Shown here: positions 1 to 37,557 of the stretch, piece after piece | How positions within the stretch are numbered: the first letter of the stretch is position 1 | Layout: each line of letters begins with the position of its first letter | IMG/VR virus record: IMGVR_UViG_2588253749_000008 | Strand: one strand, 5' to 3' | DNA: 37,557 bases | Origin: a virus | Taxonomy: Duplodnaviria; Heunggongvirae; Uroviricota; Caudoviricetes | Made by a program: the position numbers and the translations under genes | The notes under the pieces: model-generated | Told to the model about the DNA's origin: nothing | Database searches by the model: none | The model's input: the letters and a program-made list of their open reading frames with translations, nothing else

Positions 1-996
1 CTAACGAACCAGCCAGACCAGCATCAGGATAATCGCGACTAACAGTATCCACAGCGCGGGACGCGTTGCCATATTTTGCAACGTGTCCATCATCGGTGGA
101 AAAGGATTAAGCAGCGGTTGCATATCACGCGGATCAATCCCTTTAACCCGCCGTTGATAAAGCTGATTAAGAATATCCTCGGCCTGGGCAGAAGAAAGCG
201 ATGATTGCGCAGAAAGGCCATATTTTTGCTGGATATATGCCGATAACGCCGCCAGTTCACTGGCATCTAAAGGTTGTTTTAGCGCCATCTGTAGTGATTC
301 CAGCGTCGGCGTATTTTGCTGGCTTAACGTCTGGCGCGCCTGCAACCAGGTCACCAGATGGTTAAACAGTTTCGCTGGAATTAACTCGCCATCTTTCACC
401 CCGGAAAGTTCCAGCATCGATTGCCAGATCTGTTTGCTGGGTTCCCCCGTTGCCGCCGCAAGTTTGGTCACCAGCTGTTTTAGCGCATTGTGCTCCGCCG
501 GTAATAAAGGACGGTCGGTCGCCTCGCGCTGCTGTGGTTGCGGAATAACCATCTTCCCTTCCTGCAACAGGGTGAGAATGGTTTTTAATTGCTCCGGTGA
601 GAGCTGATTCAGCGGCGTCTGACCAAAGTTATGACGGATATAATCCGTGACCGCCTGACGATTATTCCCCAGACGTAAATACTCCCCTAATTGCGCTAAA
701 AGCTGGCGGGCAGAATGGCTTTTTTGCGCGGCCAGCAGACGTTGCGCCAGATTATGCTCAGCGGCAGGGAAGTGACGCGAAAGCAGCGGTGAATCTCCCG
801 ACAGACCAATATCGTGCCTGATACCCGCCCACAGTTCTGCTCTTTGTTGTTGCGTCAGTGAGGTCACTTTCGTCATTAAGCTTTCCAGCGAAGTACGTTG
901 CTGACTGGATAAAGGCTGATTGCCCGCGCCAGACGGCAGGTTATCTCCCTGACCTGGTGGTTGCCCAGGAGGAGGGCCGGAAATAGGTTGTATCAT
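1..996 (-). CDS. flk: Flk-like flagellar regulator, C-terminally membrane-anchored
   Basis: 331-aa ORF with Pro/Gln-rich N-terminus and a single C-terminal hydrophobic segment (ALWILLVAIILMLVWLV); size and architecture match what I recall of E. coli Flk. Identity from memory, not verified. Confidence 0.45.
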   Translation of the reverse strand: MIQPISGPPPGQPPGQGDNLPSGAGNQPLSSQQRTSLESLMTKVTSLTQQQRAELWAGIRHDIGLSGDSPLLSRHFPAAEHNLAQRLLAAQKSHSARQLLAQLGEYLRLGNNRQAVTDYIRHNFGQTPLNQLSPEQLKTILTLLQEGKMVIPQPQQREATDRPLLPAEHNALKQLVTKLAAATGEPSKQIWQSMLELSGVKDGELIPAKLFNHLVTWLQARQTLSQQNTPTLESLQMALKQPLDASELAALSAYIQQKYGLSAQSSLSSAQAEDILNQLYQRRVKGIDPRDMQPLLNPFPPMMDTLQNMATRPALWILLVAIILMLVWLVR

Positions 997-1055
997 TACG
1001 TATCCTTATACCTGAAATCTTCGCAAGTATGCCTGGCCGCGAGATTATGGCACAC

Positions 1056-1064
1056 TTGTCCGGT
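1056..1064. repeat. IS1 target-site duplication, left copy (TTGTCCGGT)
   Basis: Identical 9-mer directly abuts both IS1 ends. Confidence 0.85.
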
Positions 1065-1119
1065 GGTGATGCTGCCAACTTACTGATTTAGTGTATGATG
1101 GTGTTTTTGAGGTGCTCCA

Positions 1120-1395
1120 GTGGCTTCTGTTTCTATCAGCTGTCCCTCCTGTTCAGCTACTGACGGGGTGGTGCGTAACGGCAAAAGCACCGCCGGACAT
1201 CAGCGCTATCTCTGCTCTCACTGCCGTAAAACATGGCAACTGCAGTTCACTTACACCGCTTCTCAACCCGGTACGCACCAGAAAATCATTGATATGGCCA
1301 TGAATGGCGTTGGATGCCGGGCAACTGCCCGCATTATGGGCGTTGGCCTCAACACGATTTTACGTCACTTAAAAAACTCAGGCCGCAGTCGGTAA
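1120..1395 (+). CDS. insA: IS1 InsA
   Basis: 91-aa product [39 protein letters not shown]..., GTG start. Confidence 0.9.
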
Positions 1396-1817
1396 CCTCG
1401 CGCATACAGCCGGGCAGTGACGTCATCGTCTGCGCGGAAATGGACGAACAGTGGGGCTATGTCGGGGCTAAATCGCGCCAGCGCTGGCTGTTTTACGCGT
1501 ATGACAGGCTCCGGAAGACGGTTGTTGCGCACGTATTCGGTGAACGCACGATGGCGACGCTGGGGCGTCTTATGAGCCTGCTGTCACCCTTTGACGTGGT
1601 GATATGGATGACGGATGGCTGGCCGCTGTATGAATCCCGCCTGAAGGGAAAGCTGCACGTAATCAGCAAGCGATATACGCAGCGAATTGAGCGGCATAAC
1701 CTGAATCTGAGGCAGCACCTGGCACGGCTGGGACGGAAGTCGCTGTCGTTCTCAAAATCGGTGGAGCTGCATGACAAAGTCATCGGGCATTATCTGAACA
1801 TAAAACACTATCAATAA
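1314..1817 (+). CDS. insB: IS1 InsB reading frame (transposase made as InsAB' fusion by -1 frameshift)
   Basis: 167-aa ORF overlapping insA in the -1 frame, canonical IS1 arrangement. Confidence 0.9.
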
Positions 1818-1832
1818 GTTGGAGTCATTACC

Positions 1833-1841
1833 TTGTCCGGT
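1833..1841. repeat. IS1 target-site duplication, right copy (TTGTCCGGT)
   Basis: Identical to 1056-1064. Confidence 0.85.
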
Positions 1842-1970
1842 TAACTCTCGTCTCATACAGGTAACACAAACGTGAAAATCCTTGTTGATGAAAAAAATGA
1901 TGATTTAATTTATTGATATAAAAGGATTTATATCAGCACGTGTCCACGTAGTGACCACATTTTCGAGTTA

Positions 1971-2012
1971 CAGATAACACAAAGCCCGTTTTCACGGGCT
2001 TTGTGTTATCTG
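1971..2012. repeat. Perfect 19-bp-stem palindrome (CAGATAACACAAAGCCCGT tttc ACGGGCTTTGTGTTATCTG)
   Basis: Exact inverted repeat read from sequence, just downstream of the 2040-2933 gene; no clear U-tract on either strand, so terminator versus protein-binding site is undecided. Confidence 0.5.
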
Positions 2013-2039
2013 GATTGTGGCTAAGCCACATGATTTATG

Positions 2040-2933
2040 CTATTTCCAGTTACAAGCAGCTTGAAGTGGTTTTAGCGCGTTTGACAGGCCGTTTAAATTG
2101 AAAGTTGCACTTACAGGGCTCTCATTATAAGGAGTTATTTTTGTATACATTTTGTTTGAGTTGGCTAGTTTTCGGATGAAATCAATGTCATTACCTTTAT
2201 AAAAAACAGCCTTTGTATCTGTAGATACTAGCCAGTTTCGCTCAACTGCTTTCTGTTTATCAAGACGATAAAGCATGCTGGTTTGTTCAAGGCCTAAATA
2301 TACATCCCAACTAAGAAATACTTCGGTTTTCTTTTCTCGGCAAGCTATAAACAGAGTGGGAGTAACCGCTTCTCCAAATGGAGTTCTGATATAATCATCA
2401 CTTTCTAACGATAAAATTACATTTTTCGAATCATCAATTGGCGATGTAGTAATGGATGTGTGCCATTTTCCTACATCTGTGGCTTTCTCTAATTTTGATT
2501 CAGCTTGAACAGCTTTATCCTGTGGGAATAGTTTATCGTAGCAGTTTAGTCTGGCTTCTTTATCATTTTCTGCTCGGCATTTAGATATCTCAGAAAGATT
2601 TGGTTGCTGAGCCTCTGTTGTTACTGGCTTTTCCGTTTTAGATTTTGAGTTTACAGATGGAGTAAATGTTGGAGAAAAAAAACGATCATAACAAGATAAA
2701 CGTCTGTCATCATCTTTCTCATCAGGGCATTGATCTCTGCTTTCGAATTTTTCAGCAACTTTCGTTCGAGTCGGTTGTATTGACTTATCGTAACAAGAAA
2801 GTCTGTCTTTATTATTTTCTATTGCTCGGCACTGGAGTACTGCATTGAAGTTATTATGTTCAGTTGCTGCGTGAACAGGCAGTACACTAATTGATATAAA
2901 TGATGCACCTATAGAAAAAATTATATTTTTCAT
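2040..2933 (-). CDS. Secreted/periplasmic protein with three Cys-x8-9-RL(S/N)CYD(K/R) repeats and a ~150-aa C-terminal domain of unknown function
   Basis: 297-aa ORF; N-terminal signal-peptide-like segment MKNIIFSIGASFISISVLPVHA; three spaced two-Cys repeats; visibly GC-poor. Confidence 0.6.
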   Translation of the reverse strand: MKNIIFSIGASFISISVLPVHAATEHNNFNAVLQCRAIENNKDRLSCYDKSIQPTRTKVAEKFESRDQCPDEKDDDRRLSCYDRFFSPTFTPSVNSKSKTEKPVTTEAQQPNLSEISKCRAENDKEARLNCYDKLFPQDKAVQAESKLEKATDVGKWHTSITTSPIDDSKNVILSLESDDYIRTPFGEAVTPTLFIACREKKTEVFLSWDVYLGLEQTSMLYRLDKQKAVERNWLVSTDTKAVFYKGNDIDFIRKLANSNKMYTKITPYNESPVSATFNLNGLSNALKPLQAACNWK

Positions 2934-2937
2934 TTTG

Positions 2938-3270
2938 TTATCCTTTTGGTTTAGTAAGAAATACTAAAATTCCGATAATGATATCGCCAATAACCCATAA
3001 ACTTCCAATGGTAATTAAACCTAAGCCTGTACCAATAACTGCACCGGCTTTTTCGGCATCGGATGTAGCATTATTTATTATTTCACTAGTGCCTCCCAGT
3101 CCAACTAAAAGCGTATAGATCATAAAAATATTAAATAATATAAATATCCACTTAATGAGCTTTCCAAAAAATGAACGCTTAAGTTTTTTTATTTGTTTAC
3201 CGCAAGCAGGGCAATACAATGCTGAATCGCTCACCTCTTTCTGGCATTCAGGACATTTGATTAATGCCAT
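2938..3270 (-). CDS. Zinc-ribbon membrane protein (N-terminal CPxC...CPxC, two predicted TM helices)
   Basis: 110-aa ORF MALIKCPECQK...CPACGKQ followed by two hydrophobic stretches; GGAGG RBS; stop lies 5 nt before the start of 2040-2933 (operon). Confidence 0.6.
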   Translation of the reverse strand: MALIKCPECQKEVSDSALYCPACGKQIKKLKRSFFGKLIKWIFILFNIFMIYTLLVGLGGTSEIINNATSDAEKAGAVIGTGLGLITIGSLWVIGDIIIGILVFLTKPKG

Positions 3271-3531
3271 GTAATCCGCCTCCTTTGGATCAATACGAGT
3301 TGATATTTGTTACAAAACATTTTGATTTTATCAGATTTTTTTTTATTGATAAGTGTCAATTGATTAGCTGGTATAGAGTGAGACATATAGAAGGGCAGAT
3401 CTGTATCAGTAGTGATGCAAAAATCCCACAGTTTCATGGAATTTTTGCATTTAGAGCCGTGAGATAGGGTGCCTTATCGACCTTACCCTGGCAACCGATT
3501 GACGGGGGATTACTCCCCCGTCGCGGTTTCC

Positions 3532-3672
3532 TTACTGCTTACACTGTAAGAACGCCGCAAACTCCGCTCCCCAGAAACTCATCCGTATTTCGCACAGCGA
3601 ACCGTGCAACATCCAGATGATGAGGATTACCGTCACGCAGAACGTGATGGCTGTAAGCGATTTTTGCGACAT
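3532..3672 (-). CDS. Hok/Gef-family type I toxin (small membrane peptide)
   Basis: 46-aa ORF not in the supplied track: MSQKSLTAITFCVTVILIIWMLHGSLCEIRMSFWGAEFAAFLQCKQ; shares the SLCEIR and E-x-AAF motifs of Hok/HokA-type toxins; stable 3' stem-loop GACGGGGGAttacTCCCCCGTC at 3501-3522. Confidence 0.65.
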   Translation of the reverse strand: MSQKSLTAITFCVTVILIIWMLHGSLCEIRMSFWGAEFAAFLQCKQ

Positions 3673-3862
3673 AGCACTTGCTCCTTTTCCGGAGAGGCGC
3701 TAACCTTTCACTTGCTTAGGGTAGACGGTTAGGGCCTCGGTTAAACAAAAGTGTTTTCCGGGGCCTTTCCACATCTGGCCTTCGGGTATTCCCTCCGACC
3801 ATCAGCCGAAAGGCACCCGCGCGTAATCTATCGCTTTTTTGTTACTCCGGCAATTCTGCTTG

Positions 3863-4123
3863 TTAATTCTGAGGTAAAGGCAAACTCATCTGATTGTTTC
3901 CCCTGTGTGAAGCTGGTAGCTCATGCCACGGGATACCTTCTGAAGAGTGAACGCCGGAGGCGTGTTTCGATGTGAATTTATGGAAAGCTTCCAGTGTTGA
4001 GAAGCATACGCCGCATTCCAGATTGTTACACTGGTAATACTTTTGCCGCACGGTGTTTGAATCATTTTCCGGACGACTTGTGCGGATACGGGCAGATGCG
4101 CCACAAAGCGGACAACGGAACAT
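3863..4123 (-). CDS. ogr: Ogr/Delta-type zinc-finger late-gene activator
   Basis: MFRCPLCGASARIRTSR...YYQCNNLECGVCF matches the Ogr CPLC...QC..C zinc finger; ORF is 86 aa versus about 72 aa for P2 Ogr. Confidence 0.8.
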   Translation of the reverse strand: MFRCPLCGASARIRTSRPENDSNTVRQKYYQCNNLECGVCFSTLEAFHKFTSKHASGVHSSEGIPWHELPASHRGNNQMSLPLPQN

Positions 4124-4314
4124 AGCGACCTCCCTTAACGTGGTGTTGCCGCTATTCTAGATTGTACGATCCCTAATTCCAACTAACAGCTCGCTCTGTG
4201 CGAAGAGTGAAAATTGAACTTTCAATAGTTGTTGAACTTCCATACATCCAATGTGAAAATTCATACGTTCATAATAGTTAAAATTTAAAATATTGTATAT
4301 CAGGTGAATAAAGC

Positions 4315-5337
4315 ATGGGAAGAGATATAACGCTGTACCCTAAAAAAGCAACTAGAAACGAACTTAAAAATTACCTTGAAAATTTAGGTTTTAAAAGGTG
4401 TAAACATTTGTGGGAATGGCCCCAAGGAACGTTGAATTACTCTTGGTTTGATGATACGGACTTCAAATCTACAGATGGAGTTTCGGCTGATATATATCCT
4501 GTTTCAAATGACGAATTACACATATCTGGTAATAAATGGGCATTGCATGTGCGTAATTTATATAGCGCTAGTTGGCATGATGTAAAAATGCTTAATGATG
4601 TTCTAAAAGGCGCAAGGAGTCTTTTTGGTGGAACACTTATAGGTGATTATGGGAAAAATAGGTACGCTCCTCTATGGAAGGATTCTAGTAGTCCGATCAG
4701 TCGTGGCATTTCTTCAATATTTAATCATGTCCATCATGAGATTTCCGCTGTTAAACATGCCTTACCTGAACCTTCTATTAAATTAAACCTACCGGAAGAT
4801 GGCGGCTTATCCGAATACTTTGATTACATGCAATGTATGGATCCCAGTAGAGTTATATATAATGGATTAGTACCTTTTGCGGTTGCTATGTTTGAATACT
4901 TTTTCTCTAGAGCTTTTCAAATACTTATAAAGTACGATCCTTTCGCAATAGCAAAAAGAACATCGTATAAGCAAAAAGTTGATTTTGATATTCTGCTTGA
5001 GATAGAGAAAGGAAATATTTCAATAGAAAGTGTTATTGCAAGAAATTACACTTTTCAAAACTTAACCCACCTAAACAAAGCATATAAAGAGTGGCTGGAT
5101 ATAGATGTGAGAGCGATTCTTTATAAGAAAAAAAGAATTGGAAAATCAGTTGATTTTCTTGAGAATCGAATTTCTGAAATCATACAATATAGACATGGGA
5201 TAGTTCATCACTTTGAGTTGGATAGGACCTTAAATCGGGATGGATATATTCATATATTAGATGCGATAGAAAAAAGCATAATTGAATTTATCCATTACAT
5301 AGAAGGCAAATACAAATTTAAATTAAATGCGTATTAA
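4315..5337 (+). CDS. Orphan GC-poor cargo gene, 340 aa; C-terminal alpha-helical region with an R-x4-H (YRHGIVHH) HEPN-like motif; candidate defence/abortive-infection protein
   Basis: Intact ORF opposite in orientation to flanking ogr and D; AGGTGA RBS; visibly AT-rich against the prophage backbone; followed by a hairpin at 5366-5389. HEPN assignment is motif-level inference only. Confidence 0.55.
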   Translation: MGRDITLYPKKATRNELKNYLENLGFKRCKHLWEWPQGTLNYSWFDDTDFKSTDGVSADIYPVSNDELHISGNKWALHVRNLYSASWHDVKMLNDVLKGARSLFGGTLIGDYGKNRYAPLWKDSSSPISRGISSIFNHVHHEISAVKHALPEPSIKLNLPEDGGLSEYFDYMQCMDPSRVIYNGLVPFAVAMFEYFFSRAFQILIKYDPFAIAKRTSYKQKVDFDILLEIEKGNISIESVIARNYTFQNLTHLNKAYKEWLDIDVRAILYKKKRIGKSVDFLENRISEIIQYRHGIVHHFELDRTLNRDGYIHILDAIEKSIIEFIHYIEGKYKFKLNAY

Positions 5338-5365
5338 GCAATCAACCTTACATAGGGATGACAAA

Positions 5366-5402
5366 GTCCGCTTCTGACACGGAGCGGACCGTCGTTTATG
5401 TT
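5366..5402 (+). terminator. Putative terminator of the cargo gene (GTCCGCT...AGCGGAC hairpin)
   Basis: Inverted repeat then a weak T-rich tract (CGTCGTTTATGTTT). Confidence 0.4.
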
Positions 5403-5457
5403 TAATTCTATACTGTAAACTTGCCAGTTTAAGTTTGAGCTAATATGTCTAAGTTGC

Positions 5458-6568
5458 TCACTCTGTTTCTGCTATCCATTCCGGGATTTTTGCCTCAAGC
5501 TCAAGCTGTGTGGTAAAGCCGCTGTTATCAATGGTGTGCTCGGCTTTCGCAATAATCCAGTCCTGATTATCAATCTCGCTTTTAAATCCTGTTACCGTGC
5601 CATGCATTTCGGGGTAGAGTTTCTGCACGTCCACGCACCAGCGTGATGGAAAACGATGCGGCTCCGCGTTGTAGCTGCTGCCACTTTGCCGCCGCTGCGC
5701 GTCTTGCTGCCTGCTCGTTCTGATAAGTCTTGCGTAACACAAACACATTGCCTTCCGCGCCTTCCATATAATCACCTTCACGGCTGCTGCTTTTCTCCTT
5801 TTTGGGTTTTGGCGGTTTGCGGCGTTTCACGCTGACTTTTTTCTTTTTCCCGTAATTAAGATCAAGCCAGTAAGCGCGTACCCCCGTATACGCCTCGCGG
5901 TCAGCAATGCGGAACTGATGGCGATCGCCGCTGCTGCGTGTGATGGCGAACGATGGCAACGGCTGGCCCTGTGCGTTTACGCCACCGCCGGGCATGATGA
6001 ATAACAGATTACCGCTTTTTACCGTGGTGATTGCGCCCAGCATTTCCGCCATGCGCGTAAGGAAGGACATGTCGCTTTCTTCAGTCTGGTCGGCGTGGTC
6101 GATTTCGATATCCATCAGCATTTCGCTGATTTGCGGTTTCAGGCCGTACCGATGAGCGATGGCGGATACCACACGTTCAACGGTCACATCATGCCAGGAC
6201 GCCTCACGTTTAACATTAAATTCATCCCGAAAATCTGCGCTTCTGGCTGAAACAGTCAGCCTGTCCGGCGGTCCTTCGTGAGCGATTTCATCAACAATGT
6301 AAGTGCCTTTTTCTGTCAGCGGTTCCCCTTTCCAGCCAATGAGAACCGTCAGACGCGCGCCCCGTGGCGGTAGCTGCAACTGGCCATCGGCATCATCCAG
6401 CGTGATGGTGAGCTGGTCCGCCTCAAATCCCCGGTTGTCGGTCAGTGACAGGCTCATCAGGCGTTCTGCCACGCCGGACAGCGTTTTACCCTCGGCGAGA
6501 ATATCAAAATCCGGCATTTTCACGGGGTCTGTGCCCTGACTGAGCAATTGCATGGTGGTGTCGGTCAT
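5458..6568 (-). pseudogene. D: P2 gpD-like tail protein, interrupted by an apparent +1-nt frameshift near 5625-5640
   Basis: N-terminal 329 codons in one frame (ORF 5582-6700, start reassigned to ATG at 6568 with GGGAGGGAG RBS); conserved C-terminal 45 residues (HGTVTGFKSEID...GFTTQLELEAK) in the overlapping ORF 5458-5781; junction at GCAGAAACTCTACCCCGAAATG. Confidence 0.7.
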
Positions 6569-6621
6569 CTGCTCCCTCCCTGTGTGGCATGGTCGCATGT
6601 GCGTGCGGAGGGGGTTACTGC

Positions 6622-6656
6622 TTTTTGTTGTCGCCGTGGCGGGAGAATGGCGCAGG
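6622..6656 (+). promoter_or_regulatory. Candidate Ogr-dependent late promoter upstream of FI
   Basis: CTTTTTGTTGT-N12-AGAA...CAGGGG, the same motif pattern as upstream of P at 24258-24292; resembles the P2 late-promoter TGT-N12-ACA element (from memory). Confidence 0.3.
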
Positions 6657-6725
6657 GGTGAGATTACGCGCGTGGTGGGTGATGATTGTTGCCGAATCAT
6701 TTAACGGATACAAGGGGCTGAAGCT

Positions 6726-7910
6726 ATGAGTGAAACTCGTTTTCATGGTGCCCGTGTTACGGAAAATACCGACCTGGTAACAGCGATTAACGATGTTGAT
6801 TCCAGCGTTATCGGTATCGTGGCAACGGCGGATGATGCGGACGCGAAGCTGTTCCCGCTGAACAAGCCCACACTGCTGACCCGCGTCAATGACGTGCTGG
6901 GAAAATGCGGGACAACGGGGACGCTTTATCGTGCGCTTAAGGCCATCGCAGACCAGGTGAGCACAAAGGTGATCGTCGTTCGCGTGGCTGAACACAAAGA
7001 AGAAGACGGAAAGACGCAGGATCAACTGGTTATCGGTGGTTCTGAGGATGACGGCAGCTATACGGGGATGTATGCGCTGCTTGTTGCAGAGCAGGATGAA
7101 AGCATCGGATACCGTCCGCGTATTCTGGCCGCGCCGGAGCTGGACACGGAGGCTGTAACAAAATCCCTGTGCGTGATTGCAGGTAAACTGCGCGCGTTTG
7201 TGTATGCCTCATGTCACGGCTGTAACACGATGGCTGAGGCGATTACCTACCGCCAGAAATTCAACGAACGTGAGGTGATGCTCTTATGGCCGGACTTCAT
7301 CGCCTACAACCCGAAAAGTGGCAAAAACGAAACGTTCCCCGCGCCTGCCTATGCGTGCGGCCTTCGTGCGTACATTGACCATGAGCAGGGATGGCACAAA
7401 TCACTGTCCAACGTTCCGGTTAAAAATGTGCTGGGGATGTCGAGGCATGTGTTCTGGTCGTTACAGGCCGAAGACAGTGATGCCAACAGCCTCAACAACA
7501 AAGAAATCACGACCATTATTCGTCGCAACGGGTTCCGCTTCTGGGGCAACCGCACACCGGAAACGAACGCCTACATCTTTGAGGTGTATACCCGAACCGC
7601 ACAGGTGCTGGCTGATTCAATTGCGGAAGCGCAGTTTGAAACCATCGACAGTCCACTGACGCCTGCGAACGTGAAGGATGTTATCAGTGCCATCAGGGCA
7701 AAACTGGATTCACTGGTTACTGCCGGGAAACTGATTGGCGCGGAGTGCTGGTATGACGTGGTGGATAACAGCACCACGGATTTACGTCAGGGGCGTGTGC
7801 GTATTCGCTACAAATATACGCCCGTTCCGCCACTGGAAGACATGGAGCTTTACCAGACGTTTACTGATGAATACTTTGAACCCGCATTTGCGGTTCTGGG
7901 AGGTGCCTGA
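6726..7910 (+). CDS. FI: Tail sheath protein (gpFI)
   Basis: 394 aa; long blocks match P2 FI as recalled (LNKP, RAF.Y...GC.T, WPDF, DQEQGWHK.LSNV, IRR.GFRFWGNRT, YTRTAQV, YTPVPPLE). Confidence 0.9.
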   Translation: MSETRFHGARVTENTDLVTAINDVDSSVIGIVATADDADAKLFPLNKPTLLTRVNDVLGKCGTTGTLYRALKAIADQVSTKVIVVRVAEHKEEDGKTQDQLVIGGSEDDGSYTGMYALLVAEQDESIGYRPRILAAPELDTEAVTKSLCVIAGKLRAFVYASCHGCNTMAEAITYRQKFNEREVMLLWPDFIAYNPKSGKNETFPAPAYACGLRAYIDHEQGWHKSLSNVPVKNVLGMSRHVFWSLQAEDSDANSLNNKEITTIIRRNGFRFWGNRTPETNAYIFEVYTRTAQVLADSIAEAQFETIDSPLTPANVKDVISAIRAKLDSLVTAGKLIGAECWYDVVDNSTTDLRQGRVRIRYKYTPVPPLEDMELYQTFTDEYFEPAFAVLGGA

Positions 7911-8422
7911 TGGCTGTGCCAAAACATCTTCGCTTTTTTACGCTGTTTGTGGATGGTGAAAACGAAGTGGGTAAGGTGACGTCCGTCACTCTGCCCAAAC
8001 TGACGCGCAAAACCGACAGCTACCGGGGTGGTGGCATGATGGGGGCGGTAAGTATTGATCTCGGTCTGGACGACTCTGCGCTTGATGCGAGCTTTGTCAT
8101 GGGGGGCGCAGTTCGTGCGCTGTTCCTTAAGTATGGCGGCACGATTGACGGCACGCTGCTGCGTTTTGCGGGTGAATACTACACCGATGCAGAAAGCGAC
8201 CTGTATGAAGTCGAAATGCGCGGACGTGTGACGGAAATTGATATGGGGGAAGCCAAACAGGGCGAAGCCACATCACACACTTACGCCATTAAAAACACCT
8301 ACTACAAGCTGAGTGTTAACGATCGCCCGTTGTGGGAGATTGACCTGCTGAACTTCATTTACCGGAAGGACGGCAAGGACATTGTGTCCGATCGCATCCG
8401 TTCCGCGCTTGGGCTTGGCTGA
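7910..8422 (+). CDS. FII: Tail tube protein (gpFII)
   Basis: 170 aa, immediately after FI; size and position match P2 FII. Confidence 0.85.
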   Translation: MAVPKHLRFFTLFVDGENEVGKVTSVTLPKLTRKTDSYRGGGMMGAVSIDLGLDDSALDASFVMGGAVRALFLKYGGTIDGTLLRFAGEYYTDAESDLYEVEMRGRVTEIDMGEAKQGEATSHTYAIKNTYYKLSVNDRPLWEIDLLNFIYRKDGKDIVSDRIRSALGLG

Positions 8423-8476
8423 TAAGTAATATGCAGGCGGCGCAGTGCGTCGCCTCTGACTGAAAGGAGTTTCCTG

Positions 8477-8842
8477 ATGAAAGAGACGAAAAACATCGAT
8501 ACCGAAAACACGGTAGTTACTGACACTGTGAAAGAAACCAGTGAGCGTGGCGTAAAACTTACCCAACCAATTGAGCGAGGCGGCGAAAAAATCACGTATG
8601 TGGAGATCACCGGGGCTATTGAGCAGGCTGGATCTCTGCGAGATTTGTCGCTGTCTGATGTGCTGAATCTGAAAGCGGAATCCATGTTTACGCTGCTGTC
8701 ACGCGTGACATCACCGCGACTGGATGAAGTGACGATCAAAAAAATGGCATCCCGTGACTTTATTCAGTTATGTGTGGTTGCCGTAAATTTTTTGAGCGGT
8801 GCGGACTCTGGCGGGAAGAACGAACAGGCGACGGAAGCCTGA
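8477..8842 (+). CDS. E: Tail assembly chaperone gpE (zero-frame product)
   Basis: Position between FII and T; contains the T-TTT-TTG slippery heptamer at 8788-8794. Confidence 0.75.
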   Translation: MKETKNIDTENTVVTDTVKETSERGVKLTQPIERGGEKITYVEITGAIEQAGSLRDLSLSDVLNLKAESMFTLLSRVTSPRLDEVTIKKMASRDFIQLCVVAVNFLSGADSGGKNEQATEA

Positions 8843-9006
8843 TCACGGTTGTGTGCTTTGAGCACATAGAAGACTTTGTGGCAGATATTGCCGTTATTTT
8901 TAACTGGTCGCCCGCCGAAATCTTCATGATGACGCCCGGCGAAGTGGTTAGCTGGCGTGAGCGGGCGGCACTTCGCAGCGGGAATGCAGACAATGAAGAC
9001 TCTTGA
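8477..9006 (+). CDS. gpE+E' fusion made by programmed -1 frameshift at TTTTTTG (8788-8794)
   Basis: The -1 frame after the heptamer continues ERCGLWREERTGDG...FNWSPAEIFMMTPGEVVSWRERAALRSG to a stop at 9006; analogous to P2 E/E' and lambda G/GT. Confidence 0.7.
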
Positions 9007-11800
9007 TATCCGGGTCGCTTTCAGCGCCGTTGACAGGCTGACCCGGCCTGCCGAAAACGCCCGCCGCCTGATGGGGCAGTTTGGTGACTCCATCCAGCGA
9101 ACGCAGGGGGCGATCAAAAATCTCGAGCGTCAGGCGCGATCATTTGAGCGCGCCCGCGACGCTGTCAGTAAAGCGGATGCTGGCATATTGAAAGCACGAC
9201 GCCAGCTTAACGCCCTTAATCAGTTACAACGCACGGGTACAGTGCTCAGCGAAAAACAACAAAAGCTGATGCAGCAGTTAAGCACCCGGCTTGAACACCT
9301 GAATGAATCGCGCACACGTGAAATTCAGAAAATGCGGGAGCTTGGCGGAGAGCTGAAACGCCACGGCATTTCCCTGACAGGCAGCGATAACACCATCCAG
9401 CAGGCCATCAGACGCACCGAACAGTACAACAACCAGCTTGAACGCGAACGGCAGGCGCTTGCGCGTGTAACGCGGGCGCGTGAGCGGTATTCGCGCGCGC
9501 AGGAAACTGCGGGAAAACTGAAAACAGGTGGTGCGCTGGCAATTGGTGCGGCAGCGGCTGGCGGCTATGCTGCCGGGCGTTTTTTGCAGCCTGCGATCGG
9601 GTTCGGGAAAGAGATGTCCCGCGTTCAGGCACTGACGCGAATCGACAAAAACAGCCCGCAGTTTAAGGCGCTGCGTGAGCAGGCGTTAAAACTTGGCTCT
9701 GAAACACAGTTTACTGCGAGTGATGCCGCCAGTGGGCAGAGCTTTCTGGCAATGGCTGGTTTTACTCCGCAGGCCATTCAGGCCGCATTGCCCGGTGTTC
9801 TTAATATGGCGCTGGCAGGTGGCGTCGAACTCGGCGAGACGGCTGATATAGGCTCCAATATCCTCACACAATTCAACCTGACAGCCGATCAAATGGACCG
9901 TGTTGGCGATACGCTGACAGCAGCATTCACCCGGACCAATACTGATTTACGCGCGCTGGGCGAAACCATGAAGTATACCGGTCCGGTTGCCGCAAAACTT
10001 GGTATCAGTCTTGAAGAAGCGGCAGCCATGGCCGGGATGCTTGCCAATAATGGTCTTCGTGGAAGCGATGCTGGTACAGCCATGCGCGCAAGTCTGTCCC
10101 GCCTTGCATCACCGCCAAAAGCTGCGGCTGATGCGCTGAAAGAGCTGGGGGTGTCAGTTGCTGACGCCAGAGGCAAAATGCGCCCGATGGAGGATGTGCT
10201 GCTTGATCTCTATAAGGCGACACAAAAATACGGACAGGTGGACCAGGTCTCCTTCTTCAAGGACATCGCCGGAGAAGAGGCGTTCGTTGGTTTGCAGACG
10301 CTTGTTGCGGCGGCTGGTTCAGGAGAGCTGCAAAAACTGACCAGAGAATTGCAGGGGGCAAGGGGAGAGGCCGATCGCGTTGCAAAAGTAATGGCCGATA
10401 ATCTTGATGGGGACCTGAAAAATCTCGACAGCGCATGGGAAGGTCTTCGTATTCGCATCAGTGATCTGGTTGACGGTCCGCTGCGTTCTGTCACGCAGTG
10501 GCTCACGCGGGTGCTTGAAAAAATCACCTCGCTGGCGCAGGCCCATCCGGTACTGACGCGCCAGCTACTGATAGCAGGCGGTGCGTTGCTGGCAATGACT
10601 GCAACGGTTGGCTCGTTGTCGCTGGCTATTGGTGTGCTTGCTGGCCCGCTGGCAAAACTGCGTCTTGGCTTTTCCCTCCTGACCGGTTCAATGAATGCTG
10701 TCAGACTCCTGCCAGCACTATGGGGAATGGTGACGGGTTCCGTTTCGTTACTGGGGGGCGCTATCGGGGCGTTGTTCAGTCCGGTCGGTCTTATCGTGGC
10801 TGCGCTTGCCGGAGCTGCCGTTCTCATCTGGAAATACTGGGATCCCATCAGGGCATTTTTTGCCGGGGTGTTCAGCGGGATTATGGAAAGGCTGACCCCG
10901 TTGCGCGAAACCTTTGAACGGTTTGGTCCTGTTTTTGACGCAATCGGAAGCGGGATCAGCCAGGTGTTTAACTGGTTTAAATCGCTGTTGTCACCGATGG
11001 AGTCCAGCAAGGAAACGCTGGATAAATGTACCAGTGCTGGCGAGATATTCGGTAACGTTCTTGGCGGTGCGTTACAACTTGTTCTGACACCTGCAAAAAT
11101 GCTACTGGATACGCTGGCGTGGATACTTGAAAAACTTGGCGTCCTTCCGGATGAAGCGGAAAGGGCGCGCAAGAAAATCGAAGACGCACAGCGTGAGGCC
11201 ATTCTTCAGGACAAGGTTGCCTTGCTTCAGGGGGACCTGGCGAAAATCAATCCGCCGAAGCCTGTGGAAAATGGCAATGGCACCGGAGGTGATAACCCCA
11301 AAGACAATAAACCGCTCACAGACAGCAATACCGGTACGCTGCGCAGACTCAGCAAAATTGCTGATAACACAGGTAAGCTGGTTGAGGAGACGAAAAAACG
11401 CATTGGCCCCGGCGATATTGTCTTTAAGAACCTGCCCCGAGCACTTGCTGTTCGTGGGGAGTGGCAGGAGCGGAAGATTGCGCAGGTCAGTAAGCCTGCC
11501 CCCGCAATTAATATCACACCCGTGGTCTCGGCTCCGCTGCCTCCGGCGCTGGTCCCTGTTGTTGCGGCCAGCTCCCGCCCGGTGGCGGAGGCTATACGAT
11601 CTCCAGTGGCATCAGTTCCTGTAACTTCCCGTAACCGGGAGCCTGTTGCCTCCGGATTTGGTGGTGAAATTCATGTTCATCTGCATAACGTTGTTACGCA
11701 GAATCCCCGCGAACTGGCGAAACTGGTCGGTGAAATGGTCAGGGCAGAAATGGAACGGCGCGCCCGTGCCGGGCGTGGCAGTTTTTACGATAAAGATTGA
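8984..11800 (+). CDS. T: Tail tape-measure protein (gpT)
   Basis: About 940 aa, coiled-coil-rich N-terminus, Gly/Ala-rich hydrophobic middle, located between E' and U; start set at ATG 8984 (MQTMKTLDI). Confidence 0.85.
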   Translation: MQTMKTLDIRVAFSAVDRLTRPAENARRLMGQFGDSIQRTQGAIKNLERQARSFERARDAVSKADAGILKARRQLNALNQLQRTGTVLSEKQQKLMQQLSTRLEHLNESRTREIQKMRELGGELKRHGISLTGSDNTIQQAIRRTEQYNNQLERERQALARVTRARERYSRAQETAGKLKTGGALAIGAAAAGGYAAGRFLQPAIGFGKEMSRVQALTRIDKNSPQFKALREQALKLGSETQFTASDAASGQSFLAMAGFTPQAIQAALPGVLNMALAGGVELGETADIGSNILTQFNLTADQMDRVGDTLTAAFTRTNTDLRALGETMKYTGPVAAKLGISLEEAAAMAGMLANNGLRGSDAGTAMRASLSRLASPPKAAADALKELGVSVADARGKMRPMEDVLLDLYKATQKYGQVDQVSFFKDIAGEEAFVGLQTLVAAAGSGELQKLTRELQGARGEADRVAKVMADNLDGDLKNLDSAWEGLRIRISDLVDGPLRSVTQWLTRVLEKITSLAQAHPVLTRQLLIAGGALLAMTATVGSLSLAIGVLAGPLAKLRLGFSLLTGSMNAVRLLPALWGMVTGSVSLLGGAIGALFSPVGLIVAALAGAAVLIWKYWDPIRAFFAGVFSGIMERLTPLRETFERFGPVFDAIGSGISQVFNWFKSLLSPMESSKETLDKCTSAGEIFGNVLGGALQLVLTPAKMLLDTLAWILEKLGVLPDEAERARKKIEDAQREAILQDKVALLQGDLAKINPPKPVENGNGTGGDNPKDNKPLTDSNTGTLRRLSKIADNTGKLVEETKKRIGPGDIVFKNLPRALAVRGEWQERKIAQVSKPAPAINITPVVSAPLPPALVPVVAASSRPVAEAIRSPVASVPVTSRNREPVASGFGGEIHVHLHNVVTQNPRELAKLVGEMVRAEMERRARAGRGSFYDKD

Positions 11801-11806
11801 GGAGTC

Positions 11807-12301
11807 ATGGCCATGATGATGATCTACGGCATGTTTGTTTTTGAGCTGCGCACGCTGCCGCATCAGCAGTTACAGCAAAACAAAAGCTGGCGGCATGTGA
11901 AAAATGAACGCGTTAACCGTTCAGCAAGCTGGCAGTATATCGGTGCAGGTGATGATCGCATCGTTCTTTCTGGTGTGCTTTATCCTGAAATTACAGGTGG
12001 CGAAGTGTCGCTGTCGCTGCTGACCACGCAGGCGTATACAGGACGACCCTGGCCTTTGATTGATGGCGTCGGGCAGATTTACGGCATGTATGTCCTGACC
12101 GGAACGAATACGACCCGTTCCGAGTTTGATCGCTACGGTAAGGCGAAAAAGATAGAATTTTCACTGACCCTTGAACGCTGTGATGAGGATTTGCGGGAGC
12201 GCCTGCAATCCTCATCGTTCAGCGATATGCTGTCCGGCTTCAAAGATAAAGTGACATCATCTCTTAACAGCGCGGTCAGTTCAGTTAAAGGGCTGTTCTG
12301 A
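11807..12301 (+). CDS. U: Tail protein gpU
   Basis: 164 aa immediately after T; size and position match P2 U. Confidence 0.8.
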   Translation: MAMMMIYGMFVFELRTLPHQQLQQNKSWRHVKNERVNRSASWQYIGAGDDRIVLSGVLYPEITGGEVSLSLLTTQAYTGRPWPLIDGVGQIYGMYVLTGTNTTRSEFDRYGKAKKIEFSLTLERCDEDLRERLQSSSFSDMLSGFKDKVTSSLNSAVSSVKGLF

Positions 12302-12312
12302 TTTAACACAAA

Positions 12313-12346
12313 AACCGCTAATGACCAGATTAGCGGTTATTTTGTT
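12313..12346. terminator. Bidirectional rho-independent terminator between U and the invertase gene
   Basis: AACCGCTAAT gaccag ATTAGCGGTT flanked by T-runs on both strands; overlaps the invertase stop codon. Confidence 0.55.
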
Positions 12347-12930
12347 TCCTGACTCTTCTCAATTGTTCCGCTTGATTCTCCTGCGGGGTGGTAACGATAA
12401 ATCGTCGATATACCAATGCCGTAAATTATTGCCAGTTGTTTTCTGTCGTGCCCGTTTTTGATCAGCCTTGCTATTTGCTCATGCTGTTCTTTTGTCAGCT
12501 TCGGGCGACGTCCGCCTGTGCGCCCTCGTGCGCGCGCTGCAGCCAGTCCGGCCAGTGTACGTTCAACAATTAATTCACGTTCCATTTCAGCCAGGGCACC
12601 CATCACGTGGAAGAAAAAACGCCCCATTGGAGAAGATGTATCTATGCTGTCGGTCAGACTGCGAAAATTAATCCCTCGCTCCCGTAGTTCCCCGACGAGA
12701 GAAATCAGATGTTTCATGCTTCGCCCGAGGCGATCCAGTTTCCAGACAACCAGCGTGTCGCCTTTTTGAAGGCGCTTTAAAGCGCGTTTTAATCCCGGTC
12801 GGTCTGTCTTTGTCCCGCTTAATTTATCTTCAAATATTTGTTCGCATCCTGCACAAACAAGAGCGTTTCGTTGCAGGTCTGTATTCTGGTCATTTGTTGA
12901 TACGCGAACATAGCCAATAAGCATGATCAT
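12337..12930 (-). CDS. Serine recombinase, DNA invertase (Hin/Gin/Cin/Pin family)
   Basis: 197 aa; N-terminal GYVRVSTNDQ catalytic-serine motif, C-terminal HTH; sits beside the invertible tail-fibre segment. Confidence 0.9.
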   Translation of the reverse strand: MIMLIGYVRVSTNDQNTDLQRNALVCAGCEQIFEDKLSGTKTDRPGLKRALKRLQKGDTLVVWKLDRLGRSMKHLISLVGELRERGINFRSLTDSIDTSSPMGRFFFHVMGALAEMERELIVERTLAGLAAARARGRTGGRRPKLTKEQHEQIARLIKNGHDRKQLAIIYGIGISTIYRYHPAGESSGTIEKSQETK

Positions 12931-12979
12931 CCCCCTGAATAAAAACCGGGGATGATGCCAGTTAGCTGTTACCTCTGCA

Positions 12980-13005
12980 TTTTCTTAAACGTTGGTTTGG
13001 GAGAA
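12980..13005. other. gix/hix-like crossover site A (TTTTCTTAAACG TT GGTTTGGGAGAA)
   Basis: 26-bp imperfect palindrome matching the 12+2+12 invertase-site pattern TTnTCnnAAACC as recalled; inverted relative to site B. Confidence 0.6.
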
Positions 13006-13449
13006 GGTGCTCCAGCTATTGGCGTTCCGTTCTTCTGGCCCTCCGCGGCAATGCCAAATACTGTAATCGACAGCTGGTCCGGTATGGTGTTTTTGAAGTT
13101 CAACGGGGCGAAATTTTCTGCCTCTGATTACCCTGTGCTGGCGAAAGTGTTTCCTTCGCTGGTATTACCTGAAGCCCGCGGTGATTTCATTCGTATCTGG
13201 GATGACGGGCGAGGTGCAGACGGTGGTCGCGAATTATTAAGCTGGCAGGCAGCTACAAACTTTTCTCAGTTTGCCGGGAATATAGGCGAAGGTGCGGGAC
13301 ACGCAATTAACTTTCATGATGGCATCGCCGGAAATCAGCCAGGATTTTCACGATTTAATTTCACCAGTAACTCTGTGGGTGATGGTGTGAATTTTGTTGC
13401 TGTCAGACCGCGAAATATTGCATTTAACTTTCTGGTGAGGGCTAAATAA
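12994..13449 (+). CDS. Silent alternative tail-fibre C-terminal cassette (Sv'-like)
   Basis: Begins at the crossover with LGEGAPAIG, mirroring LGLGEAAK at the crossover inside H; would fuse in frame to the H constant region after inversion. Confidence 0.6.
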   Translation, partial: GLGEGAPAIGVPFFWPSAAMPNTVIDSWSGMVFLKFNGAKFSASDYPVLAKVFPSLVLPEARGDFIRIWDDGRGADGGRELLSWQAATNFSQFAGNIGEGAGHAINFHDGIAGNQPGFSRFNFTSNSVGDGVNFVAVRPRNIAFNFLVRAK

Positions 13450-14042
13450 TGAAACCTGTTTTTGATGAAAATGGGCTGGCTACAGTGCCGGGCGATATGC
13501 GTTGTTTTTATTATGATGCTGAAACATCTGAGTATACGGGCTGGTCTGATGAATATATTAATACTGGCGTAAGTATGCCCGCCTGTTCCACTGGTATTGA
13601 CCCTGGCGAAAACATTCCGGGAAGAGTGGCAGTATTTACAGGTAAGGGATGGAGCCATGAAGAAGACCATCGCAATGAGACTGTTTACTCAATCGAAAAT
13701 GGTGCTGCTGTTACAGTGGATTATATCGGTGCCATCAAAAACGGTTATGTCACGCTTTCACCGTTAACGCCATATGATAAATGGGATGGTGAGAAATGGG
13801 TGACAGATACTAAGGCACAACACGGTGCCGCAGTAGAAGCGGCAGAAGCACAGCGCCAGTCACTGATTGATGCTGCAATGGCTTCCATCAGCCTGATTCA
13901 GCTGAAATTACAGGCCGGGCGGAAGCTGACGCAGGCAGAAACCACCCGGCTTAACGCCGTGCTTGATTACATTGACGCGGTGACGGCAACAGATACGAGC
14001 ACCGCGCCGGATGTCATCTGGCCTGAACTGCCGGAGGCGTAG
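13449..14042 (+). CDS. Tail-fibre assembly protein, alternative copy (Tfa')
   Basis: 197 aa; C-terminal motif DTSTAPDVIWPELPEA parallels the other Tfa copy. Confidence 0.75.
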   Translation: MKPVFDENGLATVPGDMRCFYYDAETSEYTGWSDEYINTGVSMPACSTGIDPGENIPGRVAVFTGKGWSHEEDHRNETVYSIENGAAVTVDYIGAIKNGYVTLSPLTPYDKWDGEKWVTDTKAQHGAAVEAAEAQRQSLIDAAMASISLIQLKLQAGRKLTQAETTRLNAVLDYIDAVTATDTSTAPDVIWPELPEA

Positions 14043-14454
14043 GCCATTCAATATCTGGCGCACCGGAAGTATCGACCAGTTCCAGTGCGTCCAGATAATC
14101 CAGCCACAAATTATATTGCACCAGTTCCTCACCTTTCAGGCGACCAATCGCCGCTTTACCAGGCCATTGCTTACTGTTTATGTATTCGTTGACCTGATTA
14201 ATCAATTGCTGCTTTTCCAGTTCGGCTGCGGCAATTTGTTCCTCATGAGTTGGCGGTGGAATATCAATCCATGCAGGCATTCCGTCGATGACACCTCTGT
14301 ATTTTCCTTCTGGTGCTTCCTTCATAAATTCGGCGGCAACAGTGTCGTCAATTTCGATTCCATCACCGGGCCATTCGCCGGATTCCTGATAAGCGATTTT
14401 AAGCTCCACAGGGAAAAACGCATTTTTATCGGCACTGAAAATATATTTCTGCAT
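14014..14454 (-). CDS. Tail-fibre assembly protein (gpG/Tfa, currently expressed orientation)
   Basis: 146 aa directly downstream of H; C-terminal DTSGAPDIEWPTPP. Confidence 0.8.
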   Translation of the reverse strand: MQKYIFSADKNAFFPVELKIAYQESGEWPGDGIEIDDTVAAEFMKEAPEGKYRGVIDGMPAWIDIPPPTHEEQIAAAELEKQQLINQVNEYINSKQWPGKAAIGRLKGEELVQYNLWLDYLDALELVDTSGAPDIEWPTPPAVQAR

Positions 14455-14456
14455 TT

Positions 14457-15863
14457 CTACCGTCCTATCGAAATATAACTGAATCTGTATTGCTGTGAGA
14501 TATCACTGGTTGCCACACGCCACGCTGAATTACTGATATGTTCAAAATTTACAGACAAAACCTGCGGGGCAGGATTCGACGGGTCTGACTGAACGGCATC
14601 AGACATAACACTGACTGAAATCATCGGCTGATTAGGGAATGGTATAGGGAAGTGTCCACTGATAAAGCGGGTCGTGTTTCCTGAAAAAGTGCCAAACTGA
14701 ACAATATATCCACCTGGTAGCCTGAACCATCCCGAACCAGAAGCGAATGCTCCCATATCCGGTATCTGATTATCTCCTGTGCCCACATCCCTTTTCGCCG
14801 CTTCTCCTAAACCAAGGTATGCGAGAAGACCAGCAACATCCTTTCCACTCAAATTAGTCAGCGTATTGTCCAGCGGTTGTTTGTCTGCCAGTGCATTAAG
14901 CACTGTTGTTGAAAAGTTAGGGTCATTCCCCAGCGCCGCCGCCAGTTCATTCAGTGTATCCAGTGCCGCAGGGGCAGAACCCACCATTGCCGCAATTGCT
15001 GATTTCACAAAAGCTGTGGTGGCAATCTGTGTATTGTTGACCGACTGTGCCGCAGTAGGTGCTGTTGGCGTTCCGGTAAGTGCCGGACTCGATAGCGGCG
15101 CTTTCAGTGCCAGCGCATTGTTAATGGTGGTGCTGAATTTCGGGTCATTGTTAATGGCTGCGGCAATTTCTTTCAGTGTGTCCAGCGTGGCTGGCGCACC
15201 GTTAATCAGATCGGTAATAGCGGCCTGAACAAACTCAGTGGTCGCAATCCGCGTGGTGTTATTTCCTGCGGCAGGCGTCGGCGCTTTTGGTTCTCCGGTA
15301 AATGTCGGATTATGTTTCTGCGCATACTGGGTATGAGGATCCTGTGCGGCAATGTGGTTTCTCATCTGGTCATCCACATACAGCTTTAATTCCAGGACTT
15401 TATCATCCACGTATTTACGGGTCGCCAGTACCACCGACGGGTCGATTTTCAGCGTGATGGCTTCGGTGTTCGTGACAACCAGAATCATGCGGATAGTCTG
15501 GGTGCGTCCACTGCCTTCCTGCAACTGCGGTTTGTACGTTTCCGGGCAGTTTGCCACCGCAATGAGTACACCTTCATCATCATAAAGACCAATCTCACGG
15601 ATCCAGAATCCTCCCTCGTTTTCAGGGATGATTTGCTCAGCAATAATCTGGCTCTGATTGTTAGGGTCAACACTCAGAAGATTCAGCGGTGCAATGCGTT
15701 TCTGGTTAATCAGTTTTGTTTGTGCAGGGTCTGGTGTTGGTAACACACCATTTGCATCACCAACGGCCATTTGCGTCAGATTCAGCTTACTGCCGAGCAT
15801 CGTCGCGTTAGCCAGTCGTGCCGCGCCCTGATTAGTCAGAATGGCGTAGTATTTCACTGTCAT
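14457..15863 (-). CDS. H: Tail fibre protein (gpH): constant N-terminal part plus invertible C-terminal part
   Basis: 468 aa; conserved tail-fibre N-terminus MTVKYYAILTNQGAARLANA; crossover site B lies inside the gene. Confidence 0.9.
   Translation of the reverse strand: MTVKYYAILTNQGAARLANATMLGSKLNLTQMAVGDANGVLPTPDPAQTKLINQKRIAPLNLLSVDPNNQSQIIAEQIIPENEGGFWIREIGLYDDEGVLIAVANCPETYKPQLQEGSGRTQTIRMILVVTNTEAITLKIDPSVVLATRKYVDDKVLELKLYVDDQMRNHIAAQDPHTQYAQKHNPTFTGEPKAPTPAAGNNTTRIATTEFVQAAITDLINGAPATLDTLKEIAAAINNDPKFSTTINNALALKAPLSSPALTGTPTAPTAAQSVNNTQIATTAFVKSAIAAMVGSAPAALDTLNELAAALGNDPNFSTTVLNALADKQPLDNTLTNLSGKDVAGLLAYLGLGEAAKRDVGTGDNQIPDMGAFASGSGWFRLPGGYIVQFGTFSGNTTRFISGHFPIPFPNQPMISVSVMSDAVQSDPSNPAPQVLSVNFEHISNSAWRVATSDISQQYRFSYISIGR
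14802..14827. other. gix/hix-like crossover site B (TTCTCCTAAACC AA GGTATGCGAGAA)
   Basis: Inverted partner of site A, inside H. Confidence 0.6.
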
Positions 15864-16468
15864 GCGTTTACTCTCAGATTATCAATTAAATGAATGGCCG
15901 GGGCAGGGAAATAATCCCCTTCGACAATAATGGACTCCGGGGTGTAGGGATAAACCGTCAGGGCATCGCCGTGATAGCATCCCGTACCAACGAAAATCTT
16001 TCCGTTCACACTCAGGCTGATCGCCAGCCCCGTCAGATGGCGACTTACTGGTTTTGCATCCGCAATAAGGCGCTCAAGTTCCTGATACATTTCATCGGTG
16101 ATGCCCTGATCAAGTACTCCGACAACAATGCGAAATGTTCCTGGCTCCTCGTTGAGTTGCCACCACTCCTTTACTTCAATCAGGTAGCCGAGAGGCTCCA
16201 CGGCTCTTCGCAGTGCGCTGATGGTCCCTTTGTGTCGGTGTATCAGCCATGCATCACGAATCACCTGTCGCTTTGTCTCTTCCGGCCAGTTGCGATCCCA
16301 GCGGTCAACGGAAAACGCCCAGGCGAGATAAGGCAGCAAATGCACCGGGCAGGTGTCCGGTGACCACAGCGTGTTGAGGTCTACCGGGATGTCTGTAATG
16401 CGCGCTCCGACTGCTTCGGCGCAACGCATGAAACGGCTGGCTGATGGCGGTAACAGTGAATTACTCAT
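15860..16468 (-). CDS. I: Baseplate protein gpI
   Basis: Position between J and H; start reassigned to MSNSLLPP. Confidence 0.75.
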   Translation of the reverse strand: MSNSLLPPSASRFMRCAEAVGARITDIPVDLNTLWSPDTCPVHLLPYLAWAFSVDRWDRNWPEETKRQVIRDAWLIHRHKGTISALRRAVEPLGYLIEVKEWWQLNEEPGTFRIVVGVLDQGITDEMYQELERLIADAKPVSRHLTGLAISLSVNGKIFVGTGCYHGDALTVYPYTPESIIVEGDYFPAPAIHLIDNLRVNA

Positions 16469-17357
16469 TGCGCCCACCTTCGCTGATGGTGAATGACTCA
16501 CAGCGCGCCGCCTGTATGTCGCTGATGGCCAGATTCTGTGTGGGTTCGATTATCTCCACGCGTTGCACACCGTGCACATGCAGTGCGGCAGCAATGGCGG
16601 ACAACGCCACGTCCTGACCGATAAGCCCCTGCTCAGCCAGCCACTTCCTGAACGACGATTCAGCCGCCGCCAGAATAGGTTCGGATTCCGGACCGGGGTA
16701 AAAGTACAGTTTTGCATTCAGCCGCCATGTCACGATTCTGGCGCTCTGTACGGTCAGGCGGTCGGCCACCGGGCGGGTATCCTCTGCATTCAGAACGGCG
16801 CGAACGGTATTAAGCAACGCCTCCGTTGCTGTGCCGTCGCCTTCAGTGGACAGGATGGAAACCGTCACATTTGCCGGAGACGGACTGATAGCCCGCGCAT
16901 CACGCACCAGACCGCTGGCGCTGCGGGCAAAATACTCGTATGCACCTGACGGGCCAGCAACACTCAGGCCGTCGTACGCCCGCTGCGCCCGCAGTCTCAG
17001 CGAGGTGTCGCTCTCCATCACCGCGTCGGTGGTATCCGTTGCCGGAGTGATAACCAGGCGCTTTGTGTTCATATTGCCCGCGAGGTTGTCCAGGTCTGTC
17101 CCGGCGCTGTGGCTTAACATGCAGGCGCGTGCCCCCTCGTTAACCCGCTGGCGTAACAGCATTTCACGAAACGACATGGTTTGAGCGATAACGTTAAGGG
17201 GTTCCGATTCCAGCTCCAGCGCGGCGGAAACGGCTTCACGCTGTTCGGCGGGATAAGCCGCAATCATCATGGCCTTTGTGTCAGCCAGAATTGCCTCAAA
17301 GTCAGGCTCCGCGATGATGGCGGGGTCCGGTAACTGTGAAAGGTCAACGGCGGGCAT
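16461..17357 (-). CDS. J: Baseplate protein gpJ
   Basis: 298 aa, size and position match P2 J. Confidence 0.8.
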   Translation of the reverse strand: MPAVDLSQLPDPAIIAEPDFEAILADTKAMMIAAYPAEQREAVSAALELESEPLNVIAQTMSFREMLLRQRVNEGARACMLSHSAGTDLDNLAGNMNTKRLVITPATDTTDAVMESDTSLRLRAQRAYDGLSVAGPSGAYEYFARSASGLVRDARAISPSPANVTVSILSTEGDGTATEALLNTVRAVLNAEDTRPVADRLTVQSARIVTWRLNAKLYFYPGPESEPILAAAESSFRKWLAEQGLIGQDVALSAIAAALHVHGVQRVEIIEPTQNLAISDIQAARCESFTISEGGRNE

Positions 17358-17360
17358 GAT

Positions 17361-17711
17361 TTACTCCCTTAGCGTGATGGTTAATTCAACATTCTGCATG
17401 GTCTGCATGACAGTGCCCGACAGCGTCACCCCGGCGCGGCCTCCCGCTTTCCAGACAACGTCGATGGCATCCAGGGCAATGCGGGGTTCCCATCGTGTCA
17501 GCGCAATCACGGCAGCACTCATGCATTGCAGACGCGTGGTGTTATTCATGGGTTCGTCAATCAAATCAGGCACAAGGCTGCCATATTCCCGTCGCATAAC
17601 CCGGCTTGCCAGCGGGGTGGTCAGGATATCCCTGACTGACTGTTTCAGGTGCTCCATATCGTTCAGGTTTCCCGTCCCGTCCGGATTCATTCCTGTGTAG
17701 CGGGTTGTCAC
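17361..17711 (-). CDS. W: Baseplate wedge protein gpW
   Basis: 116 aa; motifs match P2 W as recalled (RY.GMN, GSRVMRR.YGSL, WEPR). Confidence 0.85.
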   Translation of the reverse strand: MTTRYTGMNPDGTGNLNDMEHLKQSVRDILTTPLASRVMRREYGSLVPDLIDEPMNNTTRLQCMSAAVIALTRWEPRIALDAIDVVWKAGGRAGVTLSGTVMQTMQNVELTITLRE

Positions 17712-18289
17712 TGCGGGCCTCCTGTCGAATCGCTGCCGCCTTTCACGCCACCGTGTTTATGCGTATGCACTGTGATGCCGTTTGAGGTGAAGTTGCCGCC
17801 GCTGTGCGTGATATTGCCGCTCATCTTTCCTCCTTTTGTGACGTCAAGCGTCGCCGTTCTCAGAAGGTTTGTGCATTCCACGACGGGCGTATCCAGTTTC
17901 ACGCTGACGGATGCCTGTAAAGTGGCCGTTTTCATGCCGCTGGCGCTCAGTGCGCCAGCGTCCGCGTCGTAGCGGAACACCGCGCCGTCCGGCGCGCTGA
18001 TCACGATTTCTTTCAGGCTTTTGCCGGGGGCCGGACTGGCATCACTCCACAGGCTGCCAATTATCATGGCGGTTTCCGGGTTGCCGCCAATGCAGGCAAT
18101 TACCACCTGTTCGCCTGGTGATGGCGGCAGCCACACATTGAAGGCTCCCGCGCGCGTGGTGTTCCAGCGCAGCCAGCCTGTTTCCAGTTCGCCGCTGCGA
18201 ACGCGCACGCGCCAGGACTTCTCATCAACTTCAGAGATGATCCCGGTGCGGATGATATTGCTCAGCAGTCGCATGAGTTCTGCGCTCAC
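17708..18289 (-). CDS. V: Baseplate spike/assembly protein gpV
   Basis: 193 aa, position between S and W. Confidence 0.8.
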   Translation of the reverse strand: MSAELMRLLSNIIRTGIISEVDEKSWRVRVRSGELETGWLRWNTTRAGAFNVWLPPSPGEQVVIACIGGNPETAMIIGSLWSDASPAPGKSLKEIVISAPDGAVFRYDADAGALSASGMKTATLQASVSVKLDTPVVECTNLLRTATLDVTKGGKMSGNITHSGGNFTSNGITVHTHKHGGVKGGSDSTGGPQ

Positions 18290-18930
18290 CGTACAGCCTC
18301 CGCAATCCGGCCCAGCACCGTGTTATAAATCAGGCGCTCATCTGCCTGGCTGATACCCAGCAGCTCACGTACCGGGTAATCGGTGAAAATGCCCGGCGCA
18401 ACCTGATCGCGCTTACCGAACTGATGAACGCGGGCAATACGTGCGGCCACGCCGCTGTAACCCACCGTCACACCGGAAGCATCTGCACGTGCTTTCAGGT
18501 AGCGGGCGGTGCGCAGTTTTACGAACATGGGGACGCGCTTTGTGCTGTCCTGGTTGATGCGCCGGGTGCGTATTTCCAGAAAACGGTCGATGTCATCCCG
18601 GTAAAACGTGCGGATATTGTTTTTATCCTTATCCCACCCGGTAATGGTTCGCCCGTATTTCCCCGTGTCGTGATGCCAGTTTTTCAGCGTGCGTGCTTCG
18701 TTATTCCAGATAAAGCGAATGCGTTCCTGTATCCGGGTTACGCGGCGTCTGCGTGGTGTCCACGCGGTCCCGTCCGGCGCTTTCTGTGACCGGATACGCG
18801 CCTGCTGGGCGCGGCGTAAATCCTGTGCCAGCTTTCTGGCGATGTTATTGATGGCCTGCTGATTCAGGCTGTCGCGGATGGCCTCAAAGGTTTCATCCAC
18901 GCGTGTGAATGCCTTATCCATCGCTTTCAC
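18286..18930 (-). CDS. S: Virion morphogenesis / tail completion protein (gpS-like)
   Basis: Position between R and V; 214 aa, larger than P2 S. Confidence 0.65.
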   Translation of the reverse strand: MKAMDKAFTRVDETFEAIRDSLNQQAINNIARKLAQDLRRAQQARIRSQKAPDGTAWTPRRRRVTRIQERIRFIWNNEARTLKNWHHDTGKYGRTITGWDKDKNNIRTFYRDDIDRFLEIRTRRINQDSTKRVPMFVKLRTARYLKARADASGVTVGYSGVAARIARVHQFGKRDQVAPGIFTDYPVRELLGISQADERLIYNTVLGRIAEAVR

Positions 18931-19381
18931 CCCACGTCACATCCTGGAATACATGCGACCAGTCGCCTTCGGAAGATGGTAGGCGGGGTTTTGGCTCCGG
19001 CAGGTGTTCTGCCTGCGGTGTGCCCTGACTGCTGCGCGTGATGCGAACGCGTTCCCGCAGGGGGAGCGTAAACAGGAGATCGGCGCTGTCATCGTCATTG
19101 ATAACGGCGGAGAATTTGATGTCCTGATTACGCTCAGGGTTGAGCAACAACTGTGGCTGATTTTCGGATAACCACGCCAGCAGCGGCAGCGTGAGGTCGT
19201 CCAGCTCCCCGGCGTAATCCATGACAAACATCACCATCTGATAGCGGTAAACAAACGAGGGCGTTTCTCCGGTCGTTTCAATGTTGCCGCTCTCCACGAA
19301 AATGGTGAATTTTTCCGGGTTGGCCTGACACCATCGGCATGAACGGGTCATGGCTTCACGCAGGGAATCAGTTTTCAGCAT
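18914..19381 (-). CDS. R: Tail completion protein gpR
   Basis: 155 aa, same length as P2 R; MLK.DSLR N-terminus. Confidence 0.75.
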   Translation of the reverse strand: MLKTDSLREAMTRSCRWCQANPEKFTIFVESGNIETTGETPSFVYRYQMVMFVMDYAGELDDLTLPLLAWLSENQPQLLLNPERNQDIKFSAVINDDDSADLLFTLPLRERVRITRSSQGTPQAEHLPEPKPRLPSSEGDWSHVFQDVTWGESDG

Positions 19382-19658
19382 GGTTGTTGTCCTCGTTGTT
19401 CAGTCGTTGCAGCCTGCGCTGTTCCAGTAATTCAATGGCCCGTTTATCCGCGTTACAGGTTTCCAGTGCATCCAGAAGGCGGTCGCCCCATATACCGAGA
19501 TTTCCCCATGTGGGAGTGTCAGGGAAGGGGGGAGGCGTTACCGGTATGGTCAGCGTCTGCGGTATAAGCCGGACTGACGGCGCTGGCCGTGGCGCGTTCT
19601 GCGTGCCTGCGCAGCCTGTCAGTAAAACGAGCGTCAGGCAAAGCGTGGGCGCATTCAT
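19368..19658 (-). CDS. lysC: o-spanin (LysC/Rz1-like lipoprotein) embedded in and extending beyond lysB
   Basis: Lipobox LVLLTGC after a short signal sequence; Pro-rich; +1 frame within LysB. Confidence 0.6.
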   Translation of the reverse strand: MNAPTLCLTLVLLTGCAGTQNAPRPAPSVRLIPQTLTIPVTPPPFPDTPTWGNLGIWGDRLLDALETCNADKRAIELLEQRRLQRLNNEDNNHAEN

Positions 19659-19926
19659 CTTTTGCAATATCGTTGCGTAGCTGTTCACGTCTTGCCTCTC
19701 CGTCCTGATTGCGTTGCTGATTTTCCACGCGGAGTTGCGCCAGCACCTGCTGCATATCCTGTACCCCGGCGCTGATGATATTCAGGGTGTCGGCGGTACG
19801 TTTCAGGGTGCTGGCCTGCGCTTCGTTTCTGGCGTTCTCCCGGCCCAGCGACCATGACAGACGCATGGATGTTCCCCATGCGGCAATCAGAAGGAAAGCG
19901 ACACCCAGCGTGGGCCAGAGCTTCAT
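19519..19926 (-). CDS. lysB: i-spanin (LysB/Rz-like)
   Basis: N-terminal TM segment MKLWPTLGVAFLLIAAWG then coiled-coil region; start reassigned. Confidence 0.6.
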   Translation of the reverse strand: MKLWPTLGVAFLLIAAWGTSMRLSWSLGRENARNEAQASTLKRTADTLNIISAGVQDMQQVLAQLRVENQQRNQDGEARREQLRNDIAKDECAHALPDARFTDRLRRHAERATASAVSPAYTADADHTGNASPLP

Positions 19927-20315
19927 GCCGGATAGGCTCCGTGTGGTAACTGAAAATGCGGTCCGTCTTTCAGGGTCTTCCAGTCGCCGCCCCATTCCAC
20001 CGGAATATTCAGCTCCCGGCTGGCCTGTCTGAATGCTGCTGCGATTTTTTCGTACAGCGGCCATTCCCATGACACCTGGCTGCCGATATAAGCCACAACA
20101 TCCACGGCATGCCCCGTAAGGTGGCGGCTGTTCATGGTCTGGCTCTTACCTGTGGCCACAAGTTGCTTCTGGCGGTAACGGCTGCGCAACCCTTCGGTGA
20201 TACCAAAATCCACTTCCGAAATTTCCAGTGCCCGTCGGGTCACTTTCACCAGATCAGGATTTACGCCCTGCAAATTCTTTTCGCTCCGGCTGCTGAATTT
20301 AAATGTGTTGCTCAT
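19923..20315 (-). CDS. Endolysin, peptidase M15-type (L-alanyl-D-glutamate peptidase-like)
   Basis: 130 aa; zinc-ligand motifs SRHLTGHAVDV and DGPHFQ typical of M15 endolysins. Confidence 0.75.
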   Translation of the reverse strand: MSNTFKFSSRSEKNLQGVNPDLVKVTRRALEISEVDFGITEGLRSRYRQKQLVATGKSQTMNSRHLTGHAVDVVAYIGSQVSWEWPLYEKIAAAFRQASRELNIPVEWGGDWKTLKDGPHFQLPHGAYPA

Positions 20316-20635
20316 TCGTCCTTCTCCTTCACCCTGCGATTAAAGGCCGCAATAACCTTGTCGCGTGCTTTCTCTGCGCCCATAAAACCGATTGATGCGC
20401 CGATAAACGTCACGGCATCTTCAGGAAACCCGAAGAAGCGCAACGACCCGGCCACGGCCATGGCAAGAACGCCGCACGCCAGCGATCCCGTTACGGTCTG
20501 AACCAGTGTTCGTCCGTCATAAAGACTCATCAGCGCGGAAATGCTGACCGCCGCGCCTACTGCATACACCGTTGGCAGGTGGTCAAAGAGCCACGCAATA
20601 ACCTGCTCTGTGATCCCTGTTTGAATGGTGCTCAC
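20312..20635 (-). CDS. Holin (GTG start)
   Basis: 107 aa with hydrophobic TM segments and charged C-terminus; start directly after the X stop, GGGGGAG RBS. Confidence 0.6.
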   Translation of the reverse strand: MSTIQTGITEQVIAWLFDHLPTVYAVGAAVSISALMSLYDGRTLVQTVTGSLACGVLAMAVAGSLRFFGFPEDAVTFIGASIGFMGAEKARDKVIAAFNRRVKEKDE

Positions 20636-20637
20636 TG

Positions 20638-20844
20638 CTACTCCCCCCACAACTGAATCATTTCTCGTTTCTTCTTCTCCGGCTCCGGCATCTCCACGTC
20701 CTGCCCGGCGTCCAGAAATACCTGCTGACAGAGTCCGGGGTTGGCATCCAGCACCTTTTCGGTGACGCCCTGCGTCGTGCCGTAGTACCGGAAACAGAGC
20801 GAATCCACGGTGTCGCCTTCCAGTGCCTTCACTTTCATCAGCAC
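20638..20844 (-). CDS. X: Tail protein X
   Basis: 68 aa, position between L and holin as in P2. Confidence 0.75.
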   Translation of the reverse strand: MLMKVKALEGDTVDSLCFRYYGTTQGVTEKVLDANPGLCQQVFLDAGQDVEMPEPEKKKREMIQLWGE

Positions 20845-21341
20845 AGCTCCGCAAAAATTCGCGGGCGGCGCAGAATGTCAGAGATGGCCCAGCTCACATC
20901 GCGCCACAAATCCGATGTCTGTATATCCAGTGCGTCCGCCCGGCGGTCGCCCTTGTCCGTTGTGTCCGCATCGCGGTAACGCTCCAGAATCAGGGCGCGC
21001 GTGGCGGTATAAACCGCATTGCGCCAGTGCCAGAGATTGACGCTTTCTCCGTTAATTACGGGTGCCGGAACATCGGCCAGCGTCTGATGGCCAGCCGCCT
21101 GCTGTTCCTGCTGCCATGCTTCCAGCTCGCGGGTAACGTGAGCCACCGCCCCGGTGGCGGTATGCAGCAGGCGGGAGGTGGTCACGCGCCCCGGCAGTCG
21201 TACCGCCAGACGCAGCTCACGCAGCACAATATCCGGCCAGAATGCACCCGCTGAAATACGGGTATCACCATCATCGGTATCGGTGATGTCGTCCTCTGCG
21301 GGTCCGGGGTTGGTTCTGGCAACCATACTCATGGGGTTCAC
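20838..21341 (-). CDS. L: Head completion protein gpL
   Basis: 167 aa, position after M. Confidence 0.8.
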   Translation of the reverse strand: MNPMSMVARTNPGPAEDDITDTDDGDTRISAGAFWPDIVLRELRLAVRLPGRVTTSRLLHTATGAVAHVTRELEAWQQEQQAAGHQTLADVPAPVINGESVNLWHWRNAVYTATRALILERYRDADTTDKGDRRADALDIQTSDLWRDVSWAISDILRRPRIFAELC

Positions 21342-21433
21342 TCCTGAAAAAATCGGGCGGTGGGTGCGCGGTGTAAACGGTCACGGAGTCAAACCGGAAC
21401 ACCGCGCACGCCGCCCGCTGACGGGGTCAGTCG

Positions 21434-22234
21434 TTAACCGCGCTTCGCCTTCTGCGTCGCGGTGGTTTTTCGTGTTGCAGGCTTCCGCGTTGTCTTTTTA
21501 CTTTTGCTGCTTTCGTCCTGCGCCTGCGGTGCGCTGGCGTCTTCTGGTTCGGCTGCGGAATCGGCTTTTTTCAGGGCGCGGGAAAGGGTTGCAATCTCGC
21601 GTTTCACACCTGCGTTCGGGTTCAGGTGCATCGCTTCGCGCAGCAGCTTCAGTGATAAGGCCATGTTGTCTGCATCGGTCAGACCACGACGGGCAAAGGC
21701 GCACGCCTTGCATAATTTGGCTCGCACTTCGTCCGGCATATCCTGGTTGGCGACAATTTCCCAAAGTGTGTCCAGTGGTTCGATAAAGGCGGACAAATCC
21801 GCGTCGGCATCCGTCCCGGCCTGCGTCAGTACCGGGTTGCAGATTTCTTCGGTCAGTACCGTGGCAGCAGTACGGCCAAAGTTATCCGGCATGATGAGGT
21901 TGTGACGGACCACATACGCACCAATACGCAGCGCAAGCGGAAGATCGCCGCAGTCAATTGCCCACACCATCAGCGTGGCAATCACTTCATCCTGCTGCCC
22001 GCCGTCAGCCTCCAGCGTTCCCTCAATCCAGCCGGAAAAGTCCGGCAACAACTCTTTTTTGATGGCGGCTTTCGCGCTTCTGGCCTGTACGCCCTTAAGT
22101 CGGGCCTGTGCCAGACGCAGACGATACAGCACCTCTTCATGCGCGGTACGCGCGGCGTGGTCCACGCCTTCATTCGCCCGGCCTGCGCGCTGTGCCATCA
22201 CGTTCTGCCAGTGTTGCTGTGCAGGAGTAATCAT
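21434..22234 (-). CDS. M: Terminase endonuclease (small) subunit gpM
   Basis: 266 aa, position after N; basic C-terminal tail. Confidence 0.8.
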   Translation of the reverse strand: MITPAQQHWQNVMAQRAGRANEGVDHAARTAHEEVLYRLRLAQARLKGVQARSAKAAIKKELLPDFSGWIEGTLEADGGQQDEVIATLMVWAIDCGDLPLALRIGAYVVRHNLIMPDNFGRTAATVLTEEICNPVLTQAGTDADADLSAFIEPLDTLWEIVANQDMPDEVRAKLCKACAFARRGLTDADNMALSLKLLREAMHLNPNAGVKREIATLSRALKKADSAAEPEDASAPQAQDESSKSKKTTRKPATRKTTATQKAKRG

Positions 22235-22279
22235 TTTTTCTCTCCGTTACAGGCGGGCATGATGCTCGCCGTGAGTTGA

Positions 22280-23320
22280 TTAGCTGTCGGCGAACTTCAG
22301 GCCAGTGACCATCGCGCACTTGCCATAGTCTTCAACGACATAAGCGTCATTGATGGACTGGTAGGTGGCGATGCGGTTGTATTCCGGCTCGTCTTTCATC
22401 AGGCGACGCATTGTTCCTTTCTGCCAGTAAATCGACAGGTTATTGAACGAGGTGATCAGCATCGTTGAATCCGGGAAGAACGGCGCAAGGAATACATCCA
22501 GCCCGCCAATGGCGCGCGATGACAGGATGAGCTGTCCGGCAAGTAATTCCGCATTGGGATTCTGGCCGCTGATGCTGTTCAGCACGGGCAGACGCAGCGA
22601 GTTAAACAGGTTGCGCCCCATAATCACCACGAGGTCGTCAGCTTCCTTGTGCCATTCATCCAGCAGGGATGAGCGCGCGTCCTGTACCAGTGCATCAGCG
22701 TTCGCATACTTACCCGCGTGCGCCACGGTGTTGTCCATGTTGCGGGAGGTCAGCGTCACGTCATTCATTACGCGCTCGCTGGCGTCGGTTCTGATGTGCT
22801 CCAGCCATCCCACGTTAACGTCCTGAAGCAGCTTGTTGGTGCTGAAGTTGGACTCATCTGCGTGAGACGTGCCGTTGAAACCGATCATGATGCGGTCAAG
22901 CGCCACCTGCCGGGCAATCTGTGTGCTGACGCGTGACTGAAAATCAGGGTGTGCCGCCCAGGCATCAAGCTGCGGATACGAAATAAACGTGTCGTAGTTC
23001 ACCTGTTCGCACTGATATTTGCGGTTTTTCAGATCAACCACGTTATTCGGGTTACGGCGTTTTGTGCCGTCATAACTGGTATTCGTGCGCGCAATCGGCC
23101 CGGTGGTGTCCAGGAGGATTTTTTCGCCTTTCTGGTCGGTCACACCGAACACGTTAATTTTTTTTGTAAATTCAGTGCTCTCCTTTACTGCGTTTTCAAA
23201 ACGCTGCTGCACCGAGGGTTCCACGGTAAATCGCGATACCAGTGCGGAAACCGGGATATTGTTAAGCGACGCCTGCTGCGCCATATAGCAACCCAGCTTG
23301 TTGCGGGTAATATCTGACAT
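22280..23320 (-). CDS. N: Major capsid protein gpN
   Basis: Blocks match P2 N as recalled (FTVEPS, MIGFNG, GWL, LSIY); start reassigned to MSDITRNK. Confidence 0.9.
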   Translation of the reverse strand: MSDITRNKLGCYMAQQASLNNIPVSALVSRFTVEPSVQQRFENAVKESTEFTKKINVFGVTDQKGEKILLDTTGPIARTNTSYDGTKRRNPNNVVDLKNRKYQCEQVNYDTFISYPQLDAWAAHPDFQSRVSTQIARQVALDRIMIGFNGTSHADESNFSTNKLLQDVNVGWLEHIRTDASERVMNDVTLTSRNMDNTVAHAGKYANADALVQDARSSLLDEWHKEADDLVVIMGRNLFNSLRLPVLNSISGQNPNAELLAGQLILSSRAIGGLDVFLAPFFPDSTMLITSFNNLSIYWQKGTMRRLMKDEPEYNRIATYQSINDAYVVEDYGKCAMVTGLKFADS

Positions 23321-23355
23321 CACCAGATTCATAAAAAATTTGCTCCTTTGTCTTA

Positions 23356-24192
23356 TCAGAAGTCAGCCAGTTGATCGGAGGCTGCGCCCGTTGCGGTGAA
23401 CCGGTTCTGCGGATCGCCGTCCTGCGTGCGCAGTTTTTCCTTCAGTGCTGTCAGCTCTGTGGTCAGTAAAGTGATTTTCTGGCTGTCCTGCTGATGGCGG
23501 GTTTCCAGCGCATTAAAACGGTCGATAATGTCGGCCTGTGACGTTGCGACACCTTCCACCGCTTCCTGAATACGGGAGAAACTGGCGTCATCCGCTTTGC
23601 GGCCACGGCCAATAATCCCCATAACGCGGTTAAACCACTGGGTGCCTTCTTCCTGACGTTGTTCGGTGAGTTCGATAAGTTCTGACTCCATAGCGGCGGT
23701 AAACATCGCCACGTCTCCCTGCTGACAGTTGAATGTCATCAGTTGCATACGTTGTTGTGCCGCAAAGGCCAGACGTTCCGTGCCCAGGCTGGCGGGGGTG
23801 TCGGTCATTGCCAGCCCGCGCAGGTAAGGGCCTCCCGTGATGGTTGACTGTGGTTCCAGCTCAATACTGGAGTAAATTTTTTTACCATCGTTAAGCAGGG
23901 ACATCATGCGAGCGGTCGGCTCAATTTCGGCATACAGTGCCGTGCGGCCTGCCAGCGGGCCATCGGTTATGTCTTCGGCGCTCAACCCCACAACATCGCC
24001 CATAGCGGAAAACTCGCTACCGGGGAGTGGTGACAGGATGTGCTCAATATTCACACGTGCACCATAAACGGACGGGTTATAACTGGTGGCGGCAGCTTTC
24101 AGCATGTCGCCGTTGATTTCGCGCCCGTCTGCCGTTACACCGGAGACAGCCACGCGAAACTTTTTGCGGGATGTCTTTTTTTCATTAGCCAT
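23356..24192 (-). CDS. O: Capsid scaffold protein gpO
   Basis: Start reassigned to MANEKK; similarity to P2 O (FR.AV.G...DGR.I, LAMTD.PASLGTE). Confidence 0.8.
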   Translation of the reverse strand: MANEKKTSRKKFRVAVSGVTADGREINGDMLKAAATSYNPSVYGARVNIEHILSPLPGSEFSAMGDVVGLSAEDITDGPLAGRTALYAEIEPTARMMSLLNDGKKIYSSIELEPQSTITGGPYLRGLAMTDTPASLGTERLAFAAQQRMQLMTFNCQQGDVAMFTAAMESELIELTEQRQEEGTQWFNRVMGIIGRGRKADDASFSRIQEAVEGVATSQADIIDRFNALETRHQQDSQKITLLTTELTALKEKLRTQDGDPQNRFTATGAASDQLADF

Positions 24193-24257
24193 AGTTTTTG
24201 CCCCTCTGACTGGTTCTTCAGTCATGATGGCAAAGCGTAACAGGCTGATACAAAGGG

Positions 24258-24292
24258 CTTTTGTTGTAAGAAAACGGCCAGAACAGGGGGTT
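24258..24292 (+). promoter_or_regulatory. Candidate Ogr-dependent late promoter for P-Q
   Basis: CTTTTGTTGT-N12-AGAA..GGGGG, same pattern as upstream of FI; in the divergent O/P intergenic region. Confidence 0.3.
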
Positions 24293-24346
24293 AAGGAGAA
24301 CAGTTTCGCGCGCGGGTAATCTTCCTGTAATTACTCAGGGGGAGCA

Positions 24347-26098
24347 ATGATTCAGGACGCTTTTGTGCGCCAGCGTGCGCGGCAACTTTACTGGCAGGGT
24401 TATCCGCCCGCAGAAATATCACGTCTGATGGGAATAAACCCGAACACGATTTATGCGTGGAAAAAACGCGACCAGTGGGATGAAACGCCACCCGTGCAGC
24501 GTGTCACGCAGTCCATCGATGCGCGCCTCATCCAGCTCACTGAAAAACAGAATAAAACAGGTGGTGACTTCAAGGAAATAGACCTGCTGACCCGGCAGCT
24601 TAAAAAACTGCATGATGGCCAGCCGGATGCGACGGCCACAGGAAAGAAAGGCCGGGCGAAAAAGCTTAAAAATCATTTCACGCCGGAACAGATTGCCGCA
24701 CTGCGGGAAAAAATCATCAGCAGGCTGGAGTGGCATCAGCGGGGCTGGTTTGACTCCCTGACCCTTTGCAGGGAAGCCGGGATACGTAACAGGATGATCC
24801 TGAAATCCCGACAGATTGGGGCGACCTGGTATTTTGCACAGGAAGCACTGCTGATGGCGCTGCGTGACGATGTGGTGCAACCTTATCAGCGTAACCAGAT
24901 TTTTTTGTCTGCGTCGCGTCGTCAGGCGTTCCAGTTTAAAAGCATTATTCAGAAGGCCGCGGCTGAAGTTGATGTGGAGCTGAAAGGGGGCGATAAAATC
25001 ATCCTCTCCAACGGCGCAGAGCTGCATTTTCTCGGCACTTCTGCTGCGTCGGCACAGTCCTATACGGGCAATTTTTATTTTGATGAATTCTTCTGGGTCA
25101 GTCGCTTTGCTGAACTGCGCAAGGTGGCTGGCGCTATGGCAACCCTCAGCGGACTGCGGCGCACCTACTTCTCCACGCCATCCACCGAAACGCACGAGGC
25201 ATACGCCTACTGGAACGGCGACCGCTGGAACGAGAAAAAGGCCACGCATAAACGCCAGCGTTTTTCTGTGGACTGGAAAACGCTGCATAACGGGCTTATC
25301 TGCCCTGACCGGACGTGGCGGCAAATTGTCACGCTGGAAGATGTGGTTAATCACGGCTGGAAACACACCGATATTGATGAAATTCGTGATGAAAACACCG
25401 AAGACGAGTTCCTCAATCTCTATATGTGTGAGTTTGTCCGCGAAGGGGAATCGGCATTTAACCTGAATATCCTGATTGGCTGTGGTGTTGACGGATACGA
25501 CGACTGGAAAGACTGGAAACCTTTTGCTCCCCGCCCGATGGGGAATCGCCCGGTATGGATTGGGTATGACGCAAACGGCAGCAGTGGCAACGGCGACAGC
25601 GGCGCGGTGTCCGTGGTGGTTCCTCCGGCTGTTCCTGGTGGCCGTTTTCGAACGGTGGAGACGCGACGCGTTCAGGGGCTGGAGTTTGAAGAACAGGCCA
25701 GAGTCATTGAAGAGTTCACGTGTCGCTACAACGTGGAACACATCGGCATTGATGTGACGGGCGGGAACGGGGAGGCTGTTTATCAGATAGTGAAACGGTT
25801 TTTCCCTGCCGCTATTCCGTACACCTTCACGCTGTCATCAAAACGGTCGCTGGTACTGAAAATGCTGCAAATAATGCGTGCCGGGCGGTGGGAATACGAT
25901 CGCGCCGAACGCGAGCTGGTCGCGGCCTTTAACGCCGTGCGTAAGGTGAAAACACCTGGCGGCTTTATCACTTACGAAACGGACCGCGCGAGGGGGATCA
26001 GCCACGGCGACCTTGCGTGGGCAACCATGCTTGCTGTCATTAACGAACCAATTGGCGGCGAAGGAGAAAACGAGCGTTTCACGGTTATGGAGTTCTGA
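24347..26098 (+). CDS. P: Terminase ATPase (large) subunit gpP
   Basis: 583 aa, divergent from O as in P2. Confidence 0.9.
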   Translation: MIQDAFVRQRARQLYWQGYPPAEISRLMGINPNTIYAWKKRDQWDETPPVQRVTQSIDARLIQLTEKQNKTGGDFKEIDLLTRQLKKLHDGQPDATATGKKGRAKKLKNHFTPEQIAALREKIISRLEWHQRGWFDSLTLCREAGIRNRMILKSRQIGATWYFAQEALLMALRDDVVQPYQRNQIFLSASRRQAFQFKSIIQKAAAEVDVELKGGDKIILSNGAELHFLGTSAASAQSYTGNFYFDEFFWVSRFAELRKVAGAMATLSGLRRTYFSTPSTETHEAYAYWNGDRWNEKKATHKRQRFSVDWKTLHNGLICPDRTWRQIVTLEDVVNHGWKHTDIDEIRDENTEDEFLNLYMCEFVREGESAFNLNILIGCGVDGYDDWKDWKPFAPRPMGNRPVWIGYDANGSSGNGDSGAVSVVVPPAVPGGRFRTVETRRVQGLEFEEQARVIEEFTCRYNVEHIGIDVTGGNGEAVYQIVKRFFPAAIPYTFTLSSKRSLVLKMLQIMRAGRWEYDRAERELVAAFNAVRKVKTPGGFITYETDRARGISHGDLAWATMLAVINEPIGGEGENERFTVMEF

Positions 26099-27144
26099 TG
26101 AGCAGAAAAAATAAAAAAGTGCGCATGAGTTCACGCATTGATCTCGCTGATGCGCTCAGGAAAGAATCATCGCTCAGTGCATTCACATTTGATGGTCCTT
26201 ATCGCCTGACCGGGCATGACCTGCTGGACAATATGTACTGTGCTGATAACGGGCGGTGGTATGAAACCCCGGTGGACTGGTACGGTCTGGCAAGAGCCGC
26301 CCGGCAAACGTCCTGGCATCAGTCTGCGCTTTACTTTAAGCGCAATGTATTGCTCGGTTGCTACATCCCGCACCCGCTGCTTTCCCGGCAGGATTTCTCG
26401 GCGCTGGCGCTGGACTGGTTTGTGTTCGGTAACGCATTCCTTGAGCTTCGGAGCAATATGCTCGGCGAACCACTTAAATTACGGCACGCACTGGCGAAAT
26501 ACATGCGACGCGGAAGCGATCTTGAATCATGGTGGTATGTGCAGGATGGCAAGGACGCGTTTCAGTTTCGCCCTGGCAAAGTGTGCCACCTGATGAATCC
26601 GGACATTAACCAGGAAATTTACGGCATGCCGGAATATCTTGGCGCATTACTCTCGGCCAGCCTGTCTCATTCGGCGGACATGTTCAGAAAACTGTATTAC
26701 GACAATGGATCCCACGCCGGGTGCATCATCTACATCGGTGCAGCGCAGGTAAACCGCGAAAGCATGGACTCCCTGAAAGAAACGTTACAGGGTGCGCGTG
26801 GTGGTGGTGCGTTTAAAAACGTGCTCATCCATGCGCCCAACGGGGGCAAAGAGGGGGTGCAAATTTTGCCGTTCCAGCAGATCACCGCAAAGGATGAGTT
26901 CATGAATGTTAAGGCGGCATCCCGTGATGATGTGCTGGCTGCGCACCGCGTTCCGCCGCAACTGATGGGGGCGATGCCGGGCGAAAAAAGTGCGTTTGGT
27001 GATGTGGAGAAGGCCGCGCGGGTTTACGCAATTAACGAGCTGATGCCTGTCATGGAGGCCATGAAGCACATCAATGACTGGCTTGGCGAAGAGGTGATCC
27101 GCTTTAACCCTTACGCACTGTTAGACACCCAGCCCACATCCTGA
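26098..27144 (+). CDS. Q: Portal protein gpQ
   Basis: 348 aa immediately after P; last late gene before the presumptive cos region. Confidence 0.9.
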   Translation: MSRKNKKVRMSSRIDLADALRKESSLSAFTFDGPYRLTGHDLLDNMYCADNGRWYETPVDWYGLARAARQTSWHQSALYFKRNVLLGCYIPHPLLSRQDFSALALDWFVFGNAFLELRSNMLGEPLKLRHALAKYMRRGSDLESWWYVQDGKDAFQFRPGKVCHLMNPDINQEIYGMPEYLGALLSASLSHSADMFRKLYYDNGSHAGCIIYIGAAQVNRESMDSLKETLQGARGGGAFKNVLIHAPNGGKEGVQILPFQQITAKDEFMNVKAASRDDVLAAHRVPPQLMGAMPGEKSAFGDVEKAARVYAINELMPVMEAMKHINDWLGEEVIRFNPYALLDTQPTS

Positions 27145-27171
27145 CGCGCTTCGCTTGTCTGCTGCTTCGCC

Positions 27172-27197
27172 GGGGCATAAAAAATTTATGCCCCGAC
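27172..27197 (+). terminator. Terminator after Q (GGGGCATAAAAAATTTATGCCCC)
   Basis: Perfect hairpin read directly from sequence. Confidence 0.5.
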
Positions 27198-27590
27198 TCT
27201 CCAGCTCCTGTATCAGTCAGATAATTTCACGACGCTTTCCTGCTGATTGCCATTATCGACAGTCAGACTCTTACGCAATCCCACCGCGTTGACTGCATGT
27301 TCTCGCCGTCTCAGTGCGATTTTGACGGCCTTACCTTTCACCCCATCAAATCAAAAGCCCTCACGTCTTTTTCACGCTCAGCGTGAGAAATACAGCCATT
27401 CTGTTGTATCTCTGCGACATCGTTCAGGGAATGCTATTTACCCCCTGAAACGCGGGCTGTTCCCCCGTCACCTGCGCGCAGAAAAAACGCGTTTTTTTGT
27501 GCACGTACGGATCCTTGACGGATCCAGCCACCACGCGGGCCGGAAGTACAAAAAGTCGTTCAAAAAAATTGTGCAAACTTGTGCACTATC

Positions 27591-27621
27591 GTGCAAACAA
27601 AAAAAGCGCCTTATCGGCGCT
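27591..27621 (-). terminator. Terminator for the 27674-27901 gene (minus strand)
   Basis: AAGCGCCGATAAGGCGCTT followed by TTTTTTTG on the minus strand. Confidence 0.45.
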
Positions 27622-27673
27622 TCAAAAGTATCAATTGTTGCTGTGTATTAATCGCCAACCACGAACATATGCT

Positions 27674-27901
27674 TCATAGGCATCTCTGTGCCTTACAGTT
27701 TCCAGCCTGGCTAAACGGAATGTTAGCTAAAACTAAATCATTCTGAGCCATAGCGCGTCCTTCAAGCGCATCTTTTATGCCTAGCTCAAAAGCACAGGCA
27801 GCGCATTTGTGCCGACCTTCTTGTCCTTGATATTCAGGGAGAGACAGAAATGTTGGATTATAACGATGAGGGTTCTTGCAAATACCTGTTTTAGCCCGCA
27901 C
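27674..27901 (-). CDS. Small Cys-containing hypothetical protein, 75 aa, GTG start
   Basis: GAGG RBS 8 nt upstream; five Cys including CxxC; own terminator; sits in the variable region between cos/Q and A. Confidence 0.35.
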   Translation of the reverse strand: MRAKTGICKNPHRYNPTFLSLPEYQGQEGRHKCAACAFELGIKDALEGRAMAQNDLVLANIPFSQAGNCKAQRCL

Positions 27902-27924
27902 TTTATTTACCTCATAGGAAAAAT

Positions 27925-28011
27925 ATGCGTGCCTTTACAGAGGTGCGTGTAAGCAATAAAATATACGACGCACATTTTGATTTACTTCGGAAGGCACGCA
28001 TATCAGGTTAA
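27925..28011 (+). CDS. Possible 28-codon small ORF / leader (MRAFTEVRVSNKIYDAHFDLLRKARISG)
   Basis: AGGAAA RBS 5 nt upstream; start codon lies inside an 11-bp inverted repeat (ATGCGTGCCTT ... AAGGCACGCAT); followed by a strong terminator. Could instead be a non-coding RNA. Confidence 0.2.
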   Translation: MRAFTEVRVSNKIYDAHFDLLRKARISG

Positions 28012-28030
28012 GTGAGTCCGACCGAGTTTT

Positions 28031-28064
28031 ACGCCCCAATAGTTGCTGCTATTGGGGCGTTTTG
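28031..28064 (+). terminator. Strong rho-independent terminator (ACGCCCCAATAG ttgctg CTATTGGGGCGT TTTT)
   Basis: Perfect 12-bp stem plus T-run. Confidence 0.65.
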
Positions 28065-28265
28065 CATGGACAATGCCGCGCAATTATCTTGTCGCTCACA
28101 ATGCGAACGATCTTACAAAAAGGCACATTACTGTCAAGATAATTGATCGTTTTAATCGATAGATAATAGACAATCTATTTGTTTAACAGATCGATTATTG
28201 AAGTAAGTGTGCCAAGTGGAATGATACTGTCTCTATAAACGTGAGCATTTTTCGCGCAGATGCTT

Positions 28266-28577
28266 TTACTCAGGAAATAACGCCCGGATATTCCCAGCCA
28301 TCTGGCTGGTTATCTTAGCCACTGGTGCAGACTGTGCTTCAAACTTTTTTGAGCTGATTTGTGTCACAGGTAACATCTCATCATCAGCCCATGCGGCCAG
28401 TCGGTAAGCCTCTGCCGGATTCGTCTTCAGAAGTGCCAGCCCGGCCAGAAAAGCCACGCGTTGGCCGCTTTTGCGGGCTTCTGGTGTAAGGCTGTCCAGC
28501 CAGGCGCATGCTTCTCCTTCGTTCTTGACGGCAGCTGGCTTCAGATAGAAACTTATCCGTCTGGTTGGTGTTGTCAT
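28266..28577 (-). CDS. parR: ParR-like centromere-binding adaptor
   Basis: Start reassigned to MTTPTRR; RISFYLKPAAVKNEGEACAWLDSLTPEARKSGQRVAFLAGLALL parallels R1 ParR as recalled; AGGAG RBS inside the parM 3' end. Confidence 0.65.
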   Translation of the reverse strand: MTTPTRRISFYLKPAAVKNEGEACAWLDSLTPEARKSGQRVAFLAGLALLKTNPAEAYRLAAWADDEMLPVTQISSKKFEAQSAPVAKITSQMAGNIRALFPE

Positions 28578-28581
28578 TGGT

Positions 28582-29541
28582 TTACTCCTTGTCCATTGCG
28601 TACAGCCCATTAACCAGAGCAAACTGTGGCACCCCGTCCGCGATGAAAGTCGCATTAACTCCGCAGGCTTCGCGGATAGCGGGTGCCACAATCTCCGCCC
28701 CGCCACCGACAACCATCACCCGCCCGTAACCCGAAAAACCCGCCAGCGCGCGGATCACGCGTTGTTTCAGTGTTTCTTCCTTTTCACGAATAACCGCCAT
28801 CAGGCTGTCGTAATGCGCGTCATTGTGGATGTGCTGGCGCAGCCAGGCTTCATCATGGCGATGTTCGATAATGGTATTGGCGATGTGGTGACTGGTACGC
28901 ATACCGTTAGTGGCCATCACCGACAGTACGGCATCGGCCATCAGGGAAACGCCTACGTGTGGATCGCAAAACACCTGGCTGATACCTGCCAGTTGTCCCT
29001 GAACCTTTGCCACATCCAGCGTGGTTCCGCCTAAATCCACAATCAGCAGGGATTCAAACGGACTCATGTCAGCCAGTGCTTTAAAGCCAGCCGGAATGGA
29101 TTCAGGCATAACCCGTACGTTACGGATAGTGAATGCTTCGCCGTTCTGGTACTCCACCGGGCGCATGACGTTCGCTTTTTTGCGGTTGATGTTGGCCATG
29201 TCCGGCTGTGCGTTTGTGTCGAAATATTCGCTCAGTGGCAGGGTGACAACCACATCCACTTCCTGTGGTGTGATGCCTGATTTGACCAGCGCGTGATGAA
29301 TGGCAATGACATTCACATCGCTGTACTGGTATTGCGTGTCGGTCGTCTGGACAAAGCGATCGCTGACCGGATCAAAACCATAGCGCACGCCATCAAGCAT
29401 GTAGTTCGCGGGCTGCGTGCCACCGAACGGCGCAGACCATTCCGACTTGAAGCTGTTCGGGCTGATGGCGTTGCGGCGTTCGCCGTTCTCAGTCCATGCC
29501 AGCTTGATGTTGGTGGAGCCGTCATCGATACAAATTTTCAT
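28582..29541 (-). CDS. parM: ParM/StbA-like actin-family segregation ATPase
   Basis: 319 aa; near-identical blocks to plasmid R1 ParM as recalled (IDDGSTNIKL.W, ISPNSFK, YSDVNV.A.HHAL, MPESIPAG, L.IDLGGTTLD). Confidence 0.85.
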   Translation of the reverse strand: MKICIDDGSTNIKLAWTENGERRNAISPNSFKSEWSAPFGGTQPANYMLDGVRYGFDPVSDRFVQTTDTQYQYSDVNVIAIHHALVKSGITPQEVDVVVTLPLSEYFDTNAQPDMANINRKKANVMRPVEYQNGEAFTIRNVRVMPESIPAGFKALADMSPFESLLIVDLGGTTLDVAKVQGQLAGISQVFCDPHVGVSLMADAVLSVMATNGMRTSHHIANTIIEHRHDEAWLRQHIHNDAHYDSLMAVIREKEETLKQRVIRALAGFSGYGRVMVVGGGAEIVAPAIREACGVNATFIADGVPQFALVNGLYAMDKE

Positions 29542-29573
29542 GTCGCTTTTCCTTATGTTGATTAATTAATCGC

Positions 29574-29608
29574 TTACGGGATTCTGAAATCCCGTTTTTG
29601 CCTGTTTT
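29574..29608. repeat. 35-bp direct repeat, copy 1 (TTACGGGATTCTGAAATCCCG...), candidate parC/operator
   Basis: Contains internal palindrome GGGATT-N4-AATCCC; lies between the A stop and parM start. Confidence 0.5.
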
Positions 29609-29617
29609 ATGCGCGCT

Positions 29618-32440
29618 TCATATATCGCGGCGCGTTTTTTGCTCATTTACGGGATTTGTGAATCCCGTTTCTGTCTGTTTTTTGTTTCCACTGGTCAGGC
29701 CACCCCGCAGCAGGTCTGCTTTGCGGCGGGCGCGTTCAGTGGTTTCACTGATTCTCTGTGCGTGCTCTGCGTCGCGGATGGCGCGCAGCATGTCAGAAAG
29801 CACGGTAACGGGTGTTTTCATGGTGTTCTGGTCCTGCTGAAGTGTGGATGCCAGGCGTGCGGCGGCTTCGGGGTCTGATGCCCCCAGCTGTTCCAGATAG
29901 CTGGCGACCGGGTTATGGCGGATCTCCGTGCTGCTTACGCCGTGGTTACGGCTCAGGCGCTGCCAGAGCTGCGTGATCCGGCTGTCCGGTCGGGTATCCG
30001 GTTTGCGTACAATTTCAAATCCCTGCGGTGCAATGATGCTGCCGTCGACGTACAGACTGCCGCCCCGTAACAGGTGCTGCATCTGCTGTTCACCGATATG
30101 CAGGCCGAGAGATTCAGCAGACTCCCGCCATTCTTTAGCGAGTAACTCGTGGTTATCAGGCAAAGGCCGTGGCTGTTTGCGGCTCTGTGTCCAGTTCTGC
30201 ATTTCATCACTGCTGTTTTTTGCCTGTTTGTCACGCAGCGAACGCATCAGCGCCCGGCGTTCGTGCCGTTTCAGTGAGCGCATCCATTCATTCACGTCAA
30301 CGCCGTCAGGAAGCTGCGGCCACGGTGCTGGCCGTTCTTCCGGCTGTTCTGTCCCGTTGTTGTCCGTTTCCTGTACACGGGGACAGTTATTGCCACGAGT
30401 CCAAGGGGCGGCAGGGCCGCCCTGAAGGTCAAAACCATTTTCGCGGGCGCTGTCTTCCGCTTCCGGTTTACGTCTTACCAGCTTCCAGTTATCCGGATGT
30501 GTGCACACACGGGAAGACTCCCCGATGAGCGGTGACCAGATCCCGTAAATCTGTACGCTCTGTTCGCCGTAATCGTTCAGCTCATCTGCGAGGTCGTAGG
30601 CGGTGCGAATCAGGTAGTCTTTGCGTGGAACAAGTACGCCGCCCTGTTTTTCAATGTAGGAGGCAAAACACCCGGCATCAGCGGCAGCGAGCACTGCATC
30701 CATTGCGTCATCCTTCAGTCGTTGCGGGCCTTCCGGGTTGCGTGCCATCTGGCTGGCAAGGCGGCGCAGTTCACGCCACACCTGACGGGAGGGGATGCCA
30801 AAGAACTGGAACTGGCGGACCCGGTGAAGGCGCGCCCAGCCGATGGCGCGCTCCACGCTCTCGGCCATTGATTTTCCGGTTTCGTGGTCAACGCGTGGCT
30901 TGCCCGTTTTCGGGTCGATACCATCCACGGCGCGGCTGTCCAGGTTCTTTCCGATGTAGGTGGCGATGTAGCTGGTTGGCGTGCCTTTTGAGCCGTCGAC
31001 GTACTCCGCCTTAAAACGCGGAGTTATGTCATCGCCCAGCTCGTGGCGGTCTTCCTGAATGGCAATATCGCAGACGTGGGACACGATGGTTTCAATCTCG
31101 TCCGGATGTGCAAAGACCATCATATGCCAGTGCACAGTGCCGTCATGGTGAGGCTCCACCGTGCGGATGCCATACCAGCGAAGACCGTCGCGGTTCAGTT
31201 TTTTGCGGACCGCCGCAAAAAACGTGTTAACCAGGTAATCGCTGGAGTCGCGCATGGTGGCCCCGTTCCATTTGGGATTCGGATGACCGTTCTCTGTTGT
31301 GGCGTGGTATTTTGACGGGCAGGTGACAGTCAGAAACACCGCTCTGTCGCCACGGGCTTCGGCCAGAAGTTCCAGTCCCTTCATGGTGGCCATCATTTCT
31401 GCCTTACGGTGAACCGGGTTACTTACTCCCGCGTAATACACCGTCTCGAGATCAATCGTGAACCCGTCTTCATTTTCCAGCATGAAACTTTTCAGGAAAT
31501 CGCGTGTTTTCTCGCGCTGTGCGCGAAACTCGCTTAACGCGTCCTGGCTCAGATAGGGTGATGTTTTTCTGGAAACCAGACAGGCGGCGCGGAGTTGTTC
31601 TTCTCTCCACTCGCAACGTAACAGCCACAGTTTGCGTTTCCACCATTCCGCACAGGTCAGGCGAAGGATTGCGCCCGGCAGCAGCTCCGTGTCCGGTTCG
31701 TTCCTCCGGTCTTTGTCTGTTGTCAGTGCGTCATAATGTGGAGGCATGGCGTGCAGGTGTAACGCCATGCGGGCCAGCATCTGATACGCCTTCAGCGTTA
31801 CATCCATGGTCAGTTCGCCATCAGTAGCGCCAAAGCCATCGCAGAGTTTTTCGAAGGTGCTGCTGAACATCGCCGCCGTCATGGTGGCCAGCGTCTGTAT
31901 CTGGTGTTTGTTGAGCTGCGGCAGGTAAAGCAAATCGTCCAGGCGTTCGCGTCCGGCAAGGGAGCGATAACCCGGTGTCAGCCAGCGGTGATCGGTGCGG
32001 TCCAGACGTTCGAATATTTTGCGCAGGGTTCCGCGCGCGTAGCGTTCCGCCTGCCAGCTCTTTTTGCCTTTCTGACGATCGGCTTCCTGCTTCTTGCGCA
32101 GGAAGGAGAGGTGGCGAATAAGCGGATCGCGCAGATAGGACGGCAGCAGGCGCAGCGAGGCCATGGCTTCATCCACCGCGCCGCGTGCCTGTTTTCTGGC
32201 GTCTCCTGCCAGTGTGATGGTTTTGTCCTGTTTTTCCTGTGCGTCCAGGCTTTTATTAATCAGGTTGCCCAGCGGCGTGGCGGAGAACGCCGCATCAGCC
32301 ATTTCCTGGCGGCGCTCGTTCTCTACCCGGTAGGCATCCAGCCAGGAGGAAAGCGCGGATTCAGGAGCGGAGATCCCCGTTCCTTCACGCCCCACTGCGT
32401 GGCGCGGTTGTTGCCAGTCCCTGATGTACTCTGCCGTCAT
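29618..32440 (-). CDS. A: Replication initiation endonuclease gpA (rolling-circle HUH nickase)
   Basis: 940-aa ORF containing the HxH motif (VHWHMMVF) and conserved gpA blocks; true start may be downstream of 32440. Confidence 0.85.
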   Translation of the reverse strand: MTAEYIRDWQQPRHAVGREGTGISAPESALSSWLDAYRVENERRQEMADAAFSATPLGNLINKSLDAQEKQDKTITLAGDARKQARGAVDEAMASLRLLPSYLRDPLIRHLSFLRKKQEADRQKGKKSWQAERYARGTLRKIFERLDRTDHRWLTPGYRSLAGRERLDDLLYLPQLNKHQIQTLATMTAAMFSSTFEKLCDGFGATDGELTMDVTLKAYQMLARMALHLHAMPPHYDALTTDKDRRNEPDTELLPGAILRLTCAEWWKRKLWLLRCEWREEQLRAACLVSRKTSPYLSQDALSEFRAQREKTRDFLKSFMLENEDGFTIDLETVYYAGVSNPVHRKAEMMATMKGLELLAEARGDRAVFLTVTCPSKYHATTENGHPNPKWNGATMRDSSDYLVNTFFAAVRKKLNRDGLRWYGIRTVEPHHDGTVHWHMMVFAHPDEIETIVSHVCDIAIQEDRHELGDDITPRFKAEYVDGSKGTPTSYIATYIGKNLDSRAVDGIDPKTGKPRVDHETGKSMAESVERAIGWARLHRVRQFQFFGIPSRQVWRELRRLASQMARNPEGPQRLKDDAMDAVLAAADAGCFASYIEKQGGVLVPRKDYLIRTAYDLADELNDYGEQSVQIYGIWSPLIGESSRVCTHPDNWKLVRRKPEAEDSARENGFDLQGGPAAPWTRGNNCPRVQETDNNGTEQPEERPAPWPQLPDGVDVNEWMRSLKRHERRALMRSLRDKQAKNSSDEMQNWTQSRKQPRPLPDNHELLAKEWRESAESLGLHIGEQQMQHLLRGGSLYVDGSIIAPQGFEIVRKPDTRPDSRITQLWQRLSRNHGVSSTEIRHNPVASYLEQLGASDPEAAARLASTLQQDQNTMKTPVTVLSDMLRAIRDAEHAQRISETTERARRKADLLRGGLTSGNKKQTETGFTNPVNEQKTRRDI
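29647..29681. repeat. 35-bp direct repeat, copy 2 (29 of 35 identical), inside the 3' end of gene A
   Basis: Same palindrome-containing unit; overlaps the last ~20 codons of A. Confidence 0.5.
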
Positions 32441-32446
32441 AGTGAT

Positions 32447-32812
32447 TTACTTCGTCATGCCATTCAGGGTGTCGCGGCAGACTGTAGCCAGCCGCTGAAT
32501 TTCCAGCACGGTGTCTTCTGTGTCGGCATGGCGATGTGTGATGCGGATGCTGTCGGCAATCACATCGACGATTGCAGAGGATGGGCGCTGGTAAATGCCA
32601 ATAACGGACGGGGTGCCACCTTCAATGCGGTAAAGCCTGTAATTTCCCTCGTGGCTGTCAATCATGTAGCGACCATCAATAACAATCTTTCCGTCAGCGA
32701 GCTGCGGTACAGGCAGGGATTTCAGGTACATGTCATAACGATCACGCACGCGAGCGGCAAGATCACGCTCTGTGTTGAGCAGGTATTCAAGAAAGTCGTT
32801 GGCGAGAATCAT
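32447..32812 (-). CDS. Early-region hypothetical protein
   Basis: 121-aa ORF, stop 7 nt upstream of A. Confidence 0.5.
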   Translation of the reverse strand: MILANDFLEYLLNTERDLAARVRDRYDMYLKSLPVPQLADGKIVIDGRYMIDSHEGNYRLYRIEGGTPSVIGIYQRPSSAIVDVIADSIRITHRHADTEDTVLEIQRLATVCRDTLNGMTK

Positions 32813-32884
32813 TGCGGCAATCCTCTTGTTACAGATGTGCGAAGGCCTCCCGCCGCAAGGTGCAGGAAAGGCCCGGAACAGGAA

Positions 32885-33115
32885 TTAATGGAGTTTGTTT
32901 TGCTGCTGGATGAGCTGTTGAAGCTCGTGCAGATCATCCGCCAGATAGCTGAAAACAGAGGCGGAATAAATGTTTGATAGTGCGTGGCTGCGCTCATGCA
33001 ACATATTGATGTGCATGATTTGCGCGACGCGTGATGCGCGGGAAAGTCTGCGGTTGATTTCAGTCTGGATGTGACGACGCTCCGCGATAGCGCGGTGTGG
33101 TTTGCGGTTTGCCAT
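32885..33115 (-). CDS. Early-region hypothetical protein
   Basis: 76-aa ORF, same strand as neighbours. Confidence 0.4.
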   Translation of the reverse strand: MANRKPHRAIAERRHIQTEINRRLSRASRVAQIMHINMLHERSHALSNIYSASVFSYLADDLHELQQLIQQQNKLH

Positions 33116-33294
33116 GGTGTGGCCCCTTGTGTAGTAAGTTGTGAAAACTCACCATCCAGAGCTGCGAAACTGTGGGTGGCGAGACGTACGAGGTTCGCAG
33201 TACCGGCTACACAAGAACCCGGCCCGACCGAAGTCGGCCCCGTACGCCCCGCCATAATTCTGACGCGAAAAAAACGTGGCAATACAGTACGCAC

Positions 33295-33320
33295 AAAAAA
33301 ACCGCTGGCGCGGTTGTGCG
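33295..33320 (-). terminator. Putative minus-strand terminator (AACCGCGCCAGCGGTT + TTTTTTTG)
   Basis: Hairpin plus T-run within the structured intergenic region. Confidence 0.4.
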
Positions 33321-33437
33321 CTTGTGTAGTCAGCAGGCTGCGAAACCCGGCACCCGTTTTGTGAGGTGCAGCGGAAATGTAACCTGACTGATTGCGGCAT
33401 GGCAAGCGGTTTTTTTGTGTGTGCATGTTCTGGTTTC

Positions 33438-33737
33438 TTAGTGGTTCAGAAAAAAATCAAAAACCTTGTCAATGCGTTGCAGCAGCTCTTGCTGTATTGC
33501 TTTCGGCGTTTCCGGTTCGCCTGGCGCCTCCAACGTCGCGCAGAAATCCTCGATTTCATGACGGAGCGTCAGGCGAATGGCGAGAGGTGTGGTTCTGGCG
33601 TGCTCCAGCTCATCCAGCAGCGCCAGCACAGCAGACGGCGAGAGCATTGCGCGAAACGCCAGTAATTTTTGAGGCGTTGCCATTCGTTGCAGGTCAGTCG
33701 CCAGTTCGCGTAATTCCTGGTGGTTGATGGCGCTCAT
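33438..33737 (-). CDS. Early-region hypothetical protein
   Basis: 99-aa ORF, stop overlaps the next gene start. Confidence 0.5.
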   Translation of the reverse strand: MSAINHQELRELATDLQRMATPQKLLAFRAMLSPSAVLALLDELEHARTTPLAIRLTLRHEIEDFCATLEAPGEPETPKAIQQELLQRIDKVFDFFLNH

Positions 33738-33979
33738 GCTCTGGCTTCCTTCAGTAGCTGGTTAAACGTGTTGGTAAGTGGATTGCCGCACCCGAACGGC
33801 ATCGGGTTTATCTGGTAAGAAAAGCGACCGCCTGTTTTGCGCTCTTTTCTTATGACTGAACCGCTGCGCCAGAGTCGGCGTAACTCCGCATTAATGGCTG
33901 TGGTTGGGGTATTCAGTGCTGCGGCGATTTCTCCACCGCTACACCCCGGATTGGCGGCGATATAGTCCAGAATGGTCAT
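33734..33979 (-). CDS. Early-region small protein, possibly winged-helix DNA-binding
   Basis: 81-aa ORF, overlapping stop/start with neighbours. Confidence 0.45.
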   Translation of the reverse strand: MTILDYIAANPGCSGGEIAAALNTPTTAINAELRRLWRSGSVIRKERKTGGRFSYQINPMPFGCGNPLTNTFNQLLKEARA

Positions 33980-34179
33980 CTGCGTGACTCCTGTACCTGT
34001 CGGATAAGGTTCACCCGCACCACATTCGTGGCGCAGAAGTAAGTGCCGTCAGTGAGATAGATGTGATGTGCATCCTTTTCTGAACGGTGTTTGTCGATTG
34101 TGGTAATCAGGCGTTCGTCGACTTCGTATTCACGCCCTCTGGAGGTAAAACGAACGACAGGAAAATGCTTAATTGCCAT
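33976..34179 (-). CDS. Early-region hypothetical protein
   Basis: 67-aa ORF. Confidence 0.4.
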   Translation of the reverse strand: MAIKHFPVVRFTSRGREYEVDERLITTIDKHRSEKDAHHIYLTDGTYFCATNVVRVNLIRQVQESRR

Positions 34180-34375
34180 TACGCCTCCTTGGCGTGTGCG
34201 AATACCTCCGCGAATGCGGATTGTTTTTACATTTTCTTATTTAATCTGTGGTTTTATTTGCTCTGTTATTCGCCAGTGAAAAAGCGTTCAATCTTTTTTA
34301 TTGAATGAATAATTCGCATAATCCCAATAGCGCAGGCCACCGAAATAATCAGAACAAGCCATGAGATAAATATAC

Positions 34376-34618
34376 TCATGCGATATTCCCCAGCTCATAC
34401 GGTTCAATATGTTCCCCGCATTCTGCGGCACAGATCAGCTCGGAAAGTTCGTTAAGTGCATCCAGATCATCAGCGTAAAAAGCCACGTCATACAGACTTC
34501 GGATTGCTCTGGTCAATGAGTCACGGGCCGCACGTTCAGCATGAGCGCCTGATGCACTTAAGCGAAAATAAAAGCGCTCAAGTGCTTTGTTAATGAGAGT
34601 TTTATATTCTTTGCCCAT
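34376..34618 (-). CDS. Early-region hypothetical protein
   Basis: 80-aa ORF. Confidence 0.45.
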   Translation of the reverse strand: MGKEYKTLINKALERFYFRLSASGAHAERAARDSLTRAIRSLYDVAFYADDLDALNELSELICAAECGEHIEPYELGNIA

Positions 34619-34629
34619 CGCAACGCCCT

Positions 34630-34917
34630 TTAATCTGCTTTCTGAATTTCAGTTTCTGAATCCATACAGATAATTTCGATATAGGGTTTATCGCCATTAA
34701 CCTGACGAGCCTTTTCAGCTTCGCTAATGATTTCGCGTACGGTCTGGTACGGAAGTTCCACGATCAGTCGCGTGCCGTTCAGATAAACGTAAGTGGCTTC
34801 GGCGGCTCCGTTTTTCCCCGCCGGAGCCACTCCATCAATAGCGGATGCGCGTAATAACAGTTCACCGCGAAAATCAATAAAGCGGATAAATACACCTTGA
34901 GTATGGTCTTTAGTCAT
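34630..34917 (-). CDS. Early-region hypothetical protein
   Basis: Start reassigned to MTKDHTQG to avoid a 50-nt overlap with the upstream gene. Confidence 0.45.
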   Translation of the reverse strand: MTKDHTQGVFIRFIDFRGELLLRASAIDGVAPAGKNGAAEATYVYLNGTRLIVELPYQTVREIISEAEKARQVNGDKPYIEIICMDSETEIQKAD

Positions 34918-34927
34918 AAAGCACCTG

Positions 34928-35269
34928 TTATAAATCAGCCTGTTTAATAAAACTCTGTCCACGCAGCAGACGATCAACCGTGCGAAGCGCTTCGTATAAT
35001 GTGAAATCCTGCCCGAACTGATTGTCGCCGCTGCTCAGAGCAAAAATGCGGTTTCCGGTAAACGGATTGCGCGGGCATTTGTGGACCACGATTCCAGCTT
35101 TCTCAATCAGCCAGGCATGCTCGCCGATTTGTTTTACTGGGTAGCCATCCGGCGTTGCGTGTGTATCACTCAGGCTGTAGCGGATGTTGCTGCGTGATGC
35201 ACTGGTAGCAAAACGGTTAGCGTGGCGTTCTGCACCATTGCGAAAGCGTGAATTACGTTGCTGTTTCAT
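34928..35269 (-). CDS. Early-region hypothetical protein
   Basis: 113-aa ORF. Confidence 0.45.
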   Translation of the reverse strand: MKQQRNSRFRNGAERHANRFATSASRSNIRYSLSDTHATPDGYPVKQIGEHAWLIEKAGIVVHKCPRNPFTGNRIFALSSGDNQFGQDFTLYEALRTVDRLLRGQSFIKQADL

Positions 35270-35521
35270 GTTAAAGACTCTGTACAGATTTAATTATTCC
35301 GGCATAGAGGCCGAACTCAAAATATTTGCGATTAAATCGCATCGCATTGTTTTCACGTTTTGCGGACTGCTGGTTCATTTTCGTTTGCCTCCGCACATGA
35401 GAATTGCGCCGCTTAAGAGGTAACCGAAGTTAATTGATAGTATTACAATTAACATAAGGTCCAATTTGTCCATGCCACACATAATTACCCTCATTGCAGT
35501 AGTTGTGGGTTGTCAGGTTTC

Positions 35522-35728
35522 TCACCCGATAAACCAGATAACAAACGCTATCAACATCGCCCCAATAGCTGCCGGGAAAAGTCCTTTGGTATAAGCGGCG
35601 ATATATTCAATGCTGAGTTCAATAAAGCGTTCTTTATGTCCCGTTAACTTGCGAAACAAATAGATCTCTATTACGCCTATCTCAATAAAAACAAGGGTCA
35701 GAATGGCGCTGATGATATGGCTGGTCAT
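35522..35728 (-). CDS. Small two-TM membrane protein next to cox
   Basis: 68-aa hydrophobic ORF. Confidence 0.45.
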   Translation of the reverse strand: MTSHIISAILTLVFIEIGVIEIYLFRKLTGHKERFIELSIEYIAAYTKGLFPAAIGAMLIAFVIWFIG

Positions 35729-35734
35729 TTATGA

Positions 35735-36022
35735 CTAAAGTCCTAGCCACAACAACCATGCGTCGCGGCGTTCTTTCGGTTGCTCAAAAAACGCTTTGCG
35801 CATGCCTTCGTTAAATGCTGGCAGATATACCCAGTTTTCTGATGCACGCGTCTTTACTGAACCTGGTTTCACAAAGTCAATTGTTGGTAGCTTTGCTGCG
35901 TCAATCATGGTTCTGACTGTGGATTCCTTGCGGCCGATCATCTTGGCGAATAGTTGATATGGCACCGCTTCAAGTGGATATGGTGCTACCTGAATGAACC
36001 CCCCAAGCTCTGATTCGCTCAT
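35735..36022 (-). CDS. cox: Cox-like excisionase / transcriptional switch protein
   Basis: Blocks match P2 Cox as recalled (PYQ.FAK.IG, WVYLPA.N, RD.WL.WLGL). Confidence 0.8.
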   Translation of the reverse strand: MSESELGGFIQVAPYPLEAVPYQLFAKMIGRKESTVRTMIDAAKLPTIDFVKPGSVKTRASENWVYLPAFNEGMRKAFFEQPKERRDAWLLWLGL

Positions 36023-36096
36023 TGTGGTAATCTCCCTAATTCGTTCGAATGGCTCAAAATGGCTTATATCGGCTTATTTGAGTGTTTTTATGTTTG

Positions 36097-36142
36097 TGCC
36101 CGATGTGGCATGTTGTGATGGGGGATATGCCCGATATGGCAT
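36097..36142. promoter_or_regulatory. Operator-like direct repeats in the cox/C switch region (TGCCCGATRTGGCAT x2)
   Basis: Two 15-bp copies spaced 31 bp apart; second copy overlaps the C start codon. Confidence 0.4.
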
Positions 36143-36456
36143 CTTTGTCAAGCATGGGTGAAAAATTTCGCCTGATTCGTGAAGCAGAAGGTATGACCCG
36201 CCAGGAGTTTGCGGATTGTGTTGGGCTGCCTTATGGGACGGTAACTAACTATGAGGTGAGGGGGAAGCAAGTAACAGAGGGTGCCTTACTTAAGGTTACG
36301 AAACACCCTAAATTTAAGAAGTATGCTTATTGGTTATCAACAGATGAAACGATGCCGGAGGTCGGGCAAATTTCTCCGGCTCTCTCTCTTGATGGTTCCT
36401 GCAATTCGGAGGGAGATCGCGTTTCAACCGAAACAATCCAAAAATTATCCCGCTGA
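36136..36456 (+). CDS. C: Immunity repressor C (HTH)
   Basis: Similarity to P2 C as recalled (EK..L.R...R..AD..G.PYGT...YE, QI.PAL); start reassigned to MASLSS. Confidence 0.8.
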   Translation: MASLSSMGEKFRLIREAEGMTRQEFADCVGLPYGTVTNYEVRGKQVTEGALLKVTKHPKFKKYAYWLSTDETMPEVGQISPALSLDGSCNSEGDRVSTETIQKLSR

Positions 36457-36552
36457 GGCCAGAAAACTGGTTAGACCTGCTTTTTGTCTGGTCTGATTAT
36501 TGCTGGAAAGAGGCTGGAGAAATTGTAGAGCGGTTCATTGGAGGGCTTCGTA

Positions 36553-37557
36553 ATGTCGATTAAGAAGCTCGAAGATGGTCGTTATTTGCTGGACATCAGG
36601 CCGAACGGACGCAAGGGAAAGCGCGTGCGTAAGGTATTTGACAAAAAATCGGTAGCGGTGGCCACTGAACGCTACATCATGGCGAACGCTGAAAAGCGGG
36701 AATATATACAGGGCTACCGTGATCGTCGAACGCTAAATGATTTGCTTGAGTTGTGGTGGATGTATCACGGCCAGCACAGGCGTAAGGCGGAAGAAGACCG
36801 AAAACAACTGCGCAACATAATCAATGAGCTTGGCGCTGATATGCAGGCTGTGGATCTTGATAAGCTGAAAATTATCGCGTGGCGTTCTCAAAAGATAGCT
36901 GATGGATTGAAACCGTCATCTGCTAACAGGTACATGAATCGGTTATCCGGAATGTTTACCGTGCTGAAAAAAATAGGTCTTTGGGATGCAGAACATCCAG
37001 TAAGGGGAATTTCTATTCTTTATGTATCTCCACGAGAAATGGCGTTCCTGTCACAGAAGGAAGTGGCGCTATTGCTCGATACACTGGAGGGCGACTACTG
37101 GCGTGTTGCGCTTTTGTGTTTAAGCACAGGGGCGCGCTGGAGTGAAGCTTGTAAGCTTCGTGGTGAACAGATAGTTCATAACCGTGTAACGTTTCTTGAA
37201 ACCAAAAATGGCCGGAAGAGAACAGTGCCAATTTCGCAGGCAGTTTGTGAGGCGATCAAAACCAGAGAAACAGGCGGCTTGTTTGAGGTGAAGTACCGGG
37301 AATTCTGCCTGGCGCTGAAAAGAGTTAAGCCCGATTTACCAAAAGGCCAGGCTGCACATGTGCTGCGGCATACGTTCGCCAGCCATTTTGTGATGAACGG
37401 AGGAAACATTATTGCGCTTCAGAAGATTCTTGGTCACGCAACCATTCAGCAAACAATGGCATATGCGCATTTTGCACCGGATTACCTGCAGGATGCGGTG
37501 GCCCTTAATCCGCTGAAAGGTGGCGTAAGTGTCCACGCAGTGTCCACGGGGGATTAA
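36553..37557 (+). CDS. int: P2-type tyrosine integrase
   Basis: Strong similarity to P2 Int as recalled (IKKL.DGRY..DIRP.GR.GKR.R, LCLSTGARW.EA, HNRVTF, VPIS.AV, G.IIALQ.ILGH, QTM.YAHFAP.YLQDA); start reassigned to MSIKK. Confidence 0.9.
   Translation: MSIKKLEDGRYLLDIRPNGRKGKRVRKVFDKKSVAVATERYIMANAEKREYIQGYRDRRTLNDLLELWWMYHGQHRRKAEEDRKQLRNIINELGADMQAVDLDKLKIIAWRSQKIADGLKPSSANRYMNRLSGMFTVLKKIGLWDAEHPVRGISILYVSPREMAFLSQKEVALLLDTLEGDYWRVALLCLSTGARWSEACKLRGEQIVHNRVTFLETKNGRKRTVPISQAVCEAIKTRETGGLFEVKYREFCLALKRVKPDLPKGQAAHVLRHTFASHFVMNGGNIIALQKILGHATIQQTMAYAHFAPDYLQDAVALNPLKGGVSVHAVSTGD

Follow-up and report, generated by a model that had tools for sequence, protein, structure and literature searches.

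A gene for a zinc-ribbon membrane protein distantly related to DrpB and a gene for a secreted VasI-like protein lie inside a P2-like prophage, together with a perfect palindrome and a hok gene, between ogr and attP. We hold the gene anatomy and this prophage location of the two-gene operon with high confidence. Judged from its sequence, the pair appears to be an accessory "moron" operon, with a promoter-like element and a terminator-like hairpin, placed at the ogr/hok-attP junction.

Prophage boundary and putative control elements

The window, i.e. the whole stretch of 37,557 nucleotides that was analysed, contains only flk, an IS1 element and the P2-like prophage. The left boundary of the prophage is given by the att core AAAATCCTTGTTGATGAAAA (attL, positions 1875-1894), which sits within the opening codons of pdxB. 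To its left, 1842-1874 is chromosomal sequence, comprising the flk-pdxB spacer and the beginning of pdxB, and from 1895 onwards the DNA belongs to the prophage. Empty sites in about 5,200 E. coli genomes align to the query over 1842-1894 only, that is, over the 5' end of pdxB. The core 20-mer is present in 26 of the fetched loci, in strain 503025 it recurs at that end of the prophage which carries int, and the attP of P88 contains a copy with one mismatch, between the VasI-like gene and int. The tandem words TGTGGTCAcTACGTGGACA (1941-1959, minus strand) are read as arm-type sites of the integrase in the P' arm of attP, an assignment that follows the layout of the P2 attP. Besides this site they match the window at a single place, 37530-37548 at the 3' end of int (0.29 matches expected by chance), and they are also found 3' of the terminator in Klebsiella and Raoultella phages and in P88.

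The first-pass annotation had placed the pair in an island between IS1 and the prophage, at 1842-3480. With the att core located in the first part of pdxB, the prophage includes both genes as well as the palindrome and hok, which all lie between ogr and attP, and the genes are indeed carried in phage records; the att core and the arm sites rule out a separate island beside the prophage. The IS1 neighbourhood, which had been taken as a marker of the module, has no bearing on it: IS1 (1065-1832) entered the flk-pdxB spacer as an unrelated event. A cargo borne or mobilised by IS1 is ruled out by the element's own 9-bp target duplication TTGTCCGGT in that spacer and by the presence of the pair without IS1 in two other inspected genomes. 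It was first suspected that the tail-gene block FI-U is inverted with respect to D/ogr, an idea then dropped since related phages are arranged likewise and the layout is normal for the clade.

The two genes are co-oriented, nearly abutting and of low GC, as the annotation had stated; they lie on the minus strand, 4 nt apart, with a GC of 0.36 against 0.53. Individually the two genes have GC contents of 0.342 and 0.364, and the segment 1895-3480 has 0.358, compared with 0.524 for flk, 0.535 for IS1 and 0.534 for the remaining prophage. Upstream of the zinc-ribbon gene, the consensus scan gives a promoter-like element, TTATCA-16-TGaTAAAAT (3325-3352, minus strand), in a scan whose matches are no more numerous than in shuffled sequence. 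The motif CTTGTCAAT...TC(T/C)GATAAAAT is kept in P88 and in Klebsiella, Raoultella and Dickeya phages, and in the phages of these three genera a GC-rich hairpin behind ogr directly precedes it. The block CAAAATGTTTTGTAACAAAT (3305-3324, minus strand), which lies between the -10 element and the ribosome-binding site, is near-identical across E. coli, Klebsiella and Raoultella phages though the proteins are only about 73% identical; it is a candidate operator or 5' leader. A search of positions 1-6000 of the window against Rfam gave no structured-RNA match.

Just 3' of the stop codon of the VasI-like gene lies the palindrome noticed at first reading (1971-2012, minus strand), whose arms, 1971-1989 and 1994-2012, are indeed 19 nt long and 100% complementary around a 4-nt loop. 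Its RNA folds at -41.9 kcal/mol (z = -10.3 relative to shuffles). In P88 three base pairs of the hairpin are altered on both sides in a compensatory way that keeps the pairing, and the Klebsiella and Raoultella phages have canonical terminators at this position, with a GC stem and a T-run. The hairpin is terminator-like and probably bidirectional. A small second hairpin, TGTGGCTAAGCCACA (2016-2030, plus strand), followed by a T-rich tail, is a terminator-like match that also forms in the RNA fold; it could block read-in from the orphaned pdxB promoter. The moron architecture of the operon is deduced from its low GC, from the conserved promoter-like element after the ogr terminator and from the hairpin with compensatory changes. 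The location agrees with it, at a phage-genome junction outside the conserved phage gene set, in a slot of variable content and foreign GC.

The two predicted envelope proteins

The first gene (2938-3270, minus strand) was delimited as an open reading frame of 110 aa and characterized by Pfam, profile comparison and an AF2 model. The fusion of a zinc ribbon to two transmembrane helices, proposed in the first-pass annotation, is borne out: the ribbon matches Pfam Zn_Ribbon_1 (E 1.8e-7; Cys at 6, 9, 20 and 23), and the model has long helices at 34-66 and 71-105 that coincide with the two hydrophobic peaks. Basic residues precede helix 1 and follow helix 2, and by the positive-inside rule the protein is predicted to be an inner-membrane protein with both termini in the cytoplasm.

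The two-helix part is, on the comparison of sequences and profiles, a distant homologue of DrpB (YedR). The NCBIfam model NF038392 (DrpB) scores 22.1 bits, below its equivalog threshold of 50 bits (E 1.4e-4; alignment over positions 2-84 of the 86-position model), BLASTP against K-12 DrpB gives E 4e-5, and hhalign places residues 28-110 onto DrpB 10-93 (89.6%, E 1.9e-6). The invariant residues of the conserved R-x-x-x-G-K-L and T-R-P motifs coincide with those of DrpB: both proteins share an invariant R-(S/G)-x-x-G-K-L...W-x-F ahead of helix 1 and T-R-P-(K/R) behind helix 2. The topology predicted for the 110-aa protein, two helices with both termini inside and a periplasmic loop of about 20 residues, would be that of DrpB. 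The family-invariant T106, the threonine of TRP(K/R), aligns with DrpB T89, which is required for Rcs activation (PMC11709261). The Pfam family PF28000 covers all DrpB homologues and is precomputed on some members of the zinc-ribbon family, DrpB is the sole NCBIfam match in 5 of 10 ribbon-less relatives, and the 110-aa protein itself matches phrog_6586 (E 7e-43). This remote similarity, largely one of two hydrophobic helices, could reflect architecture rather than shared function.

DrpB is a small division-site protein of E. coli which localises to the septum and suppresses ftsEX, and which in multicopy activates Rcs and Psp; its overproduction provokes membrane stress and induces Rcs and Psp. 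The Rcs effect of DrpB is an overexpression phenotype. Unlike DrpB, the 110-aa protein carries an extra N-terminal zinc ribbon and is phage-borne. Whereas DrpB is reported only in a few enterics, the zinc-ribbon/DrpB-like family is spread through the Proteobacteria (333 clusters at 50% identity, E<=1e-10), and these searches show that the DrpB fold is part of a much larger, largely phage-associated family.

The second gene (2040-2933, minus strand) encodes a protein of 297 aa with a predicted signal peptide, three Cys hairpins and a C-terminal VasI/IalB-like beta domain at residues about 150-297. The N-terminus is hydrophobic and ends VHA/AT, and three C-x11-C-Y-D-(K/R) repeats are found at residues 35-50, 69-84 and 119-134, in agreement with the signal-peptide protein with three Cys repeats that had been described. 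The C-terminal domain of about 150 aa, left unassigned at first reading, belongs to the VasI/TagO type and has an IalB-like fold. Indeed, Pfam VasI (PF11319) matches over its entire length (profile 1-184 of 184) with 89.6 bits (cut-off 26.5; E 2.6e-25), which places the protein in the family, and PF11319 is found on 91 of 92 homologues. The equivalog model for the VasI of type VI secretion systems (T6SS), TIGR03360, falls short of its cut-off (75.9 bits, cut-off 124.2), as does Pfam IalB (PF06776; 20.6 bits, cut-off 22.1), and the C-terminal domain has the beta-sandwich fold of IalB. Solved structures searched by sequence with the VasI profile gave only insignificant matches to TIM21 and to an MBP fusion, and a search of a viral fold library returned uncharacterised proteins only.

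VasI/TagO and the 297-aa protein are both signal-peptide proteins in which a Cys-x11-Cys-Tyr-Asp helical hairpin and a C-terminal beta domain together fit the full Pfam profile; the hairpins number three in the 297-aa protein and one in VasI/TagO. Unlike the VasI of T6SS, the 297-aa protein has its gene in P2-like prophages, at the end near att, and a DrpB-like gene usually comes before it. IalB (PDB 3DTD) has only 16-18% identity to it and is devoid of the Cys hairpins. IalB has been linked to erythrocyte invasion by Bartonella, and RgsG, another protein with an IalB domain, localises to the growth zones of S. meliloti. For TagO/VasI, a T6SS review of 2026 gives the entry "Unknown" (PMC13584744). 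With one predicted membrane protein and one predicted secreted protein, the earlier view of the products as envelope-associated is upheld.

Distribution and conservation of the pair

The module is carried by 236 of 5426 complete E. coli genomes and moves horizontally, as expected of the accessory module that it had been thought to be. Sequenced E. coli, Citrobacter and Klebsiella phages carry the two genes side by side at the same position. A VasI-like gene is adjacent in all 19 phage records with the zinc-ribbon gene and, conversely, the zinc-ribbon gene adjoins 67 of the 80 VasI loci of IMG/VR, always at the ogr-proximal end of the prophage. The survey of genomic context thus establishes a conserved adjacent pair; no core housekeeping gene emerged among the homologues. 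The pair stays together down to about 65% identity for the zinc-ribbon protein and 54% for the VasI domain. An arms-race signature was sought in the divergence of the two proteins and none was found, since both diverge at similar rates.

The content of the slot varies: the VasI-like gene alone, the zinc-ribbon gene alone, a TM2-domain protein instead, or, in P88, extra genes. A natural fusion of the zinc ribbon to a VasI preprotein occurs at the same site. Further away, a DrpB-like gene of Succinatimonas has a distant VasI-like neighbour (hhalign 80%, E 1.4e-5), and weaker VasI-like matches adjoin the gene in Sphingorhabdus (phrog_1848, E 2e-4) and Psychrobacter. The fusion and these distant pairs suggest that a functional link between the two genes recurs. 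At strict thresholds, no VasI-like gene was found beside distant zinc-ribbon homologues outside Klebsiella, Raoultella and E. coli; relaxed searches gave weak VasI-like matches at four loci only, and in other genera most full-length zinc-ribbon relatives stand beside no gene recognisable as VasI-like. An alternative partner, a protein with a zinc ribbon, one helix and a periplasmic domain found in Pseudoalteromonas, Photorhabdus and others, was considered as a VasI and rejected, having no profile similarity to it. Several distant VasI-like phage genes likewise stand without a DrpB-like neighbour. Because relatives of either protein are often unpaired, each is apparently able to work alone. From these surveys, the close VasI subfamily is mainly a cargo of temperate phages, usually alongside a DrpB-like membrane protein.

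Proposed function and its alternatives

In the model we propose, the operon would be expressed from the prophage in the lysogen, which is indirectly supported by distant VasI-like relatives adjoining repressor genes. Those of two unrelated phages, BiPBO1 of Brucella and ST11-VIM1phi8.1 of Klebsiella, lie directly downstream of annotated repressor genes and co-oriented with them, and in a Labrenzia phage the VasI-like gene belongs to the immunity region. The 297-aa product would be exported to the periplasm as a chain of one to three disulfide-stapled helical hairpins, flexible linkers and a beta domain of the IalB/VasI type. The DrpB-like protein would be its physical partner in the membrane and might work at the division site or else by way of Rcs/Psp envelope-stress signals, as DrpB does when overproduced. 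The products would alter the cell envelope in a way that favours the lysogen, most likely by excluding or blunting agents that must cross the periplasm, such as superinfecting phages or other contractile injection systems. That the operon is a protective or exclusion module of the lysogen envelope is a tentative proposal. More specifically, and with a rather low probability, the pair would be a two-part envelope sensor and shield which, by switching on Rcs or acting at the division site, protects lysogens against contractile injection machines (Myoviridae tails, tailocins, T6SS), and E. coli DrpB would be a domesticated, ribbon-less descendant of this phage family.

Lysogenic-conversion and exclusion genes include old, tin and fun of P2, rexAB of lambda, and imm and sp of T4. 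The operon resembles prophage morons in being a non-essential cassette of foreign GC, with a promoter-like element and a terminator, at a phage-genome junction, and the place of its relatives beside repressor genes is that of lysogenic-conversion and exclusion genes. Its combination of a membrane and a periplasmic protein recalls Imm and Sp of T4; its proteins have no sequence relation to any of the P2, lambda and T4 products named above. The PHROG families of both proteins are labelled "unknown function", and a literature search on the protein accessions, the PHROG identifiers, P2 ogr-att cargo and pdxB integration found nothing specific. A known anti-phage defence system was discarded as a candidate, neither protein matching a defence model of PADLOC-DB 2.0 at E<=0.01.

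The same proteins could instead serve host physiology or virulence as a conversion factor, acting on division, capsule or biofilm through Rcs, or on host cells in the manner of IalB. The homology to DrpB, with its septal localisation and its induction of Rcs/Psp on overexpression, speaks for this, as does the IalB fold, given the erythrocyte invasion linked to IalB and the growth-zone localisation of RgsG. However, the phages that carry the pair have plant, environmental and enteric hosts, which speaks against a role in virulence specific to one host; we regard such a conversion factor as doubtful. It overlaps the exclusion module whenever the physiological change itself protects the cell. A modulator of the host's own T6SS, in the form of an accessory TagO/VasI supplied by the phage with a membrane partner, is suggested by the Pfam VasI score above threshold, by the PGAP name "T6SS-associated protein TagO" and by the tagO gene present in E. 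coli T6SS-2 clusters (PMC10562709). Yet the equivalog cut-off of TIGR03360 is missed, there are no T6SS genes in the window, and most of the close homologues examined are located at prophage ends, not one of them belonging to a T6SS cluster. One chromosomal orphan homologue likewise has no T6SS genes nearby, and the distant homologues in Brucella, Labrenzia, Pasteurella and Klebsiella phages have no link to T6SS, so that a T6SS role seems very unlikely.

Equally slight is the chance that the operon is an abortive-infection or addiction module made of a toxic membrane protein and its partner, like the neighbouring hok. A small two-helix membrane protein as first product, the membrane stress caused by overproduced DrpB and the adjoining Hok/Gef gene would fit, but a secreted periplasmic partner is unlike known antitoxins, PADLOC models give no match, and Pantoea chromosomes carry the zinc-ribbon gene alone, with no obvious antidote. 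A role in the phage's own lytic cycle, for example in penetrating the envelope, timing lysis or serving the tail, would fit a distant VasI-like gene situated among tail genes of Pasteurella phage Pmp14 and the fold relatives in the lytic T4-like phages RB16 and KP15. The operon itself stands outside the late operons, with its own promoter-like element and terminator and a GC foreign to the phage backbone, and in related P2-like prophage loci one of the two genes is missing, which makes a lytic role scarcely probable.

In conclusion, the prophage boundary is re-placed and the PGAP gene name "T6SS-associated" is corrected as misleading. As far as its sequence tells, the operon would be an envelope cargo of P2-like prophages, in which one protein belongs to the VasI domain family and the other is distantly related to DrpB. 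It brings three "unknowns", VasI/TagO, the IalB-type proteins and DrpB, into one directly testable two-gene system of E. coli. If the module does nothing measurable, it would be another uncharacterised moron; if it excludes or signals stress, it would represent a new type of lysogenic-conversion mechanism. If the pair is indeed a sensor and shield, this would be the first function both for the VasI/TagO domain and for DrpB, a poorly understood division and Rcs factor previously thought to be confined to a few enterics.

Placement of the gene pair inside the prophage

The cassette consists of a zinc-ribbon/DrpB-like ORF of 110 aa (2938..3270, minus strand) and a VasI-like ORF of 297 aa (2040..2933, minus strand), which are separated by 4 nt and have a GC content of 0.34 and 0.36, against 0.52 in flk, 0.54 in IS1 and 0.53 in the remaining prophage. 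The 110-aa protein combines a CxxC...CxxC zinc ribbon (Pfam Zn_Ribbon_1, E 1.8e-7) with two long hydrophobic helices (residues 34-66 and 71-105). The 297-aa protein begins with a predicted Sec-type signal sequence ending in VHA/AT, carries three C-x11-C-Y-D-(K/R) repeats (residues 35-50, 69-84 and 119-134) and possesses two extra cysteines, C198 and C294, invariant across the family. A perfect 19-bp inverted repeat (1971-1989/1994-2012) lies 28 nt past the VasI-like stop codon. All these features were found in the sequence, and the first-pass annotation, which had described two co-oriented, nearly abutting low-GC genes, a zinc ribbon fused to two transmembrane helices, a signal-peptide protein with three cysteine repeats and a 19-bp-stem palindrome downstream, was therefore accurate. 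It had also placed the pair in a separate island between IS1 and the prophage, and this placement has to be abandoned: the att core at 1875-1894 puts the pair inside the prophage.

In about 5,200 of the 5,426 complete E. coli genomes, only positions 1842-1894 of the window are matched, overlapping the pdxB 5' end. Where the site is empty, flk and pdxB lie side by side in divergent orientation with the sequence ...ACGTGAAAATCCTTGTTGATGAAAATATGCC..., and the pdxB match in the window ends at 1894, after GTGAAAATCCTTGTTGATGAAAA. In E. coli strain 503025, which is 100% identical to the query, the other prophage end lies just past the int stop codon, where ...GGGTTAAAAATCCTTGTTGATGAAAATATGCC continues into pdxB; the window itself terminates at the int stop codon. 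The 20-mer AAAATCCTTGTTGATGAAAA (1875-1894) is common to both prophage ends and the pdxB match stops there; it is therefore the att core. The tandem words TGTGGTCA-n3-CGTGGACA, which presumably correspond to P2-type Int arm sites, occur only twice within the window, adjoining the att core (1941-1959) and at the int 3' end (37530-37548). The excised phage P88_4B11 shows the order D, ogr, hok, three small genes, zinc-ribbon gene, VasI-like gene, hairpin, arm words, core and int, with one mismatch in its att core. Att core, arm words and gene order together thus establish that the pair, the palindrome and hok lie within the prophage, in the ogr-attP slot.

IS1 (768 bp, 1065-1832) occupies the spacer between flk and pdxB, some 30 bp before the original pdxB start, and is missing from both other inspected genomes with the pair and the same prophage. 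A part for IS1 in the mobility of the pair was rejected: flanked by its own 9-bp target duplication TTGTCCGGT (1056-1064 and 1833-1841), it is an unrelated insertion in that spacer.

Integration interrupts pdxB within its first 8 codons. At the int end (L003, from strain 503025, 3560-3625), the phage provides AAGGAG, 7 nt and a TTG in frame with pdxB, reading M-SETEKGL-KILVDENMPYA..., so that PdxB may be made from a phage-encoded start and promoter; PGAP places the start of PdxB at Met9 rather than at the phage TTG. At the opposite end (1872-1916), the orphaned pdxB start reads MKILVDEKNDDLIY, followed by a stop.

The consensus scan identified a promoter-like element, TTATCA-16-TGaTAAAAT (3352-3325, minus strand), upstream of the zinc-ribbon gene, with a strong ribosome-binding site, AAGGAGG, behind it. 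This motif and the 20-nt block behind it are kept in E. coli, Klebsiella, Raoultella and Dickeya phages, and in the last three groups they directly follow the GC-rich hairpin closing ogr. The zinc-ribbon stop and the VasI start codon are 4 nt apart, and the ribosome-binding site of the VasI-like gene lies within the zinc-ribbon gene; we infer translational coupling of the two genes. The palindrome, which folds as RNA at -41.9 kcal/mol (z = -10.3), is read here as the operon terminator. In P88, three of its base pairs are altered on both sides with pairing still perfect, although one lineage supplies all of these changes and the sample is therefore small; shifted-pairing controls on the palindrome gave no paired changes. 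Klebsiella and Raoultella phages have ordinary stem-plus-T-run terminators at this position, followed by the arm words. With its A-rich/T-rich arms and the small plus-strand hairpin at 2016-2030, the terminator is plausibly bidirectional and would then also halt transcripts running in from the orphaned pdxB promoter. A 14-bp inverted repeat, ATGCAAAAATCCCA/TGGAATTTTTGCAT (3415-3450, 93% complementary, 8-nt spacer), sits between hok and the promoter-like element.

Family relations of the two proteins

The 110-aa protein is a member of phrog_6586, whose function is given by PHROG as unknown. The single lead outside the ribbon is a weak NCBIfam DrpB/YedR match (E 1.4e-4) covering the whole DrpB model. 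BLASTP against K-12 DrpB gives E 4e-5, and hhalign of the DrpB against the zinc-ribbon family alignment gives a probability of 89.6% (E 1.9e-6), residues 28-110 corresponding to DrpB 10-93. The invariant residues R32/G36/K37/F43 and T106/P108 align with DrpB R14/G18/K19/F25 and T89/P91, precomputed Pfam PF28000 is found on all DrpB homologues and on five zinc-ribbon homologues, and DrpB is the sole NCBIfam match in five of ten ribbon-less relatives. From these concordant results, which stay below curated thresholds, we therefore consider the membrane part of the protein a remote homologue of DrpB. DrpB, reported earlier from a few enterics, is located at the septal ring and is a multicopy suppressor of an ftsEX deletion (PMC7648144); its overproduction activates Rcs through the RcsC periplasmic domain without any need for RcsF, an effect abolished by T89A, and also induces Psp (PMC11709261). 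The matching threonine, T106, is invariant in the phage family.

The 297-aa protein, whose C-terminal domain the first-pass annotation could not assign, covers the full Pfam VasI profile (PF11319, E 2.6e-25). The TIGR03360 equivalog cut-off is far from reached (75.9 vs 124.2), and no T6SS genes lie near the VasI-like gene. The AF2 model is confident over residues 150-297 (pLDDT 83-95, mostly >90) and folds every cysteine repeat as a helix-turn-helix, with low-confidence linkers. The function of TagO/VasI is listed as 'Unknown' in a 2026 review (PMC13584744), and the mechanism is likewise unknown for IalB and for the IalB-domain protein RgsG.

Distribution of the pair and variable occupancy of its slot

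At least 80% of the interval is present in 236 of the 5,426 complete E. coli genomes. The first-pass annotation had grouped the two genes in one module, and they are indeed conserved together: in the phage collection the VasI-like gene directly follows the zinc-ribbon gene in all 19 records containing the latter, among them Escherichia phages 500465-2 and PhiR44_2, Xuanwuvirus P88_4B11, Citrobacter phage Shae_phiSM, and Klebsiella phage 3LV2017 and relatives. Among the 80 IMG/VR loci found using the VasI alignment, the zinc-ribbon gene lies immediately upstream in 67, all at the ogr-proximal end of P2-like prophages; in the other 13 the VasI-like gene stands alone, beside ogr or an integrase. 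The pair is kept despite divergence to ~65% (zinc-ribbon protein) and ~54% (VasI domain) identity, and the VasI-like proteins have one to three cysteine hairpins.

The ogr-attP slot is a variable cargo site. In P88 it holds additional genes; a Pantoea stewartii prophage carries no more than a disrupted zinc-ribbon gene there, adjoining a P2-type integrase; and in an E. coli tamB-site prophage (L170) a VasI-like gene, 43% identical, is accompanied by hok and a TM2-domain protein. This small membrane protein (L170 8830-9126, minus strand; PF05154) weakly matches the zinc-ribbon/DrpB-like profile (E 8.5e-4), which hints at a wider kinship among the small two-helix partners. One metagenomic P2-like prophage has, at the same ogr-att site, the zinc ribbon (residues ~1-30) joined in frame to the VasI preprotein (P0052, L087 7001-7732), whose signal peptide would then serve as a membrane anchor; seen on a single contig, the fusion could be a chance deletion.

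Full-length zinc-ribbon relatives occur in gamma-, alpha- and beta-proteobacteria and form 333 clusters (50% identity, E<=1e-10), many without the ribbon; for most of these broader relatives a clear VasI neighbour was not found. Several have another upstream partner, a zinc-ribbon, one-helix protein with a periplasmic domain (phrog_14275; L010 7477-7977, L014 166-729, L016 7284-7991, L017 7441-7965, L022 7265-7987, L041 7350-7865), unrelated to VasI in profile comparison. It precedes the DrpB-like gene in Pseudoalteromonas, Photorhabdus, Ewingella, Aeromonadaceae and others, and weakly matches phrog_15667, annotated 'superinfection exclusion' (E 1e-4). The best weak VasI matches at distant loci are exactly the genes adjoining the DrpB-like gene: in Succinatimonas (hhalign 80%, E 1.4e-5), in Sphingorhabdus (phrog_1848, E 2e-4) and, weaker still, in Psychrobacter and Porphyrobacter. 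In P2-like phages of enterobacteria the two genes are thus strongly associated; elsewhere the association is sporadic, and it is not obligatory.

A gene between ogr and the operon (3532-3672, minus strand, 46 aa) encodes a Hok/Gef-family toxin (phrog_251 'MokW-like host killing', E 2.5e-23). Phages of the E. coli group carry it, and the Klebsiella, Raoultella and Dickeya versions lack it; Rfam at gathering thresholds found no Sok-type RNA nearby. Between ogr and tail gene D, and divergent from both, lies a 340-aa ORF (4315-5337, plus strand, GC 0.34) with a weak, below-cut-off match to Pfam RiboL-PSP HEPN (E 1.2e-4) and no match in PHROG, PADLOC, NCBIfam or PDB. Among phage records it is found in Escherichia phage 500465-2 only, and related prophages carry different cargo there, L170 for instance having an alpha/beta-hydrolase. 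The ORF is a candidate defence gene, and its slot a possible second cargo hotspot. Gene D (5458-6700, minus strand) is frameshifted at ~5612-5622 relative to intact 413-codon homologues (L088, L093) and is given by PGAP as a shortened CDS in related genomes; the split may reflect a defective prophage copy or a sequencing error. In the stretches 12337-12930 (minus strand) and 12952-14478 (plus strand), a 197-aa ORF whose counterpart in a related genome is annotated 'recombinase family protein' adjoins short tail-fibre-region ORFs, which suggests an invertible host-range segment.

A possible envelope module of the lysogen

With its foreign GC content, its own promoter-like element and terminator, its junction position and its variable occupancy, the cassette has, to judge by sequence, the anatomy of a moron. 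Distant VasI-like genes of Brucella phage BiPBO1, Klebsiella phage ST11-VIM1phi8.1 and Labrenzia phage vB_LagS-V1 (L175 1629-3046, L178 1513-2929 and L176 2396-4260) lie directly downstream of the annotated repressor and co-oriented with it in the first two, and in the immunity region in the third, each with no DrpB-like neighbour; such sites are typical of lysogen-expressed genes. Moron anatomy, repressor-side relatives and envelope products therefore lead us to favour, tentatively, a lysogen-expressed envelope module with a protective function. The operon would be expressed from the prophage in the lysogen and both products would act in the envelope, the DrpB-like protein as the membrane component, perhaps via Rcs/Psp signalling or at the septum, and the VasI-like protein as the periplasmic component. 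The module would protect the lysogen by superinfection exclusion or against other injection machines.

Neither protein matches the PADLOC defence models, the Rcs effect of DrpB is an overexpression phenotype (PMC11709261), and each gene is also found alone; these points weigh against a specific claim of function. A contribution to host physiology or to virulence conversion is conceivable, if rather unlikely. A true T6SS accessory role, to which the VasI profile might point, is improbable, given the TIGR03360 score below its cut-off and the lack of T6SS genes nearby; we would be equally surprised by a toxic-membrane or abortive-infection module, and a role in the lytic cycle has little to recommend it.

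As an object the cassette is not new, since databases already annotate its genes and published phage genomes contain them; it joins a familiar class, the prophage morons. In the literature searched, we found no description of the correct placement of the pair inside the prophage, and its regular VasI-like/zinc-ribbon pairing, the VasI subfamily as chiefly temperate-phage cargo that is not T6SS-linked, and the remote DrpB homology of the zinc-ribbon protein appear undescribed. The pair brings no mechanistic surprise yet. The DrpB homology of the zinc-ribbon protein would carry the DrpB fold far past the few enterics reported, and the pair offers a workable way into three protein families that are poorly understood.

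Follow-up and report, generated by a model that had tools for sequence, protein, structure and literature searches.

The hok/sok system of plasmid R1 (the parB locus) is the paradigm type I toxin–antitoxin (TA) system. There, translation of the leader frame mok, whose AUG lies at positions 116-118, is mandatory up to the hok Shine–Dalgarno (SD) sequence, and the last stem-loop of the mRNA is required for the stability of the truncated message (PMC9841398). For one phage-borne system, hokW–sokW of the Stx2 prophage Sp5, a toxin and an RNA antitoxin were shown experimentally (Takada et al. 2021, PMC8621323); upon treatment with mitomycin C its sokW RNA vanishes and HokW is made in a RecA-dependent manner, and deletion of the locus halves phage release (PMC8621323). 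[quoted passage not shown] That survey dealt by design only with the Hok coding sequence, setting aside Mok, Sok and the structure of the mRNA.

Here, we analyse a hok locus on the minus strand of a 37,557-nucleotide stretch of viral DNA, which we refer to as the window at its full length. The locus is very probably a complete hok/sok-type type I TA module of roughly 390 bp (3467-3853), carried as cargo between ogr and att by a P2-like (Peduoviridae) prophage in the 5′ end of pdxB in Escherichia coli. We describe its toxin gene and the RNA elements around it by comparison with R1, show in what respect it departs from the paradigm, and weigh what it may do for the phage.

The toxin gene (3532-3672, minus strand) encodes a 46-amino-acid peptide, MSQKSLTAITFCVTVILIIWMLHGSLCEIRMSFWGAEFAAFLQCKQ, and is preceded by an SD sequence, AAGGAG (3681-3686, minus strand), that lies 8 nt before the AUG as read from the sequence and is conserved in relatives. 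The original prediction had pointed to a 46-codon Hok-like peptide with SLCEIR and E-x-AAF motifs and an N-terminal transmembrane segment, a description that profile searches bear out: Pfam HOK_GEF (PF01848) matches with 30.1 bits (gathering score 22, E = 3.7e-7, profile positions 5-42 of 42), and PHROG 251, ‘MokW-like host killing’, with E = 2.5e-23. Read directly, SLCEIR occupies residues 25-30 and E-F-A-A-F residues 37-41, and a hydrophobic N-terminal stretch from L6 to L22 (LTAITFCVTVILIIWML) forms the single predicted transmembrane segment (residues 6-22). Among NCBIfam models the best is HokA (NF007290), although both this equivalog model (35.8 bits, cut-off 89) and the Hok subfamily model NF007279 (23.6 bits, cut-off 73) score below their cut-offs. 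All seven of the residues conserved in the survey are present, as M1, C12, T14, L26, C27, E28 and E37, where the correspondence to M1, C16, T18, L30, C31, E32 and E41 of the survey logo was set by hand, guided by the alignments to HokA and R1 Hok.

These alignments, which had been proposed as a check, place the peptide within the Hok family, at 43% identity to HokA of the E. coli K-12 chromosome, the closest named Hok, and 39% over 31 amino acids to Hok of R1, which is 52 amino acids long. With HokA it has in common the M-x-QK start and the W-M, SLCE and E-x-AAFL-x-CK motifs, whereas hokA occupies another genomic site and in K-12 is disrupted by IS150 and accompanied by an annotated mokA pseudogene. 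Two tested peptides belong to cluster 72, where 72_1621 is the window peptide except for V15A and 72_1589 is a Stx-phage variant that we also recovered; this cluster is labelled HAC in the survey table, which we read here as the class of abundant clusters that supplied the tested homologues (bioRxiv 10.1101/2025.08.07.668861).

We collected relatives from phage records, plasmids, other species and IMG/VR by exact DNA words of the conserved coding stretch. Of 74 distinct sequences, 68 retain an intact hok ORF that yields 46 amino acids, and a frameshift is seen in one copy. Across 71 distinct relatives, codon differences in the hok frame are synonymous in 324 cases and non-synonymous in 255 (56% synonymous), whereas the overlapping −1 frame has 100 synonymous against 469 non-synonymous differences (18% synonymous) and hence no coding constraint. 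The constraint falls on the hok frame, so the ORF is more than a chance one, and by sequence the gene is a genuine Hok-family membrane toxin.

Around this gene, the elements of R1 recur in the same order: the hok promoter, tac, a ucb-like box, the Sok hairpin region, a GAGGC...GCCUC target hairpin, a Sok promoter whose −35 hexamer lies over the hok SD, the hok ORF, a G+C-rich 3′ hairpin and the fbi box. The hok/sok-type module anticipated by the original prediction thus finds its counterpart in a predicted hok promoter, a tac/fbi fold-back and a Sok-type promoter and hairpin placed as in R1. The putative hok promoter consists of a −35 hexamer, TTGCCG (3848-3853, minus strand), 10 nt past the ogr stop codon, and a −10 hexamer, TAGATT (3825-3830, minus strand), separated by a 17-nt spacer; the former is assigned by analogy with R1 and is conserved in 74 relatives, and the latter aligns with the R1 −10 hexamer TATGAT and is followed, after 6 nt, by the conserved GGGTGCC 5′ end with a predicted +1 at 3818. 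From there, the predicted full-length mRNA runs to about 3460 (3460-3818, minus strand) and would reach at least through the fbi box at 3467. A consensus promoter scan flagged neither the hok nor the Sok promoter, which fit the sigma-70 consensus poorly (6/12 and 7/12 matches, with Sok at 6/12); both were therefore assigned by homology and conservation.

The limits of the module become apparent from copies in foreign contexts, whose similarity begins at the hok −35 hexamer and ends just past GGCACCC, and we therefore delimit the mobile unit to about 3467-3853 (roughly 390 bp). The −35 hexamer, its 5′ boundary, is retained as TTGCCC in Stx-phage copies and as TTGAAA in the IncI1-plasmid copy, where the upstream flanks are unrelated. 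Its 3′ boundary is the fbi-like element (3467-3482, minus strand; ..AAGGCACCC), in which GGCACCC is invariant. Unlike in R1, no terminator hairpin follows fbi, as neither a scan nor the alignment reveals a canonical terminator after it within the conserved module. The leader also differs, being about 27 nt shorter than that of R1, with the hok AUG at +147 rather than +174. Consistent with a homologous but divergent locus, the Rfam sok model RF01794 matches 3659-3818 (minus strand) over its full length (1-157) with 51.9 bits and E = 2.4e-10, below the gathering score of 59; because this model begins GGGUGCUUGAG... and ends ...AUG, it represents the hok leader in sense orientation. A further Rfam match, to CsrC (E = 0.27, 13 bits), was dismissed as chance given its weak score.

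We folded the 364-nt RNA from 3818 to 3455 (minus strand), which has a minimum free energy (MFE) of −160.1 kcal/mol (z = −6.77 compared to shuffles) and pairs its 5′ and 3′ ends. In both the MFE and the centroid folds, the tac-like 5′ element GGGUGCCUUUCGGCU (3804-3818, minus strand) pairs with the end around AAGGCACCC (3467-3482). Over the 71 distinct relatives, 93.9% of the cells of the full-length structure pair, compared to 37-45% with slid partners, and changes on both sides of a pair occur at 24 pairs and in 144 cells, against 15.7 and 49 in shuffles, with none of 500 shuffles reaching the observed values. Much of the mRNA is nearly invariant and many of its helices are for that reason uninformative either way; this includes the tac/fbi helix (helix 1), which is paired in 94.6% of cells but varies little, both sides having changed once and a single side at seven pairs.

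The strongest covariation is found in two places. One is the G+C-rich 3′ hairpin (3500-3523, minus strand; 10 pairs in the scan, 9 in the fold and in the counts), which the original prediction had noticed as a stable 3′ stem-loop and which is paired in 99.8% of cells, with both-sides changes at 4 of its 9 pairs; it is likely the protective 3′ end of the processed mRNA, as the equivalent stem-loop is in R1. The other is the helix between the leader at about 3706-3724 and the 3′ UTR at 3484-3499 (helix 5, 6 covarying pairs), by which the Sok-target region is paired in the full-length form.

Removing the last 40 or so nucleotides in silico (3455-3496) changes this picture. The 5′ end refolds onto AAAGGCCCC (3760-3768), giving the tac/ucb stem, and a hairpin closed by a GAGGC...GCCUC stem, present only in the truncated fold, forms at 3694-3738 (minus strand) and presents the variable recognition region (3715-3727) in its loop. 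The target accordingly becomes more accessible: its probability of being unpaired is 0.16 in the full-length but 0.69 in the trimmed RNA of the window, and the mean over 70 relatives increases from 0.21 to 0.49. As modelled, a predicted inert full-length mRNA and a predicted Sok-accessible trimmed form follow the logic of R1 (PMC9841398), including its 5′–3′ fold-back and its refolding after 3′ trimming. The hok AUG lies within a conserved long-range helix (helix 7) in both the full-length and the trimmed folds.

The predicted Sok promoter lies on the plus strand at 3678-3706, with a −35 hexamer, TTGCTC (3678-3683), a 17-nt spacer and a −10 hexamer, TAACCT (3701-3706), at the positions of TTGCGC and TATCCT in R1; as in R1, the −35 hexamer overlaps the hok SD, and AGGTTA, the complement of the −10 hexamer, varies little or not at all among the 71 relatives. 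A Sok promoter on the same strand had instead been expected around 3780-3850, a stretch that instead comprises the 5′ end of the hok mRNA and the hok promoter (3825-3853), both of the opposite, minus strand. The putative Sok RNA of about 58 nt (3713-3770, plus strand), whose ends are inferred, would comprise a 5′ single-stranded tail (3713-3730), a hairpin (3731-3767) and a UCC or short U-rich end; it folds with −24.2 kcal/mol (z = −2.8), and its hairpin (helix 4) has both-sides changes at 2-3 pairs in the 71 relatives. Its tail and the corresponding target (3715-3727) are the least conserved part of the module. Substitutions there are matched by compensatory ones in the pairing partner within the 3′ UTR (helix 5), a pattern to be expected when the specificity of recognition diverges but the masking is maintained.

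The clearest departure from R1 is in the leader. No stop codon interrupts the −1 frame between 3715 and 3539, but this frame contains no ATG, GTG or TTG before 3595, so that mok has no start codon, and the window reads AAC where R1 has the mok AUG; this register was set by hand against the R1 sequence, as the MAFFT alignment misaligns that stretch. The overlapping mok frame that had been suggested as a check is thus missing in the window, and it is also missing in half of its relatives: 37 of 74 distinct sequences lack any ORF with an ATG, GTG or TTG start that extends to the hok SD, and the leader ORFs of the remainder are inconsistent in their starts (+17, +45, +102 and others) and frames. 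The same script does find the leader ORF in an R1-type locus, used as a positive control.

Two other short frames were considered and rejected as substitutes. The first, a leader ORF of 24 codons in frame with hok (ATG at 3774 to TAG at 3700), reads ATG TAG in the IncI1-plasmid copy and is shifted in frame by indels, its stop ranging from +71 to +284 among relatives; its AUG is moreover enclosed in the stem that tac forms in the trimmed fold. The second is the tiny ORF GUG-AAA-GGU-UAG (3711-3700), which is missing in the Stx and IncI1 variants, where GUA is found.

From these sequences we conclude that the subfamily to which the window hok belongs has no Mok. Because there is no mok ORF, the coupling mechanism of R1 cannot apply as such, and initiation at the strong SD of hok itself would have to be governed directly by RNA structure or cleavage. 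One such possibility is a switch in which GCCUCUCC alternates between the hok SD and GAGGC, which we evaluated by computing partition functions for three states of the mRNA in 70 relatives; the SD is unpaired with a probability of 0.31 in the full-length, 0.33 in the trimmed and 0.31 in the Sok-masked state, so that the effect is negligible despite a consistent direction in 84-86% of sequences.

Taken in sequence, the mechanism that we propose, in which the Sok RNA with its ends and promoter, the 3′ end of the mRNA and the processing step are all predicted, would begin at a weak, constitutive-type minus-strand promoter (−35 at 3848-3853, −10 at 3825-3830) that yields an mRNA of about 350 nt from near 3818 encoding the 46-amino-acid Hok-family membrane peptide. 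With its tac 5′ end paired to fbi (3467-3482) and its antisense-target region paired to the 3′ UTR, the full-length mRNA would be inert, as suggested by position-for-position homology with R1 and by folding. Slow shortening of the 3′ end as far as the hairpin at 3500-3523 would let the 5′ end refold on AAAGGCCCC and expose the target hairpin (3694-3738), to which the short and unstable Sok (about 3713-3770, from the promoter at 3678-3706) would pair, leading to cleavage by RNase III and no Hok. Should Sok transcription halt, either because the prophage DNA is lost or because an infecting or induced phage shuts off host transcription, the stable pool of mRNA would still be trimmed, hok would be started at its own strong SD (AAGGAG, 8-nt spacing) under direct control of RNA structure or cleavage, and the Hok made would depolarise the inner membrane.

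For the phage, such a module would most likely serve, as judged by analogy, to addict or stabilise the lysogen, to keep out other phages, or both, and a helper role in lysis after induction, as for hokW–sokW of Sp5, is possible on the same grounds. That help with host lysis and phage release would be its main role, instead of addiction or defence, we consider rather unlikely. The induction behaviour of Sp5 described above speaks for it, as does the arrangement in the window, where hok follows ogr after 10 nt in the same orientation without an intervening terminator, so that lytic read-through from ogr could raise the level of hok mRNA. The Sp5 results, however, concern the HokW of a lambdoid phage, to which the P2-type module is likened by analogy: both are phage-borne type I systems and both toxins fall in PHROG 251, but HokW has 51 amino acids, starts with MKQQKAM according to the published primers (YO-357) and belongs to another Hok subfamily. 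Moreover, P2-like phages own a separate holin/endolysin cassette.

The missing mok also raises the question of whether hok is translated at all. If its loss had silenced hok for good, the module would be a relic hitch-hiking beside ogr; the dependence of R1 hok on mok translation, the lack of a consistent leader ORF in the window and its relatives and the sequestration of the hok AUG in both folds would all agree with this. A relic, though, would not keep together what is kept here, namely an ORF that is intact in nearly all distinct sequences with a synonymous skew in the hok frame only, conserved promoters, SD, fold-back and target hairpin, recognition-region changes that are compensated in the 3′ UTR, and a dissemination with exact limits to three types of mobile element. 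We therefore disfavour this explanation and regard it as improbable.

Its spread is indeed broad. The module, from the −35 hexamer to the fbi box, is found in P2-like prophages, in Stx phages and on an IncI1 plasmid: copies in Stx/lambdoid phages are roughly 80-83% identical, the one of about 82% in Stx phages being a 46-amino-acid gene separate from hokW, and the copy on the IncI1 plasmid of E. marmotae is 86% identical. Some version of it is present in 1,585 of 5,426 complete E. coli genomes, and the 431-bp stretch of the window from 3440 to 3870 is 100% identical in many of these. Where the upstream flank was long enough to judge, in 127 related loci, the module is immediately preceded by an ogr homologue in 93 cases, and in 83 of these the spacing is the same; in the window, this is an ogr/Delta-like late-gene activator of the P2-like prophage (3863-4123, minus strand; Pfam Ogr_Delta, 52.4 bits), directly upstream of hok.

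Whereas the R1 module is plasmid-borne, that of the window is phage-borne, and the boundary of the prophage can be fixed by comparison with an empty site. In strain CI5, flk is directly followed by pdxB, and this sequence matches the window up to 1894 and resumes past the integrase gene int of strain 503025, in which the two segments that we compared (3440-3870 and 35000-37557) do not differ from the window. The same 20 bp, AAAATCCTTGTTGATGAAAA, are present at both junctions; they correspond to codons 2-8 of pdxB and form the att core (1875-1894, plus strand) at the end of the prophage on the ogr side. The core occurs as a single copy in the window, even when three mismatches are allowed, and so there is no internal att between hok and the GC-poor genes next to it. 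These genes (1895-3459, minus strand; GC 0.35-0.37) encode a 297-amino-acid protein with a VasI/TagO-like domain (2040-2933) and a 110-amino-acid zinc-ribbon membrane protein (2938-3270); they are part of the prophage but not of the hok module, and of the 40 related loci with at least 2 kb of downstream sequence just 6 have them. PADLOC made no call for Hok or for the neighbouring cargo genes.

Phage records agree with this arrangement. The circular record of the Citrobacter rodentium phage Shae_phiSM (Peduoviridae, Xuanwuvirus) begins inside the att core, which is followed by the two GC-poor genes known from the window, by a 94.7% identical hok module that bears no annotation, and by ogr; cox, C and int close the record. 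In phage P88, hok adjoins the region of the tail gene gpD, next to an ogr ORF that is unannotated in the record, and the GC-poor genes are absent. The record ‘Escherichia phage 500465-2’, which is 100% identical, was set aside as a guide to the phage ends, on which it is uninformative because this prophage prediction takes in fabB, mnmC and flk.

Thus, a P2-like prophage in the 5′ end of pdxB in E. coli carries both hok and the GC-poor genes as cargo in the interval from ogr to att. The original prediction had placed hok at the prophage–chromosome junction, beside a GC-poor island, and left open whether it is chromosomal at the attachment site or a terminal prophage moron; hok instead lies 1.57 kb from the att junction with the GC-poor genes also inside the prophage, and it is the moron that stands. 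That prophage DNA had integrated alongside a resident chromosomal hok, as the several hok loci of E. coli chromosomes and the place of this one near a prophage end and GC-poor DNA might suggest, is extremely improbable, because the 20-bp att repeat encloses the GC-poor genes, hok and the whole prophage with no third copy of the core, the empty site of CI5, a comparison that had been proposed as a check, has no hok, and phage genome records carry the module beside ogr.

For gene discovery this leaves little, as what the gene is, which family it belongs to and that prophages carry it have all been made public before. The locus had been taken as unannotated, which holds only for the ORF track used for that prediction; an ORF lister with a default cut-off of 60 amino acids would leave out a 46-codon ORF. 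RefSeq/PGAP annotates the exact ORF as ‘Hok/Gef family protein’ (WP_000078920.1, in IHE3034), beside an ‘ogr/Delta-like zinc finger family protein’, and the recent Hok catalogue contains a near-identical peptide, although the main text of the survey does not mention the position of hok between ogr and att of P2-like phages (bioRxiv 10.1101/2025.08.07.668861). Annotated and catalogued as it is, the module is an ordinary one. What the present analysis adds are coordinates for RNA elements that annotation pipelines omit, and a prophage boundary fixed at an att in the first codons of pdxB, which makes the GC-poor genes and hok phage cargo.

The absence of mok in a widespread and apparently selected subfamily is the only point of novelty, and a mild one. 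That the mok-coupling of the paradigm does not apply to these loci nevertheless poses a concrete and cheap question for specialists in type I TA systems. Our tentative answer, which we hold with slightly less than even confidence, is that cluster 72 may represent functional Mok-less hok/sok systems, in which hok would start directly at its strong SD and silencing by Sok would proceed purely through RNA refolding or cleavage by RNase III, while the Sok tail and its masking partner in the 3′ UTR would co-evolve and give rise to specificities that do not cross-react with one another among co-resident prophages.

The core of the attachment site lies at the pdxB start region (window 1868-1894), and its sequence is that of pdxB codons 2-8, so that integration of the prophage removes the native pdxB start together with its promoter. 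The corresponding junction at the other end of the prophage lies past the right end of the window and was read in the compared sequence L004 (7700-7760), where the int-side phage end contributes an AAGGAG motif and an in-frame TTG just 5' of the repeated core. Judged from the sequence, this phage-derived start would make pdxB translatable again in the lysogen; the PGAP call for pdxB in the lysogen is a shorter gene (1113 versus 1137 nt) instead of the TTG-started version.

Just beyond the prophage end, an IS1 element occupies window 1065-1831 in the spacer between flk and pdxB. The empty-site sequence corresponds to window 1-1064 and then resumes from 1832 on, the two matches overlapping by 10 nt, and comparison of the window with this site gives a target duplication of roughly 9-10 bp. 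Among complete genomes, only EC476 has the IS1 arrangement at a query coverage of at least 80%.

Between the attachment site and hok, a GC-poor pair of cargo genes (window 2040-3270, minus strand; GC 35-37%) encodes proteins of 297 and 110 amino acids. The former, assigned to PHROG 1848, resembles in its C-terminal half the T6SS-associated VasI/TagO domain, at a TIGR03360 score of 75.9 bits that does not reach the cut-off of 124, and the latter, assigned to PHROG 6586, has a zinc-ribbon and a C-terminal half that is hydrophobic by eye. A PADLOC search with the pair gave no match. Both genes are also found in the Citrobacter phage phiSM, and of 40 related loci no more than 6 carry the pair.

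A GC-poor 340-aa ORF between ogr and gpD (window 4315-5337, plus strand; GC 33-40%), found in just 2 of 131 related loci, matched nothing in PADLOC or PHROG and resembles the RiboL-PSP HEPN family weakly (Pfam 22.5 bits, below the threshold of 28.4). It is possibly a rare defence-type insertion into the P2 late region. In the early region, two adjoining minus-strand RNA matches fall within 33172-33369, namely a C4 antisense RNA (33172-33259; RF01695, 83.2 bits) and isrK (33295-33369; RF01394, 64.1 bits), both above the Rfam gathering threshold.

An exact 22-mer of this E. coli and Salmonella hok occurs in a contig of 857 bp labelled Xanthomonas pisi, in one of 4.2 kb, partly N-masked, labelled as a Planococcaceae MAG, and in one of 226 kb labelled Vagococcus sp., most likely as contaminating or mis-binned enterobacterial DNA. 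NC_049343.1 ('Escherichia phage 500465-2'), a complete phage genome according to RefSeq, contains the bacterial genes mnmC, fabB, yfcJ and flk; it is no packaged genome but a prophage prediction whose ends extend too far.

Within the hok module, which occupies up to seven places per genome, the most variable stretch is 3715-3727, comprising the predicted Sok recognition tail and its target, with the rest more than 90% conserved. Changes there are met by compensatory changes at 3484-3499, the masking 3' UTR stretch of the full-length mRNA, a pattern of sequence covariation which suggests that Sok specificity is diversifying among co-resident prophage copies.

Follow-up and report, generated by a model that had tools for sequence, protein, structure and literature searches.

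The ogr-D junction of the E. coli P2-like prophage found in the window (i.e., the whole stretch of 37,557 nucleotides of DNA that was analyzed) carries an ORF coding for a protein of 340 amino acids, labeled hypothetical protein WP_000532200.1 in RefSeq. As a preliminary description of the locus had it, the ORF is located on the strand opposite to that of both flanking genes (Table 1). The ATG start is backed by homologues of other taxa, which become conserved exactly from this position, and the gene has, as claimed, a ribosome-binding site of its own, the Shine-Dalgarno-like AGGTGA. The upstream DNA had also been called A/T-rich and promoter-like. It is AT-rich, but the second term is loose, since no match of 9/12 or better to a σ70 promoter was found on the + strand upstream of the gene, where weaker matches are present.

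Table 1. Positions (in the window) of the genes and sequence elements at the ogr-D junction.
Feature	Position	Strand	Remarks
ogr, late-gene activator	3863..4123	-	left core flank of the hotspot
promoter-like site facing ogr	4154..4182	-	TTGGAA, 17 nt, TAGAAT; 9/12 match
junction direct repeat, left copy TCTAGATTG	4156..4164		alignment with the empty site and other cargo types
inserted cassette	4160..5452		1293 bp, GC 0.34; alignment with the UTI89 empty site and six other cargo types
Shine-Dalgarno-like AGGTGA	4302..4307	+	7 nt 5′ of the ATG; read from the sequence
two-domain ORF	4315..5337	+	340 aa, stop codon included; predicted HEPN C-terminal half
N-terminal α+β domain (predicted)	4315..4704	+	about aa 1-130; family-specific
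HEPN domain (predicted)	4846..5313	+	about aa 178-333; Pfam PF18735 HEPN_RiboL-PSP
putative R-x4-H catalytic signature, R293-H-G-I-V-H298	5191..5208	+	both residues 100% conserved (alignment A1; 76 distant relatives)
G+C-rich hairpin between the convergent ORF and D	5366..5389		9 pairs, of which 6 are G-C
junction direct repeat, right copy TCTAAGTTG	5448..5456		alignment with the empty site and other cargo types
gene D, tail/late control	5458..6700	-	right core flank; frameshifted in this window

The GC content of the gene is 0.336; the prophage part has 0.534 and the entire window 0.519, and in the rest of the prophage backbone GC nowhere falls below about 0.41. The composition check proposed earlier therefore bears out that the gene is AT-richer than its backbone. 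The deduction of recent acquisition from this difference has loose support, since a bias toward A+T compared to the neighboring DNA is seen in all hosts examined and not in the prophage alone. The dN/dS ratio is about 0.10 when the gene is compared with its Hafnia and Mixta orthologues, synonymous sites being saturated in pairs that are further apart; it is a working gene under purifying selection.

The ends of the insertion were defined by alignment, and the span given for it in the preliminary description (4130-5460) proved to be essentially right. In empty-site relatives, ogr and D abut with 42 bp between them, in agreement with the statement that the two genes are direct neighbors in the canonical order, and a single TCTAAGTTG is present. 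Seven cargo types with identical boundaries share a common cassette frame. The hairpin noticed downstream of the ORF is real and is kept in most cargo types, whatever the cargo orientation. Since it belongs to the frame common to cargo types, it is not specifically the terminator of the 340-aa gene. The promoter-like site that faces ogr has its −35 element in the conserved end of the cassette and its −10 element in the flank. The TCCAAC element is kept in 7/7 cassette types, and the −35 element of ogr seems to come from the cassette end.

The 340-aa gene is present in 65 of 5426 complete E. coli genomes (1.2%). An ogr-D junction of P2-like prophages is found in roughly one quarter of complete E. 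coli genomes, and among 1200 genomes having the junction, at least 720 have it empty. Elsewhere, other single genes are found in the same place. One is bSEFIR, a known defense gene (E 1.4e-44 to the PADLOC model), and another is PDC-S31/DUF2971, a candidate system (E 5.4e-27 for PDC-S31); further alternatives, namely PIN_4, DUF3800, a SEC-C protein and a 465-aa gene, are uncharacterized. These data support the earlier suggestion that the gene is not part of the syntenic core but a variable cargo. The arrangement is like that of cargo in defense hotspots of P2-like prophages, i.e., one core-gene junction with variable occupancy and with recognized defense genes among the alternatives. Rousset 2022 (PMC9122126) and Moura de Sousa 2026 (PMC13586616) contain no mention of ogr or gpD, and the text available to us does not describe a single-gene frame such as that seen here, in which conserved ends are accompanied by direct repeats and a hairpin.

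One can imagine that a gene in such a position serves the phage itself as an accessory RNase responsible for host shut-off, for processing of phage transcripts or for action against P4-type satellites during P2 lytic growth. It does adjoin the late regulator ogr, for which the cassette end appears to provide the −35 element, and RNases encoded by phages do occur. However, most close relatives of the prophage lack the gene, which is, moreover, transcribed against the late operon, and most of its homologues are located outside phages, in chromosomal islets and islands of many phyla. We therefore consider a phage-accessory role rather improbable.

The C-terminal half of the protein probably falls in Pfam family PF18735, the only family reported for it by Pfam, with residues 181-329 aligning with profile positions 29-189 of 191. 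The earlier statement that no named family is recognizable thus does not fully hold for the C-terminal half. The query scores 22.5 bits (E 1.2e-4), which is below the gathering score of 28.4, so the protein would belong to a divergent PF18735 subfamily with its own N-terminal domain. All of the 43 aligned homologues match PF18735 at E ≤ 0.01 (best E 1.5e-8), and most database homologues have a precomputed PF18735 match (marked “weak” in neighborhood listings). Of the two kinds of families proposed for profile searches, HEPN (PF18735) gave this sub-threshold match and Abi (Abi_2) gave none.

The sequence YRHGIVHH, in which an R-x4-6-H signature had been recognized, is indeed present, with R293 encoded by nucleotides 5191-5193 and H298 by 5206-5208. 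The pattern alone is not above chance, for at least one R-x4-6-H is contained in 89% of shuffles of the 340-aa protein, and it was rejected as stand-alone evidence. The weight of the motif comes from its invariance in relatives and from its place in the HEPN profile. Residues E194, F247, R293 and H298 are found in 76/76 distant relatives, down to about 22% identity; in the same set, Q248 is at least 95% conserved, while H294, occupying the polar position after R, is 92% conserved. In the AF2 model, this part of the protein is an all-α helical bundle, and the motif lies on the loop that connects its last two long helices; model confidence is lowest at this very loop (pLDDT < 50 at residues 292-299). 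The guess that the C-terminal domain is HEPN-like is thus supported, and we predict it to be an RNase domain. Inactive HEPN domains exist (PMC3710099), and a catalytically dead or purely ligand-binding domain, in a protein acting as a regulator or adaptor, would be compatible with the low confidence of the modeled motif loop. Such a scenario is made highly improbable by the family-wide invariance of R293, H298 and E194 and by the presence of H294 in the polar position. In addition, Anantharaman et al. (2013; PMC3710099) score Ribo L-PSP-HEPN, a distant relative of AbiD/AbiF carrying the R-x4-6-H motif, as having an active motif.

The N-terminal domain is modeled by AF2 as a block with pLDDT of 72-95 over residues 1-110, followed by a drop below 50 at residues 113-120. 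Among the 76 distant relatives, conservation reaches 95% or more at G55, D89, N94, G105, G106 and G113. Neither sequence nor fold searches revealed a recognizable relative of this domain. Likeness to ZipA, BamC-N, the spermine synthase N-domain, CYTH-like fragments or CdiI was weak and generic, and these candidates were rejected; endoRNase L-PSP was also rejected, there being no match by Pfam or fold. The domain is 56-89% identical across phyla; in none of 10 comparisons is it less conserved than the HEPN half, and in 8 of them it is more conserved.

Homologues, which are 51-88% identical, come from Proteobacteria, Bacteroidota, Cyanobacteria, Spirochaetia, Gemmatimonadota, Patescibacteria and others. 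The distribution is very patchy, with the family present in at least 32 of 185,579 species by a pattern scan. One homologue resides in a lambdoid prophage next to SIR2, one in an integrase/AlpA/DUF927 island next to a UvrD helicase and one in the tail-fiber hotspot of another phage, while others adjoin integrase/IS91 or TA genes. Known defense genes are often found nearby, among them ThsA, HamB, type I R-M, DrmD, a CBASS cyclase and a retron RT. Several homologues are embedded among ordinary housekeeping genes.

The strong conservation of the N-terminal domain could point to a cellular ligand or to a role other than defense. The protein might, for example, be a horizontally spread enzyme of cellular RNA metabolism or stress, with an N-terminal domain that binds a universal ligand (ribosome, tRNA or nucleotide) and a HEPN domain that acts under stress unrelated to phages. 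The identity of the N-terminal domain across phyla, the low dN/dS and the copies found among housekeeping genes fit with such an enzyme. On the other hand, a distribution as patchy as that described above, with 1.2% of E. coli genomes carrying the gene, a composition that is foreign in every host examined, and the company of prophages, integrases and defense genes all speak for something other than a cellular function, which we regard as quite unlikely.

No recurrent partner family was found in 29 loci from many phyla by all-against-all BLAST of neighbors, nor in 6 further loci, and a conserved partner gene was therefore rejected. An AbiF-style antitoxin RNA beside the gene was rejected as well: the flanks do not align across taxa, with no conserved non-coding sequence in them, and an Rfam search within the cassette yielded no match. 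These results bear on the possibility that the gene is a selfish toxin or addiction module, i.e., a HEPN toxin restrained in cis by its N-terminal domain, which would offer no real protection from phages and persist because losing the element is penalized or because mobile DNA carries it along. With neither a separate antitoxin gene nor a conserved RNA found in these comparisons, a single stable polypeptide provides no obvious mechanism of post-segregational killing. The neighbors of homologues are defense systems more often than TA pairs, and the same slot holds bSEFIR, for which PADLOC has a defense model. An addiction module is thus unlikely. We note that the toxin-antitoxin and defense readings are not mutually exclusive.

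PADLOC-DB v2.0.0 (5027 models), which we take to include models for AbiD/AbiF (Abi_2), PD-T4-5, ApeA and other catalogued HEPN defense proteins, contains 0 families that match the protein, even at E ≤ 10; the link to defense is therefore one of guilt by association. NCBIfam also yielded no match, PHROGs gave insignificant matches alone (E 0.09 and 0.74), a PDB sequence-profile search gave spurious ones alone (E > 0.2), and Foldseek searches against PDB and BFVD returned nothing at E ≤ 0.001. Homology to a protein of known non-defense function, which had been proposed as a way to refute a defense role, was not found with Pfam, NCBIfam, PADLOC, PHROGs or PDB. The other two refuting conditions proposed, lack of a HEPN-like fold and conservation as a syntenic component, did not refute the reading either. 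In the literature, we found no functional study of PF18735/RiboL-PSP proteins of such architecture and none naming WP_000532200.

Several known systems can be compared with the 340-aa protein. HepS (Sargen et al., Nature 2026, PMC13043305) is a solo HEPN abortive infection protein of prophage Gifsy-1, an inactive tetramer that cuts tRNA once activated by tail-tip proteins. Like HepS, our gene is a single prophage-borne gene without a partner, located in an accessory-gene position and coding for a HEPN domain with the canonical R-x4-6-H, and its product is, by analogy, presumably inactive until triggered. Unlike members of the HepS family, which have a single domain and fewer than 250 aa, it is a longer protein with two domains, and it has no sequence or structure homology to HepS. 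HepS is thus analogous, not homologous, and provides the best model for how the protein could work. With PD-T4-5 and AbiD/AbiF (Abi_2; Vassallo et al. 2022, PMC9519451; PMC3710099), the gene shares the single-gene organization, the location on mobile elements and the C-terminal HEPN domain, but it lacks a match to Pfam Abi_2 or to PADLOC, and its N-terminal domain is unrelated. Clostridioides difficile AbiF is regulated by RNA, according to the part of PMC12373285 that was available, whereas flank alignment and Rfam revealed no conserved RNA beside the 340-aa gene. Resemblance is found to Ribo L-PSP-HEPN in the profile match of the C-terminal half, sub-threshold for the query, and in the R-x4-H. 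The founders of that family carry a fused endoRNase L-PSP domain or form an operon with ParB (PMC3710099), in contrast to the 340-aa protein, which has no L-PSP domain and for which ParB is absent from the 25 most frequent neighbor families. Finally, unlike in HEPN-MNT (HepT/MntA), no adjacent or fused MNT nucleotidyltransferase antitoxin was found.

The gene is most likely an anti-phage defense gene of a familiar general type, and as such a candidate. As the best explanation, which we consider probable though far from certain, we propose that it codes for an autoinhibited single-protein HEPN RNase that acts by abortive infection and is carried as mobile cassette cargo of P2-like prophages. 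In the lysogen, the protein would be made from its own weak promoter and kept inactive. Upon infection by another phage, a signal linked to this infection would be received through the highly conserved N-terminal domain, and the HEPN domains, probably paired in a dimer, would form an active site with R293 and H298. Cleavage of cellular RNA (tRNA anticodon loops or mRNA) would then stop translation and abort the infection, which would give protection from the phage.

Some observations count against this explanation. The N-terminal domain outdoes the effector domain in conservation across phyla, which one would not usually expect if it sensed phage proteins, since these evolve fast. There is no canonical promoter upstream, and the homologues situated amid housekeeping genes are counted here as well, as are the query's score below the Pfam threshold, the lowest pLDDT at the R-x4-H loop and the absence of a PADLOC match.

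A bolder reading, which we regard as possible but doubtful, is that the proteins are single-protein HEPN immune effectors of a new family, with an N-terminal sensor that is specific to them and better conserved than the nuclease (at least 10 phyla), and that the ogr-D junction is an uncatalogued slot for single-gene defense cassettes of P2-like phages. The cue sensed would then be equally conserved, either a core component of the host that infection disturbs or a phage protein whose structure is conserved, and the frame, with its ogr promoter element, hairpin and 9-bp direct repeats, would permit swapping of cargo.

Since the idea that HEPN RNases are prophage-borne effectors of abortive infection is already established, the result would be a step forward along a known line and not a new concept. 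If the defense interpretation is true, a widespread though rare family of single-gene HEPN systems, which current defense-finding profiles miss, is added, and a new infection cue might be discovered through the domain on its sensor side, which is conserved to an unusual degree. It would then be worthwhile to search the ogr-D junction for more single-gene systems, for which the PIN, DUF3800, SEC-C and 465-aa cargo genes found there are further candidates.

The HEPN gene lies between ogr and D of a P2-like prophage on the strand opposite to both, as the preliminary description had it, and encodes a 340-aa protein (RefSeq WP_000532200.1). The ribosome-binding site proposed for it, AGGTGA, is located 7 nt upstream of the ATG, and the start codon is fixed by homologues from other taxa, whose conservation begins exactly at this ATG. 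The AT-rich composition reported for the gene was borne out when its GC content (0.336) was compared with that of the prophage (0.534); everywhere else, the backbone of the prophage keeps at about 0.41 or more. Alignment with the empty site of the relative UTI89, where ogr and D are separated by 42 bp, defined a 1293-bp insert, hereafter the cassette. For the promoter-like sequence described upstream of the gene, a consensus scan returned no σ70 match of 9/12 or better. The downstream hairpin is real (nine pairs) but not specific to the HEPN gene, since it is part of a frame common to all cargo types.

Coordinates of features in the window
Feature	Position	Strand	Remark
flk	1-996	-	chromosomal
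IS1	about 1050-1820		InsA/InsB frames 1120-1395, 1314-1817
AT-rich two-gene block	2040-3270	-	outside prophage
hok/gef-type toxin ORF	3532-3672	-	within 3532-3818
sok match (Rfam)	3659-3818		
ogr	3863-4123	-	prophage left end, after hok/sok
Cassette	4160-5452		insert relative to UTI89
Common frame	4154-4190, 5366-5456		loci L013-L019
HEPN gene	4315-5337	+	between ogr and D
Residues 1-130	4315-4704	+	N-terminal domain
Residues 178-335	4846-5319	+	HEPN domain
Hairpin	5366-5389		
D	5458-6700	-	right of HEPN gene; ORFs 6700-5582 and 5781-5458
FI, FII, E, T, U	6726-14500	+	tail block beyond D; interval also covers the invertase
DNA invertase	12337-12930	-	after the FI-U genes
gpA-gpQ hotspot	27145-29617		

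The R-x4-H motif had been put forward as the sign of a HEPN domain. The pattern alone is not above chance, since at least one R-x4-6-H occurs in 89% of shuffles of the protein; the motif gains its weight from invariance among relatives and from its place in the HEPN profile. A Pfam search retrieved a single family, PF18735 (HEPN_RiboL-PSP), which covers residues 181-329 and profile positions 29-189 of 191 with 22.5 bits, below the gathering score of 28.4. The same family was matched by all 43 aligned homologues (best E 1.5e-8), and most database homologues carry a precomputed match to it. When 1.84 billion cluster representatives were searched exhaustively with HMMER, only 284 related clusters came up, nearly all of them 330-350 aa long and spanning both protein halves. 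Across 76 full-length representatives with identities as low as about 22%, E194, F247 and the motif residues R293 and H298 are 100% conserved and Q248 95%; H294 fills the polar position typical after the arginine in HEPN motifs. The AlphaFold2 model (mean pLDDT 80, pTM 0.67) presents residues 178-333 as a helical bundle with R-x4-H in the loop that joins its last two long helices. PADLOC and NCBIfam gave no match to the protein, PHROGs gave insignificant matches only, and a PDB sequence search found nothing relevant.

The proposal that the ogr-D junction houses variable cargo is borne out by its content in complete E. coli genomes. ogr and/or D of this lineage occur in 1463 genomes; an empty-junction probe matched 1200, contiguously in at least 720, and the cassette is present in 65 of 5426. 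Other prophages have, between exactly these boundaries, one gene of another kind, in either orientation: a SEC-C-motif protein (92 genomes), a PIN_4 protein (59), a DUF2971 protein matching the PADLOC candidate PDC-S31 (16), a bSEFIR homologue (5; PADLOC E 1.4e-44), a DUF3800 protein and a 465-aa hypothetical protein. All seven cassette types share one frame, consisting of a conserved 5' end with TCCAAC, a conserved 3' end with a terminus like TGAGCTAATACATCTAA, a hairpin GTCCGC...GCGGAC before the 3' end (retained in most types but divergent in that with DUF3800) and a 9-bp direct repeat (TCTAGATTG / TCTAAGTTG), of which the empty site has one copy. One frame around seven different cargos suggests a dedicated swap site rather than random insertion. 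Read on the minus strand, that 5' end contains TTGGAA as a -35 element, 17 nt from TAGAAT in the flank, a promoter-like site facing ogr judged by its sequence. The cassette ends may be conserved in part because they keep ogr expressed and terminate D.

The window comes from an E. coli chromosome and leads from flk through IS1 and two AT-rich genes into the prophage, a Gemsvirus (Peduoviridae) that hardly differs from the record "Escherichia phage 500465-2" or from prophages of many complete genomes. It resides at flk in three of three inspected HEPN carriers, and the empty UTI89 relative at serS. IS1, between flk and the AT-rich block, is present in B7A and absent from the ST131, chicken and 94-3024 carriers. 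All inspected carriers have the AT-rich block (GC about 0.35) at the flk site, and the relative integrated at serS lacks it alongside. Its genes encode a 297-aa protein annotated as TagO-like, with a repeated R-L-S/N-C-Y-D-K/R motif, and a 110-aa zinc-ribbon protein for which membrane helices are predicted. The prophage of UTI89 ends with hok, next to serS, and this type I toxin-antitoxin module therefore marks the end of the prophage; the sok match (E 3.9e-10, 51.9 bits) is below the gathering score of 59. Compared with phage 500465-2, B7A, UTI89 and another relative, D of the window has one extra T at about 5620-5622 that breaks the frame, which reflects either an error of sequencing or, in this particular prophage, a defective tail gene. 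In most of the loci L002, L013-L015, L018, L019 and L061-L063, RefSeq/PGAP annotates D as an 801-nt "VgrG/Pvc8 family" CDS plus a 93-nt opposite-strand pseudogene fragment, leaving its N-terminal third without annotation even where the phage record has an open 1242-nt frame. The tail block, unlike that of canonical P2, is on the strand opposite to D and ogr; the DNA invertase and the tail-fibre-assembly genes in both orientations that follow it suggest an invertible host-range segment. The classical gpA-gpQ hotspot carries a ParM/StbA-like 319-aa gene and a 148-aa gene without a defence system, which agrees with the remark of Rousset et al. that about a quarter of P2-like phages have a putative partition system there (PMC9122126).

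Homologues 51-88% identical were found in Hafnia, Mixta, Pantoea, Proteus, Shewanella, Aeromonas, Pseudomonas, Halomonas, Marinobacter and Achromobacter, and also in Bacteroidota, Desulfobacterota, Gemmatimonadota, Spirochaetia, Cyanobacteria, Terriglobales and Patescibacteria. At every locus checked, the gene has a higher AT content than the DNA around it. No neighbour family recurs in 29 loci or in six earlier ones, flanking non-coding DNA is not conserved across loci, and an Rfam search of the cassette gave no match; what moves is thus the ORF by itself. Sites of the gene include the early region of a lambdoid prophage with a SIR2 gene alongside, an integrase/AlpA/DUF927 island with a UvrD-type helicase alongside, the tail-fibre region of another phage, integrase with IS91, toxin-antitoxin genes and, in a few cases, plain housekeeping neighbourhoods. 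Among the matches listed for 141 neighbour proteins, PADLOC reported ThsA, HamB, type I R-M subunits, DrmD, a CBASS cyclase, a retron RT and several candidate systems, and Pfam phage integrases and transposases. At two loci, in Aeromonas (L004, 9064-9957) and on a metagenomic contig (L009, 7236-7937), the homologue directly adjoins a gene for a different R-x4-H protein (VRNEIAH; CREIRNAISH), and HEPN-type genes may cluster at such sites.

In the model, residues 1-110 form an alpha+beta domain followed by a long helix and a variable linker. This half weakly resembles ZipA, BamC-N and the spermine synthase N-domain; assignment as an endoRNase L-PSP domain was rejected. Neither the HMMER search nor fold comparison met it outside the protein's own family. 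In the same 76 representatives G55, D89, N94, G105, G106 and G113 are 95-99% conserved. dN/dS is about 0.10 against the Hafnia (88% identical) and Mixta (85%) orthologues; in farther pairs synonymous sites are saturated and the proteins still 53-73% identical. In all 10 cross-taxon comparisons the N-terminal domain matched or exceeded the HEPN domain in conservation, and it exceeded it in 8 (Shewanella, 0.81 vs 0.74; spirochaete, 0.68 vs 0.56). The two loops modelled with the lowest confidence, 113-120 and 292-299, both contain many invariant residues and, speculatively, would fit parts ordered only in an oligomer or on activation.

We lean towards a defence or abortive-infection RNase role. 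The protein would be an autoinhibited RNase at rest, would be switched on during infection by another phage and would then stop translation. Behind this reading are a stand-alone gene with no antitoxin, an invariant HEPN motif, a second conserved domain and a location of the sort that prophages use for defence genes; expression, trigger, substrate and oligomeric state we infer. Strong N-terminal conservation is not what one would expect of a sensor that follows fast-evolving phage proteins, and it points to a cue that is itself conserved, be it a component of the host or a phage protein of conserved structure; it also lends some plausibility to a less likely rival reading, a non-defence cellular role.

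The nearest case in which such an action has been worked out is HepS of Gifsy-1 (PMC13043305): this solo HEPN protein stays an inactive tetramer until siphovirus tail-tip proteins activate it, and then cleaves the anticodon loops of tRNA. Abortive infection is also the mode of action of PD-T4-5, a relative of AbiD/AbiF encoded by one gene (PMC9519451), and Anantharaman et al. placed the Ribo L-PSP-HEPN family, scored as having the active motif, near AbiD/AbiF (PMC3710099). By the tests run, our protein belongs neither to the HepS family nor to that of AbiD/F/PD-T4-5. Literature searches found no paper on its family; a review (PMC10952713) cites PF18735 solely as a generic HEPN accession for PD-T4-2, PD-T4-5, PD-T7-3 and ApeA. 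The available portions of PMC9122126 and PMC13586616 mention neither ogr nor gpD, and that of the iLund4u preprint does not mention ogr. As a principle, the prophage-borne solo HEPN effector is already known; the family of this protein, its N-terminal domain and the cassette frame are undescribed in the portions of the literature available. The observation of the gene is confirmed and its interpretation as HEPN-type defence cargo supported computationally, making it a well-founded, testable candidate, not a surprise.

Follow-up and report, generated by a model that had tools for sequence, protein, structure and literature searches.

The inverted tail-gene block of a P2-like prophage: an order that is normal and long fixed in a large group of P2-like enteric phages

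Genes and features of the tail block

The window, which is the whole stretch of DNA that was analysed (37,557 nucleotides of a Caudoviricetes virus, IMG/VR record IMGVR_UViG_2588253749_000008), carries a contractile-tail module of the P2-like (Peduoviridae) type, in which the genes FI, FII, E/E′, T, U and D and an Ogr-type activator gene are all present (Table 1). When P2 proteins were compared with the window using tblastn, 25 of 29 were matched, and relative orientation was kept by all but FI, FII, E, T and U, with D and ogr among the homologues that retain it. The five exceptions are inverted with respect to P2 and fill positions 6726–12301 of the plus strand. The P2 reference gene order, in which FI to D and ogr are colinear with O...H, was confirmed from the AF063097 annotation and is not found here, as the FI–U strand is opposite to that of O...H, D and ogr. 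Strands and gene identities, assessed using Pfam and tblastn, are as given in the original prediction, which had been made from the sequence before any database search.

Seven tail genes are common to the window and the P2 F operon (pF-FI-FII-E/E′-T-U-D, then ogr; AF063097), with 32–48% amino-acid identity overall, and the two also share the E/E′ −1 frameshift signal and the position of the activator site upstream of FI. In P2 the seven genes form one unit on the late-gene strand and U overlaps D, whereas in the window the inversion of FI–U leaves D as a divergent unit by itself, whose N-terminus is new and which has a Shine-Dalgarno sequence of its own. The frameshift signal TTTTTTG is found at 8788–8794, and frame analysis revealed that the −1 frame is open from 8758 to 9006; a programmed −1 frameshift from E into E′, upstream of T, is predicted on this basis. 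The start of T at 8993 was adopted from the annotations of phages 500465-2 and P88.

At the far end of the block, the stop codon of U ends at 12301 and that of the Gin/Hin-family invertase gene occupies 12337–12339, such that the two genes lie tail to tail around a hairpin. Folding of 12296–12352 gave a ΔG of −16.1 kcal/mol (z = −4.4), and the hairpin is terminator-like on both strands, in keeping with the earlier description of U and the invertase as meeting at a bidirectional terminator. Cargo open reading frames (ORFs) gave no PADLOC matches.

Table 1. Coordinates of the features at and around the inverted tail block
Feature	Position	Strand	Evidence
ogr-type late activator gene (86 aa)	3863..4123	−	Pfam Ogr_Delta, E = 5e-14; 41.5% identical to P2 Ogr
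Gene D, baseplate hub / gpD homologue	5458..6568	−	Pfam Phage_GPD; 49% identical to P2 gpD from residue 19
Divergent D/FI control region (157 bp), proposed bidirectional Ogr-dependent late promoter	6569..6725		Spacer alignment, geometry, P2 precedent
Predicted D promoter, extended −10 TGcGACCAT (minus strand)	6589..6597	−	Offset conservation
Ogr-type dyad GTTGT-N12-AGAAT	6627..6648		TGT-N12-AGA at 6629–6646, centre 6637.5
Predicted FI promoter, −10 hexamer GATGAT	6681..6686	+	Positional inference from P2 geometry
FI, tail sheath	6726..7910	+	Pfam Phage_sheath_1, Gp18_domIII_N, Phage_sheath_1C; 46% identical to P2 FI
FII, tail tube	7910..8422	+	Pfam Phage_tube, E = 6e-47
E	8477..8842	+	No Pfam match of its own; 32% identical to P2 E
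E′ ORF, −1 frameshift extension of E	8851..9006	+	Pfam Phage_P2_GpE
T, tape measure protein	8993..11800 (ORF 8957–11800)	+	Pfam PhageMin_Tail, E = 2e-56
U, tail protein, last gene in inverted block	11807..12301	+	Pfam Phage_P2_GpU, E = 1.5e-38
Hairpin between convergent U and invertase	12313..12338		10-bp stem; A-run and T-run flank; terminator-like on both strands
Gin/Hin-family serine invertase	12337..12930	−	Pfam Resolvase and HTH_7
Invertase substrate, 1.8-kb tail-fibre segment	12980..14827		gix-like sites at 12980–13005 and 14802–14827

Distribution and age of the arrangement

Over 5400–13000 the window aligns in one colinear piece with Escherichia phage 500465-2 (NC_049343, Gemsvirus; about 100% identity) and with P88 (NC_026014, Xuanwuvirus; 95.1% identity). 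Both phages have ogr, D, FI–U, the invertase and the tail-fibre segment in the order and on the strands seen in the window, together with a 157-bp D/FI spacer; identity, colinearity and the divergent D/FI pair at ~157 bp all place the window in the P88 / 500465-2 lineage (Xuanwuvirus / Gemsvirus tail module). The differences are these: the 1.8-kb tail-fibre segment of 500465-2 is flipped relative to the window, D of the window has a private 1-bp insertion, and a low-GC gene between D and ogr is found in the window and 500465-2 but not in P88.

The same layout has been recorded far beyond these two phages. The whole block is carried by 13 phage records, colinear at both junctions; an intact D/FI junction was detected in 1357 of 5426 complete E. 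coli genomes; and D and FI are head to head in every one of 80 IMG/VR loci, with a gap of 156–157 bp. Across about 20 Enterobacterales genera the divergent layout was found in all 43 informative genome loci (D 64–98% identical), and ogr shares the strand of D in all informative related loci. Phages with the orientation of the window include P88, 500465-2, P884B11, phiSM, PhiR44_2, Chuche and SEN5, among others. D and FI are also divergent in Salmonella phage SEN5 (Senquatrovirus), Serratia phage KSP20 and Klebsiella phages Kp4848-1 and Kp4871-3 (prophage-derived), where D is 63–71% and FI 56–71% identical; SEN5 has no invertase beside U, and its U converges on the tail-fibre assembly gene G.

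The flipped block is real, and a large group of enteric P2-like phages has it as the normal order, fixed long ago; the arrangement is already present in public genomes. Three readings had been offered originally, namely a genuine inversion, a lineage-specific arrangement and a mis-assembly; the evidence favours the second, in the form of an old inversion fixed throughout a clade. The block had been treated as an anomaly unless closely related complete phages should carry this orientation as their normal one, and they do. About one in four complete E. coli genomes contains this very common prophage lineage, for which the seemingly inverted order is the standard one, and it therefore calls for no warning of an assembly fault or a rearrangement. 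The gene order of the P2 F operon is not invariant.

A mis-assembly, in which the assembler would have turned the 5.6-kb block the wrong way round, is an abstract possibility of almost no weight, even though the private 1-bp insertion in D means that the window is either not error-free or not wild type. It is excluded because the D/FI junction recurs in the 1357 complete E. coli genomes, and it is likewise found in the IMG/VR loci (80/80) and in 43 loci from other genera; both junctions recur, colinear, in 13 independent phage records.

It is extremely improbable that the inversion is recent or programmed, with the Gin-like invertase or some other recombinase flipping FI–U as a switch. The invertase gene looks active and adjoins the block, and its 1.8-kb tail-fibre substrate does occur in both orientations, since that of the window is opposite to the one in the 500465-2 record. 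The only two gix-like sites in the window (18–19/20 against the Gin/Cin/Hin consensus) flank this tail-fibre segment, at 12989–14818, and not the tail block. In a scan of the whole window with the gix/cix/hix consensus, the best score near the block junctions was 11/20, which is the level of chance (94 windows score 11), and the ends of FI–U have no inverted recombination sites (26 bp). A search of 5000–13200 for inverted repeats found none at the breakpoints, only weak pairs (70–77% complementary) and the U/invertase hairpin, so that the earlier remark that no clear inverted repeats mark the breakpoints stands, and extends to gix-like sites at the junctions. FI–U has one orientation in all relatives examined. 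Most clade members, SEN5 included, are without an invertase, which is present in only 8 of the 43 informative loci although the inverted block is present in all 43. Turning the block back would, in addition, part D from its start region. The known Gin/Cin/Hin segments (the G segment of Mu, the C segment of P1) provide a ready comparison: the 1.8-kb segment of the window is like them in having two gix-like sites and in being found in both orientations, whereas the 5.6-kb FI–U block has no such sites and has never been seen in the other orientation. The invertase lies outside the block and did not cause the inversion.

The polarity of the change can be read from more distant relatives. FI–U–D is colinear in the relatives whose D is at most 52% identical, namely Cartapus, P2, Klebsiella Kp4852-2, Salmonella SI22, Pseudomonas BR319a, Burkholderia FLC10 and Acidovorax Alfacinha1; Enterobacter Arya is a further colinear relative. 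The divergent state occurs only where D is at least 62% identical. Of the colinear relatives examined, Cartapus (Elveevirus) is the closest. It shares the gene set of the window, and its tail block is directly preceded by an invertible tail-fibre segment and a Gin-like invertase, but the order is invertase, FI ... U, D and ogr on a single strand, U and D overlap, and D is 52% identical. That the divergent order is ancestral and the colinear order of P2 derived is very unlikely: polarity is drawn here from outgroup distribution rather than a formal phylogeny, but all distant relatives sampled are colinear. The N-terminal ~18 amino acids of D, which are variable within the clade and have no homology to P2 gpD, fit a breakpoint at the U/D overlap.

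A single old inversion of pF-FI-U, fixed in the clade, is highly likely, with D probably controlled through a shared Ogr site. The prophage in the window is P2-like (Peduoviridae) and of the P88 / 500465-2 type; in its ancestry the first five genes of the F operon and their promoter (pF-FI-FII-E/E′-T-U) would have been inverted once, long ago, leaving D and ogr on the strand of the remaining late genes, and the order is now fixed in the tail-module clade across many Enterobacterales genera. The clade includes induced or isolated phages, and the order is therefore a functional one and not a mis-assembly, a recent event or an invertase substrate.

The D/FI spacer and the expression of D

D needs a promoter of its own because the minus strand upstream of it holds nothing co-directional until the invertase gene and the hairpin terminator, past the 5.6-kb block. 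The original prediction was that the late-promoter motif had moved with FI, leaving D without an obvious promoter. The first part is upheld, in that the polarity of the dyad at 6629–6646 relative to FI is as in P2 pF; the second is not, given a conserved extended −10 at mirror distance from the dyad and the precedent of P2 pP and pO, which share one activator site.

Alignment of 42 distinct spacers revealed the conserved blocks TCATGCGCGCGCG, TTGTTGT, GATTATCA and CGAACTCA, and a block on the D side, CGCGCGCG, is strongly conserved. The dyad is perfect (GTTGT-N12-ACAAC) in 13 of the 42 related spacers and imperfect in the window (TGT-N12-AGA, 8/10 on the extended motif), where matches of 8/10 quality are not enriched (13 observed, 14.8 expected). 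Exact TGT-N12-ACA has six matches in the window, fewer than expected by chance, and none in the late spacers; it was a search allowing one mismatch that located the late-spacer sites. Given this lack of enrichment, the dyad motif by itself is no evidence. Scanning for generic sigma-70 promoters gave no match within the D/FI spacer, which is expected for activator-dependent promoters yet offers no support either.

Relative to the dyad centre (6637.5), the offsets that correspond to those of P2 are occupied by GATGAT towards FI and by TGcGACCAT towards D, with predicted starts at about 6693–6696 for FI (leader of about 30 nt) and about 6582 for D (leader of about 14 nt). In 41 distinct spacers that are otherwise only 39–57% identical to that of the window, an A2/T6 hexamer was found at offset 0 on the FI side in 40 (at most 7 at any other offset), and TG plus an A2/T6 hexamer at offset 0 on the D side in 38 (0–2 elsewhere from −8 to +8), although the related spacers share ancestry and part of this conservation is inheritance rather than constraint.

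A known counterpart is P2 pP/pO (AF063097), where one annotated activator-binding site has mapped starts 55.5 bp either side of its centre. The D/FI spacer resembles it in having one dyad in ~150 bp and a predicted site centre near −55 in both directions; it differs in that the genes served would be FI and D, that the starts are predicted, and that the D side has a TGn extended −10 and CGCGCGCG. The P/O spacer of the window itself has the layout of P2 pP/pO, and shares with the D/FI spacer the element GCTTTT(T)GTTGT-N12-AGAA, here at 24263–24284; its P promoter consists of a like dyad, 34 nt, a CGCGCG-rich spacer and then a −10 element. That the D/FI spacer might be a duplicate of the P/O spacer was considered and rejected on reading both sequences: as the T-rich GTTGT arm faces O in one spacer and D in the other, while the CGCGCG block lies towards P and towards D, respectively, they are not colinear copies.

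Taken from position and conservation, a bidirectional promoter model can be proposed: the control site of the sheath gene probably also turns on D, acting from its other side. The 157-bp spacer would contain one dyad-symmetric site for an Ogr-type activator; FI–U would be read rightwards from the original pF, the transcript terminating at the hairpin common to the convergent invertase gene, and D would be read leftwards from the extended −10 that mirrors the FI −10 about this one dyad, the site centre falling near −55 both ways. The corresponding history, for which the balance of probability is slightly favourable, is that the old inversion split the F operon and that D was rescued by the other face of the symmetric Ogr site together with a new extended −10.

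Alternatively, D might not depend on the shared site at all, being expressed from an Ogr-independent promoter or as the low-level product of another transcript. Consistent with this, an extended −10 (TGn) promoter can act without an activator, the dyad of the window is imperfect and such matches are not enriched, and no role is assigned to the strongly conserved CGCGCGCG block of the D side. An exact mirror distance in 38 of 41 diverged spacers would be needless for an activator-independent promoter, though, and an annotated shared site exists at P2 pP/pO, whilst the window's own P promoter has a like succession of dyad, 34 nt, CGCGCG-rich spacer and −10. D is furthermore a virion component, required at late times in P2 as established biology. 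Independence of D from the shared site is on this evidence unlikely.

With the shared-site model preferred, D of this clade appears, judging by sequence, to use the other face of the activator site at pF for its expression, and the 157-bp spacer offers a compact natural test case for bidirectional activation by Ogr. If the model is true, it would be a natural case in which a symmetric activator site of the class-I type made up for the splitting of an operon, a rescue that was not found described for this widespread lineage: the literature searched, the papers on P88, SEN4/SEN5 and phiSM included, yielded no description or test of the divergent arrangement, and nothing relevant was found on P2 late-promoter dyads.

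Start and reading frame of D

The head-to-head placement of FI and D at a distance of 157 bp, as first proposed, is true provided that D starts at ATG 6568. This start is backed by a GGAGG Shine-Dalgarno sequence read from the sequence, by homology to P2 gpD that begins at residue 19, and by the annotation of P88, and the start codon is conserved across the clade. The longest ORF for D reaches 6700, 25 bp short of FI, and it is this upstream start that RefSeq uses for phage 500465-2; it is probably over-extended.

In the window itself D is broken by a 1-bp insertion, an extra T, near 5622. The frame is intact over 5582–6568, and the conserved C-terminal ~41 amino acids are out of frame; the extra base is private to the window and absent from all complete E. 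coli genomes.

In P88, as in many E. coli genomes, a small ‘hypothetical protein’ has been annotated across the D/FI spacer. Both this small ORF call and the call of D from the upstream ATG are probably spurious, and both overlap the likely promoter region.

Orientation of the tail genes and the start of D

The layout of the window was established from an ORF map, Pfam assignments and tblastn searches with P2 proteins (see table), with the P2 reference gene order verified in the AF063097 annotation. By tblastn the window corresponds to the P2 map read in reverse complement, with only FI, FII, E, T and U flipped and all other P2 homologues retaining their relative orientation; all three lines of evidence agree with the original prediction that the FI–U block is inverted relative to D and the rest of the P2 order. 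The E/E' −1 frameshift signal TTTTTTG was located in the sequence at 8788–8794, and a hairpin (12313–12338), terminator-like on either strand, lies between the convergent U and invertase genes (fold of 12296–12352: dG −16.1 kcal/mol, z = −4.4).

Coordinates of features in the window
Feature	Position	Strand	Remark
Q, P	24347–27144	+	
O through H	24192/24225 down to 14457	−	
Gin-like invertase	12337–12930	−	
U	11807–12301	+	
T	8993–11800	+	
E' extension	to 9006	+	
E	8477–8842	+	
FII	7910–8422	+	
FI	6726–7910	+	
D	to 6568	−	
ogr	3863–4123	−	
hok/mok-like toxin	~3530–3675		low-GC cargo; by comparison with the 500465-2 annotation
Zinc-ribbon protein	2938–3270		low-GC cargo
VasI/TagO-like protein	2040–2933		low-GC cargo

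The predicted head-to-head gap of 157 bp between D and FI is correct if D begins at 6568. This start is backed by D's own Shine–Dalgarno sequence (GGAGG), fits the P2 gpD homology, which starts at D residue 19, is the start in the P88 annotation and is kept in the clade alignment. The longest D ORF extends to 6700, and RefSeq takes that upstream ATG for D of phage 500465-2 (413 aa), which is probably over-extended; a small 'hypothetical protein' is also called over the spacer in P88 (33155–33286 of its record, L001) and in many E. coli RefSeq genomes. Each overlaps conserved promoter-like elements (window 6569–6700 and equivalents), and both are probably spurious calls.

Distribution and origin of the divergent order

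Over window 5400–13000, identity is ~100% to Escherichia phage 500465-2 (Gemsvirus) and 95% to phage P88 (Xuanwuvirus). The annotated genomes of both have identical strands, and the whole block is colinear with the window in 13 phage records. When an 801-bp query spanning the D/FI junction was searched against complete E. coli genomes, the junction was intact in 1357 of 5426, and in IMG/VR the best 80 of 492 D relatives all have divergent FI and D with a gap of 156–157 bp. Species-representative genomes yielded 47 loci from ~20 Enterobacterales genera (D identity 64–98%), 43 of which extend far enough to judge, and in every one of these FI-FII-E-T-U is opposite in strand to D, ogr and H/I/J. 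The same D/FI layout is found in Salmonella phage SEN5, in the Serratia phage KSP20 fragment and in Klebsiella phages with D and FI ~70% identical. All examined relatives with D at or below 52% identity have the colinear order: Cartapus, P2 (FI-U-D), Klebsiella Kp4852-2, Salmonella SI22, Pseudomonas BR319a, Burkholderia FLC10, Acidovorax Alfacinha1 and Enterobacter Arya.

The original interpretation is thus borne out in part: the suggestion of a lineage-specific arrangement was right, and mis-assembly and a recent inversion are both rejected. Mis-assembly is excluded because so many independent genomes share the junctions. The divergent order is also functional, since strains of E. coli are lysed by P88, itself obtained by chemical prophage induction, and the temperate phage phiSM is active (PMC6456863). 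It can already be seen in public records of classified phages (Xuanwuvirus, Gemsvirus, Senquatrovirus) and of KSP20; it passes without comment in the literature found on P88, SEN4/5 and phiSM, and a wider literature search found no description of it.

Comparison with P2 and with Cartapus, in which the invertase directly precedes FI, places the first breakpoint in the gap that separates the upstream gene (invertase or G) from the dyad of pF, the late promoter upstream of FI, and the second at the U/D overlap. The latter agrees with the first ~18 residues of D, which have no P2 gpD counterpart and vary within the clade. The simplest reading is a single old inversion of [pF-FI...U], since fixed in the clade. 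That the block is itself an invertase substrate was ruled out: no inverted repeats were found at its breakpoints, the best gix-like match near its ends in a whole-window consensus scan was 11/20 (chance level), and the invertase is missing from most clade members, being present in only eight of the 43 informative species-representative loci and absent from SEN5. The only two gix-like sites in the window, TTTTCTTAAACGTTGGTTTGGGAGAA and TTCTCCTAAACCAAGGTATGCGAGAA (12980–13005 and 14802–14827; 18–19 of 20 consensus positions), bound a 1.8-kb tail-fibre segment (12989–14818). This segment is flipped relative to the otherwise nearly identical 500465-2 record, so the lineage evidently has a working Gin-like switch.

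Two relatives differ in other ways. The close relative L106 (IMGVR_UViG_2654587728_000014, locus 1–6600) has a split tape-measure gene T, with residues 1–442 adjoining one invertase gene and residues 634–935 plus U, on the other strand, adjoining a second; the pattern resembles an assembly chimera or the product of a rearrangement that involved two P2-like prophages. In L049 (Trabulsiella odontotermitis, locus 1200–3100), H and I, beside an invertase, are in the reverse of their usual orientation, while FI–U and D are clade-typical. A further rearrangement, or an invertible region of larger size, may explain this.

A proposed two-way promoter for D and FI

D, on the minus strand, would need its own promoter, because, reading upstream past the 5.6-kb block, no gene runs in the same direction short of the invertase, which has a hairpin terminator. 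AF063097 annotates one activator-binding site common to the divergent P2 promoters pP and pO; by our reading of that record, the dyad centre (3071.5) lies 55.5 bp from each mapped start (3016 and 3127). The D/FI spacer holds GCTTTTTGTTGT-N12-AGAA (dyad 6629–6646, centre 6637.5), and the P/O spacer of the window holds GCTTTTGTTGT-N12-AGAA. At the P2 distance from the D/FI dyad there is a predicted −10 element, GATGAT (6681–6686), on the FI side, and at the same distance on the D side a predicted extended −10, TGcGACCAT (6589–6597, plus-strand coordinates); the predicted starts are ~6693 (FI) and ~6582 (D), with leaders of ~33 and ~14 nt. The single dyad would serve FI rightwards and D leftwards, as P2 pP and pO share one site, and we consider it somewhat more likely than not that the spacer is a bidirectional promoter with a shared activator site. 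This reading is put forward as a modest new hypothesis resting on the known pP/pO architecture.

Alignment of 42 distinct D/FI spacers revealed as conserved blocks TCATGCGCGCGCG (D side), a TTGTTGT arm, GATTATCA and CGAACTCA, and a perfect GTTGT-N12-ACAAC dyad in 13 of the 42. The window's own dyad is imperfect, and matches of such quality are not enriched in the window. In a register control with 41 spacers, each only 39–57% identical to that of the window, TG plus an A2/T6 hexamer occurred on the D side at offset 0 in 38 (0–2 at other offsets from −8 to +8), and an A2/T6 hexamer on the FI side at offset 0 in 40 (at most seven elsewhere), counts that are not independent of descent as the spacers share common ancestry. 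With a predicted extended −10 at the P2 distance, in register in 38/41 spacers, the view that D was left without an obvious promoter is not supported.

The window's P promoter is patterned like the D side: a dyad, 34 nt, a CGCGCG-rich spacer, then a −10 element. TCATGCGCGCGCG is the most conserved block of the spacer in the clade alignment; its window form, GCATGTGCGTGCGG (6594–6607), is placed between the D-side −10 and the dyad. In the P promoter of the window a similar CGCGCGCG run occupies the equivalent position, as does a GC-rich run in P2 pP. Within 24192–24346, the likely start of O is 24192, which the P88 annotation also uses, rather than the longer-ORF ATG at 24225 (P2 gpO homology from 24180), giving a P/O spacer of 154 bp with a single central dyad (24265–24282), flanked by TAATCT towards P and TGcCATCAT towards O, like P2 pP/pO.

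The extra T in D and neighbouring cargo

Relative to phage 500465-2, D carries one extra T (TTT versus TT, ~5620–5622), which throws its conserved last ~41 residues out of frame. The extra T was found in none of ~1130 complete E. coli genomes carrying this stretch (best match 99.6%); it reflects a sequencing error or else a private mutation that inactivates an essential tail gene.

A 340-aa ORF (4315–5337, plus strand) of low GC content (~0.38) separates D from ogr and runs opposite to both; it is absent from this place in P88, where ogr directly follows D. Its Pfam match to HEPN RiboL-PSP is weak and sub-threshold, and PADLOC gave no match. The ORF is a candidate for a cargo or a defence gene in a P2-type variable spot. 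Further along (window 1120–3700), an IS1 element (InsA/InsB ORFs 1120–1817) adjoins the low-GC cargo listed in the table.

Follow-up and report, generated by a model that had tools for sequence, protein, structure and literature searches.

Evidence for a two-state, invertase-driven tail-fibre switch in a P2-family (Gemsvirus) prophage of Escherichia coli

The stretch of viral DNA analysed here (the window, 37,557 nucleotides) carries a P2-family (Gemsvirus) prophage of E. coli in which a 1,822-bp segment, measured core to core, very probably acts as a two-state, invertase-driven switch of the tail fibre, and with it of host range, of the kind known from Mu G, P1 C and e14 P. Two inverted 26-bp crossover sites bound the segment, the reading frame of the tail-fibre gene H runs on in either orientation, and the adjacent invertase is intact. 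Natural genomes hold the segment both ways round, with breakpoints exactly at the cores of the sites. Table 1 presents the features of the locus. The original prediction had likened it to the same three elements, a comparison that proved right, and everything it described is found where it had placed it.

Table 1. Features of the invertible tail-fibre locus, with positions in the window.
Feature	Position	Strand	Details and evidence
Bidirectional terminator (likely)	12305-12346		Hairpin with 18-nt arms between convergent U and invertase genes
DNA invertase, Gin/Hin/Pin family, 195 aa	12337-12924	-	Pfam Resolvase (PF00239) 1.4e-50; HTH_7 1.7e-13
Candidate recombinational enhancer, 5' part of invertase gene	12817-12879		Two Fis-consensus 15-mers; inferred
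Invertase mRNA leader hairpin	12927-12955	-	Pairs with Shine-Dalgarno (GGGGGA); RNA fold
Site L, 26 bp (12+2+12)	12980-13005		Core TT at 12992-12993; sequence, consensus pattern search, breakpoint
Cassette B, silent alternative H C-terminus, 151 aa, collar-type receptor-binding tip	12994-13449	+	PHROG tail-fibre families
Tfa for cassette B, 197 aa	13449-14042	+	Caudo_TAP 5.3e-27; phrog_105 9e-84
Tfa for cassette A, 146 aa	14014-14454	-	Caudo_TAP 2.8e-33; phrog_188 2.7e-61
Cassette A, expressed H C-terminus, 118 aa, Gp53-like_C	14457-14813	-	PF21882 1.1e-7
Site R, inside H, 26 bp	14802-14827		Core AA at 14814-14815; sequence, consensus pattern search, breakpoint
H constant part, aa 1-350	14814-15863	-	PF12571 1.5e-62; N-terminus P2 H-like

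Inspection of the segment ends reveals the arrangement expected of DNA-invertase sites, namely two inverted 26-bp sites with imperfect inverted 12-bp half-sites and identical 2-bp cores. Site L reads TTTTCTTAAACG-TT-GGTTTGGGAGAA and site R reads TTCTCCTAAACC-AA-GGTATGCGAGAA; both are hix/pix-like in type. When read on the same strand, they match at 20 of 26 positions, with 11 of 12 positions shared in the inner half-sites and the same core dinucleotide. Inverted 26-bp sites, one of them inside H, had been predicted, and this is what we find. A search of the 37.6-kb window with the consensus TTCTCCNAAACCNNGGTTT, allowing up to three mismatches, returned four hits against 0.33 expected, a number that none of 100 shuffled sequences reached. 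The four represent two loci only, L and R, each recognized on both strands. Since the two sites have no exact run in common longer than 7 nt, an exact-repeat search seeded at 9 did not detect them, and a consensus pattern search was needed. Multiple-inversion, shufflon-like systems (e.g., Min of p15B) have more than two crossover sites and adopt more than two states. At the same consensus and mismatch limit, no third site was found in the 37.6-kb window.

The core of site R ends the constant part of H, where its dinucleotide fills the second and third positions of the closing Leu codon (CTT, codon 350). Directly after the core, both cassettes open with GGT TT(G/A) GGA GAA and encode G-L-G-E, as the original prediction had stated for two alternative C-terminal cassettes. 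The crossover lies in frame within the H ORF and keeps the frame in both orientations, so that the constant part can be joined to either cassette: the window orientation encodes an H of 468 aa and the form flipped in silico one of 501 aa. For cassette A, the PF21882 match spans H residues 381-468, PHROG tail-fibre and virion families are matched at the C-terminal ends of their profiles, and comparison with PDB sequences gave no significant match to a solved structure. Cassette B also matches the C-terminal ends of PHROG tail-fibre profiles (5e-52); a Pfam search with its ORF returned no hit, and its PDB match is a weak one to the T4 gp37 tip (2xgf, E 0.005). Downstream of each cassette lies one tfa gene. 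The two are convergent and both of the Caudo_TAP family, in agreement with the predicted pair of tail-fibre assembly genes, and their 3' ends overlap by 29 bp. Two opposed pairs of C-terminus and chaperone are thereby present, as in the Mu G, P1 C and e14 P elements. The families of the two tips differ (PF21882 versus collar-type, StfE-like), and it is plausible that the tips also differ in receptor and host range.

The invertase ORF spans 12337-12930 on the minus strand, where the ATG of MLIGY at 12924 is the likely true start, and it matches RefSeq WP_000905058.1. The gene start lies at a distance of 68 bp from the site L core, with transcription directed away from the segment. A Hin/Gin/Pin-family serine invertase had been predicted beside a segment of ~1.8 kb, and the Resolvase and HTH_7 domains of the 195-aa product bear this out. 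Alignment to the Gin structures 4m6f (E 3.4e-101) and 3uj3 places S9 within YVRVSTNDQ. The catalytic domain is identical to that of Mu Gin at 121 of 125 residues, and the first 103 residues are those of Gin except for K39R. An inactive enzyme, together with a lack of orientation heterogeneity, had been named as what would speak against a switch; the ORF is intact and Ser9 is present.

In contrast to the catalytic domain, the DNA-binding domain shares 33 of 58 residues with Gin. Its recognition helix is Hin-like, and the DNA-binding domain of Hin (1hcr) matches at E 9.5e-14. A Hin-like domain would fit sites of the hix/pix type, with their AA core, and not gix. The stretch encoding the catalytic domain, with the candidate enhancer inside it, shares 92-98% of its DNA letters with Mu gin, and the change from Mu gin-like to Hin-like is abrupt and falls near codon 120. 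It is conceivable, if rather unlikely, that the invertase is a recent domain chimera of a Mu gin-like catalytic part and a Hin-like DNA-binding domain, and/or that the switch alters the phage susceptibility of the lysogen; what speaks for either idea is this identity profile. If the chimera were real, recombination at the border between the two domains would have reassorted invertase specificity.

Two 15-mers in the 5' part of the invertase gene (12865-12879 and 12817-12831, centres 48 bp apart) fit the Fis consensus and suggest a recombinational enhancer. Both are unchanged in Mu gin, where their distances from the annotated G-segment boundary are 119 and 167 bp; the corresponding distances to site L in the window are 121 and 169 bp, and the DNA around the 15-mers has 92-98% identity to Mu gin. 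In Hin, contact with Fis and the enhancer is made by invertase-specific residues, namely Q151, R154 and L155, together with the basic helix B (PMC3798978). Helix B of the prophage enzyme is identical to that of Gin, and its EQIARLI aligns with EQISRLL of Hin with Gln, Arg and Leu retained; in our reading, these would be the Fis-contact residues. Folding of the invertase leader (12900-12985, minus strand) yields -28.5 kcal/mol (z = -2.56), a value equalled by 2 of 200 shuffled sequences, and the predicted hairpin may throttle translation of the invertase. At the other end of the gene, the intergenic inverted repeat is terminator-like, with arms 89% complementary and 6 nt between them, and probably terminates transcription from both sides.

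Orientation heterogeneity, which the original prediction had proposed as a check, is observed between genomes. E. coli TW10573 contains the same prophage at 99.9% identity with the segment flipped and the flanks collinear, and phage 500465-2 (Peduoviridae, Gemsvirus) is 99.95% identical to the window, again with the segment flipped between collinear flanks. The reversed stretch in these relatives is exactly 12992-14818 (or 12989-14815), and comparison with TW10573 brackets the breakpoints at 12992-13006 for site L and 14801-14818 for site R. Flipped H is intact at 501 aa in both (annotated at 1,506 nt in phage 500465-2). The predicted swap of the H C-terminus and its chaperone by inversion is supported. 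Across 5,426 complete E. coli genomes, the junction of the H constant part with cassette A occurs in 31 and that with cassette B in 27, where the query for the second junction was built in silico and is matched at 100% in TW10573. Furthermore, a 97% identical segment that ends at the sites is found in an unrelated phage background, vB_EcoM-606R2. The switch is apparently active, and the polymorphism between strains points to ongoing switching.

Not every observation requires continued inversion. Orientation A is the one present in all three genomes with 100% identity to the window, the leader hairpin could hold invertase expression very low by sequestering the Shine-Dalgarno, and related copies with a truncated invertase exist, as in vB_EcoM-606R2. 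Each of these would fit a frozen relic, whose orientations stem from rare old events or from invertases of other prophages acting in trans. However, the ORF of the invertase is intact, with a catalytic domain nearly identical to that of active Gin; elements that have diverged by only ~0.05-0.1% differ in orientation, which points to recent flips; and near-equal junctions, 31:27, fit frequent switching. We consider a frozen relic highly improbable. In principle, inversion in trans by further Pin-type invertases of the host cell is conceivable.

Slightly less probable still is that the switch mainly serves the lysogen and not the virion, with inversion changing the set of tail-fibre-like proteins in the cell and thereby its susceptibility to other phages. 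Two reports offer PinQ and PinR of E. coli cryptic prophages as precedents (PMC12529663; bioRxiv 10.1101/2025.03.28.646004), and an in-frame ATG flanks the silent cassette at 12952. Set against this, the prophage looks complete and corresponds to a deposited phage genome, H is part of a late structural operon, and nothing in the window points to expression in the lysogen. Least credible of all is an inversion that is not site-specific, arising through RecA recombination between inverted repeats or through misassembly: assemblers can be confused by short inverted repeats, and PGAP annotates H of TW10573 as fragments, but with just 15-18 nt and a mismatch the repeat in common is much too short for efficient RecA action, the breakpoints fall at the 2-bp cores of 26-bp sites that are canonical for invertases, the flipped junction recurs in two independent records and 27 genomes, and the flipped H ORF is intact.

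The invertase-driven, two-state switch, the reading we favour, would operate as follows. Gin-like invertase dimers would bind both inverted sites, one upstream of the invertase gene and one at H codon 350, and Fis bound to the enhancer within the 5' invertase gene would lead the dimers to synapse. Cleavage of the 2-bp core via Ser9, a 180-degree rotation and religation would then invert the segment and join the 350 constant H codons in frame to either cassette. In state A, the 468-aa H would carry the gp53-like tip and be followed by the 146-aa chaperone, whereas in state B the 501-aa H would carry the collar-type tip and be followed by the 197-aa chaperone. The unused pair of cassette and chaperone would point away from the late promoter and remain silent. 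A population of lysogens would consequently give rise to virions of two types that differ in the receptors they recognise. The dependence on Fis and enhancer, the rate of switching and the difference in receptor are what we infer within this scheme.

Comparison with known systems indicates a mixed resemblance. As in the Mu G/Gin system, the invertase gene lies outside the segment and reads away from it, starting 67-68 bp from the neighbouring site or boundary, and the crossover falls within a tail-fibre gene that is served by two opposed cassette-chaperone pairs; the catalytic domain and the presumed-enhancer DNA are likewise close to those of Mu. In contrast, the Mu segment is ~3 kb versus 1.8 kb here, its core is GA/TC versus AA/TT, its invertase shares only 33 of 58 DNA-binding residues with the one here, whose recognition helix is Hin-like, and its host phage is Mu-like and not P2-like. 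Neither cassette is related to Mu S/S', and a weak match to U' is seen for only one of the two Tfa proteins. The e14 P/PinE element of E. coli K-12 is the closest for the cassettes. Its segment is also ~1.8 kb with a 29-bp tfa overlap, and it has the same inner half-site GGTTTGGGAGAAG. Identity to its counterpart in e14 is 77.6% for the invertase (PinE), 63.5% for the 197-aa Tfa (TfaE), 55.6% for the 146-aa Tfa (TfaP) and 41% for cassette B (StfE). Cassette A (gp53-like), in contrast, has no detectable match to StfP, and e14, a lambdoid element, is defective and its tail-fibre gene degraded, whereas the tail-fibre gene here has a P2 H-type N-terminus and resides in a complete-looking P2-family prophage.

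Invertase-bearing P2-like phages and prophages (EPEC E2348/69, pro483, Cartapus, 500465-2) belong to the same family and share the same module, in which H, the invertible cassettes and the invertase occur together, downstream of the H-G position (the Z/fun hotspot). Fels-2 with Fin is presumably a further example. The region aligns over less than half of its length, at ~91% identity, to pro483 and to the P2-like phage of strain T22. For P2-like EPEC prophages, inversion has been confirmed experimentally by WGS and PCR, and one such locus has three inverted repeats and four states as compared with two sites here (PMC4272514). Relative to phage P2 itself, the N-terminal 350 aa of H are 46% identical (over aa 26-358), with similarity that stops at the crossover, and I, U, D, FI and T are homologous. 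P2, however, has a single fixed H C-terminus, a single chaperone G and no invertase, and no match to P2 G at E<1e-3 is found for either Tfa.

The carrier itself looks like a complete prophage. Pfam identifies P2-type structural and related genes (GpU, GPD, sheath, tube, Tail_P2_I, Baseplate_J, GPW, V, S and R) as well as P2 capsid, GPO, terminase, portal, GPA and integrase, such that the structural, lysis, replication and integrase set is full, and the whole matches a deposited phage genome. The FI-FII-E-T-U block, in contrast to P2, lies on the strand opposite to H and D, and the canonical P2 order and orientation, H-G-(Z/fun)-FI-FII-E-T-U-D all in one direction, are not kept. Phage 500465-2 has the identical FI-U arrangement, which is therefore a feature of the lineage. 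Flipping of this block by the invertase was considered and rejected, as its flanks contain no invertase site and only chance-level inverted repeats. A literature search found no paper on the biology of Gemsvirus or phage 500465-2, and the ETEC genome paper PMC6446980 makes no mention of the phage. The original prediction had assigned the switch to the P2 Z/fun-equivalent position. This stands only loosely: the switch follows the H-G module, as fun(Z) follows H and G in P2, but its neighbour is U and not FI because the FI-U block is inverted, and the placement is not new, with invertases in the P2 Z/fun hotspot already reported (bioRxiv 10.1101/2024.10.15.618418).

The biology is thus already known, since the mechanism, its occurrence in P2-like E. 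coli prophages and the Z/fun location are in the literature; nothing conceptually new is added, and the value is mostly practical. The locus provides a clean, fully resolved case of a tail fibre switched by inversion, from a prophage lineage common in E. coli. The silent tip is routinely annotated as a pseudogene or orphan ORF, H itself was mis-annotated as fragments in the flipped state of TW10573, and prophage-based prediction of host range must weigh both receptor-binding tips.

Two 26-bp crossover sites, L and R, bound an invertible segment of 1,822 bp (core to core) that contains four coding elements: the expressed C-terminus of tail-fibre protein H (cassette A), a silent alternative H C-terminus (cassette B), and their respective Caudo_TAP assembly chaperones, Tfa146 and Tfa197. 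On one strand, sites L and R are equal at 20/26 positions, where the inner half-sites agree at 11/12, the cores are identical and the mutual orientation is inverted. Across the whole 37.6-kb window, the consensus TTCTCCNAAACCNNGGTTT (≤3 mismatches) matches these two sites only, yielding 4 strand-hits versus 0.33 expected, a number reached by 0/100 shuffles. The original prediction described a ~1.8-kb segment beside an invertase, bounded by inverted 26-bp sites with one inside H, and holding two convergent tail-fibre assembly genes and two alternative H C-terminal cassettes; sites, ORFs and Pfam matches agree with this description. The G-L-G-E peptide said to be encoded at both crossovers does open each cassette directly past the core, and the convergent chaperone genes share 29 bp at their 3' ends (14014-14042).

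Features of the invertible segment and its surroundings (site cores set off by hyphens)
Feature	Coordinates	Strand	Size	Sequence	Basis or remark
Site L	12980-13005		26 bp	TTTTCTTAAACG-TT-GGTTTGGGAGAA	Sequence reading of 12280-15900
Site R	14802-14827		26 bp	TTCTCCTAAACC-AA-GGTATGCGAGAA	Sequence reading; within H
Cassette B (silent H C-terminus)	12994-13449	+			ORF list, Pfam search
Tfa197 (Caudo_TAP chaperone)	13449-14042	+	197 aa		ORF list, Pfam search
Tfa146 (Caudo_TAP chaperone)	14014-14454	-	146 aa		ORF list, Pfam search
Cassette A (expressed H C-terminus)	14457-14813	-			ORF list, Pfam search
Tail-fibre gene H	14457-15863	-	468 aa		Contains site R
Serine recombinase (invertase) gene	12337-12924	-	195 aa

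The segment is found in both orientations in public databases. Prophages in ETEC strains 503025, 503440 and 503829 are 100% identical to the window. E. coli TW10573 (NZ_CP127035.1) has the same element with flanks (10800-13006 and 14801-17500) that are collinear at 99.9% identity, while 12992-14818 aligns reversed at 99.95% identity. The reversed and collinear alignments overlap in the inner half-sites and cores, which places the breakpoints at the cores themselves. Chaperone gene order is swapped in the TW10573 annotation, and the flipped H (3559-5064 of that record) is an intact ORF of 501 aa. Escherichia phage 500465-2 (Peduoviridae, Gemsvirus), 99.95% identical across 6992-20000, also carries the flipped segment, with an annotated H of 1,506 nt. 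The two possible 750-nt H junctions were constructed, the cassette B junction in silico, and searched in 5,426 complete E. coli genomes; constant H is contiguous with cassette A in 31 genomes and with cassette B in 27, where the TW10573 match is 100%. The original prediction named a lack of orientation heterogeneity together with an inactive invertase as grounds for rejecting the switch; flipped genomes and an enzyme with an intact S9 are found instead.

Database labels reflect both states. RefSeq/PGAP divides the TW10573 H into two 'incomplete' pseudogene fragments despite the intact 501-aa ORF, and the displaced cassette appears there as a 99-aa 'gp53-like domain-containing protein'. The genome from which the window derives has its silent cassette labelled a pseudogene 'missing N-terminus'. 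Such pseudogene and fragment labels, seen in both orientations, are typical annotation artefacts of invertible segments.

The invertase matches the Pfam families Resolvase and HTH_7, and its closest solved structure is Mu Gin (E 3.4e-101). We favour the MLIGY start on the basis of RefSeq and the Shine-Dalgarno position; a longer ORF, up to 12930, adds 2 residues. Residues 1-103 are those of Gin apart from K39R, with the catalytic serine S9 kept. Identity to Gin is 121/125 in the catalytic domain versus only 33/58 in the DNA-binding domain, whose recognition helix, GISTIYRYHPA, is nearer to that of Hin (GVSTLYRYFPA) than to that of Gin. The Hin-like helix is in keeping with the sites, which resemble hix/pix (AA core) rather than the gix sites of Mu (GA core). 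At the DNA level, identity to Mu gin is 92-98% from ~100 to 450 nt past the site and then ~50-60%, with a sharp boundary at ~12540-12580 (codons ~115-125) between the Mu gin-like upstream part and the diverged DNA-binding domain downstream. By sequence comparison, the enzyme is a mosaic of a Gin catalytic domain and a Hin-like DNA-binding domain. Hin residues Q151, R154 and L155 are invertase-specific Fis-activation residues (PMC3798978). The invertase motif EQIARLI, aligned with Hin EQISRLL, retains Gln, Arg and Leu, which we take to be their equivalents.

Two 15-mers matching the Fis consensus (12865-12879 and 12817-12831), spaced by exactly 48 bp, lie in the Mu gin-conserved part of the invertase gene and represent a candidate Fis enhancer. 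Mu gin has both unchanged; their distances are 119 and 167 bp to the annotated boundary of the G segment there, and 121 and 169 bp to site L in the window. In the invertase leader, an 8-bp GC-rich hairpin (12927-12955, - strand RNA) pairs with the Shine-Dalgarno sequence just 5' of the start codon (ATG, 12924); folding 12900-12985(-) gives an energy of -28.5 kcal/mol (z = -2.56). The Mu gin leader, in contrast, has no such hairpin, which in the window could limit invertase translation. A second hairpin (12305-12346; 18-nt arms, 89% complementary, 6-nt loop gap) lies where U and the invertase gene converge, overlaps the invertase stop codon and probably acts as a bidirectional terminator.

At its end, cassette A carries a Gp53-like_C domain (PF21882, Pfam). 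PHROG tail-fibre families align to cassette B through their C-terminal ends (5e-52); this cassette also shares 41% identity with e14 StfE and bears a weak likeness to the T4 gp37 tip in its collar region. The e14 proteins TfaE and TfaP are 63.5% and 55.6% identical to the window chaperones, and their genes overlap by the same 29 bp (e14 record 3518-3546). P2 H is 46% identical to the constant part of the window H, a likeness that ends at the crossover, and neither window chaperone matches P2 G. An unrelated 42.7-kb phage that is not P2-like, vB_EcoM-606R2 (ON470579.1, 3169-5710), has a copy of the window's 1.8-kb segment that is 97% identical and stops at the sites. Because this copy sits behind a short and different tail-fibre N-terminus, the segment behaves as a portable module. 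The vB_EcoM-606R2 locus has the look of an exchange of cassettes at the sites; the adjoining DNA invertase gene is truncated (315 nt), and the segment there is probably a frozen copy.

The window is a P2-family prophage, with genes D, FI, FII, E, T, U, invertase, H, I, J, W, V, S and R together with capsid, scaffold, terminase, portal, replication protein GPA and integrase genes. P2 has the order H-G-terminator-fun(Z)-FI-FII-E-T-U-D on a single strand. The predicted P2 Z/fun-equivalent position holds in that the switch comes after H, where P2 has G and fun(Z), but not for its neighbour: block FI-FII-E-T-U (6726-12301, + strand) has the opposite orientation to that in P2, such that the invertase adjoins U. 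D (5582-6700, - strand) keeps the orientation of H on the far side, divergent from FI. Phage 500465-2 has the same inverted U-T-E-FII-FI block beside the invertase over the compared H-to-FI part, which makes the arrangement a feature of the lineage. Site-consensus and repeat searches of the block's flanks returned no invertase site and no meaningful inverted repeat. Window 1-5400, left of D, probably represents host or island DNA beside the prophage, or cargo at the prophage end; it contains an IS1 transposase ORF (1314-1817), a T6SS VasI-like gene (2040-2933), a zinc-ribbon protein gene (2938-3270) and a 340-aa ORF (4315-5337) with a weak HEPN (RiboL-PSP) match.

The proposed mechanism draws on the observed sites, reading frames, intact enzyme and natural inversions with core breakpoints. 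Invertase dimers, for which the enhancer bound by Fis inside the invertase gene is the presumed activator, would bind both sites, and strand exchange at the 2-bp core would invert the segment. The constant region of H, 350 codons ending in the core dinucleotide, would thereby continue in frame into one of the two cassettes, A (with Tfa146 next) or B (with Tfa197 next), and the remaining cassette-chaperone pair would face away from the late operon. For this system we infer Fis dependence, switching frequency and differing receptor specificity.

Sequencing of clonal E. coli cultures, with PCR confirmation, has revealed inversions of e14 and P2-like prophages, one variant having three repeats and four states (PMC4272514). 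Among programmed inversions, neighbourhoods with tail-fibre and 'phage tail protein I' genes are enriched (PMC9881135), and a survey of P2-like hotspots reports that Z/fun often encodes a DNA invertase, with inversion of adjacent genes (bioRxiv 10.1101/2024.10.15.618418). The switch is real, as first read, and belongs to a thoroughly known kind whose concept is already in the literature. Only three points are mildly unusual: the invertase is a mosaic, its ribosome-binding site lies under a leader hairpin, and the tail-sheath operon is inverted in this phage lineage.

What the first reader, a model, noticed from the sequence alone, without database searches (positions are those of the whole stretch)
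27590..28265. Divergent small-gene pair with structured RNA in the variable region next to cos
A 75-aa Cys-containing ORF (GTG start, RBS, own terminator) is divergent from a 28-codon ORF or small RNA. The latter has its start codon buried in an 11-bp inverted repeat and ends in a very strong terminator at 28031-28064. An A/T-rich tract follows with ATCGAT and AATAGA/TCTATT palindromes (28140-28200). The layout resembles small toxin-antitoxin or regulatory-RNA modules, in a locus known to vary between P2-like phages.
Basis: seen in the sequence. Interest (0 to 1): 0.45.

Follow-up and report, generated by a model that had tools for sequence, protein, structure and literature searches.

The report
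Antisense-RNA-controlled small gene cassette in prophage
This 0.67-kb stretch is one self-contained accessory cassette in the cargo hotspot of a P2-family prophage: a small uncharacterised Cys/His protein gene (broken here by a frameshift) whose long leader is overlapped by a conserved, undescribed ~95-nt antisense RNA. It is not a pair of divergent genes.

Summary
They form one cassette, 27596/27615-28265, that fills the variable slot between the cos-side backbone and the parR stop codon of a P88-like (Xuanwuvirus) prophage. The minus strand carries a sigma-70-like promoter (28137-28110), a ~200-nt structured leader, an 89-aa protein gene (phrog_3941, function unknown, more than 1,100 homologs) and a terminator (27623-27603). 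A unique +1 T in the window truncates the protein to 75 aa and removes invariant residues. On the plus strand, inside the leader, CTTTACA-N17-TAAAAT (27933-27962) and the strong terminator (28031-28064) define a predicted ~96-nt cis-antisense RNA. Relatives of 47-64% protein identity (P2-like, P22-like and lambdoid phages, plasmids) keep this promoter at the same offset, although synonymous sites are saturated. They also keep a covarying hairpin whose G·U pairs favour the antisense strand. The 28-codon ORF is not conserved and lies upstream of the predicted RNA start. The AT-rich palindrome is cassette promoter-upstream DNA, not parC. The protein's function is unknown. Tight antisense control and defence-island neighbours suggest a type-I-TA-like or defence-related module. 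No transcript data were available.

The parts
27603..27623 (-). Intrinsic terminator of the small-protein gene (GAAGCGCCGATAAGGCGCTTT followed by TTTTGTTT). It also marks the left edge of the swappable cassette.
   Evidence: 8-bp stem, 5 GC pairs, T-run. Homology to P88, Chuche and Shae_phiSM stops at 27595-27614.
27631..27901 (-). Gene for the 89-aa Cys/His small basic protein (phrog_3941 family), frameshifted in this window. The ORF as it reads now is 27674-27901 (75 aa).
   Evidence: (phrog_3941, E = 6e-49, full length). pN 0.10-0.39 against pS 0.68-1.05 between lineages.
27699..27701 (.). T-run (AAA on the coding strand) holding the +1 insertion. It replaces the last 22 residues, including invariant R70, H71 and G81, with 8 unrelated ones.
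   Evidence: insertion present only in the window; invariant columns.
27910..27913 (-). Shine-Dalgarno GAGG, 8 nt upstream of the GTG start at 27901.
   Evidence: Sequence. Equivalent GAGG/AGG in relatives, mostly enclosed in a local hairpin with the start codon.
27902..28103 (-). Predicted ~200-nt structured 5' leader of the mRNA.
   Evidence: Promoter scan. Fold of 27880-28105 (-): -73.7 kcal/mol, z = -4.3. Leaders of about 170 nt in most relatives.
27923..28003 (.). Long leader hairpin: 13-bp perfect arms 27923-27935 and 27991-28003 enclosing 55 nt. The antisense promoter lies in its interior.
   Evidence: L013 has a different-sequence hairpin in the same place (GAGGTGTTCATCT / AGATGACACCTC).
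27933..27962 (+). Promoter of the antisense RNA: -35 (C)TTTACA 27934-27939, 17-nt spacer, -10 TAAAAT 27957-27962. The predicted start is near 27969.
   Evidence: unique in the window. Same hexamer, spacer and offset (30-35 nt from the start codon) in 16 lineages plus L105 and L108. These are essentially the only invariant columns of alignments A3 and A5.
27969..28064 (+). Predicted ~96-nt cis-antisense small RNA, complementary to about +40 to +135 of the mRNA leader.
   Evidence: Fold -35.6 kcal/mol, z = -4.05. Comparative architecture. No Rfam family.
28031..28064 (+). Rho-independent terminator of the antisense RNA (ACGCCCCAATAG-TTGCTG-CTATTGGGGCGT followed by TTTT).
   Evidence: I7. Covariation in 5 of 9 pairs. 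21 G·U pairs on this strand against 5 on the other; this strand is more stable in 10 of 15 lineages. Best hit of the leave-one-out model R1, E = 0.01.
28110..28137 (-). Sigma-70-like promoter of the protein gene: TTGACA (28137-28132), 16-nt spacer, TAAGAT (28115-28110). GATC overlaps the -10 at 28109-28112.
   Evidence: 10 of 12 matches. A matching element at a fixed distance in relatives.
28139..28198 (.). AT-rich imperfect palindrome upstream of the -35, with GATC at 28145 and 28189. It is cassette DNA, possibly an operator or UP-like region.
   Evidence: About 75% conserved in the divergent cassette of L013/L014. Absent from P88, Chuche and Shae_phiSM, which share parMR. GATC lies 10-11 nt upstream of the -35 in 15 of 16 lineages.
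28081..28145 (.). 11-bp perfect inverted repeat CAATTATCTTG / CAAGATAATTG (28081-28091 and 28135-28145) bracketing the core promoter. Its significance is unknown and it is not conserved in L013.
   Evidence: (I10).

Best explanation
The segment is a single autonomous accessory (moron) cassette inserted in the cos-proximal cargo/defence hotspot of a P88-like P2-family prophage, between the cos-side backbone and the stop codon of parR. On the minus strand, its own sigma-70 promoter (28137-28110) makes an mRNA with a ~200-nt structured leader. The mRNA encodes an 89-aa basic, non-membrane Cys/His protein of a large uncharacterised family and ends at its own terminator. Inside the leader, on the plus strand, a conserved promoter (27934-27962) faces the sense promoter and makes a ~96-nt RNA that stops at the strong terminator 28031-28064. 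This RNA is perfectly complementary to the middle of the leader. Inferred mechanism: the antisense RNA keeps the gene silent in three ways. It forms a duplex with the leader that is open to RNase III-type cleavage. Its promoter converges on the sense promoter about 130 bp away, which allows transcriptional interference. By occupying the upstream arm of the leader hairpin, it favours the local hairpin that buries the Shine-Dalgarno site and start codon. Conserved GATC sites beside the -35 and in the -10 of the sense promoter suggest an added Dam-methylation input, as in IS10. The protein is probably a nucleic-acid-binding effector or regulator that is harmful or needs strict timing, giving type-I-TA-like or defence-related behaviour. 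In this window the protein is truncated by a +1 frameshift while the RNA elements are intact. What is shown: cassette boundaries, gene family, frameshift, conservation of both promoters and of the hairpin. What is inferred: that the RNA is made, what it does, and what the protein does.
For: Cassette: homology to P88, Chuche and Shae_phiSM ends at 27595-27614 and resumes exactly at 28266, and those phages carry other cargo there. The cassette occurs in 165 of 5,426 complete E. coli genomes. The gene is listed as 'hypothetical' in the P2 hotspot tables of Rousset et al. 2022. Gene: phrog_3941 full-length match; 172 representatives and more than 1,144 clusters; invariant C8, H12, R30, G41, Q65, R70, G81 and near-invariant H31, C33, C36, H71; strong purifying selection; confident AF2 model, pLDDT 91.7. 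Antisense RNA: the scan tool finds TTTACA-17-TAnnnT on the antisense strand in the window, L013 and L006. My own scan finds it 30-35 nt upstream of the start codon in all 16 enterobacterial lineages and in L105 and L108. Synonymous sites are saturated, so this is constraint rather than recent ancestry. CTTTACA and the T, A, T of the -10 are nearly the only invariant columns. The hairpin covaries and its G·U pairs favour the antisense strand, 21 against 5. A model built without the window allele finds the terminator and then the promoter block as its two best hits in the window. The same module sits in three unrelated phage slots and on plasmids, so its RNA signals belong to the gene, not to its neighbours. 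Repression model: forcing the sRNA target region to stay unpaired lowers predicted start-codon accessibility in 12 of 16 lineages. Defence link: distant homologs lie in operons with a D12 MTase, a type II REase and PDC-S19, next to AbiEii and TIR, and others are fused to NOV_C, DndB or WYL.
Confidence: 0.68

Rival explanations
1. A true type I toxin-antitoxin or abortive-infection module. The 89-aa protein would be a non-membrane toxin (nuclease-like or ribosome/nucleic-acid-binding) held off by the labile antisense RNA. When an infecting phage shuts off host transcription, the RNA decays and the toxin is made. This is a more specific version of the main explanation.
For: Cis-antisense RNA over the leader, a buried translation initiation region, and a location in a defence hotspot. 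Defence-island neighbours of distant homologs. The only inactivated copy among about 60 examined is this window's. Precedents for non-membrane type I toxins are SymE and RalR (own knowledge; RalR: PMC4041452, listed).
Against: The protein has no transmembrane segment (GRAVY -0.57). There is no homology to any type I toxin or Rfam antitoxin. It is intact in nearly all copies, including on small plasmids, with no sign of toxicity-driven decay. Distant homologs exist without any antisense RNA. No toxicity data exist.
Confidence: 0.3
2. A Dam-methylation-gated DNA-binding regulator or establishment factor. The protein would be a small Zn-binding DNA reader, related to modules that accompany Dam-class R-M systems. 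It would be expressed only when the cassette DNA is un- or hemimethylated (on entry or replication), with the antisense RNA damping the basal level. It would then be a controller or anti-defence factor rather than a toxin.
For: GATC lies exactly 10-11 nt upstream of the -35 in 15 of 16 lineages and overlaps the -10 in 9 of 16. The only three GATC sites in the cassette cluster at the promoter. Distant homologs sit in operons with a D12 (Dam-class) MTase and REase. Fusions to DndB, WYL and NOV_C indicate DNA-related roles. The protein is basic (pI 9.2) with a C-H-C-C pattern. IS10 pIN/pOUT is a precedent for antisense plus Dam control (own knowledge).
Against: No DNA-binding fold was recognised. 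Three GATC sites in 84 bp is not by itself significant in a 37-kb window. The Bacteroidota contexts may represent a single ICE lineage. There is no evidence that methylation affects this promoter.
Confidence: 0.15
3. One reading: two divergent small genes, a 75-aa protein and a 28-aa peptide (or a ~140-nt RNA starting at or before 27925), each with its own signals.
For: Both ORFs exist and each has an SD-like sequence (AGGA 5 nt before the ATG at 27925).
Against: The 28-codon ORF is not conserved: the L013 cassette would encode an unrelated 31-codon peptide there, without an SD (by-eye translation). The conserved promoter lies downstream of its ATG. There are no family hits. The 75-aa ORF is a frameshift product.
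Confidence: 0.04
4. No antisense RNA is made. The hairpins would be structural elements of the mRNA leader (attenuator or stability elements) or insulating terminators against read-through from the late operon or parMR, and TGTAAAG would be an mRNA motif.
For: The long hairpin is followed by a U-run on the sense strand (ATATTTTTCC in the window, CATTTTATT in L013). In Providencia-type leaders the second hairpin is as stable or more stable on the sense strand. The promoters are only consensus matches.
Against: The -10 keeps T, A, T at exactly 17 nt from TTTACA in every lineage, which an mRNA motif does not explain. G·U asymmetry favours the antisense strand. U-rich tails follow the hairpin on the antisense strand. 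The elements travel with the gene into unrelated genomic contexts.
Confidence: 0.12
5. The AT-rich palindromic tract (28139-28198) is the parC centromere of the adjacent ParMR partition system.
For: It lies directly downstream of parR and is AT-rich and repeat-rich.
Against: P88, Chuche and Shae_phiSM share parM/parR at about 90% identity but lack this tract; homology starts exactly at the parR stop codon. The tract instead travels with the small-protein cassette (L013/L014).
Confidence: 0.03

Closest known systems
Type I toxin-antitoxin loci with a cis-antisense RNA over the 5' leader (hok/sok, ldr/rdl, zorO/orzO; non-membrane toxins SymE/SymR and RalR/RalA)
   Same: A small protein gene with a long structured leader, a buried translation initiation region, and a short cis-encoded antisense RNA with a single-stranded 5' tail plus terminator stem-loop. 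Carried on prophages and plasmids.
   Different: The protein is 89 aa, hydrophilic and basic, with conserved Cys/His, and is unrelated to any known type I toxin. The RNA matches no Rfam antitoxin. Toxicity is untested. The RNA overlaps only the middle of the leader, not the SD or start codon.
IS10 RNA-IN / RNA-OUT with Dam control of pIN (own knowledge)
   Same: Face-to-face sense and antisense promoters, a stable stem-loop antisense RNA, and GATC in the -10 of the sense promoter.
   Different: In IS10 the overlap covers the start codon and is only about 35 nt, and the gene is a transposase. Here the overlap is about 96 nt inside a ~200-nt leader, and the Dam effect is only inferred from conserved GATC positions.
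P22 sar (ant) and sas (sieB) antisense RNAs (own knowledge; Rfam RF00262)
   Same: Small antisense RNAs that control accessory or exclusion genes of temperate enterobacterial phages. The terminator stem-loop resembles that of sar (22-23.5 bits).
   Different: The scores are far below the sar gathering score of 43 bits, and only the hairpin aligns. The target gene and locus differ.
Cargo of the P2 gpA-gpQ (tin/old) hotspot (Rousset et al. 2022, PMC9122126)
   Same: Same slot, with swappable self-contained cassettes. This gene appears in their Table S5A as 'hypothetical' next to StbA and Plasmid_stab_B.
   Different: It is not one of the annotated or tested defence systems, and PADLOC v2 gives no hit.
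Ribosome modulation factor (Pfam PF04957)
   Same: The A-Y-x-x-G-Y-x-x-G helix motif. 9 of 39 family members give weak RMF hits, best E = 0.007.
   Different: All hits are below the Pfam threshold. hhalign probability against E. coli RMF is 5.9%. Length and Cys/His pattern differ. This is a lead only.

Membership tests
Type I toxin-antitoxin system | An antisense RNA base-pairs with the toxin mRNA (cis-encoded overlap). | tested here: inconclusive
   A conserved antisense promoter and terminator inside the leader are predicted in the window and in 17 relatives. There are no transcript data.
Type I toxin-antitoxin system | A small hydrophobic, membrane-active toxin, usually under 60 aa. | tested here: not met
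   89 aa, GRAVY -0.57, maximum 19-residue Kyte-Doolittle window 0.58.
Type I toxin-antitoxin system | Overexpression of the protein is toxic and the RNA neutralises it. | not testable with these tools
   Requires expression experiments.
Type I toxin-antitoxin system | Homology to a described toxin or antitoxin family. | tested here: not met
   No Pfam or NCBIfam hit for the protein. No Rfam family for the RNA.
Rfam RF00262 sar RNA | Score at or above the gathering threshold (43 bits) over the whole model. | tested here: not met
   22.0 bits in the window and 23.5 bits in L013, covering only model positions 34-63.
P2-family cos-proximal (gpA-gpQ) cargo/defence hotspot cassette | Lies between the replication gene A and portal gene Q, with different cargo in related phages. 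| tested here: met
   Portal at 26098-27144 and gpA at 29618-32440. Alternative cargo in P88, Chuche and Shae_phiSM. Listed in Rousset Table S5A.
Known anti-phage defence system (PADLOC-DB v2) | Match to a defence-protein HMM. | tested here: not met
   No hit at E up to 1.
phrog_3941 / the 85-90-aa C-x3-H ... RHKCxxC ... SQAGxxRH family | Full-length profile match with the invariant residues present. | tested here: met
   The intact allele matches with E = 6e-49 over residues 4-89. The window copy keeps C8, H12, R30, H31, C33, C36, S64 and Q65 but loses R70, H71 and G81 through the frameshift.
ParMRC centromere parC (for the AT-rich palindrome) | Conserved together with parM/parR and made of iterated ParR-binding repeats. 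| tested here: not met
   Absent from phages that share parMR. It is a single imperfect palindrome, not iterons.
Ribosome modulation factor (PF04957) | Pfam gathering score or a convincing profile-profile match. | tested here: not met
   Best E = 0.0074 in 9 of 39 members, all below threshold. hhalign probability 5.9%.

The most novel reading that the evidence does not exclude
The cassette would be a new kind of mobile two-layer switch. A previously undescribed Cys/His nucleic-acid-binding protein (no known fold, more than 1,100 homologs, embedded in R-M/defence operons in Bacteroidota) would be gated both by a dedicated cis-antisense RNA and by the Dam-methylation state of its promoter. It would then be produced only when transcription collapses or when the DNA is un- or hemimethylated. 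It would act as a non-membrane type I toxin / abortive-infection effector, or as a methylation-state reader that controls defence.
Probability: 0.15. Interest if true: 0.8.

Novelty: new variant of a known kind. Interest (0 to 1): 0.58.

Why it matters
The cos-proximal hotspot of P2-like prophages is a proven reservoir of anti-phage systems, yet this gene has only been catalogued there as 'hypothetical'. The analysis shows that it comes with its own conserved antisense RNA and promoter logic. The whole unit moves between P2-like, P22-like and lambdoid phages and plasmids. This turns an anonymous ORF into a defined 0.6-kb module that can be tested directly. If the protein proves to be a toxin or defence effector, it would add a non-membrane class to the type I TA and abortive-infection repertoire, and it would give a function to a protein family with more than a thousand members and no known fold. 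For annotation, the copy in this window is a pseudogene with intact RNA elements, and the 28-codon ORF should not be called.

Tried and rejected
- Rfam scans of the window and of 11 related loci found no family for the RNA. The only match was a sub-threshold sar- or ctRNA-like terminator.
- Pfam, NCBIfam and PADLOC gave nothing for the protein. A PDB profile search gave nothing.
- The RMF-like lead was tested by hhalign and rejected as evidence.
- The first word-indexed protein search returned only 2 hits. The profile search was needed to see the family.
- The search for related loci with the broad alignment failed. The genome-contig scan gave only 4 loci.
- The 165 E. coli copies are too similar (at least 95% identical) to give covariation, so divergent lineages had to be collected.
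- parC was rejected for the palindrome.
- No LexA box was seen when I read the promoter and leader by eye. This was not a formal scan.
- The P2 cos 19-mer was not found within 3 mismatches, so cos is not mapped here.
- Literature searches for the accessions, for P88 and for prophage antisense sRNAs found no description of this module.
- A sense-strand upstream ORF ending at the SD was noted by eye but not pursued.
Full report
**Context.** The window is a P88-like (Xuanwuvirus, P2/186 family) prophage. The region 27150-28600 is 96-97% identical to Escherichia phages 520873 and 503458. The terminase and portal genes end at 27144 (+). On the minus strand lie parR (28266-28577, PF10784), parM (28582-29541) and the replication endonuclease gene A (29618-32440). 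Pairwise BLAST against P88, Chuche and Citrobacter phage Shae_phiSM shows that homology stops at 27595-27614 and resumes exactly at 28266, the parR stop codon. Those phages carry unrelated cargo in between. The finding's coordinates (27590-28265) are therefore those of one swappable cassette in the cos-proximal gpA-gpQ slot. Rousset et al. 2022 described this slot as a hotspot of defence and other accessory systems, and noted that about a quarter of P2-like phages carry a partition system there (PMC9122126). The cassette is present in 165 of 5,426 complete E. coli genomes, always on the chromosome.

**Checking the observation.** All the listed features are real.
- The GTG ORF is at 27674-27901 (-), with GAGG 8 nt upstream and a minus-strand terminator at 27623-27603.
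- The 28-codon ORF is at 27925-28011 (+). Its ATG lies inside a perfect inverted repeat that is 13 bp long, not 11 (27923-27935 / 27991-28003).
- A 12-bp perfect hairpin at 28031-28060 is followed by TTTT.
- An imperfect palindrome with 26-nt arms lies at 28139-28198.
- The plus-strand RNA 27915-28068 folds at -58.2 kcal/mol, z = -5.3.

**The protein gene.**
- The window has one extra T in the run 27699-27701 relative to every other good-quality copy examined: phage 520873, RefSeq genomes and about 35 IMG/VR contigs. The other copies encode 89 aa (stop codon at window 27631-27633); the poor-quality phage 503458 assembly reads differently because of its own homopolymer indels. The 75-aa ORF is therefore a frameshift product.
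- The 89-aa protein matches phrog_3941 (unknown function) over its full length, E = 6e-49. It has no Pfam, NCBIfam or PADLOC family.
- An exhaustive HMMER search finds 172 representatives at 50% clustering. A profile search finds more than 1,144 clusters, all unnamed.
- The alignment shows invariant C8, H12, R30, G41, Q65, R70 and G81, and near-invariant Q25, H31, C33, C36, A37, S64, H71 and A77. By eye the sequence is an internal duplication of a 'G-x-RH(K/R) + helix' unit.
- The frameshift removes R70, H71 and G81, so the window copy is probably non-functional, or the extra T is a sequencing error.
- Between lineages pN is 0.10-0.39 while pS is 0.68-1.05, that is, saturated. This is a real gene under purifying selection.
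- The AF2 model is confident (pLDDT 91.7). It has no PDB or BFVD neighbour and no PDB sequence relative.
- The protein is hydrophilic and basic: GRAVY -0.57, pI 9.2, no transmembrane segment.
- Weak RMF-like hits (9 of 39 members, best E = 0.007) were not confirmed by hhalign, probability 5.9%.

**Where the gene occurs.**
- Homologs of 52-64% identity sit downstream of the cI repressor in P22-like Salmonella phages, in the slot that rexAB occupies in lambda by my own knowledge (L007).
- Others lie between Q and the lysis genes, in opposite orientation, in Providencia and Arsenophonus lambdoid elements.
- Others are isolated genes on plasmids.
- A divergent allele occupies the same P2 slot in E. 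coli ECL27829 and TUM9812 (L013, L014). The gene is not annotated there and is followed by a second gene of unknown function.
- Homologs of about 45% identity in metagenomic contigs lie in operons with a D12 (Dam-class) methyltransferase, a type II restriction enzyme and the candidate defence gene PDC-S19/DUF3644, next to AbiEii and TIR genes. A genome-contig scan found other distant homologs (37-42% identity) in Bacteroidales genomes.
- Other homologs form the N-terminal domain of proteins ending in NOV_C, DndB or WYL.
- Together these contexts point to a nucleic-acid-related, defence-associated role. They do not identify the function.

**The RNA.** The key result is comparative. I compared 16 enterobacterial lineages of the gene: the window type, L013 and L072, three Providencia types and ten P22-like or other types.
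- The strand antisense to the ORF always carries TTTACA, a 17-nt spacer and TAnnnT. The -35 starts 30-35 nt upstream of the start codon. The generic scan tool finds the same element independently in the window, L013 and L006.
- The element is also present in an Enterobacter plasmid copy (47% identity) and an Arsenophonus copy (54%). It is absent from the 40%-identity Serratia and E. marmotae plasmid copies and from Bacteroidales.
- In alignments of this region, CTTTACA and the T, A, T of the -10 are nearly the only invariant columns. Because synonymous sites are saturated between these lineages, this is functional constraint of the kind expected of a promoter.
- In the window the pattern CTTTACA-N17-TANNNT occurs once (27933-27962) against 0.04 expected.
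- Some 35-60 nt downstream of the predicted start, most lineages have a GC-rich hairpin with different but compensating stem sequences. Five of nine pairs show double changes.
- Folding each hairpin on both strands gives 21 G·U pairs on the antisense strand against 5 on the sense strand. The antisense strand is the more stable one in 10 of 15 lineages, including the window (-25.0 against -21.6 kcal/mol).
- On the antisense strand the hairpin is followed by a U-rich tail: TTTT in the window, often only TTTCCC elsewhere.
- The Providencia group keeps the hairpin but terminates at a second, stronger antisense terminator about 100 nt further on.
- A covariance model built without the window allele finds the plus-strand terminator (28034-28062, E = 0.01) and the plus-strand promoter block (27933-27970, E = 0.36) as its two best hits in the whole window.
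- The predicted RNA 27969-28064 folds at -35.6 kcal/mol, z = -4.05. No Rfam family matches it. Only the hairpin resembles the P22 sar terminator, at 22-23.5 bits against a threshold of 43.

**The sense transcript.** A promoter-like TTGACA-16-TAAGAT lies at 28137-28110. Relatives have an equivalent element with its -35 about 203-208 nt upstream of the start codon, compared with 236 nt in the window, whose leader hairpin is larger. The mRNA is therefore predicted to start near 28103, and the antisense RNA lies wholly inside its leader, at about +40 to +135. The two promoters face each other about 130 bp apart. The pair is an overlapping sense/antisense pair, not a divergent pair. The 28-codon plus-strand ORF begins upstream of the conserved antisense promoter. 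At the same place L013 would encode an unrelated 31-codon peptide, by my by-eye translation of the sequence. It has no family hits. It should not be regarded as a gene.

**Mechanism (inferred).** Most leaders contain a local hairpin that encloses the SD and start codon. Upstream of it is a larger hairpin whose upstream arm is complementary to the 5' part of the antisense RNA. When the sRNA target region is forced to stay unpaired, the predicted accessibility of the start codon falls in 12 of 16 lineages; in the window it falls from 0.32 to 0.05. I therefore propose that the antisense RNA represses the gene by three routes: duplex formation and cleavage, convergent-promoter interference, and stabilisation of the closed initiation region. 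None of this has been tested.

**GATC sites.** A GATC lies exactly 10-11 nt upstream of the sense -35 in 15 of 16 lineages. A second GATC overlaps the -10 (TAnGATC) in 9 of 16. In the window the only GATC sites of the cassette are 28109, 28145 and 28189, all at the promoter. This recalls the Dam-sensitive pIN promoter of IS10 with its RNA-OUT antisense RNA (own knowledge). It is notable given the Dam-class methyltransferase neighbours of distant homologs. It remains a lead.

**The AT-rich palindrome.** The tract 28139-28198 lies just upstream of the -35. It is conserved at about 75% identity in the divergent L013 and L014 cassettes. It is absent from phages that share parMR. It therefore belongs to the cassette, as a possible operator or UP-like region, and is not parC.

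**Comparison with known systems.** The module works like a type I toxin-antitoxin or IS10-type antisense switch. It also resembles the antisense control of the P22 accessory genes ant (sar) and sieB (sas). It cannot be filed as a member of any described family:
- the protein is not a membrane peptide and has no homology to known toxins;
- the RNA is not in Rfam;
- PADLOC does not know the gene;
- toxicity and defence activity are untested.

Rousset et al. list the gene only as 'hypothetical' in the arrangement 'StbA + Plasmid_stab_B + hypothetical'.

**Verdict.** The most likely reading is an autonomous, mobile accessory cassette consisting of a small uncharacterised Cys/His protein gene (a pseudogene in this window) under the control of a conserved, undescribed cis-antisense RNA. 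I put about 0.7 on this architecture and much less on any specific protein function. I rate it a new variant of a known kind and of moderate to high interest. It defines a compact, directly testable candidate in a proven defence hotspot and gives a handle on a large orphan protein family.

Noticed in passing
window 28266-29617: A ParM/ParR (type II) partition operon sits in an integrated P2-family prophage. The gap upstream of parM is only 76 bp and shows no obvious iterons by eye, so the centromere was not located.
   Followed up: partly
window 27565-27598: Three direct repeats of a TGTGCA(A/C) core (AAAATTGTGCAAAC, AAACTTGTGCAC, ATCGTGCAAAC) lie in the conserved cos-side backbone just left of the cassette. 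They may be a protein-binding site.
   Followed up: no
window 27699-27701: The +1 T that truncates the small protein was not seen in any other good-quality copy examined, and no complete E. coli genome matched all 676 bases. It is either a recent inactivating mutation or a homopolymer sequencing error.
   Followed up: yes
L013 2263-2550 (-) and L014 2263-2550 (-): The divergent allele of the cassette carries an extra downstream 95-aa gene (phrog_33929, unknown function, no Pfam hit). The small-protein homolog itself (L013 2617-2895, -) is not annotated in RefSeq.
   Followed up: partly
L109-L117 (metagenomic contigs): 84-aa homologs of about 45% identity lie in operons with a D12 (Dam-class) N6-adenine methyltransferase, a type II restriction enzyme (DUF6996/6997/7226) and PDC-S19/DUF3644, next to AbiEii and TIR_2 genes.
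   Followed up: partly
window 28109, 28145, 28189 and the equivalent positions in 15 other lineages: GATC sites are conserved at fixed offsets around the sense promoter: 10-11 nt upstream of the -35 in 15 of 16 lineages and overlapping the -10 in 9 of 16. P22-like and Providencia leaders also carry GATC at the antisense promoter and start.
   Followed up: partly
window 28081-28091 / 28135-28145: An 11-bp perfect inverted repeat (CAATTATCTTG / CAAGATAATTG) brackets the sense core promoter. One copy overlaps the -35 and the other lies just downstream of the predicted start. It is not conserved in L013.
   Followed up: no
L002 (Escherichia phage 503458, NC_049341): This RefSeq phage record has many single-base homopolymer deletions relative to its relatives. 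They fragment the terminase, portal, parM and replication genes in its annotation, which points to a low-quality assembly.
   Followed up: no
window 27171-27195: An 11-bp perfect hairpin (CGGGGCATAAA / TTTATGCCCCG) lies 27 nt after the portal stop codon. It is probably the end of the late P-Q transcript.
   Followed up: no
L065 275-473: A P22-like IMG/VR contig that carries a homolog of the gene also has significant Rfam matches to isrK and to C4 antisense RNA with its a1/b1 targets upstream of the locus. These are unrelated to the cassette.
   Followed up: no

Follow-up and report, generated by a model that had tools for sequence, protein, structure and literature searches.

The parM and parR genes of the prophage described here are best explained as a functional system for DNA segregation of type II (ParM/ParR), which forms part of the backbone of the P88-like phages (genus Xuanwuvirus) and would act on extrachromosomal circles of the phage genome, an explanation to which we attribute a probability of about one half. 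The DNA analysed (37,557 nucleotides, referred to as the window) lies in the chromosome of E. coli 503025 and corresponds to a P88-like prophage of the P2 family, inserted between pdxB and flk and encoding an integrase according to its RefSeq annotation, in agreement with the integrated P2-family prophage recognized in a preliminary description of the sequence. The gene order (portal, at 26098-27144 on the + strand, variable region, parR, parM and gpA) also bears out the slot proposed there for the cassette, between gpA and the cos/portal end, which in P2 is the position of orf91, tin and old. P88 and phiSM, both members of the lineage, are plaque-forming, integrating phages (PMC6456863). The genes themselves are already known, being annotated in RefSeq and PHROGs.

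The parM gene (28582-29541, - strand) encodes a 319-aa actin-fold partition ATPase, as indicated by Pfam (StbA_N, 275 bits, and the ParM C-terminal domain, 231 bits), by the match to the R1 ParM structures (PDB 1mwk, E=1e-92) and by its assignment to PHROG 691 ("partition protein"). Its motifs DDGSTNIKL, VMPESIPAG, DLGGTTLD and GGGAE are identical to those of R1 ParM, demonstrating a predicted ATPase that is intact, and none of the ATPase motifs whose loss had been considered in the preliminary description is missing. That description had also called the protein a close ParM homologue: the family membership holds but the closeness does not, in view of an identity of 46% (148/319) to R1 ParM and of at most 52% to the ParMs of true plasmids. 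The parR gene (28266-28577, - strand) encodes a 103-aa adaptor; the ORF called by the program (28266-28712) begins at a TTG, and the true start is the ATG at 28577, 4 nt past the parM stop, with its Shine-Dalgarno sequence (AAGGAG) within the last parM codons. ParR belongs to Pfam Plasmid_stab_B (StbB, PF10784; 83 bits) and to PHROG 2515, so that the adaptor proposed beside ParM proves to be its genuine partner, the two forming a pair of the R1/NR1 StbA/StbB families. A single-sequence search gave no match for ParR, and the best solved-structure match of its profile, a weak one, was the N-terminal ribbon-helix-helix domain of the ParR of pB171 (PDB 2JD3, "StbB protein"; E=1.2e-3, residues 9-75 aligned to 11-76). 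The AlphaFold monomer is of low confidence (pLDDT 54) and too poor for a fold comparison, and the ribbon-helix-helix fold is for this reason not confirmed. A conserved N-terminal DNA-binding domain (65 aa) is followed by a linker of hypervariable sequence and, at the C terminus, by a conserved NIxxLFPE tail, which is invariant in the phage proteins and common to plasmid ParRs; as far as its sequence shows family features, ParR thus retains the two terminal parts of a partition adaptor, one for DNA binding (N-terminal) and one for ParM binding (the C-terminal tail motif). Among the 89 sampled copies of the cassette, ParM is full-length in 88 and ParR intact in 85.

The cassette is a conserved part of the P88-like backbone and not cargo of the hotspot. 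It is present in about a quarter of the complete E. coli genomes (1303/5426), in which 1451 copies were counted against 1534 copies of gpA, a linkage of approximately 95%; about 5% of the prophages with the same gpA type do not carry it, and it is therefore dispensable for prophage persistence. Its GC content (53-55%) is like that of the phage, that of the neighbouring hotspot being 45%, and the stop codon of parR marks the exact start of the variable hotspot and the end of the homology between phages. Both genes are under purifying selection, even though the lineage is nearly always integrated: the dN/dS of parM is 0.02-0.10 among prophage copies and 0.037 against the Hafnia lineage (dS 0.61), comparable to the 0.03-0.06 of portal, terminase and capsid. 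Linkage to gpA, composition and selection as in virion genes all speak against an old/tin-like cargo. The cassette is not, by sequence comparison, a recent import from a plasmid, given the low identity of plasmid ParMs and a ParR for which tblastn detected no homologue on true plasmids. As for a universal presence with a known role in replication, which would have pointed elsewhere, the cassette is near-universal in the genus but absent from P2, and no study on the role of parMR in an integrating phage was found in the literature.

The only conserved sequence next to parMR outside both genes is the 76-bp gpA-parM spacer together with the adjoining 3' end of gpA, and it contains two direct repeats that straddle the gpA stop codon (29618-29620). 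The preliminary description had noticed these palindromic repeats upstream of parM, one of them within the end of gene A, and only their length needs correction, from 35 bp to 38 nt. The proximal repeat (29574-29611, palindrome ACGGGATT-CTGA-AATCCCGT) lies in the spacer and the distal one (29647-29684, palindrome ACGGGATT-TGTG-AATCCCGT) within the last gpA codons; they are 82% identical, 73 bp apart from start to start, and each is a candidate ParR site, that is, half of a parC. Translated in one frame, the repeats read as similar peptides. The core GGGATT-N4-AATCCC occurs at only these two sites in the window, also when one mismatch is tolerated (chance expectation 0.08; 0/100 shuffles reach two). 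Both repeats and their exact spacing are kept in four lineages (E. coli, E. albertii, Salmonella and Hafnia), and the proximal repeat differs between the window and Hafnia at 4 of its 38 positions, at a parM dS of 0.61. The gpA gene of the Hafnia lineage stops within the spacer of the distal palindrome, so that the right arm, which is still conserved, is non-coding there. In a scan of IMG/VR, among the matches listed, the motif sits at the gpA-parM junction in every assessable locus, with parM immediately downstream in 76/76. Since the core is unique in the window, the repeats and their spacing are conserved and parM follows them so regularly, the repeats are likely, though unproven, to be a two-site centromere. 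Several observations weigh on the other side: there are only two repeats (TRF detected no iteron array), they resemble + strand terminators, and the distal one is kept in a relative that lacks parMR and whose homology stops at the gpA stop; ParR alleles and palindrome variants are, moreover, shuffled with no co-variation. By column count over 88 loci, arm mismatches affect approximately 44% of the distal and 26% of the proximal copies. Two further elements were read from the sequence or its alignment, namely a GC-rich inverted repeat (CGCGC-N13-GCGCG, 29612-29634) between both 38-nt repeats and across the gpA stop codon, with one double compensatory change that is not significant, and a perfect 12-bp palindrome (GATTAATTAATC, 29560-29571), 18 nt upstream of the parM ATG, which is preserved in the copies from E. 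coli, E. albertii and Salmonella but degenerate in Hafnia.

The gene upstream, gpA (29618-32440, - strand; Pfam Phage_GPA, 432 bits), encodes a 940-aa rolling-circle replication endonuclease with 31% identity to P2 gpA across residues 77-744. Because parM lies on the gpA strand behind a gap of 76 bp in which neither promoter-like nor coding-strand terminator-like sites were predicted, we infer that parM and parR are the last genes of the early replication operon (cox...B...A-parM-parR), the gpA side being the probable source of their transcription. The two genes would then be repressed in the lysogen, and their products made only after infection or excision, while the phage DNA exists as a circle outside the chromosome. 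ParR would bind both repeats astride the gpA stop as a minimal bipartite centromere, and ParM filaments would push or position the circular products of replication. P2-type phages make and package circular monomers. As a result, by analogy with AlpAC in the prophage CGP3, phage DNA might be replicated, packaged or inherited more efficiently before the cell lyses or the phage integrates. Of the possibilities raised in the preliminary description, the stabilisation or positioning of an episomal replicative form would thus be the best reading.

A somewhat unlikely alternative takes the repeats and the GC-rich dyad as terminators or RNA elements, with ParR acting elsewhere or without a dedicated site; they would halt antisense (+ strand) transcription arriving from a convergent hotspot before it enters gpA, or shape the gpA-parM mRNA. 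Both hairpins are indeed called as + strand intrinsic terminators (8-bp stem, 4-nt loop and T run), on either strand the region is predicted to fold far more stably than shuffled sequences (z about -5.3), transcription of the P2 cargo genes old and tin converges on gpA, the phiSM hotspot holds a + strand cargo gene, and the relative devoid of parMR keeps the distal hairpin. However, a terminator guarding the early operon ought to lie between the hotspot and parR instead of between parM and gpA, the hairpins have no covariation support (136/500 shuffles reach the observed score), and the arm variants disrupt pairing on one or the other strand inconsistently. Furthermore, a simple hairpin requires neither an invariant 73-bp spacing nor conservation over 38 nt beyond the stem, and among the IMG/VR matches listed the motif is found only at gpA-parM junctions. 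A plasmid or carrier state, in which a facultative low-copy circular episome (for instance when attB is unavailable) would have its inheritance secured by parMR and a Hok-family toxin, is unlikely. The prophage does encode a Hok/Gef ORF (3532-3672; Pfam, 30 bits), and a ParMRC system and hok/sok are likewise the two stability loci of R1, although hok is in general widespread in chromosomes and prophages. One plasmid record, pZ1323PEC0009-2, is a circle of 34,461 bp holding a complete phage of the lineage with integrase, parMR and hok; nonetheless, a sister isolate from the same project as Z1323PEC0009 has an identical gpA sequence in integrated form, so that this circle may be excised or induced phage DNA. 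Of the 1451 cassette copies counted in complete E. coli genomes, two come from plasmid records, which also favours such a state, but 1449 (99.9%) are chromosomal, a distribution that, together with the integrase and this single 34.5-kb circular record, argues against the habitual phage-plasmid lifestyle suggested initially. The RefSeq annotation of the prophage lists no theta-type plasmid replicon, only the gpA rolling-circle system, and in P2-type phages gpA is produced together with the lytic early operon.

It is more doubtful still that ParMR, instead of or besides segregating DNA, stimulates or localises gpA as an HUH-type nickase in rolling-circle replication, with the lineage-specific C-terminal tail of gpA as the contact. 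The analogy comes from R1, whose TraI relaxase interacts with ParM and ParR and is stimulated by them in its nicking (PMC4949242). The position of parMR directly downstream of gpA would fit, as would the candidate ParR site inside the gpA 3' end and the tail itself, whose final 195 aa or so are without equivalent in P2 gpA and whose last 260 aa were found only in phage records carrying parMR (14/50,697). Yet such a co-occurrence in one clade is equally explained by shared ancestry, the relative lacking parMR has the same tail, and a domain search recognised no domain in it. Very little credit is given to a weapon or shield, be it centromere-based incompatibility against ParMRC plasmids or related superinfecting phages, or anti-phage defence. 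The slot is that of the old/tin defence hotspot of P2 (P2 hotspots are described in PMC13586616) and R1 parC exerts incompatibility (Dam and Gerdes 1994, as cited in PMC2241845), but no PADLOC model matched ParM, ParR or the neighbouring ORF, and the linkage and core-gene-like dN/dS leave no sign of cargo-like turnover. Besides, cross-reaction with plasmid centromeres is unlikely because of the distance to plasmid ParMs and the undetectable ParR, and the motif is found nowhere else in the sampled viral contigs, among the IMG/VR matches listed; the incompatibility put forward in the preliminary description loses ground on both counts. Finally, a decaying, functionless relic of an old recombination with a plasmid is barely credible. 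Prophages of this gpA type without the cassette exist, and the repeats might have arisen as a duplication of the gpA 3' end that is now vestigial, their same-frame peptides being similar. This reading is already contradicted by the selection data, in that parM is constrained and intact in nearly every copy and has diverged in step with the virion genes between the E. coli and Hafnia lineages; there is also no close plasmid donor, and the palindrome arms are identical in both copies of the window while all four spacer bases differ.

Compared with known systems, the segregation module proposed here has its closest relatives in R1/NR1 ParMRC (parA/stb, with relatives in IncF, IncI and IncK), which shares the protein families (a StbA-type ParM with all the ATPase motifs and a StbB-type ParR with a similar NIxxLFPE tail) and the order of a cis site (a candidate one in the phage), parM and parR. 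R1 parC consists of ten 11-bp iterons around an autoregulated promoter, in two blocks, as the phage candidate site has two blocks around a centre of roughly 35 bp (PMC2241845); unlike parC, the latter is made of two palindromic repeats and no promoter was found within it. The phage cassette is also more compact, with a shorter ParR (plasmid ParRs have 117-140 aa) and its 76-bp spacer in place of the longer non-coding stretch that precedes parM on plasmids (roughly 340-410 bp), and it resides in an integrating phage. The phage-plasmids P1 (ParAB), N15 (SopAB) and the SSU5 group are likewise temperate phages with plasmid-type partition loci, but their prophages are extrachromosomal and have plasmid replicons and mostly ParA-type systems, whereas members of the P88-like lineage encode an integrase, use a fixed attB and are found in chromosomes. 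The tin/old cargo of P2 shares the map position of parMR. Such cargo varies, is often foreign in composition and is connected with defence, whereas parMR is near-constant, phage-like in composition and lacks defence homology, the variable segment lying beyond parR. The functional model that we propose is AlpAC/alpS from the Corynebacterium glutamicum prophage CGP3, also an integrated prophage, in which the gene for a filament-forming actin-like protein is transcribed together with that for a DNA-binding adaptor. The two differ in host phylum and phage type, as does the gene order (adaptor then actin in CGP3, ParM then ParR here), and the comparison is one of function between CGP3 and bona fide StbA/StbB members considered from their sequence. 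In CGP3, AlpC/AlpA are induced early, sites upstream of the operon are bound and the system is required for efficient replication of the excised circle (PMC4446434, PMC5539076), which is what parMR may provide to P88-like phages.

Three successive genes of the minus strand make up the locus: a gpA-type rolling-circle replication endonuclease (29618-32440; 940 aa; Pfam Phage_GPA, 432 bits), parM (28582-29541; 319 aa) and parR (28266-28577; 103 aa), with 76 bp separating gpA from parM and 4 nt between the parM stop codon and parR. The features of the plasmid-type cassette that the preliminary description had placed at 28266-29681 are present, its left coordinate being the stop codon of ParR. A mechanical ORF with a TTG start, running from 28712, overlaps parM and is not the real parR gene. 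ParM matches both Pfam domains of its family end to end (StbA_N, 275 bits; ParM C-terminal domain, 231 bits) and, in comparison with the crystal structures of R1 ParM (E=1e-92; 46% identity), its phosphate-1, catalytic Glu, phosphate-2 and adenosine motifs are identical, which bears out the suspected homology: this is a genuine ParM/StbA-family ATPase, whose motifs for nucleotide binding and catalysis are intact. The PHROGs entries for ParM and for ParR both read "partition protein".

ParR belongs to Plasmid_stab_B, the family of NR1 StbB and R1 ParR (83 bits with the Pfam model), and a profile of the phage ParR alleles matches pB171 ParR (2JD3) over the DNA-binding domain (E=1.2e-3); the AlphaFold monomer, built on a 14-sequence alignment, has no predicted N-terminal strand and, at a pLDDT of 54, was too unreliable for use. 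Among the 14 phage alleles conservation covers the first ~65 residues and the final 8, residues 66-95 being hypervariable, and the C-terminal NIxxLFPE motif that follows this linker, a candidate ParM-docking peptide, is invariant. When phage and plasmid ParRs are aligned, the N-terminal strand-helix region is kept (RRISFYLKP...ER..QRAAFLAGLAL) and the plasmid proteins end in similar tails (NIKNLFPDDE or NAENMFGDD), whereas the linker of the phage protein is shortened. Judged by its sequence, ParR appears to be a member of the Type II adaptor family, encoded just 3' of parM. The gene is also mosaic: as seen over 28266-28523 (codons 19-103) and at three comparison loci (L002, L009 and L012), it exists as alleles of ~98, 83 and 55% identity, which have 18 codons at the start and 8 at the end in common. 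Many O157:H7-type prophages match the window only upstream from parR codon 18, which points to recombination inside the gene, and one allele (P0081) looks frameshifted.

When 72,556 plasmids were searched by tblastn with ParM, the identities were bimodal: six records reached at least 95%, and all the others among the best 5,000 stayed below 60%, the best listed true plasmid being at 52%. The high-identity records are P88-like phage DNA, either within very large "plasmid" records or as a deposited circle. With ParR, the same plasmid set gave only seven records, all P88-like phage DNA and none of them a true plasmid. The closest plasmid loci (IncI-gamma/K1, IncK2/Z and a Pantoea plasmid) differ in that their ParRs measure 120-140 aa, as against 103 aa in the phage, and that repeat-rich DNA extends over 340-410 bp upstream of their parM. 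A recent plasmid origin was rejected on account of the gap between phage-derived and true-plasmid ParMs and of the lack of ParR matches on true plasmids; within this family, the phage ParMR is thus a separate branch, both old and compact.

The cassette is 100% identical to the chromosome of E. coli 503025 (NZ_CP025892.1), in which a complete P2-type prophage (integrase, C-like repressor, Cox, early operon, virion genes and ogr) is annotated between pdxB and flk. This agrees with the earlier assignment to an integrated P2-family prophage, as does P2 itself with the slot ascribed to old and tin, since it has orf91, tin and old there. The nearest named phages (P88, 520873, 503458, PhiR44_2, Chuche and Citrobacter phage phiSM) are all Peduoviridae of the genus Xuanwuvirus, and all annotate a "plasmid segregation protein ParM" and a "partition protein". 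In a survey of one genome per species, matches came only from E. albertii, Salmonella and one contig of Vagococcus sp. WN89Y, and nearly all ParR homologues belong to Escherichia, Cronobacter and Hafnia supplying a few. The Vagococcus contig, assigned to a Gram-positive genus, has a ParM 98% identical to that of the window; contamination with enterobacterial DNA is the most likely explanation.

Among 5426 complete E. coli genomes, 1303 carry the cassette, at 1451 places of which 1449 are chromosomal, and the 3' part of this type of gpA is found at 1534 places in 1371 genomes, so that ~95% of the prophages with such a gpA carry parMR. Among related phages, the parR stop codon (query position 1117) is the precise point where homology ends; the variable segment, ~1.1 kb, reaches from there to portal and has a GC content of 45%, whereas parMR has 53-55% and the whole window 52%. 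Among prophage copies, dN/dS is 0.02-0.10 for parM and 0.19-0.35 for parR; against Hafnia, the most divergent lineage found, parM has a dS of 0.61 and a dN/dS of 0.037, and portal, terminase and capsid genes have dS values of 0.36-0.40 and dN/dS values of 0.03-0.06. Full-length proteins are encoded by nearly all of the 89 sampled copies (88 for ParM, 85 for ParR). The selection on parM and its intactness contradict the notion of a relic devoid of present function, and parMR bears the signature of core phage genes, being neither a turnover moron nor a relic. Neither are the data favourable to a part in plasmid incompatibility or phage defence. An incompatibility with ParMRC plasmids, as had been proposed, is left unsupported by the distance of the plasmid ParMs and the want of a true-plasmid match for ParR. 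A defence system was discarded after a PADLOC search in which ParM, ParR and ORF75 all went unmatched, and so was defence cargo of the P2-hotspot kind, given in addition the linkage to gpA and a dN/dS and GC content like those of phage core genes. The cassette can be lost nonetheless: in a relative from E. coli CUVET19-1704 (3395-4088), the 3' end of gpA and the distal of the two repeats described below are followed by a frameshifted ead/Ea22-like gene instead of parMR, and the homology breakpoint is the gpA stop codon.

Several observations concern the surroundings of the cassette. The true variable hotspot lies at 27150-28265, between parR and portal, and its content differs in P88, phiSM and the window prophage. 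It holds a 75-aa ORF (27674-27901; PHROG 3941, with no assigned function), a strong promoter-like site (28137-28110, minus strand), a dyad-rich ATCGAT region (~28150-28215), a 12-bp perfect hairpin (28031-28060) and, at 27550-27597, ~3.3 copies of the tandem repeat AAAATTGTGC, non-coding, beyond the portal gene and possibly near cos; a search of the window for the P2 cos sequence, with up to 5 mismatches, gave no match. At the ogr end, adjoining attR, RefSeq annotates T6SS-associated TagO-like and zinc-ribbon proteins (2040-3270, minus strand) that look like cargo, and a T6SS VasI-family ORF is listed for phiSM (PMC6456863). Next to ogr there is also a 46-aa ORF of the Hok/Gef toxin family (3532-3672, minus strand; Pfam HOK_GEF, 30 bits for a cut-off of 22), a second plasmid-type stability function in the prophage. 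As for gpA, RefSeq flags it as a pseudogene ("internal stop"), although the window has it as an unbroken ORF; its 3' part (29618-30400) matches no Pfam domain.

Upstream of parM, the repeat search found a 38-nt unit in two copies, 82% identical and 73 bp apart: a proximal one at 29574-29611, within the gpA-parM spacer, and a distal one at 29647-29684, which codes for the gpA residues KQTETGFTNPVN, 11 residues before the C-terminus. The preliminary description was right about two direct repeats with internal palindromes, one of them inside the 3' end of gene A, and gave 35 bp for what is a length of 38 nt. Each copy holds ACGGGATT-N4-AATCCCGT, with eight-base palindrome arms that are the same in both and four spacer bases that all differ, and the core GGGATT-N4-AATCCC has no further site in the 37.5 kb even at one mismatch (0.08 expected). 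An IMG/VR scan with CGGGATT-N4-AATCCCGTAA found a parM start at most 260 nt downstream in 76 of 76 assessable loci among the matches listed. Both repeats and their exact 73-bp spacing are retained in E. albertii, Salmonella and Hafnia, and in the latter the gpA stop codon sits in the spacer of the distal palindrome, which leaves half of this palindrome, together with the DNA from one repeat to the other, non-coding there, and yet conserved. The proximal repeat differs from that of Hafnia at 4 of 38 positions, at a synonymous divergence of 0.61 in parM. Next to parMR, the only sequence conserved outside both genes is the gpA-parM spacer with the adjoining 3' end of gpA. Further palindromic elements were noticed in this stretch: a perfect 12-bp palindrome, GATTAATTAATC (29560-29571), 18 nt 5' of the parM start codon, is kept in the copies from E. 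coli, E. albertii and Salmonella, that of Hafnia being degenerate, and a GC-rich inverted repeat, CGCGC-N13-GCGCG (29612-29634), lies between the 38-nt repeats and across the gpA stop codon. The latter is followed on the plus strand by TTTTTTG, which makes it a possible third terminator-like hairpin, and shows one compensatory double change in phage 520873, which is not statistically meaningful.

From their sequence and position, the chances that the 38-nt repeats constitute the centromere, a candidate parC, are about even; their retention across lineages, their fixed spacing and the parM that follows the motif speak in favour. They may instead be terminators or mRNA elements, as both hairpins also score as intrinsic terminators on the plus strand, antisense to parM and gpA. 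Other observations on the repeats weigh against a centromere or are neutral: the distal copy persists in the relative that has no parMR, arm mismatches are found at ~44% of distal and ~26% of proximal copies in a column count over 88 loci, and the analysis of RNA covariation in the three hairpins, on 10 sequences, gave no signal over shuffles. ParR alleles and palindrome variants are freely shuffled, with no co-variation among 89 copies; this is to be expected if all alleles have the same DNA-reading strand (all of them have the same first 18 residues) and gives no positive evidence. By eye, the T-rich tails of the repeats resemble the iterons of IncI-type parC. TRF detected no iteron array near parMR, the units number just two and no promoter-like site was seen, and it is as a candidate only that two repeats 73 bp apart would take the place of a multi-iteron autoregulated array.

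A less likely reading is that the phage has a facultative plasmid state, as had been envisaged earlier: a 34,461-bp circle deposited as an E. coli plasmid (pZ1323PEC0009-2; NZ_CP148288.1) contains the entire genome of a phage of this lineage, including an integrase protein identical to that of the window and an annotated Hok/Gef-family gene, and the window prophage has its own Hok-family gene. The circle, nevertheless, could be either an episome or excised or induced DNA, and a gpA sequence identical to its own is integrated in a sister isolate. Low-copy extrachromosomal residence is not what the genomes display either, with 99.9% of the copies on chromosomes and that of the window between pdxB and flk, and the phage-plasmid lifestyle is not upheld in view of these figures, of the integrase and Cox/C switch and of a single circular record. 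Alternatively, ParMR may be coupled to the gpA nickase, in the way that TraI, the R1 relaxase, is stimulated by the ParM and ParR of that plasmid (PMC4949242). The 260 C-terminal aa of gpA match only 14 Xuanwuvirus records among 50,697 phage records, all of them with parMR, and its last ~195 aa have no counterpart in P2 gpA; shared ancestry, however, accounts for this co-occurrence equally well.

The most far-reaching reading, with a probability of about 0.35, is that a very widespread, integrating, rolling-circle lineage of the P2 family relies in its extrachromosomal phase on a plasmid-type actin machine for DNA segregation, as one of its core functions, with a minimal two-site centromere lying over the stop codon of the initiator gene, and that this machine is perhaps coupled to the gpA nickase, as R1 ParM and ParR are to TraI, or serves a facultative plasmid state together with hok. 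In the reading that we propose, parM and parR, on the same strand as cox...B...A, would form the end of the early operon, which is the simplest inference from a 76-bp gap with no predicted promoter-like site or coding-strand terminator. In P2-type phages, repression keeps the early operon silent in the lysogen, and expression comes once the genome exists as a free circle; this would explain how a quarter of E. coli genomes can tolerate a copy in the chromosome. P2-type replication yields circular monomers, also the packaging substrate, and these would supply the system with a substrate, so that ParMR would position or separate replicating phage circles.

The genes as such are already annotated by RefSeq and PHROGs, and the cassette is a catalogued, conserved member of the ParMRC-type systems. 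The phiSM ParR gene has been tabled as a possible fitness factor (PMC6456863), in the one paper to mention the pair, but searches of the literature brought up no work on a ParMR system in P2-like phages, and two 2026 surveys of these phages do not discuss one. A pair present in roughly one in four complete E. coli genomes, O157:H7 and other pathogenic lineages among them, and under selection as strong as that on phage capsid genes, has no study of its role that we could find. Its interest is moderate and comes mainly from this prevalence and from the unusually compact cis site. If ParMR does organise phage circles, that site would provide a natural centromere of very small size to study; if the repeats turn out to be no more than terminators, and the genes weak in effect, the feature would be an ordinary, already annotated one. 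Since P88 and phiSM form plaques and infect E. coli K-12, the matter is directly testable.

Two known systems provide a comparison. In R1 parC, two blocks of five 11-bp iterons flank 39 bp, in curved DNA (PMC2241845), and the phage repeats resemble this arrangement in being two blocks around ~35 bp, in A-tract-rich DNA. The only studied analogue is AlpC/AlpA, the actin-like system of the Corynebacterium prophage CGP3, which is induced early and needed for efficient phage replication, and whose adaptor binds sites upstream of the operon and links circular phage DNA to filaments (PMC4446434). If ParMR organised phage circles during replication, CGP3 AlpAC, the one studied prophage actin system, would find an extension in the best-known enterobacterial family of temperate phages; the likeness is of anatomy only, and the co-orientation of parMR with gpA, with neither terminator nor promoter between them, fits an early expression like that of AlpAC.
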